Of a DNA stretch of 64,000 nt, positions 1 to 64,000 are shown one piece after another. Where the stretch lies: assembly GCA_965231035.1 (NCBI GenBank), contig OZ246409.1, positions 338,075 to 402,074 of the forward strand. The letters are read 5' to 3'. The DNA comes from an uncultured Muribaculaceae bacterium. GTDB lineage: Bacteria > Pseudomonadota > Alphaproteobacteria > Rs-D84. Every line of letters starts with the position of its first letter. Positions within the stretch are counted from its first letter, which is position 1. Position numbers and translations under genes: made by a program. The notes beneath the pieces were generated by a model that saw nothing but the letters and a program-made list of their open reading frames with translations, was not told where the DNA came from and ran no database searches.

Positions 1-52
1 AACTCTGTCTTTCCAACCAAAACTAAAACCACCTTTTTGGTGGTTTGATTTT

Positions 53-129
53 TGGTCGGAGTGGCGGGGTTCGAACCCACGACCTCTGCGTCCCGAACGC
101 AGCACTCTACCAGGCTGAGCTACACTCCG
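53..129 (-). tRNA. tRNA-Pro (anticodon CGG)
   Basis: Reverse complement folds as a cloverleaf. Acceptor stem is CGGAGTG/CACTCCG. Anticodon stem is CTGCG/CGCAG with loop TTCGGGA. T-arm is GGTTCGAAC. 3' ACCA is encoded. Confidence 0.9.
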
Positions 130-210
130 ATGTCGCGGAATTATGCAACCTATACATATTCTTTGCAAGTAATTTATAAAAAATAAATGTGGAGTATTCC
201 CACATTTTTA

Positions 211-705
211 CTATTTCCCAGAATTATTTTGACTTTGTGTTTCCACAATATACCCAAAATTTTTCCTTAGCGAAAAAAAGCCTGACAATGTTCCAAGTTC
301 TTTTTTACGTTTTTTCAATTTATCGATATAAAGGTTATAAATACTTCTTAGTTCTTCCAATTGGGCTATATTATAAGAATGTCGACACATCCTTTTATCA
401 GCATACTCTATCCAACCATCATAGTGAACTTTGGTTTTACATTCACATATTTGTTCATTTTTCTTTAATTCGATTTGCTTAAGCTGGTTTTTACAAAATT
501 CTATTGCACTATTAACATCACTTTTTTCAGATTCAAAAATTATAAATTTAGCAGTCAACGCACCAAATAAAGCGCAAGACAGAACCTTTGCACCCATACA
601 TAAATAGAAACGCGTATTATTTTTTAGAGCTTTTTCAGATGACTTATTTTGCATTTGAAACCTTATTAAGCCTTGGAAGAATAACACACAAATATGTTTT
701 GTCAA
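211..705 (-). CDS. hypothetical protein adjacent to tRNA-Pro
   Basis: 164-aa ORF with no recognisable motifs; AT-rich and K/N-rich. Confidence 0.35.
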   Translation of the reverse strand: MTKHICVLFFQGLIRFQMQNKSSEKALKNNTRFYLCMGAKVLSCALFGALTAKFIIFESEKSDVNSAIEFCKNQLKQIELKKNEQICECKTKVHYDGWIEYADKRMCRHSYNIAQLEELRSIYNLYIDKLKKRKKELGTLSGFFSLRKNFGYIVETQSQNNSGK

Positions 706-766
706 TACATATTCATAATAAAAAACGGGATTCCCTGTTTTTTATTTATTTAATATTATTTTTAGA

Positions 767-868
767 AATTAAATTATGTGAGATGATTTGGAAGTGTTTC
801 ACAAACCCGACGTGTACAAGTGTTACACGAGGGAATGTGAACACAACAAGTGTCCGCAGAATTTAATT
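767..868. repeat. ~100-bp palindromic intergenic element, copy 1 (MITE/REP-like, terminal inverted repeats)
   Basis: About 80% identical to 5515..5617. Termini are aattaaattatgtg ... cgcagaatttaatt, which are inverted repeats. Internal stems include GTGTA/TACAC. Abuts the fabF stop. Confidence 0.6.
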
Positions 869-2118
869 TATATTTTTTTCAAAATCAAACTGGCGTTGGT
901 ACCACCAAAACCAAACGAGTTACTGATTGCAACTTCGACTTTATGTTTTTTAGCTTTATTCGGAACCAAATCAAAATCACCAACCATTTCTTCTGGATCT
1001 TTCAAATTGATTGTTGGTGGAACAATCCCATCGCGAATTGCCAAAACACAGAAAATTGCTTCAACCGCACCGGCCGCACCCAAAAGGTGCCCTGTCATTG
1101 ATTTTGTAGAAGACATACAAATATTACCAGCATCAGCAAACAATGTTTTTACTGCTGTTAATTCACCTATATCACCCAAACCAGTAGATGTTCCATGTGC
1201 GTTTACATAATCTACTTCTTCTGGTTTTATACCAGCATCTTTCAAAGCCGCTTTCATTGCACGCATTCCGCCTTCACCACCCTCGGCTGGAGCTGTAATA
1301 TGATGTGCGTCACCAGACATTCCATATCCTGCAACTTCGGCATAGATTTTTGCACCACGTGCCTTGGCATGTTCATATTCTTCCAAAACCAGAACACCTG
1401 CACCTTCGGCAATTATAAATCCATCGCGTGTTTTATCCCATGGACGAGATGCACCTTCGGGATCATCATTACGAGTTGATAAAGCTTTCATAGCTGAAAA
1501 TCCGGCCATACCTATTTTACCAACTGCACCTTCGGATCCACCACAAATCATAATGTCAGCATCACCGTGCTGAATCAATCTGGCACCTTCGCCAATTGAA
1601 TGAGCACCCGAAGCACAAGCAGTCACAATAGAAATATTTGGACCCTTAAAACCATATTTTATAGAAACCTGCCCGGATGTCATGTTAATAATAGACTTTG
1701 GAATAAAAAACGGACTGATGCTGCGCGGACCATTTGTATAAAGTTCTACACAACTTTCATAAATTGAATTCAAACCGCCAATTCCCCCACCTATTGAAAC
1801 CCCGACACGTTCTTTGTCACCAGTATAGTTATCCAATCCAGCATCTTTAACTGCTTCAACGGCGGCAACAACTCCATAAAGTATTGCTTTATCCATCTTA
1901 CGTTGTTCACGGGGATCAACAGAAATATCTGGGTTATATTGACCCGGTTCAGTACCATGAACTGGGAACCCTCCAATTTGTGAAGCCAGGTCGGACACAT
2001 CAAAAAGGTCTACCTTGCGAACACCGGATTTTCCAGAAATAATATTTTTCCACGCGTATTCCACACCAGTTCCAACCGGAGTAACAACGCCCATACCTGT
2101 AATAACAACTCGTCTCAT
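868..2118 (-). CDS. fabF: 3-oxoacyl-[acyl-carrier-protein] synthase II
   Basis: 416 aa. Thiolase-like KAS motifs (active-site Cys region TACASG, GHLLGAAG, NSFGFGG). Confidence 0.92.
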   Translation of the reverse strand: MRRVVITGMGVVTPVGTGVEYAWKNIISGKSGVRKVDLFDVSDLASQIGGFPVHGTEPGQYNPDISVDPREQRKMDKAILYGVVAAVEAVKDAGLDNYTGDKERVGVSIGGGIGGLNSIYESCVELYTNGPRSISPFFIPKSIINMTSGQVSIKYGFKGPNISIVTACASGAHSIGEGARLIQHGDADIMICGGSEGAVGKIGMAGFSAMKALSTRNDDPEGASRPWDKTRDGFIIAEGAGVLVLEEYEHAKARGAKIYAEVAGYGMSGDAHHITAPAEGGEGGMRAMKAALKDAGIKPEEVDYVNAHGTSTGLGDIGELTAVKTLFADAGNICMSSTKSMTGHLLGAAGAVEAIFCVLAIRDGIVPPTINLKDPEEMVGDFDLVPNKAKKHKVEVAISNSFGFGGTNASLILKKI

Positions 2119-2201
2119 TTTTATTTCCTATATTTTAAAGGGTTCATGACCCAAAATCTTGTTTTATCGTTAAGATAAACACTTGTCATTATAAACATTA
2201 G

Positions 2202-2242
2202 AAAAAAACCGTCAACAACAAAACATTGCTGACGGTTTTTTC
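2202..2242 (-). terminator. intrinsic terminator downstream of acpP (bidirectional appearance)
   Basis: Hairpin CCGTCAACAA...TTGCTGACGG flanked by an A-run and a T-run. Confidence 0.55.
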
Positions 2243-2280
2243 ATATTTTACCATTAAATCTTTACAAATATTATGAAAGA

Positions 2281-2538
2281 TTATTTTGCTGCTGGTTTTG
2301 CGGCTGGCTTTGCATGAGTTTCAATATACTTCACAGCATCACCAACTGTTTGCAATTTACCTGCATCTTCGTCTGGGATTGTGATATTGAATTCTTTTTC
2401 AACTTCCATAACGAATTCTACTACATCCAATGAATCCGCACCCAAATCGTTTACAAACGCGGCCTTTTCTGTAACCTTGGCTTCGTCAACGCCCAGTTTG
2501 TCTGCTACGATTTTTTTTACTCTTTCGAAAGTTGTCAT
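2281..2538 (-). CDS. acpP: acyl carrier protein
   Basis: 85 aa with DLGADSLD phosphopantetheine-attachment motif. Confidence 0.92.
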
Positions 2539-2670
2539 TTCTTATCCTTTGTTTTAGTTAAATTTGTGAGCTCACTTCAGAGCGTCGATAACCCAAACTA
2601 TCATTTTCAAGACCCAGTGTCAAGAAATTATAACAAACAATAACAAGTGATAAAAAATGCTGTCCGAAAA

Positions 2671-3669
2671 TTATTCTACTATATTATCAATCATACGGTT
2701 CATATTTTGTCGGAAATCTTCCCGATTAGAAGCCCAAATCAACTGCTTACTCATAAATTTATAAACATCATCCATTGTCAAATTTTGGATTTTTGCATTA
2801 CCAGCAACCCGTTTCCAAGCCATTCTGGGATCGGTTAAATGATATCCGCCGCGACCCGGGAAAACCCATTTCCCATTCTGAGGCAGGTCCTGTAAAACAA
2901 CAACCGCAGCATCTGACAAAGGGTGATTTTTCCATGTGTAATGGTTAAAATCTAAATCACGCCACTGCATAGAAAACACCTTGGACTTTGGTATAAACCC
3001 GTAAATAAGCATTAAAAAGGCAGATCTTAGCACCTGAGACTTTTCTTTATTTATTGCAATTAAAAGTCTATCAAATCCGGCCCTGGTCAGTGGACGAACA
3101 CGACGTTGTTCTTTTACTTTTTCTATATTTGAAACCGGATTTTCAGAAAGATACCCACTTTCTATTGCAAAGTTGAATATGCTGTGCACCAGTTCTTGCA
3201 TACGGTTTCTGACAACATTACCATCAATTTTATCCAACAATTCTTTGACTGTATCAGTATTTATTTCTTGGATATTTGATTCAAATATTGGTCCCAAGTG
3301 TCTGACCATTGAACGAACCAATTTTGCCAAAGATGTTTCGGTCCGATGAACTTTCTTAGTTAAATAAATATCTGCTACTCTTCTGAAGCTGACTTTTTTA
3401 TGGCGTAGTTTTGGTTTTACACTGGCAGCTCTTAAAACTTCGGGAACCATAATTCTAGCATCAGCAATTTCAACATCTGGGTATTTTCCGATGATAATTC
3501 TGCGGTCATGACCATTTACACGCTTTCTGACAAAAAAGCTTTTTACCCCGCGATTTGTTATGTACATGCGAAGTCTGGGCTCGGCAGAATCCTGAACCAC
3601 GTCAAATCCATTACTGGGGATGGGCAAATTGTCCAAAATATAAGGATTAAACAGAAACTGATGCGCCAT
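2671..3669 (-). CDS. phage-integrase-family protein (P4-type N-terminal arm-binding/DUF4102-like domain); catalytic region appears degenerate or truncated
   Basis: N-terminal region (LRMYITNRGVKSFFVRKR...IIIGKYPDVEIADAR) fits P4-like integrases. The C-terminal core lacks the usual R...HxxR...Y residues and ends early at 332 aa. Confidence 0.5.
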   Translation of the reverse strand: MAHQFLFNPYILDNLPIPSNGFDVVQDSAEPRLRMYITNRGVKSFFVRKRVNGHDRRIIIGKYPDVEIADARIMVPEVLRAASVKPKLRHKKVSFRRVADIYLTKKVHRTETSLAKLVRSMVRHLGPIFESNIQEINTDTVKELLDKIDGNVVRNRMQELVHSIFNFAIESGYLSENPVSNIEKVKEQRRVRPLTRAGFDRLLIAINKEKSQVLRSAFLMLIYGFIPKSKVFSMQWRDLDFNHYTWKNHPLSDAAVVVLQDLPQNGKWVFPGRGGYHLTDPRMAWKRVAGNAKIQNLTMDDVYKFMSKQLIWASNREDFRQNMNRMIDNIVE

Positions 3670-3690
3670 TTACATCTCCTTACTATATAC

Positions 3691-5478
3691 CTAAACTTTC
3701 AAAGCATTTATAAATGCGGTTTGTGGGATTTCGACATTACCGAATGTCCGCAAACGCTTTTTACCCTCTTTCTGCTTTTCTAACAATTTTCTTTTACGCG
3801 TAATATCACCACCATAACATTTGGCTGTAACATCTTTTCTGAACGCAGCGATTGTTTCACGAGCAATAATTTTTCCACCAATTGCCGCCTGGATTGGAAT
3901 CTTGAATTGATGTCTTGGAATCAAATCTTTTAATTTTTCAACAATTTGGCGACCACGTTTTTCCGAAAAAGAACGATGACATAAGAATGATAGAGGTTCG
4001 ACATTCTCTTCATTAACAAGAATAGATACCTTGACCAAATCAGATTCCTGGTACCCCTGCAAAACGTAATCAAAGCTGGCATAGCCACTGGATAAAGATT
4101 TCACACGATCATAAAAATCAAAAACTATTTCCGCCAATGGCAACTGGTAAACCAAAACCACACGGTTTCCAACATAAGAAATATTTTCCTGAACCCCACG
4201 ACGTTCAGAACACAGTGCCATAATTCCACCCATATATTTATCCGGCATCATTATTGTTGCACGAACCCAAGGTTCTTCAATTGATTCAATTAATGTTAAA
4301 TCTGGAATATCGGCTGGATTTTCCAAATCCAGAACTTCACCATTACGCAGGTGCAGCTTATAAAGCACGCTGGGAATTGTATTAATCAGATTCAAATCAA
4401 ATTCACGAGATAATCTTTCGTTTATGATTTCCATATGCAGCAGACCCAAAAAGCCGCAACGCAAACCAAACCCCAGCGCACTGGATTTTTCAACTGTGAA
4501 CACAAACGAAGCATCATTCAATGCCAATTTTTCGGCGCCATCACGCAGATTCGGGTAATCATCTGCCTCTACCGGAAAGAAGCTGGAAAACACAACCGGG
4601 ATGCTGGGTTTGAACCCGGCCAACCTTTCAACTGTTGCACGCGCATCTGTAATTGTATCACCGACCTTGCAGTCATGAATTGTCTTCATACCGGTTATGA
4701 TAAATCCAACTTCACCTGTGGCCAGTTCATCCACATTAACCATCTTGGGTGTAAAGTATCCGATTTTATCAACAATATATTCTGCGCCTGTTGCTATAAA
4801 TTTAATCTTTTGACCGCGTTTCAAACTTCCATCAACAACACGAACCAAAACCACAACCCCCAGATACGAATCGTACCAAGAATCAACCAACAACGCCCGC
4901 GTTGGTGAATCGGCATTTCCCTTTGGGGCTGGTAATTTTTTTACAATTTCTTCTAATAATTCAGGAACGCCCTGACCTGTTTTTCCAGAAACAGACAAAG
5001 CATCCTTTGCATCCAATCCAATAACATCGGCCATTTGATCCTTGGCGGCCTGAACATCACTGGAAGGTAAATCAATTTTATTTATAACCGGCAACATTTC
5101 CAAATTGTTATCCAAAGCCAGATAAGCATTTGCCAATGTTTGTGCCTGGACGCCTTGGGTTGCATCAACCAAAATCAAAGCACCTTCGCATGCGGCCAAA
5201 CTGCGTGAAACCTCGTAAGTAAAATCCACATGACCAGGGGTATCCATCAAGTTTAACTGATAAACTTCACCATTTTTCGCAGTATAATTCAAACGAACAG
5301 TCTGAGCCTTGATTGTAATTCCTCGTTCGCGTTCGATATCCATACTGTCCAGAACCTGGGCCTTCATTTCACGGGATTCCAATCCCCCTGTGAATTCAAT
5401 CAATCTGTCCGACAGTGTCGATTTACCATGATCAATGTGAGCGACTATTGCAAAATTTCTGATATTTGATTGTTTCAT
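3691..5478 (-). CDS. lepA: elongation factor 4 (LepA)
   Basis: 595 aa. GTPase motifs [18 protein letters not shown], plus LepA C-terminal domain. Confidence 0.93.
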
Positions 5479-5514
5479 AAGTGTTTTTAACCCAGTTTAA
5501 ATTTATAAATTATA

Positions 5515-5617
5515 AATTGAATTATGTGAGACGATTGGAGGCGTTTCAGCAGACCCGACGTGTACAAATGCTACACGAGGGTCTGTGAACGCAATCAAGC
5601 GGCCACAGAATTTAATT
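5515..5617. repeat. ~100-bp palindromic intergenic element, copy 2
   Basis: Aligns along its full length with 767..868, with compensatory substitutions in stem regions. Lies upstream of the lepA start. Confidence 0.6.
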
Positions 5618-5685
5618 TATGCGGCAATGATACACCAGTATTTCCACCTTTTCAACCTGATTCTTTATGAATTTTTGAATATTTA

Positions 5686-5713
5686 TTGACAAAAACTAAA
5701 TTAGTAATATAAT
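5686..5713 (+). promoter_or_regulatory. sigma70-like promoter TTGACA-16bp-TATAAT upstream of the 5744 gene cluster
   Basis: Consensus -35 TTGACA (5686-5691) and consensus -10 TATAAT (5708-5713) with a 16-bp spacer. Confidence 0.5.
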
Positions 5714-5743
5714 TATTTCGAATTTAAGAAAAAGGATTTTGTA

Positions 5744-6223
5744 ATGTTGGCGAATGTTACTTATGAAAATGGATTAAACGAATGTAAACCCGGCAACAAT
5801 ATTTGCAGTATTTTACATAAACCAAATCCAGATATTGAAAAATTTATAAATGATGTTGATCGCAGTGGCTCATGCACCAATAAATCAAGAATTGAATATT
5901 TCCTTAACAAGGTTGATTTTGGAAGTTATATACTAGTTCGGTGCGTTAAAAAAGATAAAATTGTTCTTATGACACACGAAGAAATTAAAAAAATCCCAGG
6001 CAATGAAAATCTTGATACATTATCAATTGATTTTTTGAATAAATCAGAGTCTGATCGTGGTGATTTTAAAAGGCTATTATCCTGCAGGAAAATTATTGAT
6101 AATATTATGCAAAATCCGCCAAATGAATGTACAAAATTAGCTTATAAAGAGTTAGGTCTAAGAGTTGACCGTCGTTTAATAGAATTAAAAAATAATCTTA
6201 TAAAATGTGACTATTCAAAATAA
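5744..6223 (+). CDS. hypothetical protein
   Basis: 159-aa ORF behind a consensus promoter; no known motif. Confidence 0.4.
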   Translation: MLANVTYENGLNECKPGNNICSILHKPNPDIEKFINDVDRSGSCTNKSRIEYFLNKVDFGSYILVRCVKKDKIVLMTHEEIKKIPGNENLDTLSIDFLNKSESDRGDFKRLLSCRKIIDNIMQNPPNECTKLAYKELGLRVDRRLIELKNNLIKCDYSK

Positions 6224-6225
6224 AA

Positions 6226-6555
6226 ATGTCAAAAGTCAGTATATTTTACCGTGGTATTGAATTAAACTGCGCAGATTGCGACAATAATTGTCATGCAAAA
6301 AATCATTCTGAACAGGAATCAAGAAAAAAGATTTTTATGACTTTATCAAACTATGGTGGAATGATGCCTTTTCATTGTGAAAAAAATAAAATAATTGTTT
6401 TTATAAAAGTTCACGAAATGCCTTTAAATTCTGATAAAATTGTATTTCGTAAATATTCAGAAAATAAAAAGCCACAATTGATTTGGAAACAAAATTTATC
6501 TGCAAAAAGAAAAATTATAAAGAATCTTTTAGAAGAAAATATTGTTATAAAATAA
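6226..6555 (+). CDS. hypothetical small Cys-motif protein (paralog of 6566..6937)
   Basis: Contains CxxCx3C...AK...GG..P..C, the pattern shared with the next ORF. Confidence 0.45.
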   Translation: MSKVSIFYRGIELNCADCDNNCHAKNHSEQESRKKIFMTLSNYGGMMPFHCEKNKIIVFIKVHEMPLNSDKIVFRKYSENKKPQLIWKQNLSAKRKIIKNLLEENIVIK

Positions 6556-6565
6556 AAGTATTGCT

Positions 6566-6937
6566 ATGAAATTCTTATTTAATAAAAACACTCTAAATAA
6601 CAATGAAAAGAAACCTAATTGCTACTGTGCAAATGGTTGTGTTGCAAAACAAAAAGTGCAACAAAATATCAGAAAATCAAGATTTCTTACTGCAAAAGAT
6701 TTTGGTGGGTATATACCATACTTTTGTCCTTTTTTTGAAAAATTAATTTTTTTAAAGCCTTCGGATTATAAATTTTTTCCAAATAATAAATTCTTACTTT
6801 ATGATAAAAATACCAAAATATACTCTTGGGATAAAGATACCGCTGATCCGTATCGTCAATCTGTCAAAGATGAATTGTCCCCTAAACCATCTGATATTTT
6901 GCAAAATAAAATAATATTTTCAAAAAGATCCAGATAA
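6566..6937 (+). CDS. hypothetical small Cys-motif protein (paralog of 6226..6555)
   Basis: Contains CYCANGCVAK...GGYIPYFC, parallel to CADCDNNCHAK...GGMMPFHC in the previous ORF. Confidence 0.45.
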   Translation: MKFLFNKNTLNNNEKKPNCYCANGCVAKQKVQQNIRKSRFLTAKDFGGYIPYFCPFFEKLIFLKPSDYKFFPNNKFLLYDKNTKIYSWDKDTADPYRQSVKDELSPKPSDILQNKIIFSKRSR

Positions 6938-6985
6938 AAGATTATTGATTTTTTTGTGGTTTTTTGATATAATAAAAACACTTAA

Positions 6986-7012
6986 AAGACGCATTTTTCG
7001 CGTCTTTTTTTA
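6986..7012 (+). terminator. intrinsic terminator
   Basis: Hairpin AGACGCATTTTTCGCGTCT followed by a T-run. Confidence 0.6.
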
Positions 7013-7040
7013 TTATTAAAATTTTATCAAAAGGACAAAA

Positions 7041-7388
7041 ATGAAACCGAGTTTATCTTTCAGAAATAATAATCCTGGAAATTTAAGATTCAGCGAATTT
7101 ACAATCAGGCATGGTGCAACACACGAATCGAATGGGTTTGCGGTTTTTCCAAATTACGAAGTTGGATTTGCAGCGTTATGTGCATTGTTCAAAACAAAAA
7201 GTTATCGTGAACTTGGTCTTTATTATGCAGTACATCGCTATGCCCCGGCATCTGAAAATAACACTGAAAATTATATAAAGTTTATTGAAAACCAAACAGG
7301 TTTTTCGCGTGATGAATTTGTAAAAGACCTGGACATTACAAAGCTGGCACAAGCAATTCAAAAATTCGAAGGATGGATACCAAATTAA
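7041..7388 (+). CDS. hypothetical protein with NNPGNLR motif
   Basis: 115 aa; the N-terminal FRNNNPGNLRF motif recalls phage/plasmid-borne small proteins. Family not identified. Confidence 0.4.
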   Translation: MKPSLSFRNNNPGNLRFSEFTIRHGATHESNGFAVFPNYEVGFAALCALFKTKSYRELGLYYAVHRYAPASENNTENYIKFIENQTGFSRDEFVKDLDITKLAQAIQKFEGWIPN

Positions 7389-7394
7389 TTATCG

Positions 7395-7739
7395 TTAAAT
7401 TTTTTCCAACAATTTATCAATTCTGTCAGCGCGTTCCAATGTGTCGTCATAGCTGAACTTTATATCAGGTACATATTTTTGATTCATACGCGCAGCCAAT
7501 TCGAAACGAACCATCTTGGTTATTTCTTCTAAACGTTTCTGGGTCAAAACCCGGTCAGAATTTCTGGTGTAATAAAATAACTTTACAAACCGTAAACCAC
7601 CATGTGATTCTGAACCAACCAATGAAACCATAGATACAATGGAATCTTCGCTGAAATTATCGCGCAGAATTTCTGCGACCAATATTTGAACTTTGCTGGC
7701 TATTTTTTCGCCACGATTAAAATTTGTTTCTTTTTTCAT
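7395..7739 (-). CDS. rbfA: ribosome-binding factor A
   Basis: 114 aa. IVSMVSL...VPDIKFSYDD pattern matches RbfA. Confidence 0.75.
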   Translation of the reverse strand: MKKETNFNRGEKIASKVQILVAEILRDNFSEDSIVSMVSLVGSESHGGLRFVKLFYYTRNSDRVLTQKRLEEITKMVRFELAARMNQKYVPDIKFSYDDTLERADRIDKLLEKI

Positions 7740-7808
7740 AATAACGATTGTAAATTATTAAATTATAAATTACAATCGGGAAAGTTTAATTTTTAAAAGT
7801 GAATTTAT

Positions 7809-8381
7809 ATGAAATTTTTAAGCAATCTTATGAAGAAATCTGAACACCCTGCTTTTTTTTGGGTGGTTTTTTTTATGACATTTTGTGAATCTGTGTTTTT
7901 GTTTATTCCACCAGAGGTTTTTATTGCTCCACCAATTTTAGCAAATAAAAAACGTGCAATGCCAACAGTAGTGGCGGCATCATTAGGATCTTTGGTTGGC
8001 GGCGCAGTTTCTTATATGATTGGTTTGTGGTTGTTTGATTCTGTTGGCATGTGGTTGATTAATACTTTTTCCAGCATGGATAATTTTGCAATTGCTCAAC
8101 AAATGTTTATAAAGCACGGAATATTTATTATGTTCTTAGCCGCGTTTACACCTGTTCCATATAAATTGTTGGCAATTTGTGCCGGATTCATTGGGTTTCC
8201 AGCAGTTTTATTTTTAGGTGTTTCTGCAGTATTCAGAACTTTGCGTTTTGCAATCACAGGATTTTTAATCTGGCGTTGGCAAGATAAAGCCCGCGCCATA
8301 GCCAAGAAATATTTTTGGCCGTTGATGATATTTGCAATACTGTTTGCTGTATCTGGTATTGGGATAATATTTCTTATTTAA
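7809..8381 (+). CDS. DedA/YqaA-family membrane protein
   Basis: 190 aa, polytopic, with DedA-like N-terminal motif. Confidence 0.5.
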   Translation: MKFLSNLMKKSEHPAFFWVVFFMTFCESVFLFIPPEVFIAPPILANKKRAMPTVVAASLGSLVGGAVSYMIGLWLFDSVGMWLINTFSSMDNFAIAQQMFIKHGIFIMFLAAFTPVPYKLLAICAGFIGFPAVLFLGVSAVFRTLRFAITGFLIWRWQDKARAIAKKYFWPLMIFAILFAVSGIGIIFLI

Positions 8382-8399
8382 TAATTTAAAATTTTAATT

Positions 8400-8909
8400 T
8401 TATTCAACCCAAATGGTTGCATAAGTTGTTGCTGTTTCAGAGCCTATTGGAATTTTCACATTAGATTTTGTAACATTCAATGTATCTGTTCCGACAGATA
8501 CATCAGAAATAACGTAACCAGTTCCAGACGTTGTAACACTGGCCAAACCAGATTCACCCGCAGGACCTTGAATTCCCTGGGGACCTTGGGGACCAATTTC
8601 GCCTTGGGGACCCTGTGCACCAGTTTCACCTTGGGGACCTTGGATACCTTGAATTCCCTGGGAACCTTGGGGACCAGTTTCACCCTGAGGACCCTGTGCA
8701 CCAGTATCTCCGGTATCACCTTTTGGACCCTGAGGACCAGTTTCACCCTGAGGACCTTGAGGTCCAGGAATCAGAGTTACTCCTTCTACAACCCTATCAA
8801 CATAGGTTTTACTTGCAATATTACCCGAAGCATAGCCAACAGTGGTTACTATAATTATAGCAACAAGAGAAACCGAAAAAATGCAATTTTTTTTCGTCAT
8901 ATCAACCAT
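8400..8909 (-). CDS. collagen-like (G-X-Y) repeat protein with N-terminal membrane anchor
   Basis: [28 protein letters not shown]... runs. N-terminal SKTYVD motif shared with the neighbouring paralogs. Confidence 0.7.
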
Positions 8910-8999
8910 ACTGAGGATAAATTTAAAACACTCTTACACGAAATCATAATATTTTTATTTGTGTGAAAAAAGAGTTTTTTTCACACAAAACAAAAAATA

Positions 9000-9857
9000 T
9001 TATCTTTCTACAACTTCCCAAGTATATGCTGTTCCATCAAAAGTCAGAACACACTTGCTGGTTGGATTGGAACATGCACCCGGTGCAGCTGTCGCCAATG
9101 TACCCAGACTTGCTGTATCAGCTTTTAATCCCAATGCTGTATTAATAGCTGTTGATGTCATAGCATCAGTGATACCATATCCAGACAATGTTGTTGCTTT
9201 ATCAGCTTTTGTTCCCAACGATGTATCAACTTCTGTTTTTGTATAAGTTGTTGCCTGATCAGCTTTTGCTGCTAAGGCTGTATTAACATCAGCTGTATTT
9301 GCTTTTGCTGCTAATGCTGTGTTTACATCGGCTGTATTCGCCTTGGTTGCCAAAGAAGTGTCAACTTCTGTCTTGGTATATGTTGTTGCCTTATCAGCCT
9401 TGGCATCTAATGCAGTATTAACAGTTGCGGTTTGTGCATAACCAGTCAAGTCAGCAGATTGCAATGCTGTATCAGCCTTGCCCAAAGAAGTTTGAACATC
9501 TGTTGCCAACTTTGGTTTCGTTACATTACCATCTACGATATCAGCAGTTCCAACAGTACTTTTTGTTGCCAATGCACCCAAACTTGCTGTATCAGCCTTT
9601 GCACCCAATGCTGTATCAACTTCAGTCTTGGTATATGTTGTGGCTTGATTTGCTTTAGCTGCTAAAGATGTATCAACTTCACTTTTTGTATAAGTTGTTG
9701 CCTGATCAGCTTTTGCTGCTATTGCAGTATTAATTGTTGTTGTTTGCGATGTATTTTGAGCATCAACATAGTTCTTACTGGCGATTTCAGCATTCGCTGC
9801 GCTTGCAAAACCTGCTGCAACTAAGATAGCAAACAGACTAGTGGTTATTTTTTTCAT
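9000..9857 (-). CDS. secreted repeat protein (TKAD/TTYTKTEVDT heptad-like repeats), paralog family
   Basis: Signal peptide. SKNYVDAQN motif. Repeated ...AAKADQATTYTKTEVDTSL... units. Conserved C-terminus. Confidence 0.7.
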   Translation of the reverse strand: MKKITTSLFAILVAAGFASAANAEIASKNYVDAQNTSQTTTINTAIAAKADQATTYTKSEVDTSLAAKANQATTYTKTEVDTALGAKADTASLGALATKSTVGTADIVDGNVTKPKLATDVQTSLGKADTALQSADLTGYAQTATVNTALDAKADKATTYTKTEVDTSLATKANTADVNTALAAKANTADVNTALAAKADQATTYTKTEVDTSLGTKADKATTLSGYGITDAMTSTAINTALGLKADTASLGTLATAAPGACSNPTSKCVLTFDGTAYTWEVVER

Positions 9858-9895
9858 ATTTTTATCTCCTTAATTATATCTTGTATGTTTAAACT

Positions 9896-10798
9896 TTATT
9901 GAACTGCAACATCTTCCCAATAAACCGTTCCTGTTGTTTTATTTATGCTTAACACGCATTGTGCTTGTGCGCCTAAACAGTTTGCAGATGGTTTTGGAAC
10001 AGAATATGTTTCAACAGCATTTACAGTTGTATACTTGGTTGTGCTGCCAGTATCTGTTGCGATGTTGTTTGATTTATTAGCAACATCTTCTTTTCCAGAC
10101 AGGTCTGTATTAATACCTGTTACTACACCACCAACATAGCTTTCAACTGCATGTACAGTCGTATACTTACTTGTGCTGCCTGTATCTGTTGTCATGTTAT
10201 CTGACTTATTTGCAACATCTTCCTTAGTTGCCAACGCTGTGTTAACATCTGTTGTGTTTGCTTTTGTTGCTAATCCAGTATCAACATATGTTGTATCTGC
10301 TTTGGTTGCCAATGCTGTGGTTACATCTGTTGTGTTTGCTTTTGTTGCCAATTGACCATCAACATATGTTGTGTCAGCTTTTGTTGCCAAACCTGTGTTA
10401 ACGTCTGCTGTTTTTGCATAATCTGTCAAATCAGCTGATTGCAATGCTGTATCTGCTTTGCCCAAAGTTGTTTGAACATCCAATGACAATTTTGGTTTAG
10501 TTACACTTGCATCATCAATATCAGTTGTTGTAACTGTACTTTTTGTTGCCAATGCACCCAAACTTGCTGTATCAGCCTTTGCACCCAATGCTGTATCAAC
10601 TTCAGTCTTGGTATAAGTATCCGTTTTATCAGCTTTTAAATTCAATGCCGATGTTGTATTTGTAGAAAGCGTTGCATTTTGAGCATCAACGTATCCTTTA
10701 CTGGTCAACTGAGTATCTCCAGGAGCTGCCTGAGCTGTACCAGCGCCAATCAGAATTACTGACATGACACCAAAAAAGACTATTTTTTTGTTTTTCAT
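9896..10798 (-). CDS. secreted repeat protein, paralog of 9000..9857
   Basis: Signal peptide, SKGYVDAQN, ATKADTTYVDTGLATKANTTDV repeats. An ~85-bp DNA tract is identical to the 9000..9857 gene. Confidence 0.7.
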   Translation of the reverse strand: MKNKKIVFFGVMSVILIGAGTAQAAPGDTQLTSKGYVDAQNATLSTNTTSALNLKADKTDTYTKTEVDTALGAKADTASLGALATKSTVTTTDIDDASVTKPKLSLDVQTTLGKADTALQSADLTDYAKTADVNTGLATKADTTYVDGQLATKANTTDVTTALATKADTTYVDTGLATKANTTDVNTALATKEDVANKSDNMTTDTGSTSKYTTVHAVESYVGGVVTGINTDLSGKEDVANKSNNIATDTGSTTKYTTVNAVETYSVPKPSANCLGAQAQCVLSINKTTGTVYWEDVAVQ

Positions 10799-10949
10799 TT
10801 TTTTCTCCGTTTTTGTTTTTTATCCCTTTTTTCTTTTTTAAGAAAACAGGTATATTTTCTTGTGATATTCAAAAATTTTTCAACTTATGCTTATCACTAC
10901 TCCCTTATTTGATTCAGTTGACTAAACAACCAAACCTTATCTACACTTT

Positions 10950-12398
10950 TTAATAAGCTACTTTAAACCAATCTGTTTGTCCGTTATTTACAACCATAAC
11001 ATAGTCAGAACCATCCGCAGGTGCGCCTGTGGTACTTGGAACATCCCCTGGTTGCAAAGCTGTATCCGCCTTGCCCAAAGAAGATTGAACATCTGTTGCC
11101 AACTTTGGTTTTGTAACATTGGCATCATCGATATCATTTGTTGCAACAGTATTCTTCGCAGCCAAAGCACCCAAGCTGGCTGTATCTGCTTTTGTCGACA
11201 AAGAAGTATTTACTTCTGTTTTTGTTGCATAGTTGGACATATCGGCCGATTGCAATGCTGTATCTGCTTTATCCAGAGAAGATTGGACATCCGTCGATAA
11301 TTTTGGTTTAGTAACATTCGCGTCATCAATATCTGTTGTTGCTACTGTATTCTTTGCAGCCAAAGCACCTAAACTCGCTGTGTCTGCCTTGGTTGATAAA
11401 TCTGTTTTTGTAGCATAATTAACTAAATCCGCTGGTTGAACTGCTGTATCTGCTTTGGCCCCTTGGACAGATGTTGCATAATTAGCAGCAGCAGCATTTA
11501 TCGCAGCAATAATTGCTGAATTCATTTCCAGTGTTGTTGAATATCCTGACAAATCAGCACCAGATCCAGGTTCACCCTGTGGACCTTGGGCACCAGTATC
11601 ACCTTTGTCACCCTTTTCGCCTTGAGGACCCTGTAATCCTTGTTCACCCTGTGGGCCTTGTAATCCCTGCTCTCCTTGGAGACCTTGTAAACCTTGTTCA
11701 CCTTGAAGTCCCTGGGCACCATCAGCACCTTTTAAATCTTGCAGGGATACCAAGTTAGTCCATGTACTGGATGCATCGTCATACTTCCATTGAATATGCG
11801 TTCCGTCTGATTGTAATAATATTTTTTCGCCGTTTACATTAACTGCGGATATAACACCATTTGCAATTTCAATCCCCGCACCAGCTGTTAAAATATCTTG
11901 TTTTGAATCTAATAATGTATCAGTTTCTGTTTTTGAATACTGATTATCATTAGCATCTTTTATATTATCTACTCTGGTATCTAAAACATCTATTTGATTT
12001 TGTAAATCTGTGTTATTACCTGTGCTGCCATTTGATGTGCTATAGCTGGGATTTTGAGATCTGATAGAGCTGCCACCACCAACATTTTTTCCACCACTTA
12101 AATATTTTCCAACAGAAAGTCTTGAAGAATAATAGCCAGAAGAATTTCTGGCAACACTTGTATCATTGGAATCAGAAGAAGTACTTGTTGAAGAACTGTC
12201 TGTATCAGTATTTGAATTTACTCTGATAGACGCAGCACGCAAAGAACCCGTACGTGCAGCTGTTGCATCGGAAGCACTGTTATATGTAGTCGCACCACCA
12301 AAAGATCTTATGGACGGAGCAGCATGTACACCACTAAAAGTGGTTGTACAAAAAACGCAAACTATTGATAATAATGATATCTTTACGTTATGTCTCAT
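10950..12398 (-). CDS. secreted chimeric collagen-like plus TKAD-repeat protein, paralog family
   Basis: Signal peptide. GLQGEQGLQGPQGEKGDKGDTG collagen run plus KPKL(A/S)TDVQSSLGKADTALQ repeats. Confidence 0.7.
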   Translation of the reverse strand: MRHNVKISLLSIVCVFCTTTFSGVHAAPSIRSFGGATTYNSASDATAARTGSLRAASIRVNSNTDTDSSSTSTSSDSNDTSVARNSSGYYSSRLSVGKYLSGGKNVGGGSSIRSQNPSYSTSNGSTGNNTDLQNQIDVLDTRVDNIKDANDNQYSKTETDTLLDSKQDILTAGAGIEIANGVISAVNVNGEKILLQSDGTHIQWKYDDASSTWTNLVSLQDLKGADGAQGLQGEQGLQGLQGEQGLQGPQGEQGLQGPQGEKGDKGDTGAQGPQGEPGSGADLSGYSTTLEMNSAIIAAINAAAANYATSVQGAKADTAVQPADLVNYATKTDLSTKADTASLGALAAKNTVATTDIDDANVTKPKLSTDVQSSLDKADTALQSADMSNYATKTEVNTSLSTKADTASLGALAAKNTVATNDIDDANVTKPKLATDVQSSLGKADTALQPGDVPSTTGAPADGSDYVMVVNNGQTDWFKVAY

Positions 12399-12457
12399 TA
12401 ATTCTCTCTACCCTCAACAGTATACCACATTTTTGACCCTCATAAAAGTGCCTATTT

Positions 12458-13168
12458 TTAAAATTCGTATCTTAACCCCAAAGAAAACTGATTATCTAAA
12501 ACCAAACCAATATCTGATTTAAAATAATACTTCTCATAAACATCATCTTTATCAGGATCTGCTTCAAAATATCTGGTATGACTAGTACCGTAAAAACCAG
12601 CAATTCTATAACGCAAATCCAAAATAAATCTGTAATCTAATCTGTGTGAAAGTCCAAAAATCAAGCCACCCATTGGTGATAAAGATGTTTTCTCACGATT
12701 ACCTGGCAGAAAAGCATCCCAATTCCAAACTGTTTTTGGAAATGCCAATCCAGCCGAAGCACCAAGATACAAACCATTTCTGAAATCATACAAAGCACTT
12801 GATAAAACATACGGTGTTGAAAAATTAAATTCGATGCCTTGATCTTGATCTGTGAACGTTCCTGTGTAACCTGCTTCAACTTCACCACGCCAAAAATAAC
12901 TAAAGGATTTACCAATTGTAAAACTGCCACCAAAAGATGGTGAAAAAGAATATTTATCACAAGAGTATTCTTTTTGTGCATCTTTTGTATCATTCGAATT
13001 ATAATTATTTGTCCAACTAAGCATATTCATTTCGGCACGAAAACCCATGTACCATCCGGTTTTTTCTTCGTAAACCCTACGATTATCACCAATTAAATAA
13101 TCTTGAACTGCATCGGCCTGCGAAACAGTAAAAAAACACAATAAAAAAGCGTATAACAATCTCTTCAT
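12458..13168 (-). CDS. outer-membrane beta-barrel protein (OmpA-like barrel/opacity family)
   Basis: Signal peptide, alternating amphipathic strands, C-terminal ...LGLRYEF. Confidence 0.55.
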   Translation of the reverse strand: MKRLLYAFLLCFFTVSQADAVQDYLIGDNRRVYEEKTGWYMGFRAEMNMLSWTNNYNSNDTKDAQKEYSCDKYSFSPSFGGSFTIGKSFSYFWRGEVEAGYTGTFTDQDQGIEFNFSTPYVLSSALYDFRNGLYLGASAGLAFPKTVWNWDAFLPGNREKTSLSPMGGLIFGLSHRLDYRFILDLRYRIAGFYGTSHTRYFEADPDKDDVYEKYYFKSDIGLVLDNQFSLGLRYEF

Positions 13169-13313
13169 AACATTTTGATGTATATACATCATATCACAAA
13201 ACAAAGTACCATCAAAACGCTAAATCCCTAAAATGTTATAACTTGTTAATTTATGACTAAATTTAAGAGCTTGATACTTGACCATAATAAGTTTTTTTAC
13301 TAATATCCATCCC

Positions 13314-14102
13314 ATGGATAATGATACCGCAATATCTTTTGCAAATGTTGGTGCACATTATGATAATGGACGTGAAGTTCTGTCAGATGTTTCTTTTAAT
13401 ATCAGTAAAGGTTCCTTTTATTTTCTTTCTGGGGCATCGGGTGCCGGTAAAACAACTTTATTAAAATTAATCTATCAGCTTCACCGGCAAAGTCGCGGTA
13501 ATATAAAATTATTTGGCAAAACTACAAATGGCTTGTCCAGGGATGACATAACGGATTTGCGTAAAAGAATGGCCATTGTTTTCCAAGAATATTCACTTCT
13601 TTCACATTTATCTGTTTTTGATAATGTTGCTATGCCTTTGCGTGTTCGCGGAATATCTGAAAACAAAATCAAGAAATTGGTTGGTAAAACTTTGGAATGG
13701 GTTGGTCTTGGCAGATACGCTGATTCAAATCCCAAAGAATTAAGTGGGGGTCAACAACAACGCGTTTCTGTTGCGCGTGCAATTATTGTTCAACCTGAAA
13801 TTTTGCTTGCTGACGAACCAACAGGAAATTTGGATGATGAAAATGCATCCAGACTGATGGAATTATTTATTCAAATGAATAAAAATTTCGGAACGACAAT
13901 TATTCTGGCAACACACAGTAGAAAATTGATGGACTCTTATAAATTTCCAACAATAATGGTTGAAAACCACCGTGTAAGTTTTACGGGTAATGATAAAGAA
14001 TCAGAAAATTCTGACAAGAAGGTGTGGAAAGGTCCAAAACCACAAAATTATTTTTCCGAACTGTCCAAACAGTTTGATAACATTGTGAATCCAAAATTAT
14101 GA
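13314..14102 (+). CDS. ftsE: cell-division ABC transporter ATP-binding protein FtsE (with C-terminal extension)
   Basis: Walker A GASGAGKTT and signature LSGGQQQRVSVARA. Directly followed by ftsX. Confidence 0.8.
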   Translation: MDNDTAISFANVGAHYDNGREVLSDVSFNISKGSFYFLSGASGAGKTTLLKLIYQLHRQSRGNIKLFGKTTNGLSRDDITDLRKRMAIVFQEYSLLSHLSVFDNVAMPLRVRGISENKIKKLVGKTLEWVGLGRYADSNPKELSGGQQQRVSVARAIIVQPEILLADEPTGNLDDENASRLMELFIQMNKNFGTTIILATHSRKLMDSYKFPTIMVENHRVSFTGNDKESENSDKKVWKGPKPQNYFSELSKQFDNIVNPKL

Positions 14103-14962
14103 AAATGATAAAGAAGCCACTTGTATTTTCTTTGATACGCGAACAGTCAATATTTATGACCGCGATTATGTCATTGTTAACTTTTATGTCGGTTTTGATT
14201 TTAGGGATTGCTTTATCAATCGGTATTGGTGTTGCACGTTGGAATTCCCAATGGGATTTATTTGCAACTGTCCAAGTTATGTCAGATGAAAATCTTCCTG
14301 CAACACAAAATGTTATTCGTGAAAATGTTTCAAAAATTGCATCTATAAAAGAAATATCCAAAGAAGATATGGAACAAATGCTTCGTCCATGGATGTCCGG
14401 CGGCAGCTCTGAACTTGGAAACTATCTTCCAAAAATGTATGAAATAAAATTCAAAGACAAATCTTATATCACCCCATTTGGCGAAAAAGTTTCTGGTTCA
14501 GCACGTTTCTTGACCCACAGCACAGCACTCAGCAATTCAATCAACGCAGGATGGCGAATGATTGGAATTTCTGGACTTGTTCTGCTTTTGACACTTGGGG
14601 CAATTGCAATTTGTATTTCTTATATTGCGAAAAATACCGCCCTGCTTCACAGACGTGAATTGGAAATATTAAACCAGATTGGCGCACGTGACTCTTTTGT
14701 GGCGAAACAAATGCAAATAATTGTTGGAAAAATTTCTGGTCTGGCTGGATTACTTGGTTTTGCAGCAGCGTTACCGGTTTTGGAATTGATTTTATCAACT
14801 GCAAAAAGTGCCCGTGTTGGATTGATGGCGATGATGGGATTAAATGGTATCAGTTGGATGCTGTTGATTATGATGCCAATCGCAATCGTGATATTTTCAA
14901 TTTACATAACTAAAAAAACAACCCTTAAAATTCTTAATAAAGCAAACGATGAAATTTTTTAA
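14099..14962 (+). CDS. ftsX: cell-division permease-like protein FtsX
   Basis: 287 aa with four TM segments and a large periplasmic loop; overlaps the ftsE stop. Confidence 0.7.
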   Translation: MKMIKKPLVFSLIREQSIFMTAIMSLLTFMSVLILGIALSIGIGVARWNSQWDLFATVQVMSDENLPATQNVIRENVSKIASIKEISKEDMEQMLRPWMSGGSSELGNYLPKMYEIKFKDKSYITPFGEKVSGSARFLTHSTALSNSINAGWRMIGISGLVLLLTLGAIAICISYIAKNTALLHRRELEILNQIGARDSFVAKQMQIIVGKISGLAGLLGFAAALPVLELILSTAKSARVGLMAMMGLNGISWMLLIMMPIAIVIFSIYITKKTTLKILNKANDEIF

Positions 14963-15458
14963 CCCATCTTTATTGATATTGTGTTTGTTCGTCTTGGGCG
15001 GGGCAATATTTAAATCTACAGCTCCAACCAGATGTTCTGTAATACTTCCGAACGATAATATTTTTGTTTTGACTGGTGATTTTCGCAGAATACCATTTGC
15101 GATGCGTCAGATGCGAAAACATCCAACTGCACAGGTTTATGTTATTGGTGCAGGTGCCAGTGGTATAAATATGCCATCAACTGTTGTTATAGAATCTAAA
15201 TCCAGGTCAACTTATCAAAATGCGATGGCAATAAAAAGAATCGTTGAACAAAGGGGTTTGGACAGAATTGTTCTGATAACAACTGTTGATCATTTTAATC
15301 GTGCAAAGTACTTGATAAGAAATGAATTACCTGATATTGATATTGCACCTTGCCCTGTTTCATTAACTGGAATGCCGGCTTCAAAAAGACTTGAAAGATG
15401 GACAACTGAATATGTAAAGTATATCGGTACATTAATCGGGGTAAAAGATAGTAAATAA
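14949..15458 (+). CDS. DUF218 (SanA/YdcF/ElyC-like) protein
   Basis: VLTGDF...YQNAMAIKRIVEQRG...DHFNRAKYL pattern. Confidence 0.55.
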   Translation: MKFFNPSLLILCLFVLGGAIFKSTAPTRCSVILPNDNIFVLTGDFRRIPFAMRQMRKHPTAQVYVIGAGASGINMPSTVVIESKSRSTYQNAMAIKRIVEQRGLDRIVLITTVDHFNRAKYLIRNELPDIDIAPCPVSLTGMPASKRLERWTTEYVKYIGTLIGVKDSK

Positions 15459-15477
15459 ATAAAGGAATATATATATT

Positions 15478-16185
15478 ATGATAAAGACTGTTTTGTTTAA
15501 GTTTTTTTTAGCTATTTGGTTCATTTTATGGTCGCCATTTTTGTTGTTGGGTTTACCTTCACGTAAATTAACCAGATTTTTTGTTTTGGCAGATGCGCGT
15601 GGTGTTTTGTGGCTGGCACACATTATTGTTGGGATAAAATATAATATTCATTATCCCCCACGTGAGGAAAATGGTGTTCCATTTAAACCAAATGAAAACG
15701 ACCGTGTCGATGGCAAGGCTATAATTGCAGCCAAGCATATGTCTATTTTGGAAATTGCTATATTAGCAACACATTTAACAAATTCATTTTTTATAATTAA
15801 ACGTGAATTGATGTGGATACCAATTTATGGTTGGGCTTTTTGGCGTATGGGATTCCAGGGCGTTAACCGTGACAAAGGTGCCACAAATATGCAAAAGCTG
15901 ACCCAGTCGGTTGCAGAAAAAATTATGGATAAACAAATTTTGATTATTTTTCCCGAAGGCACACGCGTAAAACCAGGTCAAAATGTTAAATTGAAACGTG
16001 GGCTGCTATTTATTGCAGAAAGTTTAAAACTTCCTATTTTGCCAGTTGGAACAGATTCGGGTCTTTATTGGCCAAAGAAAGGTAGAATGCATGGTGGAAC
16101 TGCAAACGTTTATTTTGAAAATGTTTTGCCTTGCTCGGCTTCGTTGGAAGAAATCCGTGAAGCAATCAATCGTCACTCGGTTTAA
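15478..16185 (+). CDS. plsC: 1-acyl-sn-glycerol-3-phosphate acyltransferase
   Basis: AAKHMSILE (HX4D-like) and FPEGTR motifs. Confidence 0.75.
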   Translation: MIKTVLFKFFLAIWFILWSPFLLLGLPSRKLTRFFVLADARGVLWLAHIIVGIKYNIHYPPREENGVPFKPNENDRVDGKAIIAAKHMSILEIAILATHLTNSFFIIKRELMWIPIYGWAFWRMGFQGVNRDKGATNMQKLTQSVAEKIMDKQILIIFPEGTRVKPGQNVKLKRGLLFIAESLKLPILPVGTDSGLYWPKKGRMHGGTANVYFENVLPCSASLEEIREAINRHSV

Positions 16186-16260
16186 ATAAAAATAGTCGAT
16201 TATATTTTTTTGTAGTTTTTTATTTACATAAAAACTATAATTAAAAGAATTTGAGGAAAT

Positions 16261-16647
16261 ATGAAAAAAATTCTGTTTGTTTTTTTAATAGTACTTTTGT
16301 CCTTAAACTCAAAATCCTACGGAAATACGTGCATGAATTGTATTCCGAATGGAAACAATACGGATCCATATTTGGATGGTTGTGACGATGCGCTATCACT
16401 GGGTTGTGAAGACTCTGGTGCAGGTGCAGAAATTATTACTTGTCTTAGTTGTTCTAGTGGTTATAGCACAGTTTCTCATAGTTCTGGGTGCGGCACTTAT
16501 TACACATGTTCTACCAGCGGCGGTGGTACACCTTGCACAGGTACTTATACCACGCTGAATGTGGATTTTAGTGATGATGGTCGCGGCAGCGGACACTATG
16601 TAGAACATAGATATTCTACAGCTTGTGATTGTGGTGCAGCTCAATAA
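16261..16647 (+). CDS. secreted cysteine-rich protein
   Basis: Signal peptide; many CxxC / C-x-C spacings; Gly/Ser/Thr-rich. Confidence 0.5.
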   Translation: MKKILFVFLIVLLSLNSKSYGNTCMNCIPNGNNTDPYLDGCDDALSLGCEDSGAGAEIITCLSCSSGYSTVSHSSGCGTYYTCSTSGGGTPCTGTYTTLNVDFSDDGRGSGHYVEHRYSTACDCGAAQ

Positions 16648-16661
16648 AAATAGAAAAAATT

Positions 16662-17021
16662 ATGAAAAAAAAATTACTAATTTCTTTTTTCACAATATTC
16701 ATAATTGCACTTTATTCAAAGGCTGCATCCGCTGCTGTAACATATTGCATTGTTGATACCGTTTATACCTCATGTGATGCTGGATATTATCTTTCTGGCG
16801 GAGTTTGTTCAGTATGTCCCACAGACACTTATAAAGATACCATCTCTGCAGCGGGCTCTTGTACATCATGTCCTTATTTACAAGATGTTCAGGGTCATAC
16901 AAGTGGAACATCTTACACAAACCATGATTCTATTACAGATTGTTTTGTTTTATCTGGTACAACATTTTCAGACACTTCTGGTTCTTATTCATTTACCAGT
17001 AATTGTTATTACAGTAATTAA
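16662..17021 (+). CDS. secreted cysteine-rich protein with TNFR/furin-like Cys spacing
   Basis: Signal peptide. CDAGYYLSGGVCSVCPTDTYKD...CTSCPYLQD repeats. Confidence 0.5.
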   Translation: MKKKLLISFFTIFIIALYSKAASAAVTYCIVDTVYTSCDAGYYLSGGVCSVCPTDTYKDTISAAGSCTSCPYLQDVQGHTSGTSYTNHDSITDCFVLSGTTFSDTSGSYSFTSNCYYSN

Positions 17022-17047
17022 TTAAAAATCCGCCTGCTTGCGAATTT

Positions 17048-17458
17048 TTATTTACACCATCCAAAGCGGTGACCACCATTATATTTTCTTACCAGCTTTT
17101 CTTTTATCATAACATCACTGACATTAACACCTTTGGATGTTTTAACATTGGCATCAATTCGCCCAAGATATTTATCATCTTTGATATCTGTTAATTCAAC
17201 AACAGCGCCCAAAGGTAAAAGTTCTGACAAGCGTTTCTTGGCAATTTTTGCACCCTGGATTTCCGAATCGCATTTTCCATTAATCTCTGGGGCATCAATA
17301 TCCAAAATACGAACCCGAACAGATATTTTTATGTTATCTTCCAATTTTACCTGGGCCCCAAAAGTATCACCATCAAAGATATAATTCACCGTCGCTGGCA
17401 CAGCATAAGAAGCAATTGGAAGAAAAATACCGGTAAAAATTATAGCTAGTTTCTTCAT
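17048..17458 (-). CDS. secreted thermonuclease (staphylococcal-nuclease fold)
   Basis: Signal peptide; DGDTF...RILDIDAPE...GKCD motifs. Confidence 0.7.
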   Translation of the reverse strand: MKKLAIIFTGIFLPIASYAVPATVNYIFDGDTFGAQVKLEDNIKISVRVRILDIDAPEINGKCDSEIQGAKIAKKRLSELLPLGAVVELTDIKDDKYLGRIDANVKTSKGVNVSDVMIKEKLVRKYNGGHRFGWCK

Positions 17459-17466
17459 TGAATTAT

Positions 17467-18792
17467 TTACGGTAAACGTGGGGACCAAGTTGGTTCAACC
17501 CCGTTTATATTCTTTGGCAATGGAATGTCATACAGGTTTTGACCCATTATATCCACACTGCGAATATGACTGACGCGTTCCATATCATCCATTGTTTTTT
17601 CTGTTTCATAATAAACTATACGACGAGACCCAGGTGCCCAGCTGGGGGATTCCATATACCAACCACCTGCCAATATTTTTTCGTTTCGACCGTTTTCATC
17701 CATAATACCAACATAAAATGTATCGTCTGCAATTTTTGTAAATGCAATGAATTGACCATCAGGTGACCAAGCCGGTGTAGCATAACGACCATCACCATAA
17801 GTTATTCTTTTTTGAACCCCAGTTTCCAAATCCAGCATATGTAATTGTTGGCTGCCCGAACGATTCGAGTTAAATGCCATTTTTTTACCATCTGGTGAAT
17901 AAGCCGGACTGGTATCAATTGATTTGCCGAATGTCAGCTGACGCAAAGTTTTCTTGGCTATGTCGTATTCATAAATGTTTGTAATACCTTCTTTGACCAG
18001 TGACAAAGCAACTTTTGTTCCATCAGGTGAAAAACGTGGTGCAAATGTCATTCCGCCGAATCGTCCCAAACGCCTTTGGTCGCCAGTATTCATATCCAGT
18101 GTCCAAACCATTGGATCATTATCGCGATAAGATAAAAATACAACGTTCTGCATGTTCGGCGAAAAGTGTGGAGACATAACAAAAGTCTTGGCATCAGAAA
18201 CATATCTGAATCCATAACCGTCTTGATCCATTATTGCCATACGTTTTACTCTATCGTCGACTGGTCCTGTTTCGGCAATAAATATTATCTGGGTGTCAAA
18301 ATATCCAACCTCACCCGTTAATCTTTCATAAATTGCATCAGCCATAATGTGTGCCATACGACGTGCAGCTTTTTTCGAAGAAACCAAACTTTGTGCTTCG
18401 ATTTGTTCTTTGCCGTTTACATCCCAAACATAGAAATCTATTTTATAGCGATTATTTTTCTCGGCTACCATTTTAACCTGGACCAGAACCTGGGTTTTTA
18501 TGGCCATCCAGCTTTGGAAATTTGGTAATTGATTCATCTTGGCAAATTCTTGGAACGCATCGTGACCGACGATTCGGAACATCCCAGTAGATTTTAAATC
18601 CTTTTCCAATACATCACGTACCATTGCGGCATCTTTGGAATTAACACGACCATCAGTTTCAAAACGCTGAACCGCAATTGAAATTGGATCAACACCACCA
18701 GCAATAATATCAACCTTGATTTCGGCATTTGCTAATGACACAAAAAAACATCCGCCCAAGACAACAAAAAACTTTAAAAATTTATTAAACAT
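17467..18792 (-). CDS. tolB: Tol-Pal system beta-propeller protein TolB
   Basis: Signal peptide, N-terminal TolB domain, repeated SPDG(K/T)...AF WD-like blades. Confidence 0.85.
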   Translation of the reverse strand: MFNKFLKFFVVLGGCFFVSLANAEIKVDIIAGGVDPISIAVQRFETDGRVNSKDAAMVRDVLEKDLKSTGMFRIVGHDAFQEFAKMNQLPNFQSWMAIKTQVLVQVKMVAEKNNRYKIDFYVWDVNGKEQIEAQSLVSSKKAARRMAHIMADAIYERLTGEVGYFDTQIIFIAETGPVDDRVKRMAIMDQDGYGFRYVSDAKTFVMSPHFSPNMQNVVFLSYRDNDPMVWTLDMNTGDQRRLGRFGGMTFAPRFSPDGTKVALSLVKEGITNIYEYDIAKKTLRQLTFGKSIDTSPAYSPDGKKMAFNSNRSGSQQLHMLDLETGVQKRITYGDGRYATPAWSPDGQFIAFTKIADDTFYVGIMDENGRNEKILAGGWYMESPSWAPGSRRIVYYETEKTMDDMERVSHIRSVDIMGQNLYDIPLPKNINGVEPTWSPRLP

Positions 18793-18954
18793 AACCCTTA
18801 TTCCTTTCCACAACATTGTGCATAAATTCAGATATTTGATTTTATATAGCTTTGTAAGAAAAAGCAAGGATTGCCGTCATCAAGATTCAAAAAACTAAAA
18901 CAAATTTCCAAGATTCAAATAAATAAAATTTAAAATTTTGTCGATATACAAACA

Positions 18955-19080
18955 CCTATACAAATGCCTTTACATCCGTGATTACAAGTGCAATTACAAA
19001 TGTATTGACATCTGTATTTACAGTGATATAGTCAACTGTAATTACACTTGTATTTATAAGTGTATTTATAATTGTATATG
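18955..19080. repeat. degenerate 12-bp tandem repeat array (TATTTACANNTG-like, about 9-10 units)
   Basis: Units: tgattacaagtg, caattacaaatg, tattgacatctg, tatttacagtga, tatagtcaactg, taattacacttg, tatttataagtg, tatttataattg. Confidence 0.6.
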
Positions 19081-19090
19081 GGGGTCTGGT

Positions 19091-19315
19091 ATGCCTAATG
19101 TTATGCAACAGTTGTTCGTTATGAACATAGAATCATTGTTAAAAGAATATGCGGCGTATCGTGCTTTTAATAAATCAGATTGTGTTATAAATATGCGAAT
19201 TCCACGACCAATTCTGGAACATATAAAAGAACTGGCCGACCAACAACATGTCCCCTATCAATCGCTAATATCATCTGTTCTCTTTTCCTTGGCAAATATA
19301 GAAGATAAAAAATAA
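19091..19315 (+). CDS. BrnA/CopG-like (DUF4415-type) antitoxin-like protein, orphan
   Basis: C-terminal RIPRPILEHIKELADQQHVPYQSLISSVL resembles the BrnA pattern. No brnT-like gene upstream. Confidence 0.4.
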   Translation: MPNVMQQLFVMNIESLLKEYAAYRAFNKSDCVINMRIPRPILEHIKELADQQHVPYQSLISSVLFSLANIEDKK

Positions 19316-19344
19316 AAACTGTATAATGTAGAAACTAAAATATA

Positions 19345-19377
19345 TTAAAAAACTCCCAAACGGGAGTTTTTATTTTT
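19345..19377 (+). terminator. bidirectional intrinsic terminator
   Basis: Hairpin CTCCCAAACGGGAG flanked by an A-run and a T-run. Confidence 0.6.
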
Positions 19378-19927
19378 GTTTATAAATATATAACCAATGT
19401 TGAATTCTGCCATCGTGATAAATTTTAACTTTATTTGTTGGTTTAATATTTGGCAAAGGAAAATCAACAGAAAATAACGTCTTAAATCTGGACAAATATT
19501 TTTCAACATTTCGCATTTCTGGTGTTAATAAGTAAGATATTCCAATATCAAAGTTTTTACCTGTTTTATCCAAATACTTGAAAGCATCTCCAAAAACAAT
19601 TTTTATATTCTTTAAAAATTTTGTGTTAATTAATGATTTCAGATATGGCGTTGGCATCATTTCTATTCCAGTTATACTTGCATTTGGGAACTGTTTTGCC
19701 ACAGCACAAACCATATTACCCCAGCCACTACCTATATCTAATACCGTTTTTACATCTGGAAAGTCTTTTTTTATTTGTGCCACTACTGCTGCTGTCTTTT
19801 TTTTACCAGCAGAAACGGCTGGTGCTCTTCTTGTAGCAACAGTTATAACTTGTTCAATCCCCATCAGAAAAAGGGTTACTGAAACTGTAATAAACAGAAA
19901 AATATAAAGGTAAACCAAAAAAAACAT
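19370..19927 (-). CDS. class I SAM-dependent methyltransferase (membrane-anchored)
   Basis: N-terminal TM; VLDIGSGWG motif I. Confidence 0.6.
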   Translation of the reverse strand: MFFLVYLYIFLFITVSVTLFLMGIEQVITVATRRAPAVSAGKKKTAAVVAQIKKDFPDVKTVLDIGSGWGNMVCAVAKQFPNASITGIEMMPTPYLKSLINTKFLKNIKIVFGDAFKYLDKTGKNFDIGISYLLTPEMRNVEKYLSRFKTLFSVDFPLPNIKPTNKVKIYHDGRIQHWLYIYKQK

Positions 19928-19940
19928 TTTTAGAACTTCA

Positions 19941-19972
19941 ATGTTTAAAAAACCGTGCTTTGCACGGTTTTA
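19941..19972 (-). terminator. intrinsic terminator
   Basis: Hairpin CCGTGCTTTGCACGG with a T-run on the minus strand. Confidence 0.55.
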
Positions 19973-19978
19973 ATTACT

Positions 19979-20296
19979 TTACCAACCTACCAACGCACAA
20001 TTAGCTATATTAGGTAAGAAGTTAAGAACAATTCCGATACCAAACAATAATGTAAAACCGACCAAAAGACCTGTACCTTTTTTCTTTAAATCGTCCATTT
20101 TGGCTTCACCAGCTGTTATGTACCCCCAAGCCCAACCAGCAATCATAAAGCCGGCACCAACGAAAGCCAAAGTACGAAGTGTTTTAAAAACACCCTGCAT
20201 GCTGGCAATTAATGCGCAAACATCACCAGTTGCTGCATTGGCCGCGCCCATTCCGGCAAAAATTGCAACTAAACTAAAAAATAAACTTTTTTTCAT
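19979..20296 (-). CDS. small membrane protein with TrbC/VirB2-pilin-like topology
   Basis: Signal peptide followed by two hydrophobic helices in about 105 aa. Strong AAGGAG RBS. Confidence 0.3.
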   Translation of the reverse strand: MKKSLFFSLVAIFAGMGAANAATGDVCALIASMQGVFKTLRTLAFVGAGFMIAGWAWGYITAGEAKMDDLKKKGTGLLVGFTLLFGIGIVLNFLPNIANCALVGW

Positions 20297-20429
20297 ATAA
20301 AAACTCCTTGTTATTTGATGTGATTGTACCATTATTTTAGTTATATTTCAAGGCAAGATACTTAAAAACTGTAAATAAAAATCCCTTAAATTTATGATAT
20401 AATCAAAATGTAATATATGGGAGATTTTT

Positions 20430-21377
20430 ATGAAATTTTCAGATTTTGGGCTGGTGAACTCGAAAAATATGTTTGTGGACGCGATGAAACGCAAGTTTGC
20501 AGTACCTGCTTTTAATTTTTACAATATGGAAACTCTGAAATCCATTATTGCCGCCGCCGATGAATGCCACAGTCCTGTTATTTTGGGCGTGTCCGAATCC
20601 GCCCTTAAATATATGGATGATGATTTGTTGATGGGTATGATTTACGGTTTAAAGTTAAAATCAAAAAACATCGTTTTGCACCTGGATCACGGACACAGTT
20701 TTGAATCTTGCAAACATGCAATTGATATCGGATTTTCCAGCGTGATGTTCGACGGCAGTGAATTGCCCTTTGCCGAAAATGTTAAACAAACCAAACGCGT
20801 TGTAAATTATGCAAAAAAGTTTAATGTATCAGTAGAGGCTGAATTGGGAACATTATCCGGAATCGAAGACGAAAACACAAAATCAGAAAATCACAGTTAT
20901 ACCGATCCCAGGGACGTTATAAAATTTGTTTCTGAAACAGGATGTGATTCTTTGGCAATTGCAATTGGAACCAGTCATGGTGCATACAAAAGAAAAAGTC
21001 CGAATGAAAAACTGCGTTTTGATATTCTGAAAGAAGTATCTAAGAAACTTTCAAAGTTTCCTTTGGTACTACATGGTGCTTCGACAATCCCGCAAAATTT
21101 TGTAAAAAACATAAATAAAAATGGTGGAAAATTATGTCATCCACTTGGTATCCCAGAGGCCCAGATAAAAAAAGCCGTCAAAATGAATATCTGCAAAGTT
21201 AATGTGGACAGTGACGCCCGTTTGGCTTTTACCGCCGCAGTTCGTGAAAGTTTAAATAAAAATCCAGAAAACTTTGACCCCAGAAAATATCTGACCACCG
21301 CCATGGAAAATATGAAAAAGATTTATATTCATGAAATTAAAAATGTTATGAATTCTGAAAATAAATCAAAAAAATAA
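20430..21377 (+). CDS. fba: class II fructose-bisphosphate aldolase
   Basis: HLDHGHS...MFDGS motifs; 315 aa. Confidence 0.85.
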   Translation: MKFSDFGLVNSKNMFVDAMKRKFAVPAFNFYNMETLKSIIAAADECHSPVILGVSESALKYMDDDLLMGMIYGLKLKSKNIVLHLDHGHSFESCKHAIDIGFSSVMFDGSELPFAENVKQTKRVVNYAKKFNVSVEAELGTLSGIEDENTKSENHSYTDPRDVIKFVSETGCDSLAIAIGTSHGAYKRKSPNEKLRFDILKEVSKKLSKFPLVLHGASTIPQNFVKNINKNGGKLCHPLGIPEAQIKKAVKMNICKVNVDSDARLAFTAAVRESLNKNPENFDPRKYLTTAMENMKKIYIHEIKNVMNSENKSKK

Positions 21378-21403
21378 CCGCCAAATGGCGGTTTAAAATT
21401 TTT
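21378..21403 (+). terminator. intrinsic terminator after fba
   Basis: Hairpin CCGCCAAATGGCGG followed by TTTAAAATTTTT. Confidence 0.55.
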
Positions 21404-21501
21404 GAAATAAATTAGAATGATGCAGGTGCGAAGCATTTGATATAGGGAGTGTAAAATGTTACATGACCGAAATCAAATGCCAGCAGATGCGTTATTATAA
21501 T

Positions 21502-22071
21502 TTATTTTGACCTTTCGACATATTCCAAGGTTTCCGTATTAACCACAATTTTTTCACCCTGTTCAACGAAAACCGGAACTTGGACGCGAACACCGTTATC
21601 CAATATTGCAGGTTTACCACCGGAACCAGAAACTGTCTGACCACGCAAAGCTGGTTCGGTTTCAACAATAGTTGCAATAACTGTTTTTGGCAATGTGATT
21701 GAAATCGGCTGACCTTCTACAAAGTTTGTCTTAACCATCATTTCAGGCTTCAAGAACTTTACCTGTTCGCCCAAAGAATCTTCTGGCATTGTGAATTGTT
21801 CGTAATCTGACATATTCATAAAATAAGAATTTGTTCCGTCCGAATACAAATATTGACAGTCCATATCTTCAACCAACAACTTTTCAACTTTATCTTCGGC
21901 ACGCCAACGATCGCCACCCTTATTCCCAGTGTCAATATCACGCAAGTCGGCTTGAACAAACGCGCCGCCTTTACCTGGTTTTACCTTGGTAATAGATGTA
22001 ACTGTGTATCTTTTGCCGTTGTGAGAAATTGCCCAACCAACACGCATATCGTTTGCTGTATGTGATGCCAT
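21502..22071 (-). CDS. efp: elongation factor P
   Basis: 189 aa with KPGKGGAF loop and three EF-P domains. Confidence 0.9.
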   Translation of the reverse strand: MASHTANDMRVGWAISHNGKRYTVTSITKVKPGKGGAFVQADLRDIDTGNKGGDRWRAEDKVEKLLVEDMDCQYLYSDGTNSYFMNMSDYEQFTMPEDSLGEQVKFLKPEMMVKTNFVEGQPISITLPKTVIATIVETEPALRGQTVSGSGGKPAILDNGVRVQVPVFVEQGEKIVVNTETLEYVERSK

Positions 22072-22129
22072 TTTTAAACCTCTTATTAACTAACCGTCAG
22101 ATTATACAATAAAAACCCAAATTTGCAAG

Positions 22130-22675
22130 CTATGCTTTACCTTCGCATTTTTTTGCCCGATATCTGTCGATGCTTTCCATTATAACTTTGTCTGCACGTT
22201 CACGATCTGCCCATCCAATAATCTTAGACCATTTGTTTGGTTCCAAATCTTTATAGTGGTGGAAAAAGTATTCTATTTTTGCACGCAGGATTTCTGGCAA
22301 TTCTTCAATAAAAGAAATATTTGTGTAATATGGGTCAATTTTATCGCGTGGAACACAGATTATTTTTTCATCCCCACCTGCTTGGTCTTCCATCAGCAAA
22401 ACGCCGATTGGTCTGACTTCAATCAAAACACCTGGGCGCAGTGGAGCATTACAAACAACAACACAATCCAATGGATCACCATCGTCACCAAGTGTTCCTG
22501 GAAAATAACCGTAATTCGCGGGATAAGCAACCGGAGTGTGCAGAATTCTGTCCACTTTCAGCAATCCGCTGGCTTTATCAATTTCATATTTTACAATACC
22601 ATTTTCAGGCACTTCTATAATAGCGTTCATTCTTTTTGGTGGCATATCGCCCGGTGATATATTTTCCATAACCAT
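22130..22675 (-). CDS. ppa: inorganic pyrophosphatase (family I)
   Basis: DGDPLDCVV...EVRPIG motifs. Confidence 0.9.
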   Translation of the reverse strand: MVMENISPGDMPPKRMNAIIEVPENGIVKYEIDKASGLLKVDRILHTPVAYPANYGYFPGTLGDDGDPLDCVVVCNAPLRPGVLIEVRPIGVLLMEDQAGGDEKIICVPRDKIDPYYTNISFIEELPEILRAKIEYFFHHYKDLEPNKWSKIIGWADRERADKVIMESIDRYRAKKCEGKA

Positions 22676-22744
22676 AATTATTCCTTGTTTTGTGCGGCAA
22701 ATGATAACATAGAAAAATCAAATTGCAATACTGATTATGAAAAT

Positions 22745-22780
22745 TCTATTAAAAAACCGCCAATTTGGCGGTTTTATTTT
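22745..22780 (-). terminator. intrinsic terminator after dnaN
   Basis: Hairpin CCGCCAATTTGGCGG with flanking A-run and T-run. Confidence 0.55.
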
Positions 22781-23897
22781 ACATTTTCAAAGGCATCAAG
22801 ATGAATAACGAATCCGTCTTTTTGTCTGTTGATTTAATAATTGTTGGTGACATAGAATCCTGCATTTCCATTTGGAATTTATCACCTTCGATTTGACCAG
22901 CAATATCCAACAAGAATTTAACACTGAATAAAATTGTGAATGAATTATCACCATTGTATTCGATATCCAGTTCTTGGGTTGCAGTTCCGGCCTCGGCGCT
23001 GGATGCATTGATAACCAGTTTGTTCATTGAAAAACTTAACTGAACCGATTTTGTTTTATCAACGCTGGCAACAGAAACCAAGTCAACTGCGGAAATAAAT
23101 TGTTTTCTGTCAAATATTGCAATTTTGTCATTGCCCTTTGGAATAACAACACGATAGTTTGGATACTGTGCGTCAACCAATTTGCTTGTCAAGATTGCAG
23201 TACCTACTGTAAATCTGGCCTTGGTATCTGACAATTCAACATGAACGTCGTCAACGGTTGCATCTTCTAATAATTTTGACAATTCACCAATAACGCGGCG
23301 TGGCAAAATAACAGATGGCATTTCCAAACTTCCCGATGGAGCTGACATATGACACAAAGCCATACGCTGTGCGTCTGTTGCAACAGCAGTCAGCATTTTT
23401 GCTTTGCCTTCTTCAGCAATGTGGAAATAGATACCACCCAAATGATAACGAACATCATCAACAGGGATTGCAAACTTTGTTGTATTAATCAAATTTGCCA
23501 AATCACCAGTTGTCATTTGGAATTTTGTTGTCAGGTTGCTGCCTGCCATTGCTGGGAAATTTTCAGCTGGCAAAGTTGGCAAACGGAAAACTGCACGACC
23601 ACTGGAAACAACCAATTGGTCACCAGATTGTTTAAAATTGATTTCTGCATCATCAGGCAACTTACGAACGATATCGTACAGCATCTGAACTGGAACTGTG
23701 ATTTTACCAGGCAAAGTGATATCGGCTGTGACGTGTTCAACCAATTCCAAATCTACGTTGGTTGCGGACAGAATCATATCATCTGCAACTTCGATTTTTA
23801 CGTTCATCAAAATAGGCAAAGTTGCACGCTTTTCAACAATAGATTGCATATGTCCCAAAGCACGTATCAAAACCTGGCGAAATACTGAAAATTCCAT
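22779..23897 (-). CDS. dnaN: DNA polymerase III beta sliding clamp
   Basis: 372 aa with the three-domain clamp pattern. Confidence 0.88.
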   Translation of the reverse strand: MEFSVFRQVLIRALGHMQSIVEKRATLPILMNVKIEVADDMILSATNVDLELVEHVTADITLPGKITVPVQMLYDIVRKLPDDAEINFKQSGDQLVVSSGRAVFRLPTLPAENFPAMAGSNLTTKFQMTTGDLANLINTTKFAIPVDDVRYHLGGIYFHIAEEGKAKMLTAVATDAQRMALCHMSAPSGSLEMPSVILPRRVIGELSKLLEDATVDDVHVELSDTKARFTVGTAILTSKLVDAQYPNYRVVIPKGNDKIAIFDRKQFISAVDLVSVASVDKTKSVQLSFSMNKLVINASSAEAGTATQELDIEYNGDNSFTILFSVKFLLDIAGQIEGDKFQMEMQDSMSPTIIKSTDKKTDSLFILMPLKM

Positions 23898-24040
23898 TTC
23901 TTGCTCCTGTTAATCAAATAAATTCATTTCATCAGCCAGATTTTAGCAAAAAATGCCGATTCGGAGCAAGGGTAAAAACAAGCCCTTTTTTGGCACTTTA
24001 CAATCATATAAAAAATAAATCCGCCCTGTTTGGGCGGTTT

Positions 24041-24808
24041 TTATTTTTTCATTAATCTTTCAATTTTTGATTTCAACTTTTTTAAATCGTCATATTTTTT
24101 TATTGCACCATGCTCGGCAATTGAAATGTCACCTGTTTCTTCGGATACAACCAGCGCAACGGACTTTGACACCTCTGAAATTCCTATTGCTGCCCGGTGC
24201 CTGGTTCCGTATTTCCACTTTAACTCATCTTTGGACAAAGGTAAAATTGCACCTGCGGATAAAATCTTATTATTTTCTACGATAACAGCACCATCATGCA
24301 GTGGCGTTTTATTAAAAAATATTGTCAGTAACAATTCGCTTGAAATTTCAGCATCCATAATTGTTCCTTTTTTTTCTATGGCTGCTTCATCCAATTCGTT
24401 TTGAAAGACAATCAATGCACCTGTTCTTTTAATAGACATATATTCCACAGCACTTACTATACTGTCTACAGATTTAGAAATTTTATCTTTGTCTGCATGG
24501 TTGGCACGTAAAGATATTGAATTAAATACCCCACGAAAATTTCCCATCATCGCCAAAAGTTTTCTTAATTCTGGCTGGAAAATAACTATTAAACTTAAAG
24601 AAAGGAACAATGATGTCCAACGCAAAAAACCTCCTAGTAAAGTTAAATGTAAACGATTAAACACAAAACTGGCAATCCAAAGTGCCCCCAGACCAAATAA
24701 ACCGTGTATTAATTTTTCCGAGGATGTATTTTTTATGAAAAGTCTGTAGAAAAACAAAAGTATTAACACAATAACAACCAGTTGAACAAGAATAACCCAA
24801 TTAAACAA
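24041..24808 (-). CDS. cdaA: diadenylate cyclase (c-di-AMP synthase), membrane-anchored CdaA type
   Basis: Three N-terminal TMs; DAC domain motifs DGAVIV, GTRHRAA, SEETG. Confidence 0.85.
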   Translation of the reverse strand: MFNWVILVQLVVIVLILLFFYRLFIKNTSSEKLIHGLFGLGALWIASFVFNRLHLTLLGGFLRWTSLFLSLSLIVIFQPELRKLLAMMGNFRGVFNSISLRANHADKDKISKSVDSIVSAVEYMSIKRTGALIVFQNELDEAAIEKKGTIMDAEISSELLLTIFFNKTPLHDGAVIVENNKILSAGAILPLSKDELKWKYGTRHRAAIGISEVSKSVALVVSEETGDISIAEHGAIKKYDDLKKLKSKIERLMKK

Positions 24809-24827
24809 TTTTTTACCCCCTTATAAT

Positions 24828-26912
24828 CTATTTTATAAATTTACCAACCAACTGAGACATCGGTTGATTTAACCAGTCAGGATCGCCTTTTTTTGCTGGC
24901 GCACCCTGTTCCATAGCAGTCTGACAAGGATGTTCGTCCGACAGCCAGTTTTCCAACAATCCGCCGGCCAACAATCCAACCCCTGCACCCGCAACCAGTC
25001 CTATACCACCAGTAAACGGTGCCAACATCAGACCAATTCCTGTGGCAGATGCAAACTTCCCCGCAACTGCCGCACGGTTTATTTTTACATCAGGTTCTGC
25101 CAAATTTCCAGAAAATTCTACAGAGTTTATAACATTACCAGTTATAGATAATTTCAAACCACGAACAGGCACAGTTGTCATAGAAGCTTTTAAATTTTCT
25201 TCACCCAAATTTAAATTTCCTGCCATTCTGACATTAATAGCATTTGTTTCAACAGCCACACCATTATTTGTTTCCGCTATTCCGTTTCGAACTTTTAAAT
25301 TTATTGCTGCACAAGATATTTTTACCTGGTCATATTTCTTTTTAGATCTGAACATATCTTGGATATTATGACGAAGGTTTGTTAAAAAATCTTCCCCATA
25401 TAAATCTGAAATAATTGTAGCATTCATGTATCCTGGGGCAACCGAGTAAATATGAATTGGACCTGTAACTGTTGACATTAATCCAGACAAATCATATCCG
25501 TGTGCTTCAAAATAAAATTCAAAATTTGCGGGTAATTCTGAAATACTGTCCATTTCTCGAACTTGTTCAAGTATTTCTCCGACATATATTCTTTCGCCCA
25601 ATGCGGTTGCACGTGCTATCAGCCTGTCATTTTTATCAACACTCAATTCTGTAACAACATGAACATTACCCTCGGCATATTTAGCTGCAAAATCCAAATG
25701 TGCCTCGGCATTTTTTAAATTTCCTGCAACTTTTATATCATGAACCTCCATCTCGCGATATATTTTAAAATTATCAATATTAACTTCAAGGTTTATATTG
25801 TATTTTTTTAACAACTCGCCATATAAAGGTGTATCCCTGAATACATTCAAATTACGACGGGTTGGTCTAATCCATTTATTCTCTGATTTACTTTGGTGTC
25901 CGTATAACTCTGGGAAAAGTTCTTTTAAGTCAAAATTTTTTGAATTTATACTTGCAGATATTGATGGCACAGAACCTACCCAATCGAACTTTCCGGATAT
26001 TCCAACATCACTGTTATTAAAACGAATATAAGATTTTCGCAAAACAAAACTTTTATTTTCTACTCCACCTGAAATATCAACATTCAAAGGCGGCGTTTCA
26101 GGAAGATTTACATTAAAAATATTTCCCAATAATTTCATATTTGGAATATTTCCTTTTAATATAAAATCTATTGGCATTTTGCTGGTACCTTCCAGCGCAA
26201 CATTTGCTATCAAGGCTTGTCCATCTACTGAAAAAGCCAATCTTATTGGATAAACTTTGCGTTCTTGATTAAATTCTGAAAAAGATATTATGAATGGATA
26301 TATTTCCGAATCGGAACTTATCCAACCGCTGTATTCCATAGAATCATTGCCAGAGCTGGAGCTGATATAAAAACCATCCAAAGAATAAACAGAATCTTTT
26401 GAATGTATAACCGCATTTCGTACTTCTATTGAATCTAATCCCAAATCAGAATTAAAAGGATATTTACTGTTTGTTTGACTTACAACTTCATTATTTTTTT
26501 GTTTCTTTTTCTTTACGGCAGTTTTCTCATATTGTTCGTCTTGCTTTATAAATAAAGATGCATCATAAATTTTTATTTTGCTAACCGTAGGTTTCCCACG
26601 AAGCAATGAAAACAGATTCAAAGTTACATCTATTCTTCTTGCCGAAAACTTATTTTTACCACTCTCAACAGGTTTTAATGTTACACTAACATCATCCAGT
26701 CTGACTTTTGGACGAAGCGAGAATTTCCAAGAAATACCACCCTTGATTTCCACAGGTAAATCTGTTGCTTCACGCAAACCTGTTACCAGTTCACCGCGCA
26801 AAGTTTCCAAATCAACCTGGGACAAAGCAATAAACAATGCAACAATCAAGCCTATTACAAACATAGCCACAATTCTTGCAATTCTATAAAATCTTTTATA
26901 TCTATAAAACAT
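24828..26912 (-). CDS. AsmA-family large periplasmic protein
   Basis: N-terminal TM anchor, about 690 aa, Gly-rich C-terminal helix. Confidence 0.45.
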   Translation of the reverse strand: MFYRYKRFYRIARIVAMFVIGLIVALFIALSQVDLETLRGELVTGLREATDLPVEIKGGISWKFSLRPKVRLDDVSVTLKPVESGKNKFSARRIDVTLNLFSLLRGKPTVSKIKIYDASLFIKQDEQYEKTAVKKKKQKNNEVVSQTNSKYPFNSDLGLDSIEVRNAVIHSKDSVYSLDGFYISSSSGNDSMEYSGWISSDSEIYPFIISFSEFNQERKVYPIRLAFSVDGQALIANVALEGTSKMPIDFILKGNIPNMKLLGNIFNVNLPETPPLNVDISGGVENKSFVLRKSYIRFNNSDVGISGKFDWVGSVPSISASINSKNFDLKELFPELYGHQSKSENKWIRPTRRNLNVFRDTPLYGELLKKYNINLEVNIDNFKIYREMEVHDIKVAGNLKNAEAHLDFAAKYAEGNVHVVTELSVDKNDRLIARATALGERIYVGEILEQVREMDSISELPANFEFYFEAHGYDLSGLMSTVTGPIHIYSVAPGYMNATIISDLYGEDFLTNLRHNIQDMFRSKKKYDQVKISCAAINLKVRNGIAETNNGVAVETNAINVRMAGNLNLGEENLKASMTTVPVRGLKLSITGNVINSVEFSGNLAEPDVKINRAAVAGKFASATGIGLMLAPFTGGIGLVAGAGVGLLAGGLLENWLSDEHPCQTAMEQGAPAKKGDPDWLNQPMSQLVGKFIK

Positions 26913-26928
26913 TTGCTTCTTTATATTT

Positions 26929-27900
26929 TTAATCAGGTATTTTAAATTCCAAAAACTTAATCACTGGTCGCATAAACTCTGGTAATTCTGCACGAATTGT
27001 CATTATCTTTCCCGTCCTTGGATGGCGAAATGATAGCTTGTATGCGAATAAAAACAAGTTTTTTGTTGCAAGCAATGAATTTAATGTGTCGTCTATCTTT
27101 TTATGATTACGCCCATAAACAGTATCACCAACAATTGGTGCCCCCAATGAAAATGCACTGTGTATTCTTAGTTGGTGCGTGCGACCTGTTCTGGGAAAAA
27201 AAGAAACCCAAGATAATATTCCTGACATTTCTGATATGACTTTGTATTCCGTAATAGCACGATATGGTTTTACACCGTCTGGTAATTTTTCATCGTTTTC
27301 GACAATACCACCCTTGATCATCAAATTATCGATAACCCCAGATTTTGGTGACACACCGCCAATCAATAATGCCAAGTATTCTTTTTGTGCAGTCTTATCT
27401 TGAAACTCGGTCGCCAAAATTTGTGCAGCCTTTTGATTTTTTGCAACAATCAAAACACCACTGGTTTCCTTGTCCAATCTGTGCACTAAAGAAATTTTAT
27501 CGTACGGAAATAACTCGGCTGCCATTTTATCAACAGACTTCGATATTCCTGTACCACCTTGGACCGCCAAACCTGCAGGCTTGTTAAAGACAACAACATC
27601 TTCGTCATTGTGAATTATGCACCTGCGCAACTTTTCCAAATCTTCCAAAGAAAACCTGTTACCACTTTCGGTCTTTTTAATTTTCTCTTGGGTATATTGA
27701 ACAAAAGTTGGCGGAACACGAACCACATCACCAGCACGCAGAATTTCTTGTCCACGACAACGCGAAGAATTAATCCTGATTTGACCACCACGACAAAGTT
27801 TATAGAATTCAGACGTCGAAAGTCCTGGATAGTGACGCAGGAACCATCTCAACAATCTTGTGCCATCTTCTGTTTTATAAACTTCGACTGGTTTTTGCAT
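26929..27900 (-). CDS. 23S rRNA pseudouridine synthase, RluA family (RluC/RluD-like)
   Basis: S4-like N-terminus; HRLDKETSGVLIVAKN catalytic motif. Confidence 0.85.
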   Translation of the reverse strand: MQKPVEVYKTEDGTRLLRWFLRHYPGLSTSEFYKLCRGGQIRINSSRCRGQEILRAGDVVRVPPTFVQYTQEKIKKTESGNRFSLEDLEKLRRCIIHNDEDVVVFNKPAGLAVQGGTGISKSVDKMAAELFPYDKISLVHRLDKETSGVLIVAKNQKAAQILATEFQDKTAQKEYLALLIGGVSPKSGVIDNLMIKGGIVENDEKLPDGVKPYRAITEYKVISEMSGILSWVSFFPRTGRTHQLRIHSAFSLGAPIVGDTVYGRNHKKIDDTLNSLLATKNLFLFAYKLSFRHPRTGKIMTIRAELPEFMRPVIKFLEFKIPD

Positions 27901-27964
27901 ACTAGGAATTTATACAAAACACAGACATAATACCAGCAAAATTTACATCTGTGATTGCTTTTAG

Positions 27965-28429
27965 TTATTCGCCGTAAACTAAGGTTACTACATTTGTTCC
28001 ATTATCGCTGGTACAAACACCACTAGCACCGCCCTTTTTACCATCAGAAATTTGATATCCAACTGTATCAGACCATGCTTTGGCTGTAAAATATTCACAA
28101 TCAGATTTTGACAGACCATTAATTGTTAAAACAAATTGTCTGGAATTAGACGGATTAGCCGCCAAAGCATAATTTCCACCATAAGGGTTCTTTTGTGACA
28201 TTCCAATTGCACCCCAAATTGTTGTATTATTTATATTGGAAAAATCATCATATTCCGCCAACAGCTGGCGAACACCTGTTACAATTTGTGCGACTTCGTC
28301 ACTTACGGTTGATCTTTTTTGGCTTCTCATTGCCGTAGAAATCATTGTCACTGCACCAACAGTTATTAACCCCATAATTGCCAAAACACCCAGCATTTCA
28401 ACCATTGAACGTCCAGACTCTTGCCTCAT
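27965..28429 (-). CDS. type IV pilin/pseudopilin-like protein
   Basis: Prepilin leader GRSMVEMLGVLAIMGLI with E at +5, followed by a hydrophobic helix. Confidence 0.6.
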   Translation of the reverse strand: MRQESGRSMVEMLGVLAIMGLITVGAVTMISTAMRSQKRSTVSDEVAQIVTGVRQLLAEYDDFSNINNTTIWGAIGMSQKNPYGGNYALAANPSNSRQFVLTINGLSKSDCEYFTAKAWSDTVGYQISDGKKGGASGVCTSDNGTNVVTLVYGE

Positions 28430-28485
28430 AATAAAATCCTTTTTATTTTTTGCTATTACTTGGGTTTTATTCTATCATAAAAACC

Positions 28486-29898
28486 ATGAATGTTCAATTT
28501 TCTAATCTTATTGAAAATAGTCCTATGTCGCCCGGTGTGTATAAAATGTACGATGCTGATGGTAACTTGTTGTATATAGGCAAAGCAAAGAATATTTCCG
28601 CCAGATTAAAACAGTATTTGGATATTTCAAAACTGGAATTGCATAAACAAATTATGCGAACACTGGTCAGAAAAGTTAGTTGGGAAACAACAAAAACCGA
28701 ATCGGATGCACTGATACTGGAAGAACAGTTAATCAAATCAGAAAAGCCCAGATACAACATCATGATGACTGATGGAAAAATGTATCCGATGTTGGCTTTG
28801 ACCAATTCTGAGTTTCCCAGATTATTAAAATTCCGTGGCAAAATATCCCAGAAACGCGATGTATATGGACCATACCCATCTGTATCGGCACTGAATGAAA
28901 CAATTAAAACAATTCAAAAAGTTTGTCAGTTAAGAACCTGTACTGATACTTTTATGAAGAACCGCACCCGCCCTTGTTTATTATATCAAATCGGCAGATG
29001 TTCTGGACCATGTGTCATTTCGCAAAAATCTTATAATGAAAATGTTCAACTGGCACGAAGAATTTTAACTGGTGACAGCGAACCAATTATTGCTGATTTA
29101 TCCATTCAGATGAAAAAATTTTCTGATGAAATGGATTTTGAATCCGCAGCAATTTATCGCGATAAAATTTCGGCATTGACCCATACGGCTGTACGTGGAA
29201 TCAAATCGAAAAAAAGTGATATGGGCATAAATTGGTACGAATCGGTTTCGGATTTGGAAAAATGGCTGGGGTTAAAAATTGAACAGGCTTGTGTTTTCGA
29301 TAATTCGCATTTGTTTGGCAAAACGCCTGTTGGCAGTATGATTGTCTTTGGTCATGATGGATTTGTAAAATCCGATTACAGACACTTTAAATTAAAAGAT
29401 GCAGCACGTGCCGGAAATGATATAGCAATGATGCAGGAATTTATTAGTCGTGCAGTTGCACATAAAAATAATACAAGTTTAATAATTGTTGATGGCGGAA
29501 TGGCACAGTGGAATATTGCACATAAAACTGCACCCGATATTTCAATTCTGGGCGTGACCAAGGGCGAAGTTCGAAATGGTGACGAACATTTTATAATGCC
29601 AAATGGGAAAACCAATCGTGATTTAAAAAAAGATTCTAAATTATTTTTATTACTGCGTGCTGTAAGGGACGAAGCACACCATTTTGCGATTTCATTTCAT
29701 CGCGCGCAATACGCAAAAAAAATGACCGCCAGCAGATTGGACGAAATTGAAGGAATCGGCGCAGCACGCAAACGTGCACTTTTGCACCATTTTGGTTCGG
29801 TAAAACAAATTGTGGACGCAAATTTGGATGCATTAGTACGGGTCCCAGGACTTGGAAAATCGGCTGCCGAAAAAATATATTCATATTTTCATGGATAA
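28486..29898 (+). CDS. uvrC: excinuclease ABC subunit C
   Basis: GIY-YIG N-terminus (GVYKMYD...LLYIGKAKN), RNaseH-like and HhH C-terminus. pgsA lies downstream as in the canonical arrangement. Confidence 0.85.
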   Translation: MNVQFSNLIENSPMSPGVYKMYDADGNLLYIGKAKNISARLKQYLDISKLELHKQIMRTLVRKVSWETTKTESDALILEEQLIKSEKPRYNIMMTDGKMYPMLALTNSEFPRLLKFRGKISQKRDVYGPYPSVSALNETIKTIQKVCQLRTCTDTFMKNRTRPCLLYQIGRCSGPCVISQKSYNENVQLARRILTGDSEPIIADLSIQMKKFSDEMDFESAAIYRDKISALTHTAVRGIKSKKSDMGINWYESVSDLEKWLGLKIEQACVFDNSHLFGKTPVGSMIVFGHDGFVKSDYRHFKLKDAARAGNDIAMMQEFISRAVAHKNNTSLIIVDGGMAQWNIAHKTAPDISILGVTKGEVRNGDEHFIMPNGKTNRDLKKDSKLFLLLRAVRDEAHHFAISFHRAQYAKKMTASRLDEIEGIGAARKRALLHHFGSVKQIVDANLDALVRVPGLGKSAAEKIYSYFHG

Positions 29899-29935
29899 AG
29901 ACTATAATTAACCCGTTAACAACAGGAGAACCATA

Positions 29936-30535
29936 ATGAAAAAATTTGTAAACTTTTTATCTGCATTCAGAATATTTGCGGCATTCGCACTTATTCCAAC
30001 AATCATGTTCCAGATGTTCTGGCTGACATTCGTAATGTATGTTTTGGCAGCGGTTTCTGATTTCTTTGACGGTTATTTGGCAAAGAAATACAAAGTCACC
30101 AGCAAAATCGGTGGTGTCTTAGATCATATTGGGGACAAGTTGTTGGTTGTAAACACGATGATACTTTTGACTATTATGATGCCAGTATGGTTTGTTCTGA
30201 TTCCTGTAATTTTGATGGTTGCACGTGAATTGTATATCAGCGGTCTGCGTGAATTTTTGGGAACACAGAAAATTGAAATGCCAGTACCAGCAGGCAGATT
30301 TTCAATGGGCAAAATCAAGACAACATTGCAAATGGTTGCGATTGGTGCATTTCTTTTGATGTTTGCTTTGGGTGCCAGCCTGACCCCAAATATGACCAGC
30401 AGAATTTTGATGTATGCAATATACTTTTTGCCATTTATTGGTGTTGGATTGTTGTGGTTATCTTTGTTGGCAAGCTTATGGTCAGCAACAGAATACACAA
30501 AAACATTTATTGAAAAGTTCAAAAAGATAAAATAA
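29936..30535 (+). CDS. pgsA: CDP-diacylglycerol--glycerol-3-phosphate 3-phosphatidyltransferase
   Basis: DFFDGYLAK...DHIGDKLL CDP-alcohol phosphatidyltransferase motif. Confidence 0.8.
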   Translation: MKKFVNFLSAFRIFAAFALIPTIMFQMFWLTFVMYVLAAVSDFFDGYLAKKYKVTSKIGGVLDHIGDKLLVVNTMILLTIMMPVWFVLIPVILMVARELYISGLREFLGTQKIEMPVPAGRFSMGKIKTTLQMVAIGAFLLMFALGASLTPNMTSRILMYAIYFLPFIGVGLLWLSLLASLWSATEYTKTFIEKFKKIK

Positions 30536-30562
30536 AAAATCCCGCGATTGCGGGATTTTTTA
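30531..30562 (+). terminator. bidirectional intrinsic terminator between pgsA and dnaJ
   Basis: Hairpin TCCCGCGATTGCGGGA flanked by an A-run and a T-run. Confidence 0.6.
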
Positions 30563-31684
30563 AAACCAATTTTTCTTATCTGGTTTTGATTCGGCAAATT
30601 CTGTTAATACTTTCTTTTGCTTTTCATTCAGTTTGGTTGGAACTTGCATATTTATTTCTAAATATAAATCACCCACGCTGCCACTGCGTCTGCCAATCGG
30701 CATACCATGCCCACGAACGCGTAATTTTTCACCGATTTGTGTCCCACTTGGAACTTTGACCGATAATTTTTTTCCATCGATTGTTTCAATTTCAACCTCG
30801 CCCCCCAGCGCAAGAGTTGTGAAAGGAACATTTTCACGTATCAATAAATCACTGCCCAACCTTGTAAACCTCTTGTCTGGACGAACACGAATATCTAAAT
30901 AGAAATCGCCAGCGGGTGCACCCATCATTCCTGCCTCGCCCTGACCTGCCAGACGTAAACGTGTTCCGTCTTCGACACCGGCTGGGATTTCAACATCAAT
31001 TGTTCTTTGTTTATGGACTGTGCCTGTACCATCACACGCAGAACATTTCTTTTTTATTTTGTGACCCAGTCCATTACAATCCGGACATGGTGTTTCCATT
31101 GCGAAAAATCCCCGTTGGGAATGAACAGTACCTGTTCCATGACATCTTTCACAAACAGGTGCAGCTTTACCATCATCAGTTCCATGACCATTACATTTTT
31201 CACATTTTACATTGCTGGAAAATTTAACAGTATGTGTTTTTCCGAGATAAGCATCACGTAAGTCAATTACGACTTCGTCCAACAAATCGCGACCCGCATT
31301 TGCGTGTTGTTGTCCACCAGCACCACCAAATCCATCAAATCCAAAACCACGCATAGCCTCGCGGATAATATCTTCCATACCTGCGCCGCCGCCCATATCA
31401 AAATGAAAACCACCATTGCCAAAAGGATTTCCACCTGTACCAGCACTTGCCCCATTACCGCCCGCAAAGGCCGCTTCGCCGAATCGGTCATACGCAGCGC
31501 GCTTTTGTGGATCGCGCAGGACATCAAAAGCATTATTTATTTCTTTGAATTTTTCTTCTGCTGCCTTGTCACCGTGATTTTTATCAGGGTGATACTTCAT
31601 AACCAGTTTATGGTAAGCCTTTTTTATATCAGCATCCGATGCATCGCGTACAACACCTAAAACTTCATAAGGATTTTTATTCAT
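30560..31684 (-). CDS. dnaJ: molecular chaperone DnaJ
   Basis: J-domain (YHPDKN); four CxxCxGxG zinc-finger repeats. Confidence 0.92.
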
Positions 31685-31780
31685 AACAACTACCTAAAAT
31701 TATCTAAAAATATTTCTTGATGGTAGTTATATAATAATTAGCACCAAATAATCAAGGGGCGATTTTCGCCCCTTTTGATT

Positions 31781-32386
31781 TTAATTACGTATATTTTCTG
31801 CTATTGTTCTAGCAAAACTTAACAAACTTTCCGTTATTATTGGTTTATAGGGTCTTGCTGTTGATATTGTTTTTGCATCATTTGAAATAATAACCGGTGT
31901 TAAACTTTCATCTTTGGCTATTTGAACAGTTTTAATGTCCGAAGCTAATGCAACTACATTTGCCCTGGGGTATTCAAATCTGAAATCTGAAAACAAGTCG
32001 GAAAGAGAAGTCTTTTCATCTGACACAATTTTATATTCATGAACAATATAATCTTTCAGCATATAATTATAATCAGGGATTTTTTTTGCATCTTTTTCTT
32101 CGGTGTATGCAATTAACTTAATTGTTCCCCTTCCAAAACCAGACAAAATATTTAAAGCTTCTTGTGAACCACAGATAAAATATTTTGCAGAATTAATGTT
32201 TTCAAGATAGCTTTTTAAAAAACCAATTTTATTAAGGTGCAATAACACTCTTGTCTTAAAAGCGCCGTATTTTTTAACAAGTTGATATTTCTGGGAAAAT
32301 TTAGAATCAAAAAAAATAATTTTTGATGGGTCAAACAGAATTATCGTCCTCATATGATAGTCTATACCATCAACCGGTTTTGGCAT
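31781..32386 (-). CDS. hypothetical protein
   Basis: 201 aa with no confident family assignment. Confidence 0.35.
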   Translation of the reverse strand: MPKPVDGIDYHMRTIILFDPSKIIFFDSKFSQKYQLVKKYGAFKTRVLLHLNKIGFLKSYLENINSAKYFICGSQEALNILSGFGRGTIKLIAYTEEKDAKKIPDYNYMLKDYIVHEYKIVSDEKTSLSDLFSDFRFEYPRANVVALASDIKTVQIAKDESLTPVIISNDAKTISTARPYKPIITESLLSFARTIAENIRN

Positions 32387-32492
32387 TTTTTACCTCTTTA
32401 TTCAATATTATTAGACAAATTATAATTTATGTCAATTAGAAATTTAAATTTCATACTTGCTTGAAATCAAATAATGTTTTAATAATTAGGCC

Positions 32493-34472
32493 ATGGTTGA
32501 AAAAATTAATCACTCCTATGACGCATCAGATATACAAGTACTCGAAGGTCTGGAACCAGTTCGCCTTCGTCCTGGTATGTATATCGGTGGTACTGATGAA
32601 AAAGCATGGCACCACCTGCCTATTGAAATTCTGGACAACTCGATTGACGAGGCTGTCGCTGGTTTTGCTAAAAAAATCACGGTAAATCTGATAGATAGTA
32701 AAACTATTGAGATTACAGACGATGGTCGTGGTATTCCTGTCGATGAACATCCAAAGTATCCTGGCAAATCGGCTTTGGAAATTATTTTTACATCACTTCA
32801 TTCCGGTGGAAAGTTTAACAACAATGTTTATAAAACCAGTGGTGGGTTGCACGGTGTGGGCAGTTCCGTTGTAAATGCACTGTCTTCGGAAATGGTTGTT
32901 TTGGTTTCACGTGATGGATTTGTTTGGAAACAAACTTTTTCCCGCGGTAAAACCACCAGCCCAATTACCAAGAGTGAAGCAACAAAAAATCATGGAACAT
33001 CTATTCGATTCACATTAGATGATCAAATATTCGGCAGTGGTGCAACATTTAAACCTTTGAAAATTTATCGTATGGCACGTGCCAAGGCTTTCTTGTCCAG
33101 TGGTGTTCGTGTTGAATGGAAATGTAATCCAAGTCTTTTGACCGAAGATATGAATATCAACCCAGAAACAACATTCTATTATCCAAATGGTGTGGCTGAT
33201 TTCTTAGAAGAAAAAACAAATTCTAAACCACACATTTTGCCAAAGATTTTTAGTGGCAGTGTTGATTTTCCAGATGATTCTGGTCATGTTGAATGGGCAT
33301 TAACATTTTTAACAGATGAAAACGGTGCCGCATCTGATGATGGATTCTTTGCCAGCTATTGCAATACAATTTCAACAATTGACGGTGGAACACATGAATC
33401 TGGATTCAAATCTGCAATAACACGCGGTTTGAAAAACTATGGCGAAAAAATAAACAATAAAGCAGCGGCAAATATTATCGGTGAAGATGTTTTCGATTCG
33501 GCTGCCGCGATTGTTTCAGTATTTTATAAATCTCCACAATTTTTGGGACAAACGAAAGAAAAACTTTCAAATCCGGAAATAGCCAGATTTACAGAAAATG
33601 CGTTGCGTGATCCCTGGGAAATTTTCTTGGCATCAGATCCAAAAACTGCAAATGCAATTTTAGATTTTGTAATTAATTTAGCAAATGCACGTATAAAAAC
33701 GAAACAGGTCAAAGATATCGCACGTAAAACACCAACTAAGCGTGCACGTATGCCACATAAACTGGCAGATTGTTCTAAACACGGTATTGCTGGAACTGAA
33801 TTGTTCTTGGTCGAAGGTGAATCAGCCGGTGGAACCGCCAAACAAGCACGCGATAGAAACACCCAGGCAATTATGCCGTTACGTGGTAAAGTTTTAAATG
33901 TTCTGTCTAATTCTGACGAACGTTTCAAAGATAACAAAGAATTGAATGAATTAATTGATATTATCGGTGCTGGAACTGCGCGGGATTGGGATGAATCAAA
34001 ACTGCGTTATGAAAAAATTGTCATAATGACCGATGCGGATGTTGATGGCAGTCATATTGCATCTTTGCTGATGGGATTTTTCTATCAATTTATGCCTCAA
34101 TTGATTCATGATGGACATTTATATTTATCTTGTCCTCCTCTTTATAAGATAACTCATGGGGCAGATTCAATTTATGTTGACACCGATGAAGAATTGGAAG
34201 AGTTGAAGAATACTAAATATAAAAATAAAAAAATTGAAATATCTCGATTCAAAGGTCTTGGTGAAATGATGCCAAATCAGTTAAAAGAAACGACAATGTC
34301 ACCAAAAACTCGCCGATTGATAAGGGTTGTATTACCATCAAAAAACGAAGAAGGATTCGAAGATACTGAAAAAACAAAAGTTTTGGTTTCCGAATTGTTG
34401 GGTAAAAAACCAGAATTCCGTTTCAAGTTCATAACAGAACACGCAAAGTTTGTAAAAGATTTGTTTGTTTAA
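32493..34472 (+). CDS. parE: type IIA topoisomerase ATPase subunit, ParE-like (topoisomerase IV subunit B) by length
   Basis: 659 aa with GHKL ATPase, TOPRIM (EGDSAGG) and C-terminal domain. Shorter than a typical GyrB. Confidence 0.8.
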   Translation: MVEKINHSYDASDIQVLEGLEPVRLRPGMYIGGTDEKAWHHLPIEILDNSIDEAVAGFAKKITVNLIDSKTIEITDDGRGIPVDEHPKYPGKSALEIIFTSLHSGGKFNNNVYKTSGGLHGVGSSVVNALSSEMVVLVSRDGFVWKQTFSRGKTTSPITKSEATKNHGTSIRFTLDDQIFGSGATFKPLKIYRMARAKAFLSSGVRVEWKCNPSLLTEDMNINPETTFYYPNGVADFLEEKTNSKPHILPKIFSGSVDFPDDSGHVEWALTFLTDENGAASDDGFFASYCNTISTIDGGTHESGFKSAITRGLKNYGEKINNKAAANIIGEDVFDSAAAIVSVFYKSPQFLGQTKEKLSNPEIARFTENALRDPWEIFLASDPKTANAILDFVINLANARIKTKQVKDIARKTPTKRARMPHKLADCSKHGIAGTELFLVEGESAGGTAKQARDRNTQAIMPLRGKVLNVLSNSDERFKDNKELNELIDIIGAGTARDWDESKLRYEKIVIMTDADVDGSHIASLLMGFFYQFMPQLIHDGHLYLSCPPLYKITHGADSIYVDTDEELEELKNTKYKNKKIEISRFKGLGEMMPNQLKETTMSPKTRRLIRVVLPSKNEEGFEDTEKTKVLVSELLGKKPEFRFKFITEHAKFVKDLFV

Positions 34473-34498
34473 AAAACCGCCACTTGGCGGTTTTTTTA
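34470..34498 (+). terminator. intrinsic terminator after parE
   Basis: Hairpin CCGCCACTTGGCGG followed by TTTTTTT. Confidence 0.6.
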
Positions 34499-35770
34499 TT
34501 TAATTCCAACTGTGAATTCATCATCCCAGCCTGCGACAACTTGGCCACCGACTGTACAACTGATATCTTCAAATCCATTTTCAGTTTGATTCTTTTTGAT
34601 AATGCTGCTGGTTATTAACCCACCTGCAGTTCCCAACACTACACCAGCAACAGAATCTGATACCAAGCGTGCCTTGTTAAAATTGCCTTCTTTGTCAGTC
34701 CAGACACTTTTTTTACTAAAATTCGACATAACACCGTTTATATCATTCGCAAAAGACTTAATTTTACTTTCTGAATTAGTAACACCCGTAGTTTTTTCAT
34801 CCTCGTACTTTTTAATCAGAAGTTTAAGTTTTAATATATCGTTATCAAGATTGAATTGAGCAATATTGTTAGAATTTTCTTTACATTCATCCAATATTTT
34901 TTCAATCAATGAAGATATATCTTTATCATTAGAATATTGTATAGCCTCACTTTGTAGCCAATCTATTGTCTCATTTCTGCATTGTGCCGACTTTTTAACA
35001 CACTGAGAACCATTCCAAAATAATTCACCAGATTTACCACAATCACAAGTATTTTTAGTGATATTCCAAGAACCCCCTGCATTTATACACTTCCTTTTGA
35101 TAGCTTCTAACTTAGAGTTATCTTCCTGTTGTTTTTTATTTTTCGCTGCGTCATTTAAACTTTTATCATCACACCAAATTAAGGTAGTTATATTATTACT
35201 TATGTTAATTTGTTTTTGAACAGCACCTTTTGGACATTTGTTACTACATTGGTCAGAAGATGTTAAATAAAAGTTATCATGACTACCATAACGACTTTCC
35301 GGACAACCATTATAGTAAGTAAAATCCATATTAACATCATTTGTTGTTTTTGGTTCACCATCTTGAGAAACAGCAAAAGGTAACAAGGATTTTGGAGTAA
35401 TATTATAATCTGCTGATGGTGATAAGAAATTACTTGTGTTAAATTGTAATCCAAAGGTATCGTTCGTTACCCAACTTCCATTTTTACATACAACTACAAT
35501 ATTTGCAGCAACAGGAAAAGAAGAACCATTTTTGATATTATAAGCCACCGCACCCATCTTAGTTGCAACATCCTGCAAATTTTGCGTATTATATCTTGCA
35601 CAGAAAACTACCACTTTTTGACCAAAATTATCAACTACATAACCATCATTCTGATTTTGATCTTTTACAATTGTTGGTTTGGAAGGTAATTGTATAATAA
35701 AATTTGCATTTGCAACTTCTATAATACCGAGCAACGCTAAAAAAACTGAAAAAAATGCTAATTTTCTCAT
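34496..35770 (-). CDS. large secreted Cys-rich, Asn-rich hypothetical protein
   Basis: Signal peptide (MRKLAFFSVFLALLGIIEVANA), GGAGA RBS, multiple Cys pairs. Confidence 0.5.
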   Translation of the reverse strand: MRKLAFFSVFLALLGIIEVANANFIIQLPSKPTIVKDQNQNDGYVVDNFGQKVVVFCARYNTQNLQDVATKMGAVAYNIKNGSSFPVAANIVVVCKNGSWVTNDTFGLQFNTSNFLSPSADYNITPKSLLPFAVSQDGEPKTTNDVNMDFTYYNGCPESRYGSHDNFYLTSSDQCSNKCPKGAVQKQINISNNITTLIWCDDKSLNDAAKNKKQQEDNSKLEAIKRKCINAGGSWNITKNTCDCGKSGELFWNGSQCVKKSAQCRNETIDWLQSEAIQYSNDKDISSLIEKILDECKENSNNIAQFNLDNDILKLKLLIKKYEDEKTTGVTNSESKIKSFANDINGVMSNFSKKSVWTDKEGNFNKARLVSDSVAGVVLGTAGGLITSSIIKKNQTENGFEDISCTVGGQVVAGWDDEFTVGIK

Positions 35771-35846
35771 CACAAAATCTCCATGTTGATAGTATAATTG
35801 TATCATAAATTCAATGGAATAAAAAGAGATAATTAGATATTTGATT

Positions 35847-37124
35847 TTATCTGCATTCTTCAATCATTTGATCGATTTGTGCGCCCAGAATCAAGTCAGA
35901 TGTACGTGCCTTGTCAATTTGGGACATTGCGTATAAAACTGTCGCATGGTCACGATCACCACAAACACGACCAATTTCAGTCAAAGAAAGTTTTGTGGCC
36001 GATTTCAATGCCACCATCATTATTTGACGAGTGCGAACCAAAGTGCGATTACGACCATTTCCACAAACAGCATCGTAAGATACACCCAACTTTTCACACA
36101 TAGATTTTACCATAGAAAGTGGGGTTTTATTTTTTTGCAATGTGTCAGACAACAACTTTTCAGCAATTTCAATTGTAACGCGTTCGTTCATCAATTCAGA
36201 ATATGTTTTTATTTTTTTGGCAACGCCATTAATTAAATGCCCATCACCTGCAATTCTAGAAGATAATAATTCAGCAACATCTAAACCAACACCATTACGA
36301 ACCAACATTGTTTTTTTGACATTTTTATTTTGTGCTGAAATATCTGCAACCAAACCAGATGCCAACAAAGATTGTAAACGACGATCAAAACCAGTTAAAT
36401 TTGCAGGTGCAGCATTTGCAGTCAGAACAATATTTTTATGTGTGCCACGCAAATCCATAATCAAATTTAAAAATTCTTCTGTTGTAGCATTCTTGCCAGC
36501 CAAAACATGAACATCATCCAAGATAAAAGTATCACAATTACGACAAAAATCCTTGAAAGCGAAAACTGAACGTTCTGAAATTGCACGTGCAAATTCAGAA
36601 ACAAACTGAGACCCAGTCATCATCAGTGTGCGACCCTTGGCTTCTGCATTTATACAGTCCGCCAGCAGGCTTTTGCCACAGCCGGTCGGACCATATAAAA
36701 ACAACGGAGAAAATGATGCAGAACCAGATGCAAGCTTTTTACAAGCCGATAAAACAAATGAATTTTCGTCTGAATTTATAAAATTATCAAAAGCAACTGA
36801 TGGTGATGAAACAGTTACAGGAATAAAAGATTTTTTTTCACTGTTGTCATTTGCAGAAAAGGTTACGCTGCCTGATGAAACACCTGTTCCAATATAAAGA
36901 GATAAATTAAAATCCGCGGCTACGGATTGTAAAATATTTAAATAAACACTTTTTAAAAAGTCAGCTGAAAATTGATTTGGTGCAATCAAAGAAAGAGTTG
37001 TATCGGAAACGTCAAATTTTAACGGTGAAATCCAAGAACTGAAACTTGCAGAATCCATCTTCGATGCTATTGACATTTTTACAGATTCCACATCAGTCAT
37101 CAGTTTCTTTGCCATTACCTGCAT
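35847..37124 (-). CDS. dnaA: chromosomal replication initiator DnaA
   Basis: AAA+ Walker A GPTGCGKS; C-terminal domain IV (LTEIGRVCG.RDHATVL). Confidence 0.85.
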   Translation of the reverse strand: MQVMAKKLMTDVESVKMSIASKMDSASFSSWISPLKFDVSDTTLSLIAPNQFSADFLKSVYLNILQSVAADFNLSLYIGTGVSSGSVTFSANDNSEKKSFIPVTVSSPSVAFDNFINSDENSFVLSACKKLASGSASFSPLFLYGPTGCGKSLLADCINAEAKGRTLMMTGSQFVSEFARAISERSVFAFKDFCRNCDTFILDDVHVLAGKNATTEEFLNLIMDLRGTHKNIVLTANAAPANLTGFDRRLQSLLASGLVADISAQNKNVKKTMLVRNGVGLDVAELLSSRIAGDGHLINGVAKKIKTYSELMNERVTIEIAEKLLSDTLQKNKTPLSMVKSMCEKLGVSYDAVCGNGRNRTLVRTRQIMMVALKSATKLSLTEIGRVCGDRDHATVLYAMSQIDKARTSDLILGAQIDQMIEECR

Positions 37125-37428
37125 GCCGTTTCTCCTTTCCTTCCTGCGAATAGTTTTTGACTATTCAAAAGAGTTCCTCTGCCGCACAAAATATAAAAAC
37201 CACCCAGATAAACTTATAAATTAATTTATAATCTAGTTTTTCTAAATTGATTCTTTATATTTTTGAGATTGATTTCTCAACCGCTTGGATACGACAGTTA
37301 AGTTATAAGATAATTTTTGATTTGCAACTTTTTCTTAAAGTTTTTTTTTACATTTATTTTTTGACACCGATTCGGTTTTTAACCAGATTTCTGCATCCTG
37401 TATAGACATTGTATTGACAACAAAAGTA

Positions 37429-38448
37429 CTATATTTTTACGTACCCACCATCTTGTTTTCTTATCAAACCTTGTAATTCCAAGATTACTAATTCAGTTTT
37501 AATTTCCGAAATGTTTTTTTTGACAAGTTCTGCCAATACAGATTCCGACACTGGAACAATTCCTAATTTATCCAAAAGGTTATTTTCGACCTCTTTTTTA
37601 TCTAAATTTTTTTTGGCTTTTTTATCATCTGAATATTCAAAAAAATCTTTTTCACCAGTACATAATTTTGCAAAACCTTTTTGAATCAACTCATTTGGTC
37701 CAGCAGACCGAGAGTCTGAAGGATGCGAAGGTATTGCAAACAGCTGTTTTCCGTACTCCAAAGCGAATCGTGCGGTTGTCATACTGCCCGATTTAAGATC
37801 AGCTTCGCCTAATATTAACTTATCACAAAGCCCTGCAATCCAACGATTTCTTTGAACAAAGTTACTTGCTGTTGGTTGTATTCCAACTGGCATTTCACTT
37901 ATTACCGCACCATGTTCTATTATTTCGTAATACAACGATTCGTTTTCCAATGGCCATATATAATCAACACCACCTGCCAATACTGCAATCGTTTCCGAAT
38001 CGCCGTTTACACGCAAAGCACCCATATGTGCTGCTGTGTCAGTTCCAATGGCCATACCAGATACAACTGCATAATTATTTTTTGCAAAAGATTCTGCCAG
38101 GTCAGACATAAATTTTATACCTGCACCTGTTGCATGACGTGTTCCAACCATTGACACCAATTGTTTTTTGAAAACAGAAACATTTCCACGAACACTTATA
38201 ACTGGGGGATGATTTTTTATTTCAAATAAGCTTTTCGGATAATCAGAATCTTCATCAGATAAATATTTTATTCCTAATTTTTCCGAAGTTTCAATTTCTC
38301 TTTTTACAGAGTCTTTTAATTTTTCATCCCAAGATAAAGATTCAAAAACGGTTTTTACACTTCCAAATTTATGGATTAGTTCATTATACTTTGCTGGTCC
38401 AATACCAGGGGTTCTTAATATTAATAATTTCTTAAATATTTCTTCCAT
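37429..38448 (-). CDS. dprA: DNA processing protein DprA/Smf
   Basis: Rossmann-like core (VVSGMAIGTDTAAH) and C-terminal winged helix. Confidence 0.8.
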   Translation of the reverse strand: MEEIFKKLLILRTPGIGPAKYNELIHKFGSVKTVFESLSWDEKLKDSVKREIETSEKLGIKYLSDEDSDYPKSLFEIKNHPPVISVRGNVSVFKKQLVSMVGTRHATGAGIKFMSDLAESFAKNNYAVVSGMAIGTDTAAHMGALRVNGDSETIAVLAGGVDYIWPLENESLYYEIIEHGAVISEMPVGIQPTASNFVQRNRWIAGLCDKLILGEADLKSGSMTTARFALEYGKQLFAIPSHPSDSRSAGPNELIQKGFAKLCTGEKDFFEYSDDKKAKKNLDKKEVENNLLDKLGIVPVSESVLAELVKKNISEIKTELVILELQGLIRKQDGGYVKI

Positions 38449-38499
38449 AGCATTTTATTATAAAGTGTTTGCCAATATCTTAAAAGTTAAATTATTATA

Positions 38500-38530
38500 A
38501 AAAAATCGCACAAAAAACTGTGCGATTTTA
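38500..38530 (-). terminator. intrinsic terminator
   Basis: Hairpin TCGCACAAAAAACTGTGCGA with a T-run on the minus strand. Confidence 0.5.
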
Positions 38531-38550
38531 ATAAATACTTTTGATTTTTA

Positions 38551-39402
38551 TTATTTTTTCGTTTCTGTCGTTGCTGTAGAGGTTATTGTTTTTGTAGACT
38601 CTGCATCCAACTTGATGATTACGGACAACCAACTTGCATAATCTATATTTTTGCATTCTTCTGGCTTTTTAGATTGATCAACCGATGTCCAAACATCGTT
38701 TTCACATTCTTTTTGCAAATCTTGCAAACTGGTCTTAAATTTTTCGTATTGTTTACTATCATCTTTTTTCAAAGCCAACAACTGTGAACGTTTCAAATCT
38801 TCATCTTTAAGATTTTTATATTTCTGTCCTTCAACTTTGCCGCCAATCATTTGATTTCCAAATAATTCCATAGCACCAACACCAACACCTGCGCCACCAA
38901 CAACACCTGCAACTGTTCCCCATGTTCTGGCGGATTTTTTTGCATCTAAAATACGATTTTTTATTTTGCTGCTGTCTGCCCAACTGCCACAAACTATACT
39001 TTGTCCCATTGGATAATAAACTGGTGCAATATCAGATACATTGATTTTTGAATCAGAAGATTTTAATGTTACACGAACAAAACAAATATTATTATCTGCA
39101 TTTTCTGTATCTTCAACCATAGAATTATAATTGGATGTATCACTGTACTTAGAAGCCCAAACAAATGTATTTCCAACACCAATATTATTACTCATACAGG
39201 CTTGTTTTTTTTGATCTGTTGCCGTTGTTGTTGCTGTTGTAGTTGTTGTAGTTGTTGCACGAACTTGGTTCTGTGCAGCAGCAGTTGCACGTTGTGCACT
39301 GCCCCACTGAGCTGCCTGACTACGACGATCTGTTGATGGCGCAGCTGCAAAAGCAGACGAAGCAACAAAAGCAATTGTCAAAAAAGAAATTAATTTTTTC
39401 AT
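38551..39402 (-). CDS. secreted hypothetical protein with poly-Thr tract
   Basis: Signal peptide; TTTTTTTATTTAT low-complexity tract. Confidence 0.45.
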   Translation of the reverse strand: MKKLISFLTIAFVASSAFAAAPSTDRRSQAAQWGSAQRATAAAQNQVRATTTTTTTATTTATDQKKQACMSNNIGVGNTFVWASKYSDTSNYNSMVEDTENADNNICFVRVTLKSSDSKINVSDIAPVYYPMGQSIVCGSWADSSKIKNRILDAKKSARTWGTVAGVVGGAGVGVGAMELFGNQMIGGKVEGQKYKNLKDEDLKRSQLLALKKDDSKQYEKFKTSLQDLQKECENDVWTSVDQSKKPEECKNIDYASWLSVIIKLDAESTKTITSTATTETKK

Positions 39403-39502
39403 ATCACATCCCTATTCTATGATGGTTCCATTGTATCACAAAATGACCCAATAATAAAGTAAAAATAAATAAATTATAAAAAACCGTGCGATGCACGGTT
39501 AA

Positions 39503-40090
39503 TTATTTTTTCCACTTCCATTCGACTTTGGATTCTGTTCCATTAATAAGTCTTTTTATATTTTCTTTATGACGCCATAAACAAAGTACCGATATTGCTA
39601 TGAATACAAGTCCAACGTTAAAACTGATTGCAAAACCCAAAAATGGTATTACCAAGAATCCTACAATCGCACCTGCTGATGAATATCCTGTTAAAAATGC
39701 AATCATCAGCCATTCTATACCACATACTACAAATGATACTGGGCTGATTGCCAACAAAACACCAAACATTGATGAATTTCCTTTTCCACCCTTAAAGCCC
39801 AACCATATCGGATAGCAATGACCAACAATAGAAAAGAATCCCATCAGTGCCGCAAAGGTTTCACCAACCATTAAATATCCTAAAATAACAGCAACTATTG
39901 ATTTTGCCATATCCAGCAACCAAACCAATCCTGCCAGCTTTAATCCCCCAACACGCATTGCATTTGTCGCGCCAATGTTACCACTGCCAACTTTTCTTAA
40001 ATCACCTTTGCCTGCCGCTTTGGTTATCAATAACCCAAAAGGTATGCTGCCCAAAAGATACGCTATAATTATTCCAAGTATGTAGATCAT
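39503..40090 (-). CDS. plsY: glycerol-3-phosphate acyltransferase PlsY
   Basis: GSGNIGATNAMR motif; polytopic; 195 aa. Confidence 0.85.
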   Translation of the reverse strand: MIYILGIIIAYLLGSIPFGLLITKAAGKGDLRKVGSGNIGATNAMRVGGLKLAGLVWLLDMAKSIVAVILGYLMVGETFAALMGFFSIVGHCYPIWLGFKGGKGNSSMFGVLLAISPVSFVVCGIEWLMIAFLTGYSSAGAIVGFLVIPFLGFAISFNVGLVFIAISVLCLWRHKENIKRLINGTESKVEWKWKK

Positions 40091-40163
40091 TTTATTTTCC
40101 CTTGATTTTGTGTTCTATTTCTATAAAATATCAAAATGTATAAATAAATAAAAGGAAAATAAA

Positions 40164-40424
40164 GTGGCAAACCATAAGTCAGCAAAAAAAAGAGTTTTGG
40201 TAACAGCAAAAAAGAATGCTGTTAATACTGCACGTCGTTCTTCTGTTAAAACAGCTACAAAGAAAGCTTTGAAAACAATCGAATCCGGCGATAAAAAAGT
40301 AGCAATCGAAGCAGTACGTAATGCAGAATCAAAAATTATGAAAGCTGCATGCAAAACTATGCCAAAGAAACGTGCCAGTCGTAAGGTTTCACGTTTGGTA
40401 AAAAACTTAAACAAAACAAAATAA
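40164..40424 (+). CDS. rpsT: 30S ribosomal protein S20
   Basis: MANHKSAKKR... basic 86-aa protein. Confidence 0.9.
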   Translation: MANHKSAKKRVLVTAKKNAVNTARRSSVKTATKKALKTIESGDKKVAIEAVRNAESKIMKAACKTMPKKRASRKVSRLVKNLNKTK

Positions 40425-40442
40425 TTGTTTTTTTTAAATTAA

Positions 40443-40478
40443 TAAAAAACATCGGGATTAATTTCCCGATGTTTTTTG
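40443..40478 (+). terminator. intrinsic terminator after rpsT
   Basis: Hairpin CATCGGGATTAATTTCCCGATG followed by TTTTTT. Confidence 0.65.
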
Positions 40479-40496
40479 TTTGTATTATAATTCTAA

Positions 40497-42137
40497 TTAA
40501 TTCAATGGTGCACCCCAATTTTGTTGAATTTTGTGTTCAACATCCATCGGGCTTACCAGAACTTGTGGTGTCAAGATAACAACCAAAACATCGCGTTGAC
40601 TTTCTGTTTCACGAGAACCCGACAACGCCATAAAGTTTGGATCTCCGATACCATATCTGGTGTCATTATTGGTCTGCTTTTCAAATCCGCTTAATACCAA
40701 CATCTGACCAGATTCCATTATAACTTCCTGCATAAAGCTGCGTTCTTCAACTTCTGGCAATTGCAAAGTTACTTCGCCGATTGTCTGGGTTGACATCTTG
40801 ATTAATTCACGAACAGACATTTTGAACAACAATAAGATTTTTCCGTTTTCCAAAACATTTGGTAACAGCTGCATTGAAAATCCTGTTTCCAAATCATCTT
40901 GATCAACAGTGCTGGATTCAACAGTCGTAAAGTTACGTGATTCAAAACGTTTAATATATCCAGTTGTCTTTGTATTGCTTACTGGGGCAACACGGTTGCT
41001 GCGGGTTGTCACACCAACGTTTGTGACCAATGATACTTTACCCTGTTTTGCCAAAGCGCTTATCAAAGCATTACTTCCTGCGGCACCAGCCAATGCACCA
41101 TTTTTAATTTGGTCAGCTGTGTATGCACCAGCAGTTTCTGTTCCACTAACATCATGCGTAGCACCTGTCAAAGAAGAAACCGTATTAGACAAAACCGCAA
41201 TATTCATAGAACTTGCTTCTGTTGTAGATAAATTATTCTTTGGGTTCGCAACAATGTTTAATCCCGAAGCAGAATTTATAGCAGCAGCCAGATTCAACCC
41301 AAATGCAGAATTATTTGCAATTGAAACTTGCAGAACTTTGACATCAATTGTTACCAACTGAGACAAACGTTTATTCTGTTTAGCTATATAGTCACCAACT
41401 CTGTTTTGAACCGATGGAGGTGCAGTAACAGTAATAGTTCCTAAACTTTTTGCTACTGTAAAGTTAGCATTGTCAGTTTTTCCAACAATAGAAGATATTG
41501 TTTTTTCTACTTCATCCCATTCTTTCATATTTGATTGCAACTCGACCTGATTACCATCATCTGTTTTAATAGAAGATTGATAAGAAACATCTGTTCCCAA
41601 AGCATATAATGTAAATGTTTTTGTTTCTGTTTCATAGAAAACAATCGAATCGTTTTCATAATACCAGAGCAAATCTAAATCTGTTGCAACCTGAGATAAC
41701 AAGCCAGAAAGCTTTCCTGTATAAGCAATATTAACTGTCTTTTTTAATTTGTCAGGATTAATTTGACTATCTATTTTTACAGGTATCCCTGTTACAGAAT
41801 TAATATTGTTTGCCAATACCTGTAAAGATACAGGTTCATTCATCATTATTGTTACACCAGTATCTGTTTCAAATTTCGAAGGCAAATTATTTCTGTGTTC
41901 CAAAACATTTGATTTATCACCCAACCATACACCTTCGGACATTGAAACGGTGTCACCACTGTCAACCTTGGCGCGTGGATTTTTTGCCATTTCAAATGCG
42001 TCATAAGCATTTACAAAATTCTGATCAACTTCTGCAGCGACTTGTTTTGATTCTTTTGCAGCACATCCCAACAACAAAGGTGCCAGAAAAAACACAAAAA
42101 GAAAAACCCGCCCAAAAGTCATAGATGTTTTTTTCAT
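40497..42137 (-). CDS. lipoprotein secretin (TcpC/BfpB/PilN-like type IVb pilus or related secretin)
   Basis: Lipobox LLLGC. C-terminal secretin domain ending ...VLVVILTPQVL. Confidence 0.65.
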   Translation of the reverse strand: MKKTSMTFGRVFLFVFFLAPLLLGCAAKESKQVAAEVDQNFVNAYDAFEMAKNPRAKVDSGDTVSMSEGVWLGDKSNVLEHRNNLPSKFETDTGVTIMMNEPVSLQVLANNINSVTGIPVKIDSQINPDKLKKTVNIAYTGKLSGLLSQVATDLDLLWYYENDSIVFYETETKTFTLYALGTDVSYQSSIKTDDGNQVELQSNMKEWDEVEKTISSIVGKTDNANFTVAKSLGTITVTAPPSVQNRVGDYIAKQNKRLSQLVTIDVKVLQVSIANNSAFGLNLAAAINSASGLNIVANPKNNLSTTEASSMNIAVLSNTVSSLTGATHDVSGTETAGAYTADQIKNGALAGAAGSNALISALAKQGKVSLVTNVGVTTRSNRVAPVSNTKTTGYIKRFESRNFTTVESSTVDQDDLETGFSMQLLPNVLENGKILLLFKMSVRELIKMSTQTIGEVTLQLPEVEERSFMQEVIMESGQMLVLSGFEKQTNNDTRYGIGDPNFMALSGSRETESQRDVLVVILTPQVLVSPMDVEHKIQQNWGAPLN

Positions 42138-42173
42138 ATTTAAATCCTCTCCTGAATCTTTTTGTATTCTTAA

Positions 42174-43055
42174 TTATTCTTCTATTGTTGAAACTACCAG
42201 CACACGATTTCCCTTATAGAATTTTGCATAAGGAATTGGATTTGCACGGCTGAAATTACGAACCAATGCGGATGCTACATCAACAAAACGACCTTTGAAA
42301 ACTGCACTTGCTTCGACTGGATATTCCCTAGATGTTGCCCAAACAAAATCCCAACCTTCTTTGTTGCACCAATCTTGTAAAACATCATGCAAAGTTTGGC
42401 CACTGGCAACAACCCAACTACGAACCTGGTCATGAACACCTTTTGGTGCTTCGGCATCGGCCGATTGATCAACCGCAATTTCATCTGTGTTAGATGCTTT
42501 ACTTTCTTCTGTTTTATCAACAGAACCAGAAGCCAGAGTTAAATTATTCTTGCCACATTTTTTATGTGCATTACGTGACATTGCTAAAACTGCACCACCA
42601 TCATCTTCCAGCATTTCACGATGCATCAAAGGCATATCTGCCTGGGTATTGCATTCATCGTCAAAACCTGCTGGAACTTGGGATCCGTGCAACATATTCG
42701 CACCGCCAGACCAGCTGGATGAATCACCACCACGACCACCCATCATAATATTATTTTCAACAACTAAGTCTGAACCAATCTTGGAAACAATTTTAATATT
42801 ATCTGACTTTGCACCACCAACACAGTCTGCGGTTTTTGGATCACAAGAAACACTTACGTCTGCATCAGAACCAACAATTGGCCAGGCTGGAACTTCTACA
42901 ATTTGCTTTTGTTCCGATACTTGATTTACCGGTTCAACTGGCTCGCTTGCCTTGTAAGTAACTTCCGAAGTTACAATTTGTGGGATATTTTCTGCTGCAA
43001 AGCAATAAGTAGAAGCGGTTGCAAACAAAGCTGTTATCAAAATCTTACGGAACAT
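42174..43055 (-). CDS. TcpQ/PilL-like secretin-associated periplasmic protein
   Basis: Signal peptide. C-terminal pattern (W..EGWDFVW...FKGRF...A...L...NPIPY.K.Y.GNRVLVV) fits the TcpQ family. Directly upstream of the secretin. Confidence 0.45.
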   Translation of the reverse strand: MFRKILITALFATASTYCFAAENIPQIVTSEVTYKASEPVEPVNQVSEQKQIVEVPAWPIVGSDADVSVSCDPKTADCVGGAKSDNIKIVSKIGSDLVVENNIMMGGRGGDSSSWSGGANMLHGSQVPAGFDDECNTQADMPLMHREMLEDDGGAVLAMSRNAHKKCGKNNLTLASGSVDKTEESKASNTDEIAVDQSADAEAPKGVHDQVRSWVVASGQTLHDVLQDWCNKEGWDFVWATSREYPVEASAVFKGRFVDVASALVRNFSRANPIPYAKFYKGNRVLVVSTIEE

Positions 43056-43192
43056 GAAAGCTTCCTTTCCTAAAAGTTTCATTTTTTTATAGACTTATTA
43101 TAACAAGTTGCTTGAATCGGCGCAAGGATTAAAAAATCGCACGAATCGAGAAAAAGTGTTATAGTAGAACTGTAATTTTTCAGGAGTGACTT

Positions 43193-43738
43193 ATGAACAG
43201 TCTTTTTGGGTCTTTTTCTTTTATATCAGAAATTTTTCTAGTATTGGGTGTTATTACTATCCTTATTTTAGTTTTTACTATGAATTCCAAGATTAATAAT
43301 TTAATCAAAGCCATGTCACATCAATATAATTTGATGATTAAAATGCAATCCATTTTGAAAAGCAAGCATGCAACAAATATTGTCGCTGAAAATGCGGAAA
43401 TGATTTACCAAGATTTATTGCAAAACCTTATTCCAGTTATGGCAGCTGTCGATATAATGCCCAGAAATACTGCTGAACACCCACTTTGGCGTGCTTTGGG
43501 GGGAATAATGGACGAATATGCAAAAAACCCTTTTGCACTTGAAAAATTACGCCGCGCTATTAAATTAGATTCAGAAATTGCACGTAACATTGATAATTAT
43601 CTGAATCGTGCAGATGGATTTTTACGCCACCTGACAATGACTGAACCAGATGGAATTTTGGCCTCGACATTTACAAATGGTTTACTGGGGCAATCTATGA
43701 CCTTTTTTACCCAGGCAAAACAGTTGGCTGCCGAGTAA
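43193..43738 (+). CDS. hypothetical membrane-anchored protein
   Basis: N-terminal TM; 181 aa. Confidence 0.35.
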   Translation: MNSLFGSFSFISEIFLVLGVITILILVFTMNSKINNLIKAMSHQYNLMIKMQSILKSKHATNIVAENAEMIYQDLLQNLIPVMAAVDIMPRNTAEHPLWRALGGIMDEYAKNPFALEKLRRAIKLDSEIARNIDNYLNRADGFLRHLTMTEPDGILASTFTNGLLGQSMTFFTQAKQLAAE

Positions 43739-43751
43739 TAATAAATAAAAA

Positions 43752-45080
43752 ATGAAAGAACTTTCAAGGGATCTTGTAAAGGAAATATCCCAAAAGCGTC
43801 ATGAACCAGAATGGTTGTTGGATTGGCGCTTGACTGCTTTTGATGCATGGATCAAGATGACCGAACCACACTGGGCAGAAATAAAATACGACCCAATTGA
43901 TTATAACTCTCTTAATTATTACAACGAACCAAAACCGGTTGATAATTCTGATTTGAAATCTGTTTATGAAAATATGGGTCTGCCAGAATCCGAGCAAAAG
44001 GCTTTGTTGGGTATGGCAACAGATACAGTTATTGACAGTCGGTCTGTTCACACTTCTTATTCCGAAGATTTAGAAAAACTTGGAATAATATTTTTACCTT
44101 TTTCCGAAGCAGTTGAAAAACATCCCGAACTGGTCAAAAAATATCTGGGATCTGTTGTTCCACCAAACGACAACTTTTTTGCAGCATTGAACGCCGCAGT
44201 ATTTTCAGATGGTACTTTTGTTTATATTCCAAAAAACACAAAATGTCCAATTGACCTGGCCAGCTATTTCAGAATTGAAACCGCAAAAATTGGCCAATTT
44301 GAAAGAACTTTGATTGTTGCTGATACTGGATCCGAAGTTTCTTATTTGGAGGGTTGCAGCGCCCCACGTCGCCCAAACCATCAATTACACAGTGGTGTAG
44401 TCGAAGTTGTCGCATTGGATAACTCGACAGTAAAATATGCAACGGTTCAAAATTGGTTTGCAGGCGAATATAAGAAAAATAAAAATCAAGGTGGAATCTT
44501 AAATTTCGTAACAAAACGTGGAAAATGTTTTAACGGTGCACGTCTGGATTGGACCCAGGTTGAAATAGGATCTGCGATGACATGGAAATACCCATCTACT
44601 ATATTGATGGGTGATAATTCTTCCAGTGATTTTTATTCTTTAACAATTACGCGTGGTGCACAACAGGCAGACACCGGAACAAAAATGATTCATTTGGGAA
44701 ACAACACAAAATCAAATATTGTTTCATACGGTGTTGCATTGGAAGATTCTGTGCAGACTTTCCGCAGCTTGGTTCATTTTTCTGGCATTGGTGGCAAGAA
44801 CGCATGTAAGTGTGACAGCAGAATTATAGGTAACAGTGCAGTTGCAAATACAATTCCCAGAATTGTTCATAATAATTGCGAAAACGAACAAAGCCACGAA
44901 GCAACCACTGGTGCGATTGATGCGGCCTCCCTGCTTTATTTGACCCAAGGTGGAATAGAAGAAGACGAAGCAACTGCACTTATAATCAGTGGATTGGCAA
45001 ACCCGATTATTTCACGCCTGCCAATGGAGTTTTTGGTAGAATCAAAACAACTTATAAAAATGGCATTATCAAAAGAGTAA
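43752..45080 (+). CDS. sufB: Fe-S cluster assembly protein SufB
   Basis: 442 aa with SufB/SufD beta-helix core. Confidence 0.8.
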   Translation: MKELSRDLVKEISQKRHEPEWLLDWRLTAFDAWIKMTEPHWAEIKYDPIDYNSLNYYNEPKPVDNSDLKSVYENMGLPESEQKALLGMATDTVIDSRSVHTSYSEDLEKLGIIFLPFSEAVEKHPELVKKYLGSVVPPNDNFFAALNAAVFSDGTFVYIPKNTKCPIDLASYFRIETAKIGQFERTLIVADTGSEVSYLEGCSAPRRPNHQLHSGVVEVVALDNSTVKYATVQNWFAGEYKKNKNQGGILNFVTKRGKCFNGARLDWTQVEIGSAMTWKYPSTILMGDNSSSDFYSLTITRGAQQADTGTKMIHLGNNTKSNIVSYGVALEDSVQTFRSLVHFSGIGGKNACKCDSRIIGNSAVANTIPRIVHNNCENEQSHEATTGAIDAASLLYLTQGGIEEDEATALIISGLANPIISRLPMEFLVESKQLIKMALSKE

Positions 45081-45083
45081 GAA

Positions 45084-45761
45084 ATGTTATTAGAAATAAA
45101 AAATTTATCCGTATTATTGGGCGACAAGAAATTGTTAAACAATATTAATATGTCTGTTTCAGACGGTGCCAGACACCTGTTGACTGGTCATAACGGCAGT
45201 GGCAAATCTACACTGGTACAAACAGTTGCTGGGAACCCTGAATATAAAATAGACAATGGAAAAATAATTTTTGACGGTCGTGACATAACAAATGAAAACG
45301 CAACCACACGTGCACTTTTGGGTATATTTTTGGGTGCACAAAATGTTCCCGAAATTCCGGGTCTGACTGTTATGAGCTTTTTGAAACATTCTGCGGCAGC
45401 ACATCGACATTTTCAAACCGGTAAAGAACTTTCCATGGGTGAATTTCTGACAAACTTGGAAACTATGCGGGAAAAATTAGATATTCCAAAAACATGGTTG
45501 AATCGCAGCATAAACGTTGGATTTTCAGGTGGTGAACGTAAAAAGCTAATGTTACTGCGACTGATGATTACAGAACCAAAACTGGCCATATTGGATGAAC
45601 CAGATTCTGGTGCAGATAAATCCGTTCAAAAGCTTATCGTGGACGTAATAAAAGAAATGAAAAAGACAACATTCCTATTTATCAGCCACCAAGATAAATT
45701 CACAGAAATGGTAAATCCATCAGAAACAACTACTTTGTCATCTGGTGAACTTGTGATATAA
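45084..45761 (+). CDS. sufC: Fe-S cluster assembly ATPase SufC
   Basis: Walker A GHNGSGKST; signature VGFSGGERKK; D-loop DEPDSG. Confidence 0.8.
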   Translation: MLLEIKNLSVLLGDKKLLNNINMSVSDGARHLLTGHNGSGKSTLVQTVAGNPEYKIDNGKIIFDGRDITNENATTRALLGIFLGAQNVPEIPGLTVMSFLKHSAAAHRHFQTGKELSMGEFLTNLETMREKLDIPKTWLNRSINVGFSGGERKKLMLLRLMITEPKLAILDEPDSGADKSVQKLIVDVIKEMKKTTFLFISHQDKFTEMVNPSETTTLSSGELVI

Positions 45762-45792
45762 TATAAATGTAAATAAACCAAAGGATTTCAAG

Positions 45793-46731
45793 ATGGTAAA
45801 GAAAATTGTCGACTCAACAAAATCAAAACTGGCATCATGGTTTTTCAAAGAACCTGTTAAATTCGCATTCTTGTCATTTGGATTGATTTTTGGTGTTTCT
45901 GTTATTTACCTTTTAGCACGCGGAATTTTCGGTGCCGGATTTGGAATACCTCCTTTGTTTTTCCTAACACTTGTACTTGTTTCTTTGTTTTTTGCCGCTT
46001 ATAAACTTATTAGTTGGTTGCCAAAAGACAAACTAGACAGACACAGTTTTGTTGCTGTTGATAACGGATTATCAATGATATACTTTATCGTGTTTGTTGG
46101 ATTCACATTATTAATAGCAAACAGCACACAATCTCTTATATTTTATGCAATGTGGTTACAGCATTCTTCTATGGTGTTATTCTTTATCACTGCTATTTTG
46201 GGAATCTTGGGATATCTGTATGTATTTGGTCTGTTGATTGCAAACCTGTACGCCACTTATAACCGCGCAGTAACAATGGGTGTACCAAAATGGAAAGTTC
46301 TTCTTTCTTTGCCTTTTACATTCACTATTTTCTGGGCAACAGGATATTTATTACCAGAAGAAAAAAAATCAACCCCTGTGATAGAAATCAAAACAAAATG
46401 GTATGCCAGATTTACAAATTGGGTTGTCGCAAAGCCTATTAATTCTTTGATTGTATTTCTGTTCACTGCAATATTTTTTGGATTGATGTTTGAATCTTAT
46501 TCTACTGGATTAACAATTTTCCTGACTGCAATATTTGGCATATGGTTATTGTTCCAAGGGGTCAGCAAATTCCGCAAATCTATTGGTGGGGCATTTTCAA
46601 CTTTTGTTGCAGTTTTGAATATTGTTGTTGTTCTTGGAATTATTGGTTATATGACTTTCCAAGTAAGTACACAACCAATTCAAATCCAGCAAGAAACTGT
46701 CCAGGTTACAACAACAAAGCCAACTAAATAG
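45793..46731 (+). CDS. polytopic membrane protein (hypothetical) in the position where sufD is expected
   Basis: 312 aa with about 8 TM helices; no SufD similarity. Confidence 0.4.
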   Translation: MVKKIVDSTKSKLASWFFKEPVKFAFLSFGLIFGVSVIYLLARGIFGAGFGIPPLFFLTLVLVSLFFAAYKLISWLPKDKLDRHSFVAVDNGLSMIYFIVFVGFTLLIANSTQSLIFYAMWLQHSSMVLFFITAILGILGYLYVFGLLIANLYATYNRAVTMGVPKWKVLLSLPFTFTIFWATGYLLPEEKKSTPVIEIKTKWYARFTNWVVAKPINSLIVFLFTAIFFGLMFESYSTGLTIFLTAIFGIWLLFQGVSKFRKSIGGAFSTFVAVLNIVVVLGIIGYMTFQVSTQPIQIQQETVQVTTTKPTK

Positions 46732-46764
46732 TTTTTTGGGAATAATTTTACTAAGGATTAAGAG

Positions 46765-47808
46765 ATGAACGGTCTTGTTTTATTCATTGGTGCTGTGTTT
46801 ATTTTATGGTTGGGTAGAACCATTTTTATACCGATTTTAGTTGCAGCATTCATATGGTATTTAATAAATTCTATTTCAGCATATTACAGAAAGGCCATGC
46901 CATGCAAAAAATTGGACATAAAGAAGACTCCAAAATTTTGTATAGTTTTTGATTGGATTTCAAAAATACTAGCCATTGTAAGTTTTGGCGGTTTAACATA
47001 TTTGTTCATTACACAAATCCGACCTATGTTCTCAGAATTAATTGTCGCACTACCTGAAATCCAGCAAAAATTATTAACCCTGGGCGATTATATCTTTGGA
47101 TTCTTTGGGTTTTCTTTCAACCCAGAAACATTGCCAAATATGTCGAATATAGTAACCAGCCTAAGCTCTTCTGCGGCAAGTTTAGTTACAACACTTGGTA
47201 TGGTTTTGGTTTATATATTCTTTATGTTTGTTGAACAAAGCACATTTGCAAAAAAATTTGATTCTTTGTTTCCAAACAAAACTCAATCTAAAAAAATGCG
47301 TTATATTCTGACCAGCATTGACGAGAATATGAAAAAATATATGTTTATGAAAACATTTATTTCCGCCTTTACTGGAATATTATCTTATTTCTGTCTGCGC
47401 CATATCGGTCTGGAATTTGCAGGTGTTTGGGCGTTTGTGGTTTTCGTTATGAATTATATTCCAACAATTGGTGCAATTGTGGCATGTTCGCTGCCTATTT
47501 TATATTCTTTGATAACTGCAGACACTATGAATTTACCAATCCTGACTGCGGGTGGTTTAATCGGATTACAAATTGTTTTGGGAAACATCTTGGAACCAAA
47601 GCTGACTGGAAAAACATTGAACCTTTCCACATTAGCAATTTTGATAAACTTGGTTTTCTGGGGAATGCTGTGGGGTGTTGGCGGAATGTTCTTCAGCGTA
47701 CCTCTATTAGTGGCAACATTTATTATTACTGCACAATTTGATTCAACCAGATGGATTGCTGTATTGCTTTCTGCAAATGGCGAAATCCCAGATAAACGTG
47801 ATGAATAA
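46765..47808 (+). CDS. AI-2E family transporter (PerM/UPF0118)
   Basis: 347 aa with 7-8 TMs and AI-2E-like conserved C-terminal half. Confidence 0.6.
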   Translation: MNGLVLFIGAVFILWLGRTIFIPILVAAFIWYLINSISAYYRKAMPCKKLDIKKTPKFCIVFDWISKILAIVSFGGLTYLFITQIRPMFSELIVALPEIQQKLLTLGDYIFGFFGFSFNPETLPNMSNIVTSLSSSAASLVTTLGMVLVYIFFMFVEQSTFAKKFDSLFPNKTQSKKMRYILTSIDENMKKYMFMKTFISAFTGILSYFCLRHIGLEFAGVWAFVVFVMNYIPTIGAIVACSLPILYSLITADTMNLPILTAGGLIGLQIVLGNILEPKLTGKTLNLSTLAILINLVFWGMLWGVGGMFFSVPLLVATFIITAQFDSTRWIAVLLSANGEIPDKRDE

Positions 47809-47835
47809 AAAATCCGCAAAAATGCGGATTTTTTA
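47806..47835 (+). terminator. bidirectional intrinsic terminator
   Basis: Hairpin TCCGCAAAAATGCGGA followed by TTTTTT. Confidence 0.6.
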
Positions 47836-48498
47836 TTACTTTGGATTATATCCAAAAATATCACGTTCACCCCAATCCATATCAATCGAGCAACGGGTTG
47901 GTAAAAATTCAAAACATTTTTTTGCCAAATCAAATCTGTTTTTATCACGCAATTCGTCGGTCAGATAATCTTTCAGCATATGCAAATATAAAACATCTGT
48001 GGCGGCATATTTTTGCTGGTTCTTGGTCAATTTTTTGGTCCAGTCTGAACAAGTCTCGGACCCGTCCATTTCAATTTTAAATAACTCACGCAATACATTG
48101 TGAAGTGCATGACTTTTTTTCGGACGTGCCAGCAAGACACCAATTTTTGTGCAAAAAACAGGCATTGTCCACACGCCTAATCTTTTATAAATCATCAGTA
48201 TATCCATTCTGGCATAATGAAATATTTTTGTAATTTTTGGATTAGATAAAACCTTTTTCAAATTTGGGTATTCTTGGTTATCACGAATTTGTACCAGATA
48301 AAAATCATCACTGTCGCGGGCGCGTAACTGCACCAAACATAAATGATCACCCTTGACATCCAATCCAGTCAATTCTGTATCAACGGCCAAATCAGTGGTA
48401 TTAGACAAATCCACAACTTGCGCATCCGACAAATCATTTTGTAAATAAATTATGTTCATTTTATTTTCTTTTTTATTTATTCCTTCTGGCCAGTGCAA
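47836..48498 (-). CDS. 3'-5' exonuclease, RNase D-like DEDDy domain protein (start uncertain)
   Basis: Exo I (DTELTGL) and Exo III (YAATD) motifs. Confidence 0.6.
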   Translation of the reverse strand: MHWPEGINKKENKMNIIYLQNDLSDAQVVDLSNTTDLAVDTELTGLDVKGDHLCLVQLRARDSDDFYLVQIRDNQEYPNLKKVLSNPKITKIFHYARMDILMIYKRLGVWTMPVFCTKIGVLLARPKKSHALHNVLRELFKIEMDGSETCSDWTKKLTKNQQKYAATDVLYLHMLKDYLTDELRDKNRFDLAKKCFEFLPTRCSIDMDWGERDIFGYNPK

Positions 48499-48928
48499 TT
48501 GCGTTTTCCAAAATTATTCTGGCTGATTCAGAATCCAATTTTTGTTTCAGTTTTTTATCGCCACGCAAATTTTCTTCGGCTTCAAAACTGGTTAAATTTT
48601 CTTCTGTGAAAAAAATCGGTAAATTTAATTTATCGGATAAACTTTGTGCGAATTCCCTGACCTGTTTTGTTGTGTCCGATTCAGAACCATCAGATCTGAT
48701 TGGTAACCCAATTACAACTGCAACGATTTTTTCTTCACCTGCTGTCTTTACAATTTTTTCTACCAAAGACTCTTTACCAACCACAATCTGGGGTCTGGTA
48801 AAGATAAATTCTTGTTTTTCGTCCGAAACCGCCAATCCAACCCGACGCGCACCCCAATCAATTCCCAACAGTCGACCTATGCTTGGAAAGTCCTTGAAAT
48901 CTGATGAAATCATTGTATAATTCGTCAT
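48473..48928 (-). CDS. ruvX: putative pre-16S rRNA nuclease / Holliday-junction-resolvase-like YqgF (RuvX)
   Basis: LLGIDWGARRVGLAVSD RNaseH-fold start. The tracked ORF is over-extended upstream across gatC. Confidence 0.75.
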   Translation of the reverse strand: MTNYTMISSDFKDFPSIGRLLGIDWGARRVGLAVSDEKQEFIFTRPQIVVGKESLVEKIVKTAGEEKIVAVVIGLPIRSDGSESDTTKQVREFAQSLSDKLNLPIFFTEENLTSFEAEENLRGDKKLKQKLDSESARIILENAIALARRNK

Positions 48929-48950
48929 ACTTTTAATAATAGGACCAACA

Positions 48951-49244
48951 ATGTCATTTAGCAAGCAACAATTGCAGAAATTTGCCCATCTTATCCGCAT
49001 AGAAATTCCTGATGAAAAACTGGAAGCGATGAAAATTGATTCAGTGATTGAATGGCTGGATAAATTACAAAAAATTGATACCCATGGTGTTGAACCTATG
49101 TTGTCACCGGTTGAACATTCTTTGCCACGCCGCGAAGATGTCGTCACACAGGAAAACATTCGTGATTTGTTGTTAAAGAATGCCCCAGATGACGCTGGCA
49201 AACGCACAGGATACTTTGCCGTTCCAAAAGTTATGGATGAATAA
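48951..49244 (+). CDS. gatC: Glu-tRNA(Gln) amidotransferase subunit C
   Basis: 97 aa; overlaps and precedes gatA. Confidence 0.8.
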   Translation: MSFSKQQLQKFAHLIRIEIPDEKLEAMKIDSVIEWLDKLQKIDTHGVEPMLSPVEHSLPRREDVVTQENIRDLLLKNAPDDAGKRTGYFAVPKVMDE

Positions 49245-49245
49245 A

Positions 49246-50715
49246 ATGAAAAATTTAACTGACCTGACAATTACCGAAGCTTTACATAAATTAAAATCGC
49301 GTGAAATTACTGCGACCGAACTGACACGTGCCTATTTGGACCGAATTGAAAAATTTGGCGACAAATTAAACTGTTATATTACTTTGACACCTGAACGTGC
49401 CTTGGCTGATGCGGCTGAATCTGATAAACGTTATGATGCTGGTAATCCACTGCCACTGGATGGAATTCCAATTGGAATGAAGGATTTATTTGCCACACGT
49501 GGTATTCGTACAACAGCTGCCTCAAAAATATTGGAAAATTTTGTTCCAGAATATGAATCGACTGTTTCACAAAAATTTATTGATGCCGGTACTGTGTTAT
49601 TAGGAAAAACAAATCTGGATGAATTTGCAATGGGTACTTTCAGCAAGACCAGTTTTTTCGGGGCCCCAGTCAGTCCATATCAAATTGAAAATAAATTAAC
49701 CGCCGGTGGATCATCCGGTGGTACAACCAGCGCAGTTGCCGCAGGACTTGCAATTGGTGGAACCGGAACAGATACCGGTGGATCAATTCGTTTTCCTGCT
49801 GCAATCACTGGATTAGTCGGAATGAAACCGACATATGGACTATGTTCACGTTGGGGCTGTGTCGCATTTGCAAGCAGTCTGGACACACCGGGTCCAATCG
49901 CAAGAACTGTTGATGACACAGCATTATTATTGTCAGCAATGGCTGGATATGATGAAAAAGATTCAACATCGGCAAATGCTGGATTTTATGTAAAAGATGA
50001 ATTACCGAAAGGCGGATTAAATAAGTTAAAAATCGGCGTAATCAAAGAATTTGATTCTGTTGAAATATCCGCTGACATGAAAAAATTATTTGATGAACGA
50101 ATTGAAGATTTGAAAAAATCAGGTGCAGAAATTGTATCGGTTTCAATTCCAAACATTTTGGACGCTTTGGCGGCTTATTACATTATTGCCCCGGCCGAGG
50201 CATCATCTAACCTGGCACGATATGACGGTATGCGTTATGGATTGCGGGTTCCCGGCAAAGATTTAATAGATACCTATAAGAAAACCCGTGCGGCTGGATT
50301 TGGCGAAGAAGTCCAACGCCGCATGATTGTTGGTACCGCCGTGCTGTCATCCGAAAGTTACGAGGTTTACTTTATGCAGGCGGCTCGTGTTCGCAGACTG
50401 ATTGCGGACGCATTCAATCGTGCATTTGAACAATGTGACTTGATTGTATGTCCTTCTAGTGCCGGAACTGCCCTGCCTTTGGATTCAGATTTAACACCAT
50501 TGGAATATTATGCTTTGGATTTGTTCACAGTTGCAATGAATCTGGCTGGAATTCCAGCATGCAGTGTTCCATGCGGATTGGCGAAAAATGGTCTGCCATT
50601 GGGAATGCAGGTCGTAGGAAACAAATTTGACGATATGCGCGTATTGCAATTGGCAAAACATATTGAAGAATTTGCAAGTCTAGATAACAGACCAAGCAAG
50701 GTTATGGGAAAATAA
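49246..50715 (+). CDS. gatA: Glu-tRNA(Gln) amidotransferase subunit A
   Basis: Amidase signature GGSSGGTTSAVAAG...GTDTGGSIR. Confidence 0.9.
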   Translation: MKNLTDLTITEALHKLKSREITATELTRAYLDRIEKFGDKLNCYITLTPERALADAAESDKRYDAGNPLPLDGIPIGMKDLFATRGIRTTAASKILENFVPEYESTVSQKFIDAGTVLLGKTNLDEFAMGTFSKTSFFGAPVSPYQIENKLTAGGSSGGTTSAVAAGLAIGGTGTDTGGSIRFPAAITGLVGMKPTYGLCSRWGCVAFASSLDTPGPIARTVDDTALLLSAMAGYDEKDSTSANAGFYVKDELPKGGLNKLKIGVIKEFDSVEISADMKKLFDERIEDLKKSGAEIVSVSIPNILDALAAYYIIAPAEASSNLARYDGMRYGLRVPGKDLIDTYKKTRAAGFGEEVQRRMIVGTAVLSSESYEVYFMQAARVRRLIADAFNRAFEQCDLIVCPSSAGTALPLDSDLTPLEYYALDLFTVAMNLAGIPACSVPCGLAKNGLPLGMQVVGNKFDDMRVLQLAKHIEEFASLDNRPSKVMGK

Positions 50716-50745
50716 AAAAACCGCCAAGGATGGCGATTTAAGGTC

Positions 50746-50821
50746 TGGTGGCTGGGAACGGAATCGAACCGCTGACACAGGGATTTTCAGTCCCTTGCTC
50801 TACCAACTGAGCTACCCAGCC
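50746..50821 (-). tRNA. tRNA-Phe (anticodon GAA)
   Basis: Reverse complement: GGCTGGG acceptor, GTAGCTCAGTTGGTAGAGC D-arm, anticodon loop CTGAAAA, GGTTCGATTCC T-arm, CCA encoded. Confidence 0.9.
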
Positions 50822-50878
50822 GAAAACAGAACGGATTTGATAATAAAGCACAGGATTATAAAAATCAAGGAAAAATGA

Positions 50879-51391
50879 ATGCCAAGTATGTCAAAAATTA
50901 TTTATCATGGAAGTGCGACAAAATTATCAAAGGGTGACATTATGCACCCATGCAAGTCTTTTGATTCAGATTTAAAGTGCGAGATATCTGCTGTTTTTGC
51001 TACACCAGATTTTGATTATGCCAAGAAATTTGCAATTACCAGTTTGTTAAAAGGACATGGTATGTTGTGGATTAATAATAACAAGATAATTTTTCAAAAC
51101 CTCAAACATAATATAAATCCTATGTTTTTTGTATTTGAAATCAACAGTGACGGGTTCCAATTAGACACTCGTGAAGAATATTTTTACGAAGGCGAAAAAG
51201 AAATATTAAATGTTCATGAATTCAATTTATTAACGGAAGCTGAAAAATCACATCTGGAAATATACGAATTCAATGAATTTGATGTATCCATTGATAAAAA
51301 CCTGACTATGCCAGAACGTATAAAAAACTTTGACAACATGTTAGAAAAGAAACAATATCACAAAGTTGATATAACTAGTTTAATAGGATAA
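50879..51391 (+). CDS. hypothetical protein (insert between gatA and gatB); speculative H-Y-E-type ADP-ribosyltransferase-like motifs
   Basis: 170 aa. N-terminal IIYHGS, later DFDYAKKF and EEYFYEGEKE, which is weak and spacing-only resemblance. Confidence 0.35.
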   Translation: MPSMSKIIYHGSATKLSKGDIMHPCKSFDSDLKCEISAVFATPDFDYAKKFAITSLLKGHGMLWINNNKIIFQNLKHNINPMFFVFEINSDGFQLDTREEYFYEGEKEILNVHEFNLLTEAEKSHLEIYEFNEFDVSIDKNLTMPERIKNFDNMLEKKQYHKVDITSLIG

Positions 51392-51408
51392 AAAAAAAGA
51401 ATTATAAA

Positions 51409-52125
51409 ATGTTTGGCAAAAATTTGTTTAAATTTTACCTAGATGAATTGGGCGAATATAGAACTTTACTTGGCATGCTTGGTGGTCAAGATGCCAGCAA
51501 TACTGTTAATCGTGCAGACCAATATGGAATCCCCGCTGACATAGCATCAAAGGTAAAATATGGAAAAGATTGCCCAGAACTTAAATTCTTTTTACATCAA
51601 AAATATAAAGAATTCAGTGCAGAATTAAAACAATCTTTAAAATTTCATAAAAAGTTTTGGAAAAAAAATAGTCCTTTTTATAAAGAAAAAATTGAAAGAA
51701 TCTTAGGGCACAAAATGCCAACTTACTCGATCAGGCTTAACATACAAACAGGCGGTATCAGTAATTGGTCTGGTACAAATATTTCAATTAACGCTTTTGA
51801 ATATCTTCAAAGATTCAAAACTGGACATATGATTCGGGATATTATTTGGGAAAGTATGCTTTCGCAAACTTTTATTGATATACGTAAAAAGCATTCAAAA
51901 AAAGTCATTAACGATTTTAATGTTTGGGGAATTTCTGAATTGACAGCAACCATTGGAATTTATCAAACAGATATTTCCCCAACAAGCGTTTGGGATATTG
52001 GATATAAAGAACTTGTTCTTTATCAGAATAAAATTCGCGAACTTTATCGAAATCGTAAAAACTTTGAAGATTATTTAGATAAAGTTGTAGAATATTTTAA
52101 GAAAAATCCATTAGAAGGAAAATAA
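51409..52125 (+). CDS. hypothetical protein (second gene of the gatA-gatB insert)
   Basis: 238 aa, K-rich, no recognised domain. Confidence 0.35.
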   Translation: MFGKNLFKFYLDELGEYRTLLGMLGGQDASNTVNRADQYGIPADIASKVKYGKDCPELKFFLHQKYKEFSAELKQSLKFHKKFWKKNSPFYKEKIERILGHKMPTYSIRLNIQTGGISNWSGTNISINAFEYLQRFKTGHMIRDIIWESMLSQTFIDIRKKHSKKVINDFNVWGISELTATIGIYQTDISPTSVWDIGYKELVLYQNKIRELYRNRKNFEDYLDKVVEYFKKNPLEGK

Positions 52126-52128
52126 GTT

Positions 52129-53649
52129 ATGACATACACAATACACGGAAAGACTGGTGAATGGGAACTGGTTATTGGATTAGAAACCCATATAGAGGTT
52201 ACAAGCCGCAGCAAATTATTCAGCGGAGCTTCTGCTGACTATAACCCATCGGTTCCTGCCAATACTCAGGTATCTTTTGTGGATGCCGCTATGCCCGGAA
52301 TGTTGCCGGTTTTAAATGAATTTTGTGTAGAACAAGCGATTCGTATGGGATTGGGTCTGAATGCCCAGATTTCTAAACGCAGCAAGTTTGCACGTAAACA
52401 ATATTTTTATCCTGACCTACCCCAAGGATACCAGATTTCACAACCAGCCGAAGAACCGCCAATTGTCGGCCGCGGTCATATTGAAATTATTGGCGATGAT
52501 GGTAATCCAAAAAAGATTTTTATAGAACGTGCACACTTGGAACAAGATGCTGGAAAATTAAAACATGATGCACATCCAACCAAATCAATGGCTGATTACA
52601 ATCGTACTGGTGTTGCATTGCTGGAAATTGTTACTTTCCTGGATACAAAAAACCCAGAAAATAATTCATATATAACCAGTCCCGATGAAGCAGAAAAATA
52701 CCTGCGTGAAATTCGTGACATTGCACGCGCCTTGGGTGTATCAAATGCAAATATGGAAGAAGGTTCAATGCGCGCGGACGTTAATGTTTCTGTACGTCGC
52801 GTTGGTGAAAAAAAGTTTGGTACCCGCACCGAAACTAAAAATATGGTGTCTTTTAAATTTATTAAAACAGCTATTGAATTTGAGGCACGTCGTCAAATAG
52901 AAATCCTGGAATCAGGCGGTACTGTTTCCCAAGATACTATGCATTATAACCAAGATTCCGGTACAACATCTGTAATGCGCAGCAAAGAAGATGCTTTGGA
53001 TTATCGTTATTTTCCAGATCCGGATTTATTGCCATTAATTATTACTGATGAAACAATTGAACGCATACGTGGCACTTTACCCGAATTACCATCTGCACGT
53101 CGTGCACGTTACATTGGCGAACTAGGATTATCAGAATATGATTCGGCTCGTTTAACCGAAAGCGTAGAAATTTCCAAATGGTTTGAATCTGCCCTGGGGA
53201 ATAAACCAGAACGTGCCAAGGCAATCGCAAACTGGATGATTTCAGAACTTTTTGCACACCCGGAAAACTTTGTTTTGGACGAATCGGAACAACGTGATGA
53301 ATCTATGCGGATAATTACCCCTTCAGATTTGGCAGAATTGGTAGATATGATTTCCGACGGCGATATAAACGGAAAAATGGCCAAAGACATATTTATCAAA
53401 ATGTTGGATGGCGAATCTGGGTCACCAAAACAAATCGCTGATAAGTTCGGATTAAAACAAATGTCAGATACAAGTGCAATTGTTGCTGCGGTGAATGATG
53501 TCATCGCCAAAAATTCATCCCAGGTTGAACAATATAAAGCTGGAAAAATAGGATTAATTGGATTCTTTGTGGGTGCCGTTATGAAGACAACAAATGGTGC
53601 CGCAAATCCCGAAACTGTGAATAAAATTCTGAGAGAGAAGTTAGGCTAA
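52129..53649 (+). CDS. gatB: Glu-tRNA(Gln) amidotransferase subunit B
   Basis: 506 aa; GatB N-terminal catalytic and C-terminal YqeY-like domains. Confidence 0.9.
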   Translation: MTYTIHGKTGEWELVIGLETHIEVTSRSKLFSGASADYNPSVPANTQVSFVDAAMPGMLPVLNEFCVEQAIRMGLGLNAQISKRSKFARKQYFYPDLPQGYQISQPAEEPPIVGRGHIEIIGDDGNPKKIFIERAHLEQDAGKLKHDAHPTKSMADYNRTGVALLEIVTFLDTKNPENNSYITSPDEAEKYLREIRDIARALGVSNANMEEGSMRADVNVSVRRVGEKKFGTRTETKNMVSFKFIKTAIEFEARRQIEILESGGTVSQDTMHYNQDSGTTSVMRSKEDALDYRYFPDPDLLPLIITDETIERIRGTLPELPSARRARYIGELGLSEYDSARLTESVEISKWFESALGNKPERAKAIANWMISELFAHPENFVLDESEQRDESMRIITPSDLAELVDMISDGDINGKMAKDIFIKMLDGESGSPKQIADKFGLKQMSDTSAIVAAVNDVIAKNSSQVEQYKAGKIGLIGFFVGAVMKTTNGAANPETVNKILREKLG

Positions 53650-53662
53650 AAAAGGATAAAAA

Positions 53663-53962
53663 ATGCCAGATATAACCTGTCCTTATACTTTTGATAAAAA
53701 TCAGCCGGACTTACAAAAGTTTTTCTCGGCTCAGCTTTGTGAAGATTGTGGTAAAGAACCAAATAAAGGCCAAGATTGCTGGAAGGTTCAAAATGCATTG
53801 TTAAATGGTAAAACAAGACATTATAAAGAGGCAATTAGAAACAACGGTTGGTATAATAACTATTCTGGTGAAAAAGTCTTTATTGAATTAAAAGAAGCAA
53901 AAGAAGCCATAAATAGAATCAAAAAACTCCTAGAAATTACAGAAAATATACACAAGAAATAA
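53663..53962 (+). CDS. small Cys4 (zinc-ribbon-like) hypothetical protein
   Basis: C6...C26xxC29...C39 spacing; 99 aa. Confidence 0.35.
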   Translation: MPDITCPYTFDKNQPDLQKFFSAQLCEDCGKEPNKGQDCWKVQNALLNGKTRHYKEAIRNNGWYNNYSGEKVFIELKEAKEAINRIKKLLEITENIHKK

Positions 53963-53963
53963 T

Positions 53964-54239
53964 ATGAACATTTCTGAAATACAAAATTCTGACGTACAAC
54001 CTGCACTTTCTAGTGTGACTATTTTTTTGATACTACTTCTTTCTAGCGGGGCTTTTACAATTAAAAAATCCCAGAAAAAACCTTTATATACCAGATTAAA
54101 CCCAGATTGGGTGTTTTATGGTTTTGCTAACATCAATAAATTTTACTTAACAGCGCCAGAGTACAAGCAAAATATGGGAAACTGTTATAAATCGCTTAAT
54201 AAATTTGTACCAAAATTAAAATTTCGAGAGAGATGTTAA
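53964..54239 (+). CDS. small membrane hypothetical protein
   Basis: 91 aa with one TM. Confidence 0.3.
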   Translation: MNISEIQNSDVQPALSSVTIFLILLLSSGAFTIKKSQKKPLYTRLNPDWVFYGFANINKFYLTAPEYKQNMGNCYKSLNKFVPKLKFRERC

Positions 54240-54305
54240 AAAAAATTATTAAAAAATTAACTGTGTAAAATCAGTTCTGATAATTAGTTAAAATATGGAT
54301 ATATA

Positions 54306-55115
54306 ATGATTGATAAAAAAAATGATTTACAGGCCGAAGGAGAAAATTTCCTTAAATGGGATTTTTTTAAAAACCCTTCTGTTATTTCTGATTTAATAAA
54401 CCCTGTTCAAAAAACAGTAAAAAAATTAATAAAAAAATCAAAAAAAGATCTTAGGATTATCGACCTTGGTACAGGTACAGGAATTATTATAAAAAATATA
54501 AAACAAAAAATAGAATCTCAAGAAAATAATAAGTTATATAACTTAATTTTTTATGGGGTTGATTGCTTAGATGAGCTTATTAAAAAAAATCAAGAGGAAG
54601 CACCTGATATAAAATGGATATGTTCTGATAATAAAAATTTACCATTTCGTGACCAATCTTTTGATATTGTAGTTATGCGAAACACTCTTCATTATGAAGA
54701 AAACTATGAAAATCAAAAAAAAGTTATATGTGAAGCATATAGAATATTAAAATATTCCGGATATATTATAGATTTTCAATCTTGTTTCCCTACCCTTTTG
54801 GAGACAAACCTGATTCGGAATATATATAGTGTACTGCCAAAAGCTATAAAAATGCAGACAATTTCAGAATTTAAAACATTACATAAAACAATCTTCGGTA
54901 ATGTGAAATTATTATCAAATCCAAATTCTAGAAATTTATTAGTTAGTAAAGATTTATTGACTAAAAGATATATGACAAAATTAGAGCAGTTGGAAATTAT
55001 ACGTAACAAGATTTTAGATATTCCAGAAAAAAATAGGCCAAACTTCCATATTTCTGAAAAAGATTTTTGGTTCACAATCCCGCAAAGAATAGTTAAATGT
55101 CAAAAAATAAAATAA
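54306..55115 (+). CDS. class I SAM-dependent methyltransferase (very AT-rich)
   Basis: IIDLGTGTGII motif I; DIVVMRNTLHY motif. Confidence 0.6.
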   Translation: MIDKKNDLQAEGENFLKWDFFKNPSVISDLINPVQKTVKKLIKKSKKDLRIIDLGTGTGIIIKNIKQKIESQENNKLYNLIFYGVDCLDELIKKNQEEAPDIKWICSDNKNLPFRDQSFDIVVMRNTLHYEENYENQKKVICEAYRILKYSGYIIDFQSCFPTLLETNLIRNIYSVLPKAIKMQTISEFKTLHKTIFGNVKLLSNPNSRNLLVSKDLLTKRYMTKLEQLEIIRNKILDIPEKNRPNFHISEKDFWFTIPQRIVKCQKIK

Positions 55116-56404
55116 TGAAAAAATTTTTTATCCAAACTTTTGGCTGCCAAATGAATGTCTATGACGGACAGCGTATCGCAAATATGTTGCAAACAAACGG
55201 CTGGCAGAAAATAGATGATATGCCAAACGCCGATTTAATTATTTTAAACACCTGCAGTGTTCGTGAAAAGGCATCAAACAAAGTATTCAGTGCATTGGGT
55301 CGCATACGCGATTCAAAAAAACCAAATGCCATATTTGGAATTGTTGGTTGTGTCGCACGCGAATCGGGTGCGGATGCTTTTCGTCGTATTCCAGATTTAA
55401 ATTTTGTTTTGGGACCACAGAGTTATCATAAATTGCCAGAAATTTTGGAAAATCCGGATTTAAAGCTGCTTAATATTGACCTTGGTGGCTTGGAAAAATT
55501 CGATGAATTGCCACAAATGAATAAATCCGATGCAGTTGCATATATTCCAATCCAAGAAGGTTGTAACCACTGTTGCACTTATTGCATTGTTCCATACACA
55601 CGTGGACGCGAACTTTCACGCCCATTTGACGACATTATGCAAGATGTTGAGATCGCGGCAAACACTGGTGCAATTGAAATTTGCTTTCTGGGACAGAATG
55701 TTAATGGCTATAAATTCGAAAATTACAGACTTTCGGACCTGATTCGTTTAACAGCAAAGCTAAATTCCATCAAACGAATCAGATTTACATCCAGTTACCC
55801 AACAGAAATGACAGAAGATTTGATAAAATTGTTCGGATCCGAGCCTAAATTACTGCCTTTTTTGAATTTGCCTATACAAAGTGGGTCTTCTGATGTATTG
55901 ACAAGAATGAATCGTCTATATTCCTTAAATCTATATATAGATATAGTTAATAAATTAAAAGAAATTCGACCTGATATTCAAGTATCAAGCGATTTTATTG
56001 TTGGGTTCCCGGGTGAGACCGATTCGGATTTTGAACAAACAATGGACATAGTAAAGCGAATCAGATACATAAATTCGTATTCTTTTAAATATTCACCCCG
56101 TCCCCATACACTGGCAGCAACAATGCCGAACCAAGTTCCTGAAAATATAAAACGCGAGCGGCTGAAAATATTGGATGGATATTTGAACGATATTCAACGC
56201 GAATTTAACGAATCTTGTATTGGTAAGACTTTTGAATGCCTGTGCGAAGGCCCAGATAAAAGCGGTAAACATTTGGTATTCCGTACCCCATACATGCAGC
56301 AATGCATTGTTGCTAAACCAGATCATAATGTTCCTGAACTGGCTGAAATAAAAATTACCGCAGGAAACAAATCTTCTCTGCGTGGGGAATTTGTTAAAAA
56401 ATAA
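55097..56404 (+). CDS. miaB: tRNA-i6A37 methylthiotransferase MiaB
   Basis: MTTase N-domain FGCQMN, radical-SAM CNHCCTYC, TRAM C-terminus. Confidence 0.88.
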   Translation: MSKNKIMKKFFIQTFGCQMNVYDGQRIANMLQTNGWQKIDDMPNADLIILNTCSVREKASNKVFSALGRIRDSKKPNAIFGIVGCVARESGADAFRRIPDLNFVLGPQSYHKLPEILENPDLKLLNIDLGGLEKFDELPQMNKSDAVAYIPIQEGCNHCCTYCIVPYTRGRELSRPFDDIMQDVEIAANTGAIEICFLGQNVNGYKFENYRLSDLIRLTAKLNSIKRIRFTSSYPTEMTEDLIKLFGSEPKLLPFLNLPIQSGSSDVLTRMNRLYSLNLYIDIVNKLKEIRPDIQVSSDFIVGFPGETDSDFEQTMDIVKRIRYINSYSFKYSPRPHTLAATMPNQVPENIKRERLKILDGYLNDIQREFNESCIGKTFECLCEGPDKSGKHLVFRTPYMQQCIVAKPDHNVPELAEIKITAGNKSSLRGEFVKK

Positions 56405-57944
56405 AATTTAGTTCGACACTGATTTTCTGGCTGGTTCTGTATTTATCATGATTCACAGAATAAGATAAGTTTGCACCTGCCATGTCTTCAATGGACCAAA
56501 AGTTCACTCTGGCGCCAAAGGTCTGAATATTATTTGTCTGTAATATCCCAAATAATTGATAATCATTTTTTATACCCAACATTTCATAACTACGTCCAAT
56601 CATTCCGCCGCCCCGCCCTGATATTTTCGAATCGGATTGGTGCAAAACTTTCTGGTAATCCCCACCAATTCCAATAAATGGTGAAAAATAAAAATCTGAT
56701 AAAAAGTCAAACTTTATGCCCGAATCAACAGTTCCATAAACCGAAGATCCATTTGGGTTATAAACAACTTTGTCACCATCAAAAATCATATCTGTTCCAA
56801 ATGAAGCGAAAGTTGCTCCAACGACCGATTTTAACCACAAATTGTCATTTTTGATATACCCACGAATATTTCCTCCATACAAAAAGCCTGAAAAGTTGTT
56901 AATATCGTTATTATTTTCAAACTTACCAGCATATACAGACAAAACGAAGTCTTGGTCTGTTATTAATGTTGAAAAAGACATTTTTCCACCGTATAAGCCC
57001 AATCCGTCCGAAGAAGAAATGTAAAGTGCTTCGAAACCATTAGATGCAGAATCATTAAATGTGTTTGGATTATTCGTTTCGAAATTATTAAATGTCTTTA
57101 TTGGGTCTATTAAATTTATAGGATTAAATAACACCGACCGTCTCATAAGTTCATAAAGCCCTGCGGTACTGCTCTCTCGGTCCATTGCCTGCACCAAAGA
57201 ATTATAGTGCGAACTGATTCGTAAATTATTAATCATAATTCCACGTGATTTACCTAAAACTTTTTGATAATCGGTTTCGCGGTCAATACTAAGATAAATA
57301 TTATCATCTTTGCGAATTGTAGTAGCTGTGTATAAACTTTCTAAACCTTCAACATCAACACTTATAACCCCGCTGCCTGAAACATTGGCAAGCAGTAAAC
57401 TTCCGTCTGAAGCATATCTATTGTCTAATTTTAATCTATTTTCACCAATTAATTCTATTTGTGGTGAAACTAAAATGCTTTTATCAAGGTAAATATAAGC
57501 ATTACTGAGTGTTAACTTACCTGCGCCGCCTGATATAGACAATATTTCAGAAAACTTAATATTGTCACTGTTATTAATCAGAATTGAATACTTATAATTA
57601 TTTGTTGATAACTTAGAAATATCAGAATTTGATCTTATAACCTGGGTTAAAGTTGAATTATTTCCAACATTTATTTTTCCTGAAATACTTCCACTGTTTT
57701 CCAAAACTAAATTACACCCATCGGTTATATCAATTTCTCCGTTAATTCTACCCATATTATAAAAGTTCAAGGAATTATTTATATACAGGTTTTTTACATA
57801 AATAGAACCATTATTGCCAACAATTGTATCCTTGAAAATGTTATATTTTACCCCGGTTACTGGGCCATCAATAAAATCCGGCTCTTCTGAAAAGGCCGGC
57901 AATATTATGAGTACCATAATTAAAAATACAATTATTTTTCTCAT
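56394..57944 (-). CDS. autotransporter-like outer membrane protein (passenger plus C-terminal beta-barrel)
   Basis: Signal peptide; C-terminal ~280 aa of alternating strands ending ...VELNFIF. Confidence 0.4.
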   Translation of the reverse strand: MRKIIVFLIMVLIILPAFSEEPDFIDGPVTGVKYNIFKDTIVGNNGSIYVKNLYINNSLNFYNMGRINGEIDITDGCNLVLENSGSISGKINVGNNSTLTQVIRSNSDISKLSTNNYKYSILINNSDNIKFSEILSISGGAGKLTLSNAYIYLDKSILVSPQIELIGENRLKLDNRYASDGSLLLANVSGSGVISVDVEGLESLYTATTIRKDDNIYLSIDRETDYQKVLGKSRGIMINNLRISSHYNSLVQAMDRESSTAGLYELMRRSVLFNPINLIDPIKTFNNFETNNPNTFNDSASNGFEALYISSSDGLGLYGGKMSFSTLITDQDFVLSVYAGKFENNNDINNFSGFLYGGNIRGYIKNDNLWLKSVVGATFASFGTDMIFDGDKVVYNPNGSSVYGTVDSGIKFDFLSDFYFSPFIGIGGDYQKVLHQSDSKISGRGGGMIGRSYEMLGIKNDYQLFGILQTNNIQTFGARVNFWSIEDMAGANLSYSVNHDKYRTSQKISVELNFIF

Positions 57945-58052
57945 CTCCGAAAAAATCCTAGCAAATATGACTTTGTTCTTAAAGGATTTTTTTCATAAAC
58001 TTGAAAAGCTATTAAATAGCTCTACAATGTTCAATGAACCAAGGAGATTGAC

Positions 58053-58490
58053 ATGAATATTCTAAAAAAAGTTCATCAAACATTTTCCACCAAGAAAGAT
58101 ATAGATATTGTTATATCTTATATCAAAGCTTCCTTAAAATTCAATTTAGACTGTGCTAGGTTCCAGCAAGCAACAAAAATGGAAATCCATTCTGATGACA
58201 AATTGCTAAACCAGTCAGAACAACTTATAAATTTGGTGATAAAAGATATAGAAGAAATCAAGAAATTCACCAACGCAGCAAAAGAAAGTTTAAAGAAAAC
58301 AAAAAATTCTGGTTCCGAACTTTCCCCTGACGAAATTTTTACAATAGATATGTCAGCAATCAGGGATATTAAAAAAGTAGGTTTAACAAGAAAACTTAGC
58401 GATGACGAAAGAAAGTTGATTAAAAGTGCCACAAATAGATTTAACCAGGTTTATGCTGAACAAATAAAAGGTCTGAAATCCAAGGACTAA
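58053..58490 (+). CDS. hypothetical protein
   Basis: 145 aa, charged/helical. Confidence 0.35.
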   Translation: MNILKKVHQTFSTKKDIDIVISYIKASLKFNLDCARFQQATKMEIHSDDKLLNQSEQLINLVIKDIEEIKKFTNAAKESLKKTKNSGSELSPDEIFTIDMSAIRDIKKVGLTRKLSDDERKLIKSATNRFNQVYAEQIKGLKSKD

Positions 58491-58582
58491 AAAACATAAC
58501 ACCCGGAATAATAAGCAAAAAAGCTTGCTTTTGTTAGATAAATATATATAATCAGCAGGTCTTTTTAGTTATATTATGACCC

Positions 58583-58658
58583 GGGTGCGTAGCTCAGTTG
58601 GTAGAGCAACTGACTCTTAATCAGTGGGTCTGGGGTTCGAATCCCCACGCGCCCACCA
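58583..58658 (+). tRNA. tRNA-Lys (anticodon CTT)
   Basis: GGGTGCG acceptor, TAGCTCAGTTGGTAGAGC D-arm, anticodon loop CTCTTAA, GGTTCGAATCC T-arm, ACCA. Confidence 0.9.
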
Positions 58659-58699
58659 GTGGTTTAAGTAATTGAAATTACTTAATAATTTAGTTAAAT

Positions 58700-58727
58700 T
58701 TATCCCGCAAAACTGCGGGATTTTTTA
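58700..58727 (+). terminator. intrinsic terminator after tRNA-Lys
   Basis: Hairpin TCCCGCAAAACTGCGGGA followed by TTTTTT. Confidence 0.6.
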
Positions 58728-58851
58728 TTGATTTTGACTATGGTATGGATACGTATCAAGTAAATATACCAGATATATCCCCAAATCTATCCACTGCCCA
58801 TATTCTGATAGTCACACTTGGTAATATTATTTATAAATAATATAAAGATTA

Positions 58852-59421
58852 TTAATTATTAACAAATTCAGATTTTAATTTTGAGAATACCATTGTATCT
58901 CCAATTCTTCCATCTGGATAGGGAAAGTCCTGTCTTAAAATACCATCAAGGTTATAACCCAATCTTTTAGGTATATTTTGACTGCTTATATTGTTCGTGT
59001 CACAATGGATTTCAATTTTGTTCCAACCATCAATTTCGAACACTGCTTTTTCTAAAATTTTCACAGCATTTGTCATTATACCATTACCGCCAAACTTTTT
59101 ATCCAACCAGTATCCAATCTCAACTTTTCTTTTACTTTCTTCTCGTTTTACAAAGCCTATTGATCCTATAACTTTATTATCTTTAAATATTAAGTATGTC
59201 CACTCTTTGTTATAAACGTGTGATAGACCATCATATTCATCTGTTACAGAATTTGTTCTTGCAACCCAAGGTAGCCAATATCCAAGATATTCACGATTTC
59301 TTTCTACAATTTCAAAAACTTCTTTTGCAAGTTCAAAAGTTGGTTTAATACGACGTAATTCTATACCGTATTCATCTAATGTTTCTGGGAAATCTTTCAT
59401 AGTTTTACCTTTTTGTATCAA
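58852..59421 (-). CDS. GNAT-family N-acetyltransferase (RimL/RimJ-like)
   Basis: GNAT fold pattern (IGSIGFVKRE...GYWLDKKFGGNGIMT). Confidence 0.6.
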   Translation of the reverse strand: MIQKGKTMKDFPETLDEYGIELRRIKPTFELAKEVFEIVERNREYLGYWLPWVARTNSVTDEYDGLSHVYNKEWTYLIFKDNKVIGSIGFVKREESKRKVEIGYWLDKKFGGNGIMTNAVKILEKAVFEIDGWNKIEIHCDTNNISSQNIPKRLGYNLDGILRQDFPYPDGRIGDTMVFSKLKSEFVNN

Positions 59422-59432
59422 GTATAAAACTA

Positions 59433-61058
59433 TTATTTATAAAATTCAATCTCTTGCTCACTGAACTTTTCGTACTTACTTGCTATATCAAACAATGTTT
59501 GCAGGTTTATGGTGGCTGGTGCGTTGCCAGACATAATCGTGTTTATAATCTTTGGTGACATATAACAAAGATTTAAATACTTATAAACCGTTCGATGGTC
59601 GCGACCCATTTTGGTGGCAAGTTTTCGGACGGACATTCCATTCTCAATTTCACGTTTATACTTCCAGGCGTATGCCAATGCTCGTACCAGTGTGTTATTA
59701 TTTTCTGATTTGGTCATTATTAATTTTTCACCACATTGGTGTTTATAGATAATTGAACTGGTACTGGCGATACTTATTTCTGTTTCAATCACAATATATT
59801 TTTCATCATCTGTTAAATAGCAATTTTCCATTTGATTATTAAATGCATTCATATAATTTTTATCTGTAAATATATCCAAATACTTCAAATCATCAGAGTT
59901 TATAAAAATCGTGATTTTATGGTCTTGATAAATAATCTTATCAATCATTGGGTTTATAATTGCCTCCGTATATTTAATCTGCTTAAACATCAGACGCTTT
60001 TCAGATGGCAGAAAGTTCATATCAGAATCTAAAAACTGCCGCACAGTGTCAGATACTATTTTATCAATATGTCCCATTGGAATAGAATGCTTGCCAGCGC
60101 GATAATATTTGTATTGTTTTATACCTTTACGCCCAGATGAATTCTTGAACACCGTACCCGAAGTTGTTTGTATTTTATTATTTAATAAAGATGGTGCTCT
60201 TTTACAAACTGCATCACCACGATTATTATTATTTTTTAATTTTTCTTGAACATTATTAAATAATTCTATATCAAGTATTTCAGGATGTTCGCCTTCAAAA
60301 ATATCACCACTGGATTTATTTGGTAATTTACCAAGAAATATAGGATTGGTCAGAAACCTTTGTAAAATTGATACGCCCATAATGTTGCCACCAATAGTTT
60401 TTCCTTTTTCTGTAATCCATTTTTTACCATAAATCCCTTGTTCAATTAAACGTAATCTGCAATCAGACAAAGATGATGATTCCAGATAGGTTTCAAATAT
60501 TTTCCGCACTATTGGAATCTCTGACTCATTCGGTACCAGCTTGTGAAACTTTATATCGTACCCCATTGGTGGCTTACCACCGACCCACATCCCCTTGGAC
60601 TTGGTTGCGCGTATTTTATCGCGTATACGTTCGCCAGCAACCTCACGTTCAAACTCTGCAAACGACAGTAACATATTCAGCGTTAATTTACCCATGGCGC
60701 TATTGGTGTCAAAACTTTGTGTGATACTGACAAGATTACAATTATGTTTATCAAACTCTTTCATCATACTTTTAAAGTCAAAAATACTGCGCGACAATCG
60801 GTCAATTTTATAAACCAGAACGCAGTCAATTCTGCCACTACGAATATCAGTCAGCATTTCTTGTAAAGCGGGTCGCACCATTGTTCCACCAGAAATCGCG
60901 GCATCACTGTAAGTTTTAATATATTCCCAACCTTGGAACGTCTGGGACATAATGTATGCCTTAGCGGCTTGTTCCTGGTTGTCCAATGAATTAAATTCCT
61001 GATCCAGGCCATGCTCGCTGGACTTACGCACATAAATTGCACATCTTACATTTGCCAT
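59433..61058 (-). CDS. large serine recombinase (resolvase/invertase N-domain plus recombinase domain plus C-terminal HTH)
   Basis: AIYVRKSSE nucleophile region, IDRLSRS motif, about 540 aa. Confidence 0.85.
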   Translation of the reverse strand: MANVRCAIYVRKSSEHGLDQEFNSLDNQEQAAKAYIMSQTFQGWEYIKTYSDAAISGGTMVRPALQEMLTDIRSGRIDCVLVYKIDRLSRSIFDFKSMMKEFDKHNCNLVSITQSFDTNSAMGKLTLNMLLSFAEFEREVAGERIRDKIRATKSKGMWVGGKPPMGYDIKFHKLVPNESEIPIVRKIFETYLESSSLSDCRLRLIEQGIYGKKWITEKGKTIGGNIMGVSILQRFLTNPIFLGKLPNKSSGDIFEGEHPEILDIELFNNVQEKLKNNNNRGDAVCKRAPSLLNNKIQTTSGTVFKNSSGRKGIKQYKYYRAGKHSIPMGHIDKIVSDTVRQFLDSDMNFLPSEKRLMFKQIKYTEAIINPMIDKIIYQDHKITIFINSDDLKYLDIFTDKNYMNAFNNQMENCYLTDDEKYIVIETEISIASTSSIIYKHQCGEKLIMTKSENNNTLVRALAYAWKYKREIENGMSVRKLATKMGRDHRTVYKYLNLCYMSPKIINTIMSGNAPATINLQTLFDIASKYEKFSEQEIEFYK

Positions 61059-61173
61059 ATTTATCCTTTTGATTATGCCCATTTACGCTCTGTTGGGACG
61101 CGAAGTCAAGTCGTTAAAACACTTGATTTATAAGGTTTTGTAAGCATTAGTATGTATGTAAAAGAGGCAAGAT

Positions 61174-61497
61174 ATGGATAAAAAGCAACAGCAATATATG
61201 GCACAATGTAAAGTTACAGGTTATAAGATAGAACAAAAGCATTTAAGTAAATTGAATAAGTATTTAAAAGACCCAGATGGTTGTATCGAGCGTTCAATTA
61301 AAACAAAATATTATATAAAACCAGGCACAAGAATTACGAAAAAATACAAAGGAAAAGAATACATTGTGACAGTGATTTCAGAAAACAAATTTATGTATAA
61401 AATGGATACTTTTGAAACACTATCAGCAGTAGCTGTCGCAATAACCGGCCATAAAGTTTCCGGTTATGAATTCTTTGGTTTTTATAATAAGCATTAA
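61174..61497 (+). CDS. DUF2924-like small protein commonly paired with serine recombinases
   Basis: C-terminal TLSAVAVAITGHKVSGYEFFGF matches the DUF2924 signature. Confidence 0.5.
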   Translation: MDKKQQQYMAQCKVTGYKIEQKHLSKLNKYLKDPDGCIERSIKTKYYIKPGTRITKKYKGKEYIVTVISENKFMYKMDTFETLSAVAVAITGHKVSGYEFFGFYNKH

Positions 61498-61564
61498 AGT
61501 AGCTGAAACATATTGAATTTATAAATATTTTAAAGTAAAATGTGCCAAGAAATAAGGATGTTTT

Positions 61565-61933
61565 ATGAGCGCAGAAAATATAAATTTTACAGGCAATGAT
61601 AAATTTTTAGAATTTATAGTAGAAATTTGGCGCCTTCCAAAATTATTCAAAAAGCTTATTGCAAAACAAGATTATAGCGAGCAACAAAAATACGTAAGTC
61701 AATTCAACTGGTTTAATAAAAAAGCTCTCGATTTTTTACAAAGTGAAGGACTCTCTTTTCCGGAATATGAAGATATGCCTTTTGATGTGGGTATGCCACT
61801 AACACCAATCAACATAGGCGATTTTAGTTCGGAAGATGAGTTGGTAATTGAACAAATACTGGAACCTGTTATTATGAAAGGTGACAAAATTATCAAAGCT
61901 GGCACAGCAATTCTAAAAAAGGCAGAGAAATGA
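61565..61933 (+). CDS. small GrpE-like protein (putative nucleotide-exchange partner of the downstream Hsp70)
   Basis: C-terminal ...FDVGMPL...LEPVIMKGDKIIKAGTAILKK resembles the GrpE beta-domain pattern (MQKGY.L.GR.IR.A.V.V.K). ORF stop overlaps the Hsp70 start. Confidence 0.35.
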   Translation: MSAENINFTGNDKFLEFIVEIWRLPKLFKKLIAKQDYSEQQKYVSQFNWFNKKALDFLQSEGLSFPEYEDMPFDVGMPLTPINIGDFSSEDELVIEQILEPVIMKGDKIIKAGTAILKKAEK

Positions 61934-64000
61934 AAAATTTTATCGGAATAGATTTAGGAACAACAAACAGTGCGATATGTTCGTATGACGGTGAACACGT
62001 GCGTATTTACAAAAGCCCTGATCAGACCGATGTGACACCATCGGCAATTTACATTGATAAGCGTGGTAATAAGTATGTTGGAAAGCGTGCTTATGATTAT
62101 ATACCAAACGATCCTGATAACGTGGCTGTAAGGTTCAAAAGGCTGATGGGGACAAACACCCCAATAGAAATACCGAACCTAGGCAAGACAATGCTGCCAG
62201 AAGAATGCTCTGCCGAAATCTTAAAAGTTTTATTTAATTATCTGCCAGATGAACTACAAAAAGATCCCGATATAGGCACGATTATAACCACCCCAGCGGC
62301 GTTCAATCAGATGCAGAAAGAGGCAACCCTGCAAGCAGCAAACATGGCTGGTATCGGGAAAGTTGCGCTTATGCAAGAACCTGTAGCGGCAATCATGAGC
62401 GTTATGAAAACGCGCCCTGAAGATGGGATTTTTCTAGTTTATGACTTAGGCGGCGGCACATTGGATGTCGCTGTAGCGGAAAGTATCAATGGTCATGTAA
62501 ATTTACAGAGTCATGGCGGTATAGCAATGTGTGGCGGGCGTGATTTGGATCGTCTATTGGTGGAAAATGTTGTTTATCCATGGCTTAGATCGAACTTTGA
62601 TTTATCTTCTGAATTTTGGAATGATCCGAAATATAAATCGTTGGTACGTTTGGTTGCATATGCAACAGAACGCGCAAAAATAGATTTGTCTGCAAAAGAG
62701 GACGCAACAATCAGTCTATCAGAAAATGAGGTGCGTATAAAAGATGATAAGAATGCTGATATATATTTGGACATCCCTGTAGATCGTAAAACTTATAACG
62801 GACTGATTTCAGAACGAATAGATGAAACAATCAAAGCGGTTCGTGAAACCTTAGATAAGGCAGGATTGAAACCCGATGATGTAGTGCGGATTGTTTTTGT
62901 AGGTGGCCCGACTTGCTATAAACCGTTACGTGACAAAGTGTCTTCCGAACTAGGGATTCCAGCAAACACAGACGTAAACCCTATGACTGCAGTTGCTGAA
63001 GGTGCAGCTATATTTGCAGAATCAATAGAATGGTCTTCACAGGATCGGTCGCGCAAAAACATGCGTGGCTCTGTCGAAGCACAAGGCGTTGTAAATGTAA
63101 AATTTGATTTTATCGCAAGAACTCCAGATGTAAAAACTAAGTTGGTAGTCAAACTGCCGGAAAAGACAAAAGGTAAATTTGAATTTCAGATTGATTCCAC
63201 CGACTCTGGGTGGTCATCGGGTAAATTATCATTGAAAGACGGGGTGACTATAGACTTAGTGCTGTCGAAGTTTGGCGAAAACAATTTTAAGGCATTTTTA
63301 TTTAACGAAATCGGCGAAAGTATTGCACTTGATCCGAATAAAATTGTGATCACACGAACTGCTGCAACAATCGACTCTATTCCGGCATCACATTCTGTCG
63401 GTATTGAAGTGTTGGATAAACTTGGCGGAACACCGATGTTGGATTATATGGTACGTTCTGGCGATACTTTGCCAAAACGCGGCAAGATGCAATTCAAGGC
63501 GGCTAACACATTGAAATCTGGTGATACAGGCTCATTGAATTTCAAAATATGGGAAGGTGACATTGTGTCACCGATACTGGACAATCGTCTTGTTGGGGTT
63601 ATGAAAATCACAGGAAAAGATTTTGACGATGGGGTTATCCCTGCAGGTGCTGACATAGACCTATCATATGAAATGTCTGACGATGGAAACATACGTCTTG
63701 AAATAACGATACCAAGTATTCGTGGCTCGTTCAACTCTGGTCGAAACTTCTATTCGCGCCAAGAAGGACAACGTGACTATTCTGAAGCACCAGAGGCAAT
63801 TAAAGAAGACGCAGAGTCTACAAAATTACGTGCTGATGAAATGGCGACACATATAAGCGATCCCGAATTAGATAAGACAAGACAAAAACTAGATGAGGCA
63901 TCATCGATATCCTCAGACGAAGTAGATCCAGAAAAGACAAAAGAAGCCGAAGAAAAAGTATTCCAAGCAAAAAAAGATCTTGCCGTTATTCGCAAAAAAC
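61930..64000 (+). CDS. stand-alone Hsp70-family ATPase (partial, runs off window end)
   Basis: IGIDLGTTNSAI phosphate-1 motif, DLGGGTLDV phosphate-2, GGPTCYKP adenosine motif. Not in the ORF track because no stop occurs in the window. Confidence 0.85.
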   Translation, partial: MKNFIGIDLGTTNSAICSYDGEHVRIYKSPDQTDVTPSAIYIDKRGNKYVGKRAYDYIPNDPDNVAVRFKRLMGTNTPIEIPNLGKTMLPEECSAEILKVLFNYLPDELQKDPDIGTIITTPAAFNQMQKEATLQAANMAGIGKVALMQEPVAAIMSVMKTRPEDGIFLVYDLGGGTLDVAVAESINGHVNLQSHGGIAMCGGRDLDRLLVENVVYPWLRSNFDLSSEFWNDPKYKSLVRLVAYATERAKIDLSAKEDATISLSENEVRIKDDKNADIYLDIPVDRKTYNGLISERIDETIKAVRETLDKAGLKPDDVVRIVFVGGPTCYKPLRDKVSSELGIPANTDVNPMTAVAEGAAIFAESIEWSSQDRSRKNMRGSVEAQGVVNVKFDFIARTPDVKTKLVVKLPEKTKGKFEFQIDSTDSGWSSGKLSLKDGVTIDLVLSKFGENNFKAFLFNEIGESIALDPNKIVITRTAATIDSIPASHSVGIEVLDKLGGTPMLDYMVRSGDTLPKRGKMQFKAANTLKSGDTGSLNFKIWEGDIVSPILDNRLVGVMKITGKDFDDGVIPAGADIDLSYEMSDDGNIRLEITIPSIRGSFNSGRNFYSRQEGQRDYSEAPEAIKEDAESTKLRADEMATHISDPELDKTRQKLDEASSISSDEVDPEKTKEAEEKVFQAKKDLAVIRKK

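Follow-up and report, generated by a model that had tools for sequence, protein, structure and literature searches.

Probable MITE-like palindromic elements beside fabF, lepA and efp in a 64-kb genomic window

Two sequences of about 100 bp, one at the end of fabF and one upstream of lepA, raise the question whether hairpins of this kind are mobile repeats or structured RNAs. Both lie in a 64-kb stretch of genomic DNA, here referred to as the window. A preliminary description had interpreted them as a selected hairpin, belonging either to MITE/REP/RPE-like elements or to small structured RNAs. Our analysis supports this general reading: none of the three conditions named there as refuting it (absence of other copies, absence of covariation, duplication together with flanks) applied. 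Among its options the MITE-like one fits best: the two sequences and a third one in the same window probably represent a family of non-autonomous mobile elements of 100-150 bp that are palindromic throughout.

Three copies and their gene context

Copy 1 (762..872, plus strand; hairpin at 767-868) and copy 2 (5510..5621, plus strand; hairpin at 5515-5617) scored 104.5 and 105.6 bits, respectively, against a covariance model. They are imperfect palindromes of ~105 nt that align end to end with 86% column identity over ~110 columns, nicely matching the positions and termini given for them before, at an identity above the ~80% estimated at that time. Both begin with aatt[a/g]aattatgtgag and end with cagaatttaatt; the inverted ends of the window elements read AATT(A/G)AATTATGTG ... 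CACAGAATTTAATT, and the palindrome spans the whole element. The likeness between copies 1 and 2 ends at TTA(G/T)AAATT (left side) and TTTAT (right side), and the flanks beyond these points have nothing in common, indicating that a segmental duplication was not the source. The 28-nt centre occurs twice in the window, while none was expected from 100 shuffles. A diverged third copy, belonging to the L010/L101 subfamily and overlooked previously, was detected by the covariance model at 21401..21512 on the plus strand (31.8 bits, E = 3e-5), so that the window holds three copies in 64 kb; further copies were found at more than 119 loci in other genomes. All elements are non-coding and measure 103-112 nt in the window and 100-150 nt in other genomes.

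The TAA stop codon of fabF (868..2118, minus strand) at 868-870 is formed by the last TTA of the copy 1 end and lies inside the conserved end; the position next to fabF agrees with the earlier statement. The fabF transcript ends at a bidirectional intrinsic terminator (717..746), which places copy 1 between stop codon and terminator. Copy 2 is located upstream of lepA (3691..5478, minus strand), also in accordance with the earlier assignment. It begins a few bases past the predicted lepA promoter (5627..5655, minus strand; extended TG, TTGAAA-17-TATCAT), which three relatives have in conserved form, and precedes the start codon; copy 2 is the first part of the lepA 5' UTR. The outer stem of copy 3 includes the stop (21502-21504) and the last codons of efp (21502..22071, minus strand), encoding elongation factor P. 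Copy 3 is situated between this stop and a bidirectional terminator (21376..21393) that efp shares with an aldolase gene (20430..21377, plus strand). A terminator scan does not call the elements themselves as intrinsic (Rho-independent) terminators; separate canonical ones adjoin copies 1 and 3. Between lepA and acpP, the window also contains a degenerate integrase-like ORF.

Folding, strand asymmetry and the hairpin tip

As proposed in the preliminary description, copies 1 and 2 each fold into one long hairpin, with values of -35.9 kcal/mol (z = -6.0) and -42.7 kcal/mol (z = -7.0), and in either case 0 of 200 shuffles folded as well. The copy 3 hairpin reaches -44.8 kcal/mol (z = -9.5) on the plus strand compared to -29.0 kcal/mol on the minus strand. 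The same direction applies to all three window copies: the mRNA-sense strand folds at -28 to -36 kcal/mol and the opposite strand at -36 to -45 kcal/mol. The better-folding strand, which carries purine-rich GA loops, is the complement of the host mRNA. Mismatches on the mRNA strand are of the pyrimidine-pyrimidine and A-C type, while the other strand has the G-U pairs as well as the conserved loops (GA/A and GA/GA). On one strand, purines make up 77% of the unpaired bases (p = 2e-28), and GA/GA, GA/A, A/G, and G/A loops turn up in every lineage. G-T outnumbers A-C in the two alphaproteobacterial families (19:4 and 33:9); the Solirubrobacterales do not display this asymmetry (204:264).

The co-variation quoted for the two copies earlier is real. 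In the arms, GUGUU/AACAC of copy 1 corresponds to GCGUU/AACGC of copy 2, a compensatory change from U-A to C-G, and the two copies are further distinguished by several one-sided G-U changes without a single broken pair. The pattern is extensive in an alignment of eight sequences including relatives from other genomes, where double compensatory changes occurred in 24 of the 38 predicted pairs.

The hairpin tip has the consensus CCC-GA-CGUGUA-N7-UACACG-A-GGG, an architecture of 6-bp inverted arms around a 7-nt spacer. This apical module reads CCC-GA-CGTGTA-CAAGTGT-TACACG-A-GGG in copy 1 (806..833, plus strand) and CCC-GA-CGTGTA-CAAATGC-TACACG-A-GGG in copy 2 (5554..5581, plus strand). The variant module of copy 3, GG-GA-GTGTAA-AATG-TTACAT-GA-CC (21445..21468, plus strand), has its outer pairs swapped from C-G to G-C and a tandem GA/GA as internal loop; such variant apices are still paired. 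Structurally, the apex combines a clamp of 3 bp with an internal loop of the GA/A or GA/GA type and a stem formed by CGUGUA and UACACG. The exact apex was found at more than 119 loci in Solirubrobacterales, Coriobacteriales, Burkholderiales, and termite-gut Alphaproteobacteria. The arms are unrelated between these lineages, yet they are paired in all of them. The Solirubrobacterales version of the apex contains GTAG...CTAC; conservation of GTAG does not extend to the other lineages.

Filled sites, empty sites and placement at stop codons

Two close relatives, L124 and L126 (FabF 88-89% identical), lack an element downstream of fabF; the gene ends with the same stop (...AATATAA or ...AATTTAA), and a terminator follows. 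As these relatives keep the same TAA, the ancestral stop of fabF was the exact insertion point of copy 1. At lepA, the promoter is conserved in all relatives compared, and only the window and L127 have the element behind it; this upstream copy is common to lineages in which FabF is only 80% identical. Solirubrobacterales genomes contain many copies, several of them per contig, and orthologous sites there are either filled (gap of 178) or empty or internally deleted (gaps of 8-39). The element is hence present or absent at orthologous sites; it comes and goes.

The junctions provide a candidate target site. In Solirubrobacterales the element ends read cTA/GTGGTC...GGCCAC/TAg (slashes marking the junctions), with TA+G at the left junction in 43 of 70 copies and at the right junction in 38 of 70; a CTAG-like site is the classic IS630 target. 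In the window, TTA flanks copy 1 at 762-764 and 868-870 and copy 2 at 5510-5512 and 5617-5619, a candidate target duplication of either TA or TTA. Under the TA model, copy 2 reads TA...TA around AATT...AATT inverted ends and copy 1 reads GA...TA. At the empty lepA sites of L124 and L126 the junction lacks a TA, and empty sites have diverged too far for the duplicated bases to be fixed. No autonomous IS or transposase with matching ends was found in the window or in 119 loci of 8 kb, and no recurrent neighbouring protein occurred in the 8-kb loci.

Outside the Solirubrobacterales, 21 of 32 copies have their 3' end within 12 nt of the stop of an opposite-strand ORF (80 codons or more), compared to about 5 for the 5' end. 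Nearly always, it is the same end of the element that abuts a stop codon. The abutted genes are mostly housekeeping genes, comprising fabF, efp, tsf, rpoC, rho (twice), smpB, ftsK, and genes for an acyl-CoA dehydrogenase and an acyl-CoA-binding protein (ACBP), and terminators were found just past the element. In Coriobacteriales the element follows smpB at the same site in all five loci holding it, including diverged ones, and arm pairing of the Coriobacteriales-type smpB copies is kept through compensatory changes. In Solirubrobacterales, the junction TAG is the stop of a high-GC3 ORF in 26 of 70 copies.

Known repeat families and competing explanations

A search of Rfam 15 with the window and 10 loci returned nothing at gathering thresholds, and raising E up to 10 gave only chance matches to generic hairpin models. 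The elements had no phage or plasmid match. They are short and non-coding, possess terminal inverted repeats, and occur as dispersed copies with presence and absence, as is characteristic of MITEs. Correia/NEMIS elements of Neisseria are likewise 100-155 bp long and non-coding, with inverted repeats that yield one transcript hairpin and with gene-adjacent insertion; their TA target duplication, co-transcription, and functional central site would have counterparts in our elements. However, there is no sequence similarity, and Correia elements are limited to one genus whereas the element described here is cross-phylum. The Correia centre has an IHF site (PMC2229807), in contrast to the GA-bulged stem-loop without IHF consensus found here, and the present family is much more regular in its placement at stop codons. 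RUP of Streptococcus pneumoniae is mobilised by IS630-Spn1 at TA (PMC2229807). Such IS630-mobilised MITEs resemble our elements in length (~107 bp), multiple copies, lack of coding capacity, and insertion at TA, which is probable for ours, and the CTAG-like flanks in Solirubrobacterales add to the likeness. RUP differs in sharing terminal repeats with IS630-Spn1, while no parent IS was found here in the window and the 8-kb loci, and in having neither a conserved internal module nor reported covariation. ERIC sequences are co-transcribed, with an effect that depends on orientation (PMC2229807). Together, ERIC/IRU (RU-1) and YPAL (RU-2) are comparable as imperfect palindromes of ~127-168 bp in transcribed intergenic regions; their co-transcription and their orientation-dependent effects on neighbouring mRNA, which include an interplay with the terminating ribosome, may apply to our elements as well. 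They belong to another sequence family confined to one bacterial family and have no cross-phylum core or reported purine-strand asymmetry.

Three further classes are poorly supported. REP and REPIN sequences are also dispersed extragenic palindromes, often just past genes and proposed as mRNA stabilisers; REPINs form long hairpins, and the Solirubrobacterales apex resembles a GTAG-tagged REP. But a REP has 20-40 nt and a REPIN consists of two REPs with a variable middle, whereas here a single continuous hairpin of ~100 nt has a conserved centre, and GTAG is restricted to the Solirubrobacterales apex, which argues against a REP/REPIN-RAYT system. The RPE label finds no support: no copy lies in frame within a gene, and all three window copies are outside coding sequence except for the stop-codon overlap and the last codons of efp covered by copy 3. 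IS200/IS605-derived elements (PATE) carry subterminal hairpins at each end and lack both terminal inverted repeats and a duplication; their target of 4-5 nt is fixed on one side. Their sole common trait with our elements is the orientation-specific abutment to TAA, and they are ruled out by the end-to-end palindrome with inverted termini.

The elements always lie inside transcription units, either between stop codon and terminator or right after a promoter, and the genes they abut are highly expressed. This placement would suit a domesticated cis-acting RNA element, for which mobility was the mere route of arrival and whose hairpin would shield the mRNA from exonucleases or 5'-end-dependent decay, or tune translation termination; in the latter form, the conserved apex would bind a host RNA-binding protein. 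The single smpB site in diverged Coriobacteriales-type contigs with pairing kept by compensation, the lepA copy common to distant lineages, and the orientation-dependent mRNA effects of ERIC point in the same direction. Such a role is difficult to reconcile with the weaker strand being the one in the mRNA while the conserved loops are on the other, with the same genes lacking the element in close relatives, and with the many near-identical Solirubrobacterales copies, which look like a recent burst. We regard it as possible but rather unlikely.

Integron attC sites measure 60-140 nt and are imperfectly palindromic as well; they start at the stop codon of the preceding ORF or overlap it. Their best-folding strand is the template (bottom) strand, which is marked by unpaired bases, and structure is kept while sequence varies freely. 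Our elements similarly sit at an ORF end and, where they abut a stop, have the template strand of that gene as folding strand. They could be sites of single-stranded DNA transposition or recombination, in which an HUH or tyrosine enzyme would recognise the folded purine-looped strand with the extrahelical G and A of the apex; movement would then proceed as for attC bottom strands or IS200/IS605 ends and not by terminal-repeat cut-and-paste. The purine bias of the unpaired bases, the purine loops in every lineage, the excess of G-T over A-C in two alphaproteobacterial families, and the apex with its inverted arms and spacer are consistent with this, and conservation of the centre instead of the ends suits recognition of a folded hairpin. 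However, attC sites have conserved boxes (RYYYAAC / GTTRRRY) at the base and a variable tip, while here the tip is conserved and the base varies. An attC identity was rejected, as the inverse core/core sites are absent from the window family and there are no cassette arrays and no intI or other integrase nearby. GTTAGGY does occur in one alphaproteobacterial subfamily, but at the wrong end and partnerless. The degenerate integrase-like ORF between lepA and acpP is syntenic in relatives without elements. As judged from GC skew and the orientation of genes, the strand that folds in the window serves as template for the leading strand, whereas IS200/IS605 use the lagging-strand template, and the Solirubrobacterales lack the G-T asymmetry. 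Taken together, we consider a single-strand recombination site distinctly improbable.

The markedly better fold of the plus (purine-loop) strand and a loop composition typical of structured RNAs could also indicate a family of sRNA genes that are transcribed from this strand and run antisense to housekeeping genes at their 3' ends. No promoter-like plus-strand site was found upstream of copies 2 and 3, and that of copy 1 lies beyond the terminator. Copy 2 is located upstream, not downstream, of a strong plus-strand promoter (5686-5713), no upstream sequence is conserved among family members or Coriobacteriales orthologues, and Rfam gave no match. Since the better-folding strand has no conserved promoter and the elements reside inside other transcription units, a dedicated sRNA gene is highly unlikely. 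Chance resemblance or local segmental duplication, conceivable when just two copies had been noticed, has virtually no standing and is refuted by the shuffles (0 matches expected), the unrelated flanks, and the third copy together with hundreds of relatives elsewhere.

A MITE-like element would insert at TA (within TAA or TAG; CTAG-like in Solirubrobacterales) with duplication of the TA, and the first element base (A or G) would then rebuild the stop codon. TA insertion with duplication is the behaviour of IS630/Tc1-type transposases acting in trans. Because the element lies between stop codon and terminator or at the start of the 5' UTR, transcription of the host gene would include it as a long hairpin in the UTR. 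Copies that put the more stable purine-looped strand into the mRNA right after the stop may be lost over time, possibly because the terminating ribosome must melt the base of the hairpin. Some observations run counter to a simple scheme. Binding of a transposase to terminal repeats accounts neither for the compensatory evolution seen in the arms nor for a cross-phylum apex with wholly different ends, and a plain role as UTR RNA hairpin does not predict that the better-folding strand is opposite to the mRNA. The fixed smpB site in Coriobacteriales would be more typical of a functional element that is being maintained than of a selfish repeat. Conservation of the apex across phyla may reflect recognition by a putative trans-acting factor, probably on a single strand; a tip that is identical across several unrelated phyla is not explained by ordinary selfish repeats.

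Related hairpins in the window and in close relatives

The preliminary description had reported two palindromic copies with compensatory substitutions, at 767-868 and 5515-5617. On direct reading, the quoted termini are present at both positions and the copies are related, with 86% column identity in the alignment; the similarity runs slightly past the hairpins, to 762-872 (copy 1) and 5510-5621 (copy 2), and then ends. No flanking sequence is common to the two, which excludes a local duplication carrying its flanks, and the 28-nt centre occurs twice in the window versus zero occurrences expected. Folding bore out the claimed structure, each copy forming one long hairpin (copy 1, -35.9 kcal/mol, z = -6.0; copy 2, -42.7 kcal/mol, z = -7.0). 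The co-variation originally quoted, GUGUU/AACAC versus GCGUU/AACGC, is indeed an exchange of U-A for C-G; the remaining stem differences between the copies are one-sided G-U changes or turn a mismatch into a pair, and none breaks a pair.

Across copies 1 and 2 and six relatives from other genomes, double compensatory changes occur at 24 of 38 pairs. A covariance model built from these eight sequences was scored at every window position and detected copy 3 at 21401-21512 (31.8 bits, E = 3e-5), so that further copies exist in the window as well as elsewhere. Copy 3 folds at -44.8 kcal/mol (z = -9.5), and its tip, the apical module CCC-GA-CGUGUA-N7-UACACG-A-GGG of the family, is diverged to GG-GA-GUGUAA-AAUG-UUACAU-GA-CC. 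Copies 1 and 2 are both flanked by TTA...TTA; if AATT...AATT is read as the inverted ends, the flanks become TA...TA for copy 2 and GA...TA for copy 1. A 27-codon ORF in copy 1 was dropped as a candidate element-encoded peptide, because arm indels put the copies out of frame with each other.

Copies 1 and 3 each sit between a stop codon and a bidirectional terminator. For copy 1 these are the fabF stop (868-870, within the conserved element end) and the terminator at 717-746; for copy 3, the efp stop (21502-21504, within the outer stem) and the terminator at 21376-21393. Copy 2 has a predicted lepA promoter (5655-5627, minus strand) on one side and the start codon of lepA on the other. The genes fabF, efp and lepA are all encoded on the minus strand, and in all three elements the strand reading CCCGACG in the tip, used here as reference, is the plus strand. 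Many short units of A-tract, GC-hairpin and T-tract (AAAAAACCGCC...GGCGGTTTTT, for example) recur at 19945-19975, 22749-22790, 30531-30562, 34468-34509 and 47806-47837; their appearance is that of common bidirectional intrinsic terminators, not of a repeat family.

Judged by its FabF homologues, the organism falls among uncultured Rickettsiales-like Alphaproteobacteria. In two close relatives (loci L124 and L126, FabF 88-89% identical), the gene order is kept and no element occurs 3' of fabF: the gene has the same last codons and the same TAA stop (...AATATAA / ...AATTTAA), beyond which lie unrelated sequence and a terminator. This indicates that copy 1 was inserted exactly at a pre-existing stop codon. 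The lepA promoter, TTGAAA-17-TGnTATCAT followed by GCCGCA, is kept in all four genomes compared (window, L124, L126 and L127). Directly after it, the window and L127, a more distant genome (FabF 80% identity), have the element (52.9 bits in L127), and L124 and L126 do not; UCC...GGA in the L127 copy versus CCC...GGG in the window is a further compensatory change.

Between lepA and acpP, at 2671-3669 on the minus strand, an ORF of 332 aa resembles an integrase, with an arm-DNA-binding domain and a phage-integrase central domain; the catalytic domain is only just detected (E = 0.04), and the Arg and His-x-x-Arg motifs expected for catalysis are apparently absent. As it occupies the same position in L124, L126 and L127, the ORF looks like a domesticated, probably inactive recombinase. 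It was rejected as the recombinase for the two flanking copies because of the poor catalytic domain, because it is near no other copy and because it is syntenic in element-free relatives. Also on the minus strand, at about 8400-12400, are large, internally repetitive genes that have Gly-X-Y collagen-like repeats (Pfam Collagen, JGI annotation) and periodic repeats of 39-78 nt; such collagen-like surface-protein content is unusual for a Rickettsiales-like genome.

A common tip on unrelated arms

The pattern CCCGACGTGTA-N7-TACACGAGGG, with 21 fixed bases, was matched exactly by at least 119 loci in a collection with one genome per species, while by our own arithmetic well under one match is expected by chance in about 1.2e12 positions. 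Among the matches listed were about 95 from Solirubrobacterales (70% G+C, several per contig), five Coriobacteriales-type contigs, about 17 metagenome-assembled genomes of termite-gut Alphaproteobacteria or Rickettsiales, and two Burkholderiales/Casimicrobium, one being a genome of 32% G+C. The motif forms, in every lineage, the tip of a hairpin of 100-150 nt, the arms of which are paired throughout and have no sequence similarity between lineages. One further exact match, at L095 1263-1290 on a contig of 77% G+C, has no paired arms around it; it probably lies within a coding region and is apparently unrelated to the family.

Secondary copies found in the same loci by model and BLAST searches vary the tip and keep its pairs: CUC/GAG with CGCGUA/UACGCG in L057, AGC/GCU in L052, GC./.GU with GCUGUA/UACAGC in L032, and GG/CC with GUGUAG/CUACAU in L011. 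All of them have GA/A, GAA/GA or GA/GA as the internal loop. The tip is thus less invariant than exact matching makes it seem, but its architecture is constant. In L057, tandem copies with different arms lie 20 nt apart (2655-2763 and 2785-2893), their tips differing compensatorily (CCC..GGG with CGUGUA versus CUC..GAG with CGCGUA).

No Rfam family matched any element, either at the gathering threshold in the window and 10 loci or in permissive searches of three element regions; the output consisted only of tRNA and tmRNA genes and chance matches to generic hairpin models. A scan of viral contigs for the apex gave no match, and neither did blastn of a plasmid collection with two representative members (L038 and L012). 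Metagenome contigs contained two loci with the window-family pattern. However, a pattern exact to copy 1 did not retrieve the window's own JGI contig (Ga0116170_10000073) from this collection, which lacks it, so that the low count says little about copy number in this organism. A literature search for the motif string and for palindromic repeats associated with stop codons returned no description of the family.

Mobility was apparent when the flanks of each Solirubrobacterales copy were compared with all other loci: orthologous sites are either filled (gap 178) or empty or with element ends only (gaps 8-39). The ends read GTGGTC...GGCCAC, mostly with TA on both sides (cTA|G...C|TAg). With 70 copies read inwards, TAG forms at 43 left and 38 right junctions, and in 26 of the 70 this TAG closes an ORF of high GC3. 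Duplication of TA within CTAG is the behaviour of IS630 elements, and the flanks are suggestive of an IS630-like mechanism. RUP is a documented example of a MITE mobilised by IS630 (PMC2229807). Within the 8-kb loci we found no autonomous element or transposase, no long autonomous version with Solirubrobacterales ends and no protein recurring beside the elements across lineages. About a dozen Solirubrobacterales loci (L007 6950-7170, L110 4340-4560 and about 10 others), in two subfamilies, have a further hairpin, about 70-80 nt long, inserted in the 3' arm behind UCCGAGGAC; it makes the element branched and resembles part of the element's own 5' arm.

Placement at stop codons and strand asymmetry

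Placement was scored relative to the CCCGACG strand, counting ORFs of at least 80 codons on the opposite strand with a stop no more than 12 nt from the element's 3' end. Outside Solirubrobacterales, such a stop abuts the 3' end in 21 of 32 copies; same-strand ORFs, some of them doubtful, end equally near the 5' end in about five. The abutted genes include fabF, efp, tsf, rpoC, rho, smpB, ftsK and those for an acyl-CoA dehydrogenase and an ACBP, and terminators are found beyond the element. Between converging genes it mostly abuts the opposite-strand one (efp and not an aldolase gene, the ACBP gene and not a LysE-family gene, smpB and not a patatin gene), which argues for an orientation linked to the gene it abuts, and not to replication alone. 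The rho gene is abutted in two genomes by different subfamilies (L122 6000-6112, L038 2546-2654), reflecting either an old, diverged insertion or a repeatedly used site.

All five Coriobacteriales-type loci with the element share one site, between smpB, whose stop codon is abutted, and a bidirectional terminator common to a patatin-like gene (L025 2970-3290 and L018 1840-2130, for example). A tmRNA gene lies about 1.2 kb away in both loci checked (L018 and L025), and in three of the five, part of the 5' arm is duplicated about 100 nt away.

In Solirubrobacterales, an orientation bias of 43:13 was discarded, as high-GC genomes give shadow ORFs that make ORF calls unreliable; orientation by junctions (14 versus 11) has no clear bias and does not confirm it. 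A recent burst, as yet unfiltered by selection, would fit the near-identity of these copies.

Of 120 copies, 116 fold better on the CCCGACG strand than on its complement; the window values are -35.9 versus -28.4, -42.7 versus -36.1 and -44.8 versus -29.0 kcal/mol. Counts of G-T versus A-C mismatches, a measure that treats both strands alike, were 19:4 in the family of the window, 33:9 for a further alphaproteobacterial family and about 1:1 elsewhere, with 204:264 in Solirubrobacterales. Unpaired internal-loop bases on this strand are 77% purine (476 versus 142; overall purine fraction 0.556; p = 2e-28), and the loops GA/GA, GA/A, A/G and G/A recur in all lineages. Since GC skew is negative on the plus strand of the window and the minus strand carries most genes, mutational skew does not explain the G/T-rich mismatches of the plus strand. 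As the element abuts an opposite-strand gene, the host mRNA carries the reverse complement of the CCCGACG strand. The fold, mismatch and purine data thus assign the features of a folded functional nucleic acid to the template strand of the host gene and not to the mRNA.

Nature of the element

It is well supported that the element is a miniature, non-coding, palindromic mobile element, that it inserts either at stop codons containing TA or right behind a promoter and resides in the UTRs of host genes, and that its hairpin is under selection. Of the initial proposal of a MITE/REP/RPE-like element or structured RNA, the MITE-like palindrome and the selected hairpin stand; the REP/REPIN and RPE assignments are not supported, as the element does not fit what defines either in sequence or context, nor does it fit IS200/IS605 derivatives. 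In how it works, it is closest to Correia, ERIC and RUP-type MITEs. No MITE model explains the cross-phylum tip, nor the purine-strand asymmetry with its fixed relation to the abutted gene. We favour, as the probable explanation, a MITE-like element together with a putative tip-binding factor and filtering by orientation, on the view that a terminating ribosome has to unwind the base of the hairpin and that, in the three window copies, the purine strand is the more stable by 7-16 kcal/mol.

Domestication as a UTR element is an unlikely alternative reading of a hairpin seated in host UTRs and lacking at fabF and lepA in close relatives. A site acting as single-stranded DNA, attC-like or HUH-type, is improbable: integron attC sites are the closest to the element in placement logic and strand choice, but it differs from them in defining sequence and context, and attC membership was rejected after a search for RYYYAAC/GTTRRRY gave no qualifying pair. 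The MITE-like, domesticated and single-stranded readings are not mutually exclusive and differ mainly in the active strand and molecule. An sRNA gene is very unlikely; no promoter making the CCCGACG strand a separate transcript is predicted or conserved. Chance hardly deserves consideration given the exact matches.

Beyond the favoured MITE-like element, we tentatively raise the rather unlikely idea that the tip is a candidate recognition module of an undescribed mobility or processing system, acting on a folded single strand and delivering the hairpin to stop codons. The conserved tip consists of a 3-bp clamp, a sheared-GA internal loop and the invariant CGUGUA/UACACG stem, on arms that can change freely provided that they pair. 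The folded strand could be single-stranded DNA or, as it is complementary to the host mRNA, cDNA copied from that mRNA. The specific targets of such a system would be the stops of highly expressed genes, in three or more phyla. If true, the family would be more than one MITE among others: a new class of mobile element defined by structure, analogous to attC in logic and opposite in architecture.

Small palindromic repeats are usually the lineage-specific debris of local insertion sequences. Three features misfit that picture: ends and arms differ completely between phyla while the tip is identical to the base, compensatory change maintains the structure, and the element sits in one orientation on the stops of core genes (fabF, efp, tsf, rpoC, rho, smpB and ftsK). 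Taken together, these point to a putative conserved partner of the tip and an orientation-dependent link to translation termination, mRNA decay or replication. In practical terms, housekeeping genes gain about 100 nt of structured UTR from such elements, which also provide their stop codons or overlap them. Annotation of terminators and sRNAs by synteny breaks down at the elements, and strain-level polymorphism in uncultured lineages gains a ready marker in them.

Follow-up and report, generated by a model that had tools for sequence, protein, structure and literature searches.

The mosaic adhesive trimer (MAT) fibres of Bdellovibrio bacteriovorus are phage-fibre-like proteins that use the Sec system for export and are exposed on the surface of the cell (PMC10769870). 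Four fibre genes (g4, g3, g2, and g1) located in a 64-kb stretch of DNA, which was analysed as a whole and is called the window below, are similar to the MAT genes in being chromosomal and multi-paralog, and their products also bear Sec signals, resemble phage tail fibres, and would form trimers. In both systems, one conserved end presumably keeps the fibre attached to the cell; the surface location has been shown for MAT. On the other hand, MAT proteins consist of 600 to more than 1000 aa compared with 169–482 aa here, and their tip is a large variable adhesive domain or an S74 protease domain, whereas a tiny conserved hairpin is found here. The N-domain of MAT, as described, is conserved, β-rich, and ~130 aa long. 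In contrast, g1–g3 have an ~8-residue motif, with motif and repeats starting no more than ~8 residues after the cleavage site and an AlphaFold2 (AF2) helix at that point, and g4 has an Arg/Ser-rich region predicted to be disordered (aa 27–129 in AF2). MAT shafts are β-helical or prism-like, whereas those predicted here are helical or collagen. Furthermore, a fixed four-type cluster with an outer membrane protein (OMP) gene is a feature of the present locus and not of MAT.

The T5-like L-shaped or side tail fibres (pb1/LtfA; 8hqz; DT571/2 ltfAB) contain a near-identical ATTYTKTEVD(S/T)AL..KAD repeat, and T4 fibritin has a segmented helical shaft closing in a C-terminal β-hairpin, as is predicted here. 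Unlike phage fibres, the present proteins carry signal peptides, are encoded in a housekeeping chromosomal context without phage neighbours, and have no phage attachment domain or receptor-binding tip.

Legionella Lcl, Streptococcus Scl1/Scl2, and Bacillus BclA are also exported, contain uninterrupted Pro/Gln-rich G-X-Y runs, and are presumed trimeric surface fibres or adhesins. In contrast to these collagen-like surface proteins, no C1q/TNF-like or Lcl C-terminal domain is present here, and some orthologues do without the collagen segment. The YadA family forms modular trimeric fibres, as would the present proteins, and the VTKPKL..DVQ module described below also occurs within a 3811-aa protein of Gallibacterium anatis that resembles trimeric autotransporter adhesins (TAAs). 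However, the barrel is here a separate protein, putatively of the OMP_b-brl type.

Gene organisation and export signals

Four consecutive open reading frames on the minus strand, with exactly the coordinates given by an earlier sequence-only reading, follow a small OMP gene (Table 1). The g3 product is identical in sequence to a database protein (P0012).

Table 1. Features of the fibre-gene cluster in the window.
Feature	Coordinates	Strand	Length	Description
g1	8400-8909	-	169 aa (166 aa if the start is MTKK, position 8900)	Signal peptide; NIASKTYVD; 25 G-X-Y triplets (~8541-8765); 48-aa C-terminal domain
g2	9000-9857	-	285 aa	Signal peptide (..ANA↓EIASKNYVD), then 19-aa ATTYTKTEVDTSLAAKA(D/N)Q and 13-aa repeats; then one shared module; TTLSGYGITDA motif; C-terminus C-x6-CVLTFDGTAYTWEVVER
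Conversion tract, g2 copy	9556-9635	-	80 nt	g2 nt 223-302; encodes YTKTEVDTALGAKADTASLGALATKS
g3	9896-10798	-	300 aa	Signal peptide; TSKGYVD motif; one shared module; 13/26-aa ATKADTTYVD/ATKANTTDV repeats; two 44-aa EDVANKS..KYTTV.AVE.Y repeats; C-terminus C-x6-CVLSINKTTGTVYWEDVAVQ
Conversion tract, g3 copy	10536-10615	-	80 nt	g3 nt 184-263; 80/80 identical to 9556-9635
g4	10950-12398	-	482 aa	Signal peptide (~aa 1-26); Arg/Ser-rich conserved N-region (SIRSFGG..ARTGSLRAASIR..SRLSVGKYL..GGSSIR); helix; small β module IQWKYDD (~aa 182-218); 19 G-X-Y triplets; two 66-aa modules; β-hairpin APADGSDYVMVVNNGQTDWFKVAY at the C-terminus
g4 shared modules, two copies	11013-11396	-	62-66 aa	aa 335-396 and 401-462
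g4 collagen-like run	11559-11729	-	19 triplets	aa 224-280; PF01391 37.3 bits
OMP gene	12458-13168	-	236 aa from MKRLLY	Small outer-membrane β-barrel; first in the cluster

Signal peptides were judged by eye and by conservation across orthologues. Signal peptides with n-, h-, and c-regions and AXA-like cleavage sites are conserved in all four types across species. They had been expected for g2–g4, and a membrane anchor had been proposed in place of one for g1; however, g1 orthologues have a canonical signal peptide ending in ANA or VFA before (N/D/E)IASK, and the cleavage region of the window copy reads TVGYASG↓NIASK. The S-K-x-Y-V-D motif, thought to be common to all four proteins, occurs as (I/L)(A/T)SKxYVD in g1–g3 only, at the predicted cleavage site or no more than ~8 residues away from it; the mature N-terminus of g4 differs and has a conserved A-x-S-[IV]-R-S-[FL]-G-G. 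Approximately 40 cluster representatives, from 1.84 billion searched, align with most or all of the g4 N-region from just after the signal peptide. The short conserved C-terminus that the proteins were said to share holds as a theme, a short β-hairpin with Trp, realised in four distinct type-specific sequences. The N- and C-termini are distinct for each type and near-invariant between species, with protein lengths of 119–1064 aa, and the C-terminus of g1 shows almost no variation across ~25 species. Close to the C-terminus, a pair of Cys residues is conserved in the g2 and g3 types, as would suit an oxidising compartment. The fibre ends are conserved and the middle varies, which counts against an attachment role, since in adhesins the usual pattern is the opposite, with a variable tip.

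Repeats and predicted structure

As first read, the cores are built of collagen G-X-Y runs, of TTYTKTEVDT/ATKAD(N)T repeats, or of both. The latter occupy g2, g3, and, in g4, the C-terminal half, and g4 is indeed a chimera of the two repeat types. The description of TKAD heptads was incorrect, since the DNA periods of 39, 57, 78, 132, and ~198 nt correspond to 13, 19, 26, 44, and 66 residues. The pattern of the shared module in g4 is LGALAAKNTV..DANVTKPKL..DVQ.SL.KADTALQ. Self-comparison bore out the intense repetitiveness of the DNA (7 direct-repeat families in 4.2 kb and 16 TRF rows), and the exact repeats of at least 25 nt across the window, four in all, fall inside the fibre-gene region.

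Pfam PF01391 matched g1 and g4 with 61 and 37.3 bits, respectively (gathering cut-off 27.2), over 25 and 19 uninterrupted G-X-Y triplets, and no G-X-Y collagen run was found in g2 and g3 by the PF01391 membership check. The g4 collagen run comprises 19 triplets in the window, 9 in the related locus L004, and none in the orthologue P0027; at least five triplets are present in 22 of the 34 g4-type genes. The Legionella Lcl model (NF046116) gave 60.9 bits for g1 and 55.2 bits for g4 against a cut-off of 500, with only the collagen region aligning; the Scl1/Scl2 models (NF038330/NF038329) gave 32–62 bits against 400/325, and no LPXTG was found in the four sequences. In addition, no YadA-type anchor of trimeric autotransporter adhesins (PF03895) was detected at E up to 1 in the four proteins.

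The g2 repeat matched aa 471–524 of the L-shaped tail fiber of PDB 8hqz (E 5.4e-10), and aa 51–91 of g2 are 70.7% identical over 41 aa to ltfAB of Escherichia phage DT571/2. A match to g2 was also obtained with phrog_5004 (7.5e-30), and further matches were to phrog_10305 and to tail-fibre PHROGs. The window proteins gave no match to PF22337 (Phage_fiber_rpt) or PF12789 (PTR) at E up to 1, whereas more distant homologues did; these carry Mtd_N, Phage_fiber_rpt, PTR, and Phage_tail_C domains and no signal peptides. At the level of sequence, the repeats have an affinity with phage tail-fibre shafts.

The AF2 models were built for single chains, and their overall confidence was low (mean pLDDT 62 and 45). 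The g2 model consists of segmented helices and a C-terminal hairpin (pLDDT ~80), and the C-terminal hairpins comprise ~20 residues (pLDDT 72–80). A Foldseek search with the structure models gave no match. The C-terminal pattern is AP.DG..YV....G..W, and the motif APADGSDYV lines up with APRDGQAYV of the T4 fibritin foldon, a hairpin of ~27 residues. Comparison with the foldon by hhalign gave a probability of 12% (P 0.0024), and fibritin was not retrieved by a profile search of PDB sequences. The modelled hairpins resemble the T4 foldon motif, with homology statistically unsupported. Similarity of the C-terminal domain to C1q or tail-fibre tips had been proposed for prediction. Only 25–48 residues come after the last repeat, modelled as a β-hairpin, and a C1q/TNF-like domain would not fit in this length. 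The ~130-aa β-sandwich of the BclA/C1q kind is absent, with 48 aa after the g1 collagen and ~25 aa after the last g4 module, and the match to BclA (PDB 1wck; E 0.092) covers the collagen part only. No C-terminal Pfam domain, such as an S74 protease/chaperone or a large adhesive tip, was found in the four proteins.

Conservation of the cluster and the host lineage

The comparison covered 56 non-redundant loci of uncultured Alphaproteobacteria, which come from the Zodletone spring, termite gut, and Ca. Enterousia (order Rs-D84), in genomes of less than 1 Mbp. Many of these loci have the arrangement OMP-g4-g3-g2-g1, flanked by ftsE on one side and by a VTT-domain gene plus rbfA on the other. The same five genes followed by the VTT-domain gene and rbfA are found in L004, in L001, a strain with ~94% identity to the window, and in many loci from a scan with one genome per species. 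The OMP gene is present in 37 of the 56 loci and stands first, upstream of the fibre genes, in every one of them (g4 directly next in 29). Since many of the loci from related genomes retain both the gene order and the four types, the cluster is not a recent amplification, and the tandem array of paralogs that had been noted, if understood as a labile amplification, is not supported.

The window OMP protein, whose C-terminus is ..LRYEF, gave no Pfam match at E up to 1, and PF13505 (OMP_b-brl) is present in many of its close homologues (40–51% identity), which are annotated as outer membrane β-barrel, porin family, or opacity-like proteins. The start of this gene is placed at 13189 by the JGI gene call and at 13204 by the mechanical open reading frame. 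Its adjacency to the fibre genes could merely mirror a conserved neighbourhood in a compact genome. It counts against a surface location that a signal peptide alone leads only to the periplasm and that the cluster has no dedicated outer-membrane export system; a β-barrel of ~215 residues would be too small for a two-partner or usher-type translocator.

The fibre cluster was found in metagenome-assembled genomes of Ca. Enterousia. Judged from shared synteny and homologues, the window bacterium would belong to, or lie next to, the order Rs-D84. The genomes of Ca. Enterousia/Rs-D84 are smaller than 1 Mbp, with neither flagella nor respiration, and these bacteria are considered partner-dependent (PMC12306168).

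A model of exported fibres

We consider it somewhat probable that the region encodes exported trimeric fibres that probably reside on the cell surface and serve in attachment, and that, together with the OMP gene, it makes up an envelope cluster of five genes. This cluster comprises one small barrel gene, putatively of the OMP_b-brl type, and four distinct fibre genes on the same strand. Each fibre protein has a predicted Sec signal peptide and a mature N-terminus that is specific to its type and strongly conserved. The shaft that follows varies in length and consists of modules that phage tail fibres also contain and/or a putative collagen triple helix, and a short predicted C-terminal β-hairpin resembles the foldon motif of T4 fibritin. 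The putative shaft modules are the 13/19-aa TTYTKTEVD/ATKAD repeats (predicted segmented helices), the 66-aa VTKPKL..DVQ module, and the 44-aa KYTTV.AVE.Y module. After Sec export of the chains, trimerisation would start at the C-terminal hairpin, which may also bring the collagen and helical shaft into register. By means of their conserved N-termini, the fibres would dock on a conserved envelope partner, for which the co-encoded β-barrel is the obvious candidate, and the resulting surface fibrils may attach the bacterium to partner or host cells. Occasional gene conversion keeps the modules shared by paralogs alike.

Alternatively, the proteins may be periplasmic trimeric rods that, via the barrel, tether the outer membrane to the peptidoglycan or the inner membrane or keep it at a distance from them, in a manner functionally similar to Lpp. 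The presence of Sec signals only, the lack of outer-membrane export machinery in a cluster that adjoins an outer-membrane barrel gene, the conservation of both termini as in a rod docked at two ends, and the housekeeping neighbours (ftsEX and rbfA) agree with this reading. However, fibre lengths between species are 5- to 8-fold apart (119–1064 aa), which is hard to square with a periplasm of constant width. One would not usually expect a spacer to comprise four different fibres, and the sequence affinities are all with extracellular fibres, namely phage tail fibres and the Gallibacterium trimeric-autotransporter stalk. We regard periplasmic rods as unlikely.

Gene conversion and selection

The paralogs g2 and g3 share an identical tract, which the sequence-only reading had put at ~85 bp (9547–9633 and 10536–10622); its exact extent is 80 nt (Table 1). 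None of 200,000 permutations reached a run of 80 in the ungapped homologous block of 80% identity (P<5e-6). The similar tracts noticed near 11040–11110 were also found, as weaker g4 copies at 10987–11249 and 11185–11447 (63–65% identity), and an exact 27-mer is shared by 9492–9518 and 11085–11111. The identity of the shared module between g2 and g3 within the window genome was 83.9%, compared with 70.4% and 74.2% to the L004 orthologues, and in L004 as well the paralogs are closer than the orthologs. Non-reciprocal recombination (gene conversion) between the paralogs is therefore real.

That it is recent or ongoing, as had been supposed, is not supported, because the tract predates the separation from L001. 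The L001 tract has the same boundaries, differs from that of the window at one nucleotide in g3 and at three in g2, and contains no fixed differences between g2 and g3 and only 4 singletons. Since the tract is common to both strains, the conversion is at least as old as the strain split.

The repeat architecture of the four genes is identical between the window and L001, with protein lengths of 482/482, 285/285, 166/166, and 300/301 aa, and the fibre genes show a single indel, of one g3 codon that does not lie in the repeats. The dN/dS values of the fibre genes (0.07–0.14) are in or slightly above the range of the flanking housekeeping genes (0.015–0.11). The most divergent gene of the cluster between the strains is the OMP gene (dN 0.088, 8 gapped codons). 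Conversion homogenises the modules (concerted evolution), and the proteins are under purifying selection.

These results bear on the proposal that the genes form a labile, adhesin-like tandem family whose modules are shuffled by ongoing recombination as a way to vary the surface. Highly repetitive DNA and an identical inter-paralog tract would be expected of such a family, and distant species do differ in repeat number and collagen (19, 9, and 0 triplets in g4), with several-fold differences in length within types. However, the strain with ~94% identity retains the module architecture of all four genes under low dN/dS, the tract is not recent, and order and types are kept clade-wide; moreover, conversion raises the likeness between the copies, and the gene diverging fastest between strains is not a fibre gene. 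This proposal is quite improbable, and the genes probably encode surface attachment fibres rather than a fast-varying adhesin set.

Alternative origins

Such repeats, and several of the motifs, are typically found in phage tail fibres, and could indicate remnant or domesticated tail-fibre genes of a phage, tailocin, or gene transfer agent (GTA) that serve a phage-like particle. Yet all four proteins have signal peptides, which are missing from the phage-like relatives inspected; no other phage structural genes are adjacent, the neighbours being housekeeping genes, and the position between ftsE and rbfA is kept across many species. An integrase-like open reading frame lies 5 kb off, with lepA in between, and adjoins lepA in L004 also. 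A phage-particle role is thus very improbable.

Although the window belongs to a metagenome-assembled genome with short repeats, it is hardly conceivable that the identical tracts are assembly artefacts from collapsed or chimeric repeats, since independent assemblies of other samples (L001–L003) reproduce the genes, the tract in L001 has the same boundaries with a few private substitutions, and all reading frames are intact with collinear orthologues.

Organization and clade-wide conservation of the fibre gene cluster

The four consecutive fibre-protein ORFs (g1 to g4) were located on the minus strand exactly at the coordinates proposed in the sequence-only reading, and the cluster begins with a fifth ORF that encodes a putative small outer-membrane beta-barrel protein (OMP). 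An NCBIfam search assigned no family to g2, g3, or OMP. Homologues of OMP comprised 164 clusters of 230 to 260 aa; many of them contain PF13505 (OMP_b-brl) and are annotated as outer-membrane beta-barrel, porin-family, or opacity-like proteins.

Features of the fibre gene cluster and of other loci in the window
Feature	Position	Strand	Description
tRNA-Pro	53-129		
Integrase-like ORF	2671-3669		Arm-DNA-bind_3 and Phage_int_M; between tRNA-Pro and lepA
lepA	3691-5478		Housekeeping flank
ORF with RNNNPGNLR motif	7041-7388		115 aa
rbfA	7395-7739		Housekeeping flank
VTT-domain membrane protein gene	7809-8381		Housekeeping flank
g1	8400-8909	minus	ORF, 169 aa
AT-rich perfect hairpin	8961-8986		g2-g1 spacer
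g2	9000-9857	minus	ORF, 285 aa
Identical tract, g2 copy	9556-9635		80 nt
g3	9896-10798	minus	ORF, 300 aa
Identical tract, g3 copy	10536-10615		80 nt
A-rich 18-nt tandem repeat	10790-10840		2.7 copies
g4	10950-12398	minus	ORF, 482 aa
g4 beta module	~11811-11951		aa 150-196, ~45 residues
OMP	12458-13168/13204	minus	Fifth ORF, 59 nt upstream of g4
ftsE/ftsX-like	13278-14962		Housekeeping flank
dnaA	35847-37124		
dprA	37429-38448		
Secretin gene	40497-42137		PF00263, 546 aa
TcpQ-like gene	42174-43082		PF10671

A pattern scan using one genome per species yielded 64 loci, or 56 after redundancy was removed, which were typed by phmmer searches of the window proteins against the locus ORFs and classified by C-terminus. 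The order OMP, g4, g3, g2, g1, VTT-domain gene (opposite strand), rbfA was seen in many of the 56 loci. Among these loci, many of which stop early at contig ends or at the 6-kb flank limit, an OMP homologue was present in 37 and was the first gene in every one of them, a g4-type gene directly followed OMP in 29, and the run from OMP to g1 was complete in 15. The source genomes were uncultured Alphaproteobacteria, including Zodletone spring MAGs, termite-gut MAGs labelled 'Rickettsiales bacterium', many gut bins, and several Candidatus Enterousia species. In addition, g3 was identical to a database protein of 'MAG TPA: Alphaproteobacteria bacterium'. The same gene set was found in the two loci used for comparison, namely an independently assembled strain locus with about 94% nucleotide identity (L001) and that of a more distant Zodletone spring MAG (L004; GCA_016927735.1). 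The system is distinguished by a fixed cluster of four fibre types plus OMP, confined to a reduced-genome alphaproteobacterial clade. Text searches of the literature retrieved no paper describing these fibre genes, and the clade-wide cluster is a previously unreported candidate for the contact apparatus of this enigmatic group.

Operon structure was not definable by a simple terminator and promoter scan of the cluster, because its output was no better than that of shuffled controls. The A-rich tandem repeat (coding strand GGAGA(A/T)AAAAA..) lies within the 151-nt g4-g3 spacer, where it lies immediately upstream of the g3 start codon and overlaps it; it may affect translation initiation of g3 or be prone to slippage. 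The hairpin (coding strand GTGTGAAAAAA-CTC-TTTTTTCACAC) is located directly 3' of the g2 stop codon, lacks a T-run behind it, and was not called in a consensus terminator scan. The 115-aa ORF had no match in Pfam or NCBIfam, and its length is retained in L001 (11749-12096). In L004, g1 and the VTT-domain gene are separated by an inserted 528-aa methyltransferase/glycosyltransferase-2 gene (9521-11107) that is absent in the window and L001; its product could be a fibre-modifying enzyme.

Repeat modules and type-specific termini

The fibre-gene DNA is strongly self-repetitive, as had been noted from the sequence: seven direct-repeat families were found within 4.2 kb, together with 16 tandem-repeat rows with periods of 27/81 nt (collagen), 39/78, 57, and 132 nt. 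All four exact repeats of at least 25 nt in the 64-kb window fell inside this region. The repeats are not heptads, as had been proposed, since the actual units are 13, 19, 44, and 62-66 residues long. These four unit types make up g2, g3, and the C-terminal half of g4: a 19-residue unit (ATTYTKTEVDTSLAAKA(D/N)Q), a 13-residue unit (A(T/D)VNTALAAKANT / TTYVDTGLATKAD), a 44-residue unit (EDVANKS..TDTGST.KYTTV.AVE.Y), and a shared 62-66-residue module (LGALATK..V.T.DI.D..VTKPKL..DVQ..L.KADTALQSADL), which occurs once each in g2 and g3 and twice in g4. In its strict form, the shared module was found only in the closer relatives. g1 and g4 are collagen-repeat proteins by Pfam (61 and 37.3 bits, above threshold), with 25 and 19 uninterrupted G-X-Y triplets, respectively, in which X is mostly Pro, Glu, or Leu and Y mostly Gln. 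Thus, g4 does combine a collagen run with the other repeat type. Collagen was detected in 22 of 34 g4-types, 4 of 26 g1-types, and none of the g2/g3-types of the clade loci, and the number of g4 triplets was 19, 9, or 0 in three genomes. The length within each fibre type spans a several-fold range across species.

The fibre proteins carry Sec-type signals, and their termini are conserved while their shafts vary. The S-K-x-Y-V-D motif ascribed to all four proteins was confirmed in g1 to g3 as (I/L)(A/T)SKxYVD, located at the predicted signal-peptide cleavage site or no more than about 8 residues from it; it does not occur in g4, whose mature end is A-P-S-I-R-S-F-G-G... The N-terminus of g1, described earlier as lacking a signal peptide, is signal-peptide-like, and its orthologues support this (for example MTRKTRIFSVSLIAMLAATANGMVFA|NIVSKTYVD). 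Instead of one common short C-terminus, four different conserved sequences were found, one per type, and both ends are near-invariant within each type across the species of the clade. The mature N-termini are ..AYG|ASSVRSLGG.GTY.SAS for g4-types, ..ANA|ATQIASK.YVD for g3-types, ..ANA|EIASKGYVD for g2-types, and, in most orthologues, ..ANA|(N/D/E)IAS(K/Q)GYVD for g1-types. The C-termini are AP.DG.DYVLV.N.G...WF.VAY or ..VLGTD..G..VWYEIAM for g4-types, P.P...C......CVLSV....G...W..VT.P for g3-types, and P.P...C..P.NKCVLT(Y/F)N.S.Y.WEVI.RG for g2-types; that of g1-types is likewise type-specific. Assignment of g4 as a lipoprotein, considered from ..CVLC.. in its signal peptide, was rejected because Leu at -1 misfits the lipobox.

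A word-index search with the g4 N-region returned five proteins and missed known orthologues; hence, residues 27-222 were used as the query of an exhaustive HMMER search of 1.84 billion cluster representatives. This search gave 491 matches (103 below 1e-10), about 40 of which begin right behind a signal peptide and span most or all of the N-region. The remaining matches cover only the beta module of g4 (GVISA..LLQSDGTHIQWKYDD..W..L), repeated in other large proteins. In a representative library, proteins far larger than g4 (up to 2373 aa) had as many as 16 copies of this module, which Pfam does not model and which is apparently a repeat domain in its own right.

Gene conversion and selection in the fibre genes

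An identical tract shared by g2 and g3 exists as reported, with an exact extent of 80 nt and a g2 copy about 9 nt away from the position first given. The tract is the longest identical run of the ungapped block of homology between g2 (nt 196-450) and g3 (nt 157-411), which has 80.4% identity and 50 differences, and no run of this length arose when the differing sites were permuted 200,000 times. Immediately downstream, g2 and g3 have synonymous differences at 14 of 49 codons; the absence of any difference over the 26 codons of the tract is therefore not due to protein-level selection. The shared modules of g2 and g3 are 83.9% identical in the window genome and 78.5% in L004, compared with 70.4% (g2) and 74.2% (g3) between orthologues, and the two g4 copies are 82.3% identical in L004 and 71.5% in the window genome. 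Because within-genome paralogs are closer to each other than to their orthologues, these modules have undergone concerted evolution. Gene conversion between the paralogs is thus real, as the module identities and the 80-nt run both indicate.

On the other hand, its description as recent or ongoing did not hold. L001 carries the tract with identical boundaries, showing no fixed g2/g3 difference and four singletons only, which places the conversion event before the split of the two strains. The conversion is old and homogenising. The proposal that recombination serves to vary the surface proteins, to which the self-repetitive DNA and the tract had lent support, is likewise contradicted: lengths and module order are unchanged in L001, the sole indel is one g3 codon, and dN/dS is low (g2, 0.07; g3, 0.10; g1, 0.13; g4, 0.14; flanking housekeeping genes, 0.015-0.11). 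The fibre modules are therefore under concerted evolution with purifying selection. This is a clean small case in which identical tracts in repeat genes need not signal a variation mechanism, and such readings call for caution. By far the most divergent gene of the neighbourhood is OMP and not a fibre gene (12458-13168 versus L001 5264-5953; 87.3% nucleotide identity, dN/dS 0.23, dN 0.088); its eight gapped codons fall within NNYNSNDTKDAQKEYSCDKYSF, which suggests a surface-exposed loop under pressure unlike that on the fibres. A collapsed-repeat artefact is contradicted by the independent L001 assembly, which reproduces the tract and its boundaries.

Relationship to phage tail fibres and other fibre systems

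The g2 repeats matched chain d of PDB 8hqz ('L-shaped tail fiber', aa 471-524, E = 5.4e-10), and aa 51-91 of g2 showed 70.7% identity to the ltfAB fused tail fibre of T5-like Escherichia phage DT571/2. Matches to phrog_5004 (7.5e-30) and several tail-fibre PHROGs were also obtained, and a protein search of a phage collection, weakened by its low-complexity filter, gave 12 records. Signal peptides are missing from more distant homologues in the databases, which begin in a phage-fibre-like manner and contain Mtd_N, Phage_fiber_rpt, PTR, or Phage_tail_C domains. Phage-like ORFs in MAGs of Bacteroidota and Firmicutes also contain the VTKPKL..DVQ module, and it recurs, as VTKPKL..DVQ..L.KAD (81% identity over 27 residues), within a trimeric-autotransporter-like protein of 3811 aa in Gallibacterium anatis (L050, 31-11466). 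It follows that such fibre modules move between the fibres of phages and the stalks of bacterial adhesins. The view that the cluster itself is a phage remnant, which this kinship and the nearby integrase-like ORF might favour, is contradicted by the data: lepA intervenes, and in L004 the same ORF adjoins lepA. The two copies are equally long (332 aa), which suggests a conserved chromosomal gene and not a recent insertion; the window copy had no catalytic-domain match.

Monomeric AF2 models were of low overall confidence. The g2 model (27-sequence alignment, mean pLDDT 62) predicted a confident N-terminal helix (aa 30-50, pLDDT ~88), a chain of helices of 11-27 residues with breaks at repeat boundaries, and a C-terminal beta-hairpin (aa 268-273/278-283, pLDDT ~80). 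In the g4 model (10 sequences, mean pLDDT 45), the Arg/Ser-rich aa 1-129 were disordered, followed by helices (128-170), a four-stranded beta module (182-218, pLDDT ~75), unmodelled collagen, and a C-terminal hairpin (466-479, pLDDT ~72). Foldseek searches of both models against the PDB gave nothing significant, an absence made weak by monomeric low-confidence models. The predicted design, segmented helices (or collagen here) with a terminal hairpin, resembles T4 fibritin in its plan. The g4 C-terminus APADGSDYVMVVNNGQTDWFKVAY follows the pattern of the fibritin foldon (APRDGQAYVRKDGEWVLL). However, a profile of 20 g4-type C-termini had no fibritin match among PDB sequences, and hhalign against the foldon sequence gave a probability of 12%, at which homology is not established.

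In function, the nearest precedent is the MAT superfamily of Bdellovibrio, whose Sec-exported, phage-fibre-like trimers are displayed on the cell (PMC10769870). g1 to g4 are not MAT members, because they lack the defining N-domain of about 130 aa and the large tips. They also fall outside the Lcl and Scl1/2 families by both family tests, lack the anchor of trimeric autotransporters, and have no BclA/C1q-like C-terminal domain. The cluster is a second example after MAT, structurally different, of bacteria making Sec-exported fibres from phage-tail-fibre modules.

A possible role in cell contact

Bacterial and phage collagens require nucleation of trimerisation. The sequences directly show a conserved cluster, Sec-type signals, fibre-type repeats and collagen, a relationship to phage-fibre modules, shafts that vary between conserved termini, and concerted evolution with purifying selection. 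We infer that trimerisation would nucleate at the C-terminal hairpin, as in fibritin, and that the fibres are probably exposed on the cell surface. Their conserved N-termini may dock to a partner in the envelope that is likewise conserved, with the co-encoded barrel as the first candidate, and the fibres may attach the cell to partner cells. The main rival, a periplasmic tether, is disfavoured by the several-fold variation of fibre length between species. It is conceivable, albeit rather unlikely, that OMP and g1 to g4 form one composite, clade-wide attachment organelle built from domesticated phage-tail-fibre modules, with fixed non-redundant roles, that grips partner cells. In such an organelle, g4 would form the base, anchored on the barrel or within it, and g1 to g3 would dock via their shared N-terminal (I/L)(A/T)SKxYVD cap. 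If so, partner-dependent cells of the Rs-D84 kind (<1 Mbp) would use it to hold on to the cells they need.

Alphaproteobacteria of the Rs-D84 or Ca. Enterousia type occur widely in the guts of animals and termites and in anoxic springs. Ca. Enterousia belongs to the GTDB order Rs-D84, all members of which have reduced genomes, mostly <1 Mbp, without amino-acid, nucleotide, and lipid biosynthesis, the TCA cycle, respiratory chains, or flagella; partner dependence has been proposed, along with the idea that 'hypothetical membrane-bound proteins' might mediate the interaction between cells (PMC12306168). About 0.5% of such a genome is given over to the five-gene cluster, all of whose products are envelope or fibre proteins. 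Given this share, its content, and its retained position in many species, the cluster is a concrete, testable candidate for the contact apparatus.

The secretin and TcpQ-like genes lie side by side 28 kb from the fibre cluster, with dprA nearby, and could belong to a type IV pilus, a competence system, or a type II-like outer-membrane channel. Legionella Lcl is exported by type II secretion, and by analogy the secretin could in principle export folded fibres. The window also holds dnaA and may include the replication origin region, because the cumulative GC skew has its minimum near 42-44 kb.

Follow-up and report, generated by a model that had tools for sequence, protein, structure and literature searches.

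Two small genes between gatA and gatB of an uncultured alphaproteobacterium: an Arr-related ADP-ribosyltransferase-fold protein and a zincin-fold protein lacking HExxH

Arr, the rifampin ADP-ribosyltransferase (ART; PF12120, NF033144; PDB 2HW2, 9IAF and 9IBA), is the closest solved relative of one of the two proteins described here. Its catalytic triad is H-Y-D (H19, Y49 and D84 in M. smegmatis Arr), and its 'real' cellular role is still debated (both PMC8120803). Among other ARTs, AcrIF11 is active with Phe at the Tyr position, Tpt1/KptA has an R-H-R-R catalytic tetrad and an N-terminal winged-helix RNA-binding domain, and host-associated bacteria often carry effectors of ART fold (PMC8120803). 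The ART fold also occurs in toxin-antitoxin systems (DarTG, ParST/RES-Xre, MbcTA) and in Rhs ART toxins (TreX/TriX, TreTu/TriTu); it is shared by our protein, ORF1, which like these toxins has a tightly linked downstream gene. Most characterised bacterial ART-fold proteins of this size are toxins, which counts against a non-toxic reading of ORF1.

The locus lies in a 64,000-nucleotide stretch of DNA, referred to below as the window. A sequence-only reading had described a gatB displaced by about 1.4 kb from gatA, with a minus-strand tRNA-Phe(GAA) and two plus-strand ORFs (170 and 238 aa) in between. This description was borne out: 1,413 bp separate the gatA stop from the gatB start, and the tRNA and both ORFs were found where they had been placed. 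The features are as follows.

48951..49244, plus strand: gatC, a 97-aa ORF
49237..50715, plus strand: gatA (Pfam Amidase, E = 5.6e-136)
50718..50739, minus strand: intrinsic-terminator-like hairpin and T-run, between tRNA-Phe and the gatA stop
50746..50821, minus strand: tRNA-Phe(GAA), called by ARAGORN and by Rfam (RF00005, 71.9 bits)
50822..50878, no strand: 57-bp spacer from the divergent tRNA-Phe to ORF1, the presumed promoter/RBS region of ORF1-ORF2-gatB
50879..51391, plus strand: ORF1, a 170-aa stand-alone ART-fold protein
51409..52125, plus strand: ORF2, a 238-aa zincin-fold (M1/gluzincin-like) protein without HExxH
52129..53649, plus strand: gatB (GatB_N, E = 4e-104; GatB_Yqey, E = 1e-41)

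In loci L001, L006 and L024 of related genomes, the gene called GatC (PF02686) shares 69-74% identity with the gatC product. The overlap of gatC with gatA, which had been taken as usual, holds at 8 nt if gatA starts at ATG 49237, but the two genes merely abut if it starts at ATG 49246. Downstream of tRNA-Phe, the minus-strand hairpin consists of a 9-bp stem and, after it, TTTTTATTTT, and by its sequence probably serves as the terminator of the tRNA. An Rfam scan found nothing besides this tRNA, which is present in the same orientation at the equivalent junction in L001, L008 and L009. In L009, the leader directly ahead of ORF2 shares 94% identity with the 57-bp spacer; promoter-like matches within the spacer are no better than chance, and its promoter/RBS role for the genes downstream is put forward from its position. 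ORF1 and ORF2 are 17 nt apart and gatB starts 3 nt past the ORF2 stop, with an AAGGA Shine-Dalgarno motif within the 3' end of ORF2. ORF1, ORF2 and gatB thus appear to form a single transcription unit.

The AlphaFold model of ORF1 (pLDDT 91.9) has the split beta-sheet, NAD+-binding fold of ARTs, with beta-1 and the ART core beginning at residue 7. The three best Foldseek matches are all Arr (probability 0.99-1.0), and the structural neighbours also include the toxins TreX, TreTu and pertussis toxin. The fold and the beta-1 H-G-[ST] motif are common to ORF1 and to ARTs of the diphtheria-toxin/PARP H-Y-E type. A word-index homology search with ORF1 returned only itself and one relative of 87% identity; the family was found by an exhaustive phmmer search of 1.84 billion clustered proteins, which gave 28 representatives, and a re-search with the family profile added just two further proteins. 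The family is therefore rare, and none of the libraries searched (Pfam, NCBIfam, PADLOC) has a curated model for it. Some of its members are fused to HD phosphohydrolase domains and some are tandem duplicates.

Motif conservation was counted in an alignment of 30 family members (29 at YHG[ST]). On beta-1, the motif Y9-H10-G11-S12 is kept almost throughout (H10 in 28/29 members, G11 in 29/29, S or T12 in 29/29). The position equivalent to the catalytic Tyr is F40, within AVFAT (F in 28/30, Y in 1/30), followed by T42 (27/30), and a second aromatic residue at position 51 is F in 22 members and Y in seven. Two acidic residues, D96 (29/30) and E100 (23/30), lie directly before strand 101-103, and Y101 is kept in 27 of the 30; D96, E100 or both are the predicted catalytic acids, judging from this conservation. 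With Phe at its second position, the motif set deviates from the canonical H-Y-E/D triad. The stretch EEYFY presumably resembles the PARP1 strand NEYIVY around the catalytic Glu. The guess that the first gene encodes an ART-like protein is thus upheld, both by the Arr matches of its model and by the retention of H10-G-[ST], F40-x-T42, D96 and E100. The H-Y-E motif first proposed for it stands in two of its parts, IIYHGS (H10) and EEY (E100-Y101), but the tyrosine taken from DFDY, Y47, is conserved in only 9/30 members. A PDC-M13B match to ORF1 (E = 0.018) was set aside, as it covers the YHGS motif only and was seen in no other family member. Judged from sequence and model, ORF1 is a member of a new, uncharacterised, Arr-related ART family with a conserved H-F-D/E variant of the triad.

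The model of ORF2 (pLDDT 90) has a zincin/M1-peptidase-like fold. Compared against the PDB, its fold relatives are gluzincins (the catalytic domain of M1 aminopeptidase N, LTA4 hydrolase), minimal zincins (Wss1, YbeY) and the putative hydrolase 3CMN; unlike these, ORF2 is a single domain of 238 aa, restricted to one alphaproteobacterial group. A sequence-profile search of the PDB with ORF2 gave no match. HExxH is absent from all 19 family members (19/19). The long helix 137-161 bears W147-E148-S-M-L151, which by helix order in the model probably occupies the HExxH position, and the invariant E177, within helix 169-189, may be the retained third-ligand Glu of the following helix. With WESML in place of HExxH, no zinc site is predicted, and since both zinc-binding histidines are missing ORF2 is probably a non-proteolytic binding protein or pseudo-enzyme. 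It had no Pfam, NCBIfam or PADLOC match, including to the known antidote classes (macrodomain, ARH, Xre-DUF2384, MbcA). The claim that neither protein has housekeeping similarity also stood, as nothing in Pfam, NCBIfam, PADLOC or PHROGs matched either of them above threshold.

We found the two genes to be distributed separately among relatives, which stem from gut and faecal metagenomes. ORF1 homologues (46-87% identity) lie upstream of gatB without ORF2 in L008, L012, L013 and L024, one of these lineages having 55% GC; L024 was located by a relative-locus search with a four-sequence ORF1 alignment. As the contigs of these ORF1-only loci span just 2-6 kb, an ORF2 copy may lie in another part of those genomes. 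The distance from the ORF1 homologue to gatB is 1-15 nt in L012, L013 and L024, and in L008 (87% identity) an unrelated 83-aa ORF intervenes. The upstream neighbours in the four loci all differ (a methyltransferase gene, an 87-aa ORF, a putative cutA and tRNA-Phe). ORF2 homologues in turn lie upstream of gatB without ORF1 in L001, L006/7 and L009, and away from gatB in L003-5, L014, L016/17 and L023. ORF1 is missing from L009, L001 and L006, close relatives that keep gatB, and its more distant family members lie elsewhere, between lolA and pnuC (a gene for a nicotinamide-riboside transporter) and at rpiB/RidA. The divergence of both ORF1 and ORF2 scales with that of gatB.

Selection on both genes is purifying, with dN/dS of 0.14 for ORF1 (against the 87%-identical L008 homologue) and 0.135 for ORF2 (against the L009 homologue); given this and their confident AlphaFold models, ORF1 and ORF2 are real genes. 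Their AT-richness had been called striking, and it is so relative to the gat genes (GC 0.298 for ORF1 and 0.303 for ORF2 versus 0.41-0.42), but they are no outliers for this genome, as 15% of the genes in the window (mean GC 0.357, sd 0.043) are as low. FYMINK residues make up 41-43% of the two proteins versus 26-29% of the gat proteins, and GC3 of ORF1 (0.275) nearly matches the 0.30-0.31 of gatA and gatB, with ORF2 lower (0.218); the low GC relative to the gat genes is mostly a matter of amino-acid composition. The GC of homologues follows the host genome, from 0.30 here to 0.475 in the 55%-GC contig. A foreign origin deduced from AT-richness was therefore rejected for the window, as ORF1 GC3 is near that of its flanks and homologue GC tracks the host. 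In every lineage, nonetheless, the flanking gat genes exceed the homologues of ORF1 and ORF2 by 5-16 GC points, and in L013 GC3 steps from 0.48-0.49 in those genes to 0.32 in the homologue. These deficits leave room for lateral exchange among relatives, so that descent need not have been purely vertical.

There are no integrase or transposase genes in the window, and a search for flanking direct repeats gave only short AT-rich matches at chance level. Similar stretches of 19-20 nt (D3/D4) lie ahead of the starts of ORF1 and ORF2, but we read them as low-complexity leader sequence and not as a target-site duplication. With respect to tRNA-Phe, ORF1 is on the 5' side, not at the tRNA 3' end expected of a tRNA-targeted island, and in comparison with L009 its presence or absence amounts to a clean gene-sized gap with no scar. 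Scans of viral contigs gave no relatives of either family. Neither gene looks like a recently arrived mobile element.

The explanation we favour, and hold to be rather likely, is that ORF1 and ORF2 have long been passengers ahead of gatB, each dispensable on its own, ORF1 being a non-toxic Arr-like ART and ORF2 an independent zincin-fold protein. In this low-GC alphaproteobacterium, the gat genes would be split into two units: gatC-gatA, ending at the convergent tRNA-Phe with its own terminator, and ORF1-ORF2-gatB, with gatB as last cistron and its ribosome-binding site in ORF2. ORF1 would act in the cytoplasm as a small enzyme of the diphtheria-toxin/PARP/Arr (H-Y-E) clade, built on its NAD+-binding fold and with a predicted catalytic set of H10 (in HG[ST]), F40 (at the Tyr position), F/Y51, and D96 and/or E100. 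It may transfer ADP-ribose from NAD+ to a target that the producer tolerates, either a small molecule, as Arr does, or an endogenous regulatory target; a tolerated target would make an antidote gene unnecessary. ORF2 would be an independent, lineage-conserved protein of zincin fold that has lost both zinc-binding histidines. Both families would long have resided immediately 5' of gatB in this clade, with individual genes lost or exchanged one at a time. As the two genes would lie between a promoter and the essential gatB, only precise gene-sized deletions would survive, and this constraint would maintain their adjacency to gatB ('operon hitchhiking'). We infer both the non-toxicity of ORF1 and this evolutionary scenario. 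The position of the two genes between gatA and gatB is unusual, not alarming. On this reading, the locus is a clear example of accessory genes lasting long between a promoter and an essential gatB.

An ART harmless to its producer could also be an exported effector or toxin acting on a host or competitor, and an immunity gene would be unnecessary here too, the target being absent from the producer. This is consistent with the frequency of such effectors in host-associated bacteria, the gut and faecal origin of the relatives, a gene for a T4SS coupling protein near the locus in L006, and the variable presence of ORF1 among close relatives, as with accessory effectors. We nevertheless regard it as unlikely, since ORF1 has no signal peptide (its catalytic beta-1 begins at residue 7), no delivery domain (Rhs, PAAR, T6SS marker) and no adjacent secretion gene in this region of the window, and its position inside a housekeeping operon is kept across lineages of 30% to 55% GC.

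That ORF1 is instead an Arr orthologue proper, conferring resistance by inactivating rifamycins, we consider quite improbable. Arr is its best PDB match by both Foldseek and sequence profile (family profile, E = 0.075, with YHGS and VFAT aligned to Arr LHGT and IYIT), and in the profile alignment H10 pairs with the Arr His and F40 with the Arr Tyr. Arr models are the sole recurrent Pfam and NCBIfam matches in the family (weak matches to Pfam Arr-ms by 11/30 members, best E = 6.5e-4, and to the NCBIfam rifampin_ARR models by up to 6/30). Both proteins are small, stand-alone and cytoplasmic, ORF1 like Arr would need no antidote gene, and they share an N-terminal hYHG[ST]...GD.L.P...h[YF]hT pattern and probably an Asp after a 'GxF' turn. 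The latter residue is D96 in ORF1, the probable counterpart of Arr D84 judging by the local 'GxF..D' pattern in the Arr sequence and by the residue numbering in PMC8120803. Against orthology, ORF1 scores only 12.6 bits with Pfam Arr (E = 0.16), below the 25-bit gathering cut-off, and had no match in the NCBIfam scan. The similarity is limited to the NAD-binding N-terminal half (residues 7-55, of which the Pfam match covers 9-55), and identity in structural alignment is 11-16%. ORF1 also differs from Arr in its Phe for Tyr at the second motif, the extra conserved E100-Y101, a distinct 55-residue helical C-terminus and its setting in front of gatB. As a sister of Arr with non-antibiotic contexts, the ORF1 family could help to define the role of small stand-alone bacterial ARTs.

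We think it very unlikely that ORF1 is coupled to its neighbours as an RNA-, tRNA- or GatCAB-directed ART modulating the indirect Gln/Asn-tRNA pathway. Only the core aligns with Tpt1/KptA; ORF1 has neither the R-H-R-R tetrad (there is no conserved Arg column) nor the N-terminal RNA-binding winged helix. The three relatives that keep gatB without ORF1, and the distant members at lolA-pnuC and rpiB/RidA, argue against such coupling, and operon hitchhiking explains the adjacency equally well.

Least probable of all, and in our view highly unlikely, is the toxin-immunity (type II TA-like) or defence cassette first suspected, in which a self-toxic ORF1 would be neutralised by ORF2: the ART fold with its many toxin neighbours and the tight spacing of the two genes fit it, but ORF1 and ORF2 occur independently, with no conserved partner gene for either, lack an integrase or flanking repeats nearby, and were matched by no defence family or phage sequence. 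The small ORFs beside ORF1 homologues were rejected as antidotes, as those of L013 (87 aa), L008 (83 aa) and L024 (104 aa, CutA-like by its sequence pattern) are mutually unrelated. Synteny in relatives also went against the idea of such a cassette, with homologues of both genes at gatA-gatB in several related lineages and under purifying selection. An ART fold beside an unfamiliar neighbour gene should not, then, be equated with a toxin-antitoxin system. What holds of the proposed cassette within an essential operon is the site itself, for although ORF1 and ORF2 are very probably no toxin/antidote cassette, a bona fide RelB-YafQ pair occupies the equivalent junction in L006/L007; small cassettes do land between gatA and gatB, and genes turn over there.

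The gat region of the window is laid out as listed here, with ORF1 and ORF2 denoting the two genes between gatA and gatB; both are annotated 'hypothetical protein' in the public record, where the MAG is labelled Alphaproteobacteria bacterium and the contig measures 849 kb.

48951-49244, gatC
49237 or 49246 (ATG) to 50715, gatA, overlapping gatC by 8 nt or abutting it, depending on the start chosen
50739-50718, minus, terminator-like hairpin, same strand as the tRNA
50746-50821, minus, tRNA-Phe(GAA), found by ARAGORN and Rfam (71.9 bits)
50879-51391, plus, ORF1, 170 aa
51409-52125, plus, ORF2, 238 aa
52129-53649, gatB (GatB_N, E=4e-104)

The sequence-only reading had described a gatC/gatA overlap, a minus-strand tRNA-Phe, two plus-strand ORFs and a gatB displaced by about 1.4 kb. 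All are present, the overlap if gatA starts at ATG 49237, and the gatA-gatB interval measures 1,413 bp. That observation is confirmed, and its interpretation partly supported: an ADP-ribosyltransferase (ART) fold yes, a toxin/immunity or defence cassette no. The AAGGA Shine-Dalgarno sequence of gatB lies within the final codons of ORF2, and no plus-strand terminator-like site was found from ORF1 to the end of gatB. The top promoter-like match of the region (11/12, 48894-48921) is immediately 5' of gatC, from which ruvX diverges; a 265-aa minus-strand mechanical ORF overlapping gatC (48473-49270) is an over-extended ruvX, whose homologues in two relatives (L001 and L006) have 139-146 aa.

We found that no curated library places ORF1, in keeping with the earlier remark that it lacks housekeeping similarity: its sole Pfam match is Arr-ms (12.6 bits, under the 25-bit cut-off), NCBIfam gave no match, and PADLOC and PHROGs gave chance-level matches only. 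A word-index homology search returned one relative only, and exhaustive phmmer against 1.84 billion representatives (E<=1e-3) gave 28 proteins with 24-53% identity. Conserved in the family alignment are Y9-H10-G11-[ST]12, V39-F40-A41-T42, A48, F/Y51, Y/F84 and F93, together with D96 (29/30), E100 (23/30) and Y101 (27/30). Three independent lines suggest Arr, the rifampin ADP-ribosyltransferase, as the nearest characterised relative: weak Pfam Arr-ms matches in 11/30 members, with NCBIfam rifampin_ARR models in up to 6/30; the best PDB sequence for the family profile (2HW2/9IAF, E=0.075), in which YHGS...VFAT aligns to Arr LHGT...IYIT; and Foldseek with the ORF1 model, whose top three structures are Arr (probability 0.99-1.0).

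Arr is an H-Y-D enzyme (H19, Y49, D84), and AcrIF11, an active ART, has Phe at the Tyr position (PMC8120803). ORF1 has H10/F40/D96(+E100), and given these two precedents the predicted set is compatible with catalysis, D96 or E100 presumably serving as the acid. The H and E motifs guessed earlier were correct; the Tyr of 'DFDY' (Y47) varies within the family (9/30) and does not match the Tyr position. The likeliest reading of ORF1 is an NAD+-dependent mono-ADP-ribosyltransferase, active and tolerated by its producer, that belongs to a new Arr-related family. Since ORF1 has no co-varying antidote gene, we favour a small-molecule or endogenous regulatory target and consider a self-toxic one less likely; coupling of the ART to gatB or the tRNA we consider very improbable.

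ORF2 has a predicted zincin fold in which no zinc site is predicted. Its family has 19 members with 42-88% identity to the window protein and many invariant aromatic or charged residues; the zincin signature HExxH occurs in 0/19. In ORF2 the long helix after the beta-sheet carries W147-E148-S-M-L151 and the following helix an invariant E177, which from the order of elements may correspond to the HExxH...E sites. ORF2 is read as a putative non-canonical or inactive zincin, and an HExxH-less zincin family stands alongside the ART family at a conserved site 5' of gatB.

Both genes are AT-rich, as had been claimed, relative to the flanking gatA and gatB (GC 0.298 for ORF1 and 0.303 for ORF2 vs 0.41-0.42), but 15% of window genes are equally so (mean 0.357, sd 0.043). 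Since the GC3 of ORF1 (0.275; ORF2, 0.218) is near that of gatA/gatB (0.30-0.31) and FYMINK residues make up 41-43% of ORF1/ORF2 vs 26-29%, the excess AT comes mostly from amino-acid composition. This composition is that of weakly constrained proteins of an AT-rich genome and is no signature of foreign DNA. Both are genuine genes. When the window is compared with species-level relatives, dN/dS comes to 0.14 for ORF1 (against L008), to 0.135 for ORF2 (against L009) and to 0.06 for gatB; ORF1 and ORF2 also have confident AlphaFold2 models (pLDDT 91.9 and 89.9).

The decisive evidence on ORF1 and ORF2 is their context in relatives.

Gene order at homologous loci (ORF1h, ORF2h, homologues; (-), minus strand)
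L008, 91% nucleotide identity: HAD-hydrolase(-)-tRNAPhe(-)-ORF1h-83aa-gatB; unrelated 83-aa ORF in place of ORF2
L013: gatA-87aa-ORF1h-gatB; ORF1h 52% identity
L012: hydrolase-methyltransferase-ORF1h-gatB; ORF1h 49% identity
L024, 55%-GC contig: gatC-214aa-gatA-104aa-ORF1h-gatB; ORF1h 46% identity, 104-aa ORF read as CutA-like
L001, horse-faeces MAG: gatC-130aa-gatA-tRNAPhe(-)-ORF2h-gatB
L006/L007: gatC-gatA-RelB-YafQ-ORF2h-gatB; ORF2h overlaps gatB
L009, 84-94% nucleotide identity to window: tRNAPhe(-)-ORF2h-gatB; ORF1 cleanly absent
L003-5: ORF2h 3' of adk, away from gatB
L016/L017: ORF2h, gat genes absent within 5 kb
L014, CAG:495: ORF2h flanked by asmA-like and OMP genes
L023: ORF2h adjoining dciA

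Homologues recur 5' of gatB in L001, L006/7, L008, L009, L012, L013 and L024, and ORF2h is elsewhere in L003-5, L014, L016/17 and L023. All close ORF1 homologues lie just 5' of gatB, with 1-15 nt or one small ORF between, and their upstream neighbours all differ. The two genes are found independently of one another, the loci with ORF1 and without ORF2 being short contigs, and their divergence scales with that of gatB. The window, L008 and L009 present three distinct configurations within a genus, and the leader 5' of ORF2 in L009 is that 5' of ORF1 in the window. In L008 (1-2187, ~90% nucleotide identity) a minus-strand 641-aa HAD-family hydrolase, not gatA, is 5' of the tRNA; gatB is thus physically separate from gatCA there.

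We propose that the clade's gat cluster comprises two units, gatCA and a second with gatB last, and that ORF1 and ORF2, which evolve fast, have long occupied the 5' part of this second unit and been lost or replaced differentially even inside one genus. Adjacency to gatB would persist, and indels be precise and gene-sized, because both genes sit between promoter and essential gene. Lateral exchange between relatives, by recombination in conserved gat flanks, is a possible alternative, and a sharp GC3 step in L013 (0.32 vs 0.48-0.49) is in line with it. The GC of homologues follows the host (0.30 window, 0.34 L013, 0.42 L012, 0.475 L024) and is 5-16 points under the flanking gat genes in every lineage (L013, L012, L024, L001, L006), including 55%-GC L024, possibly reflecting weak constraint or repeated exchange. 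No integrase, transposase or meaningful repeats were found flanking ORF1 in the window, and neither family is present in the viral contigs searched. A toxin-immunity or defence cassette is unsupported, as ORF1 and ORF2 occur separately with no co-varying antidote gene.

A RelB-YafQ/ParE-type toxin-antitoxin pair lies between gatA and ORF2h (L006 5434-5990, L007 1179-1735), the slot of ORF1 in the window, and bears out the notion that small cassettes are drawn to the gatA-gatB junction. Inserts between gatC and gatA, a 130-aa ORF in L001 (3948-4340) and a Cys-rich 214-aa ORF in L024 (1213-1857), show that the cluster is interrupted at more than one junction; L024 gatA (1876-3609) has 577 aa, ~85 aa longer. 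Three further AT-rich ORFs lie in the gatB-miaB interval (window 53663-55115), one of 99 aa and one of 91 aa that contains a hydrophobic, putatively membrane-spanning stretch. The third, of 269 aa (GC 0.254), is a class I SAM methyltransferase with matches to Methyltransf_11 (E=5e-15) and, in PADLOC, to the SAM domain of mad2 (E=6e-10); it shares 19 nt with the start of miaB. This interval differs in L009 (95 aa, 199 aa and minus-strand 211 aa) and L001 (61 aa and 117 aa).

Distant ORF1 relatives (23-37% identity) are away from gatB, in L010/11 near rpiB and RidA. Family proteins include fusions of the ART domain to an N- or C-terminal HD phosphohydrolase domain (P0028; P0031, L022 44-1249) and tandem ART domains, two per protein (P0023, P0025). 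P0024 (37% identity; L018 6001-6591, L019 1422-2012) overlaps upstream lolA and the downstream NMN/nicotinamide-riboside transporter gene pnuC, a setting that hints at a link of the family to NAD/nicotinamide traffic.
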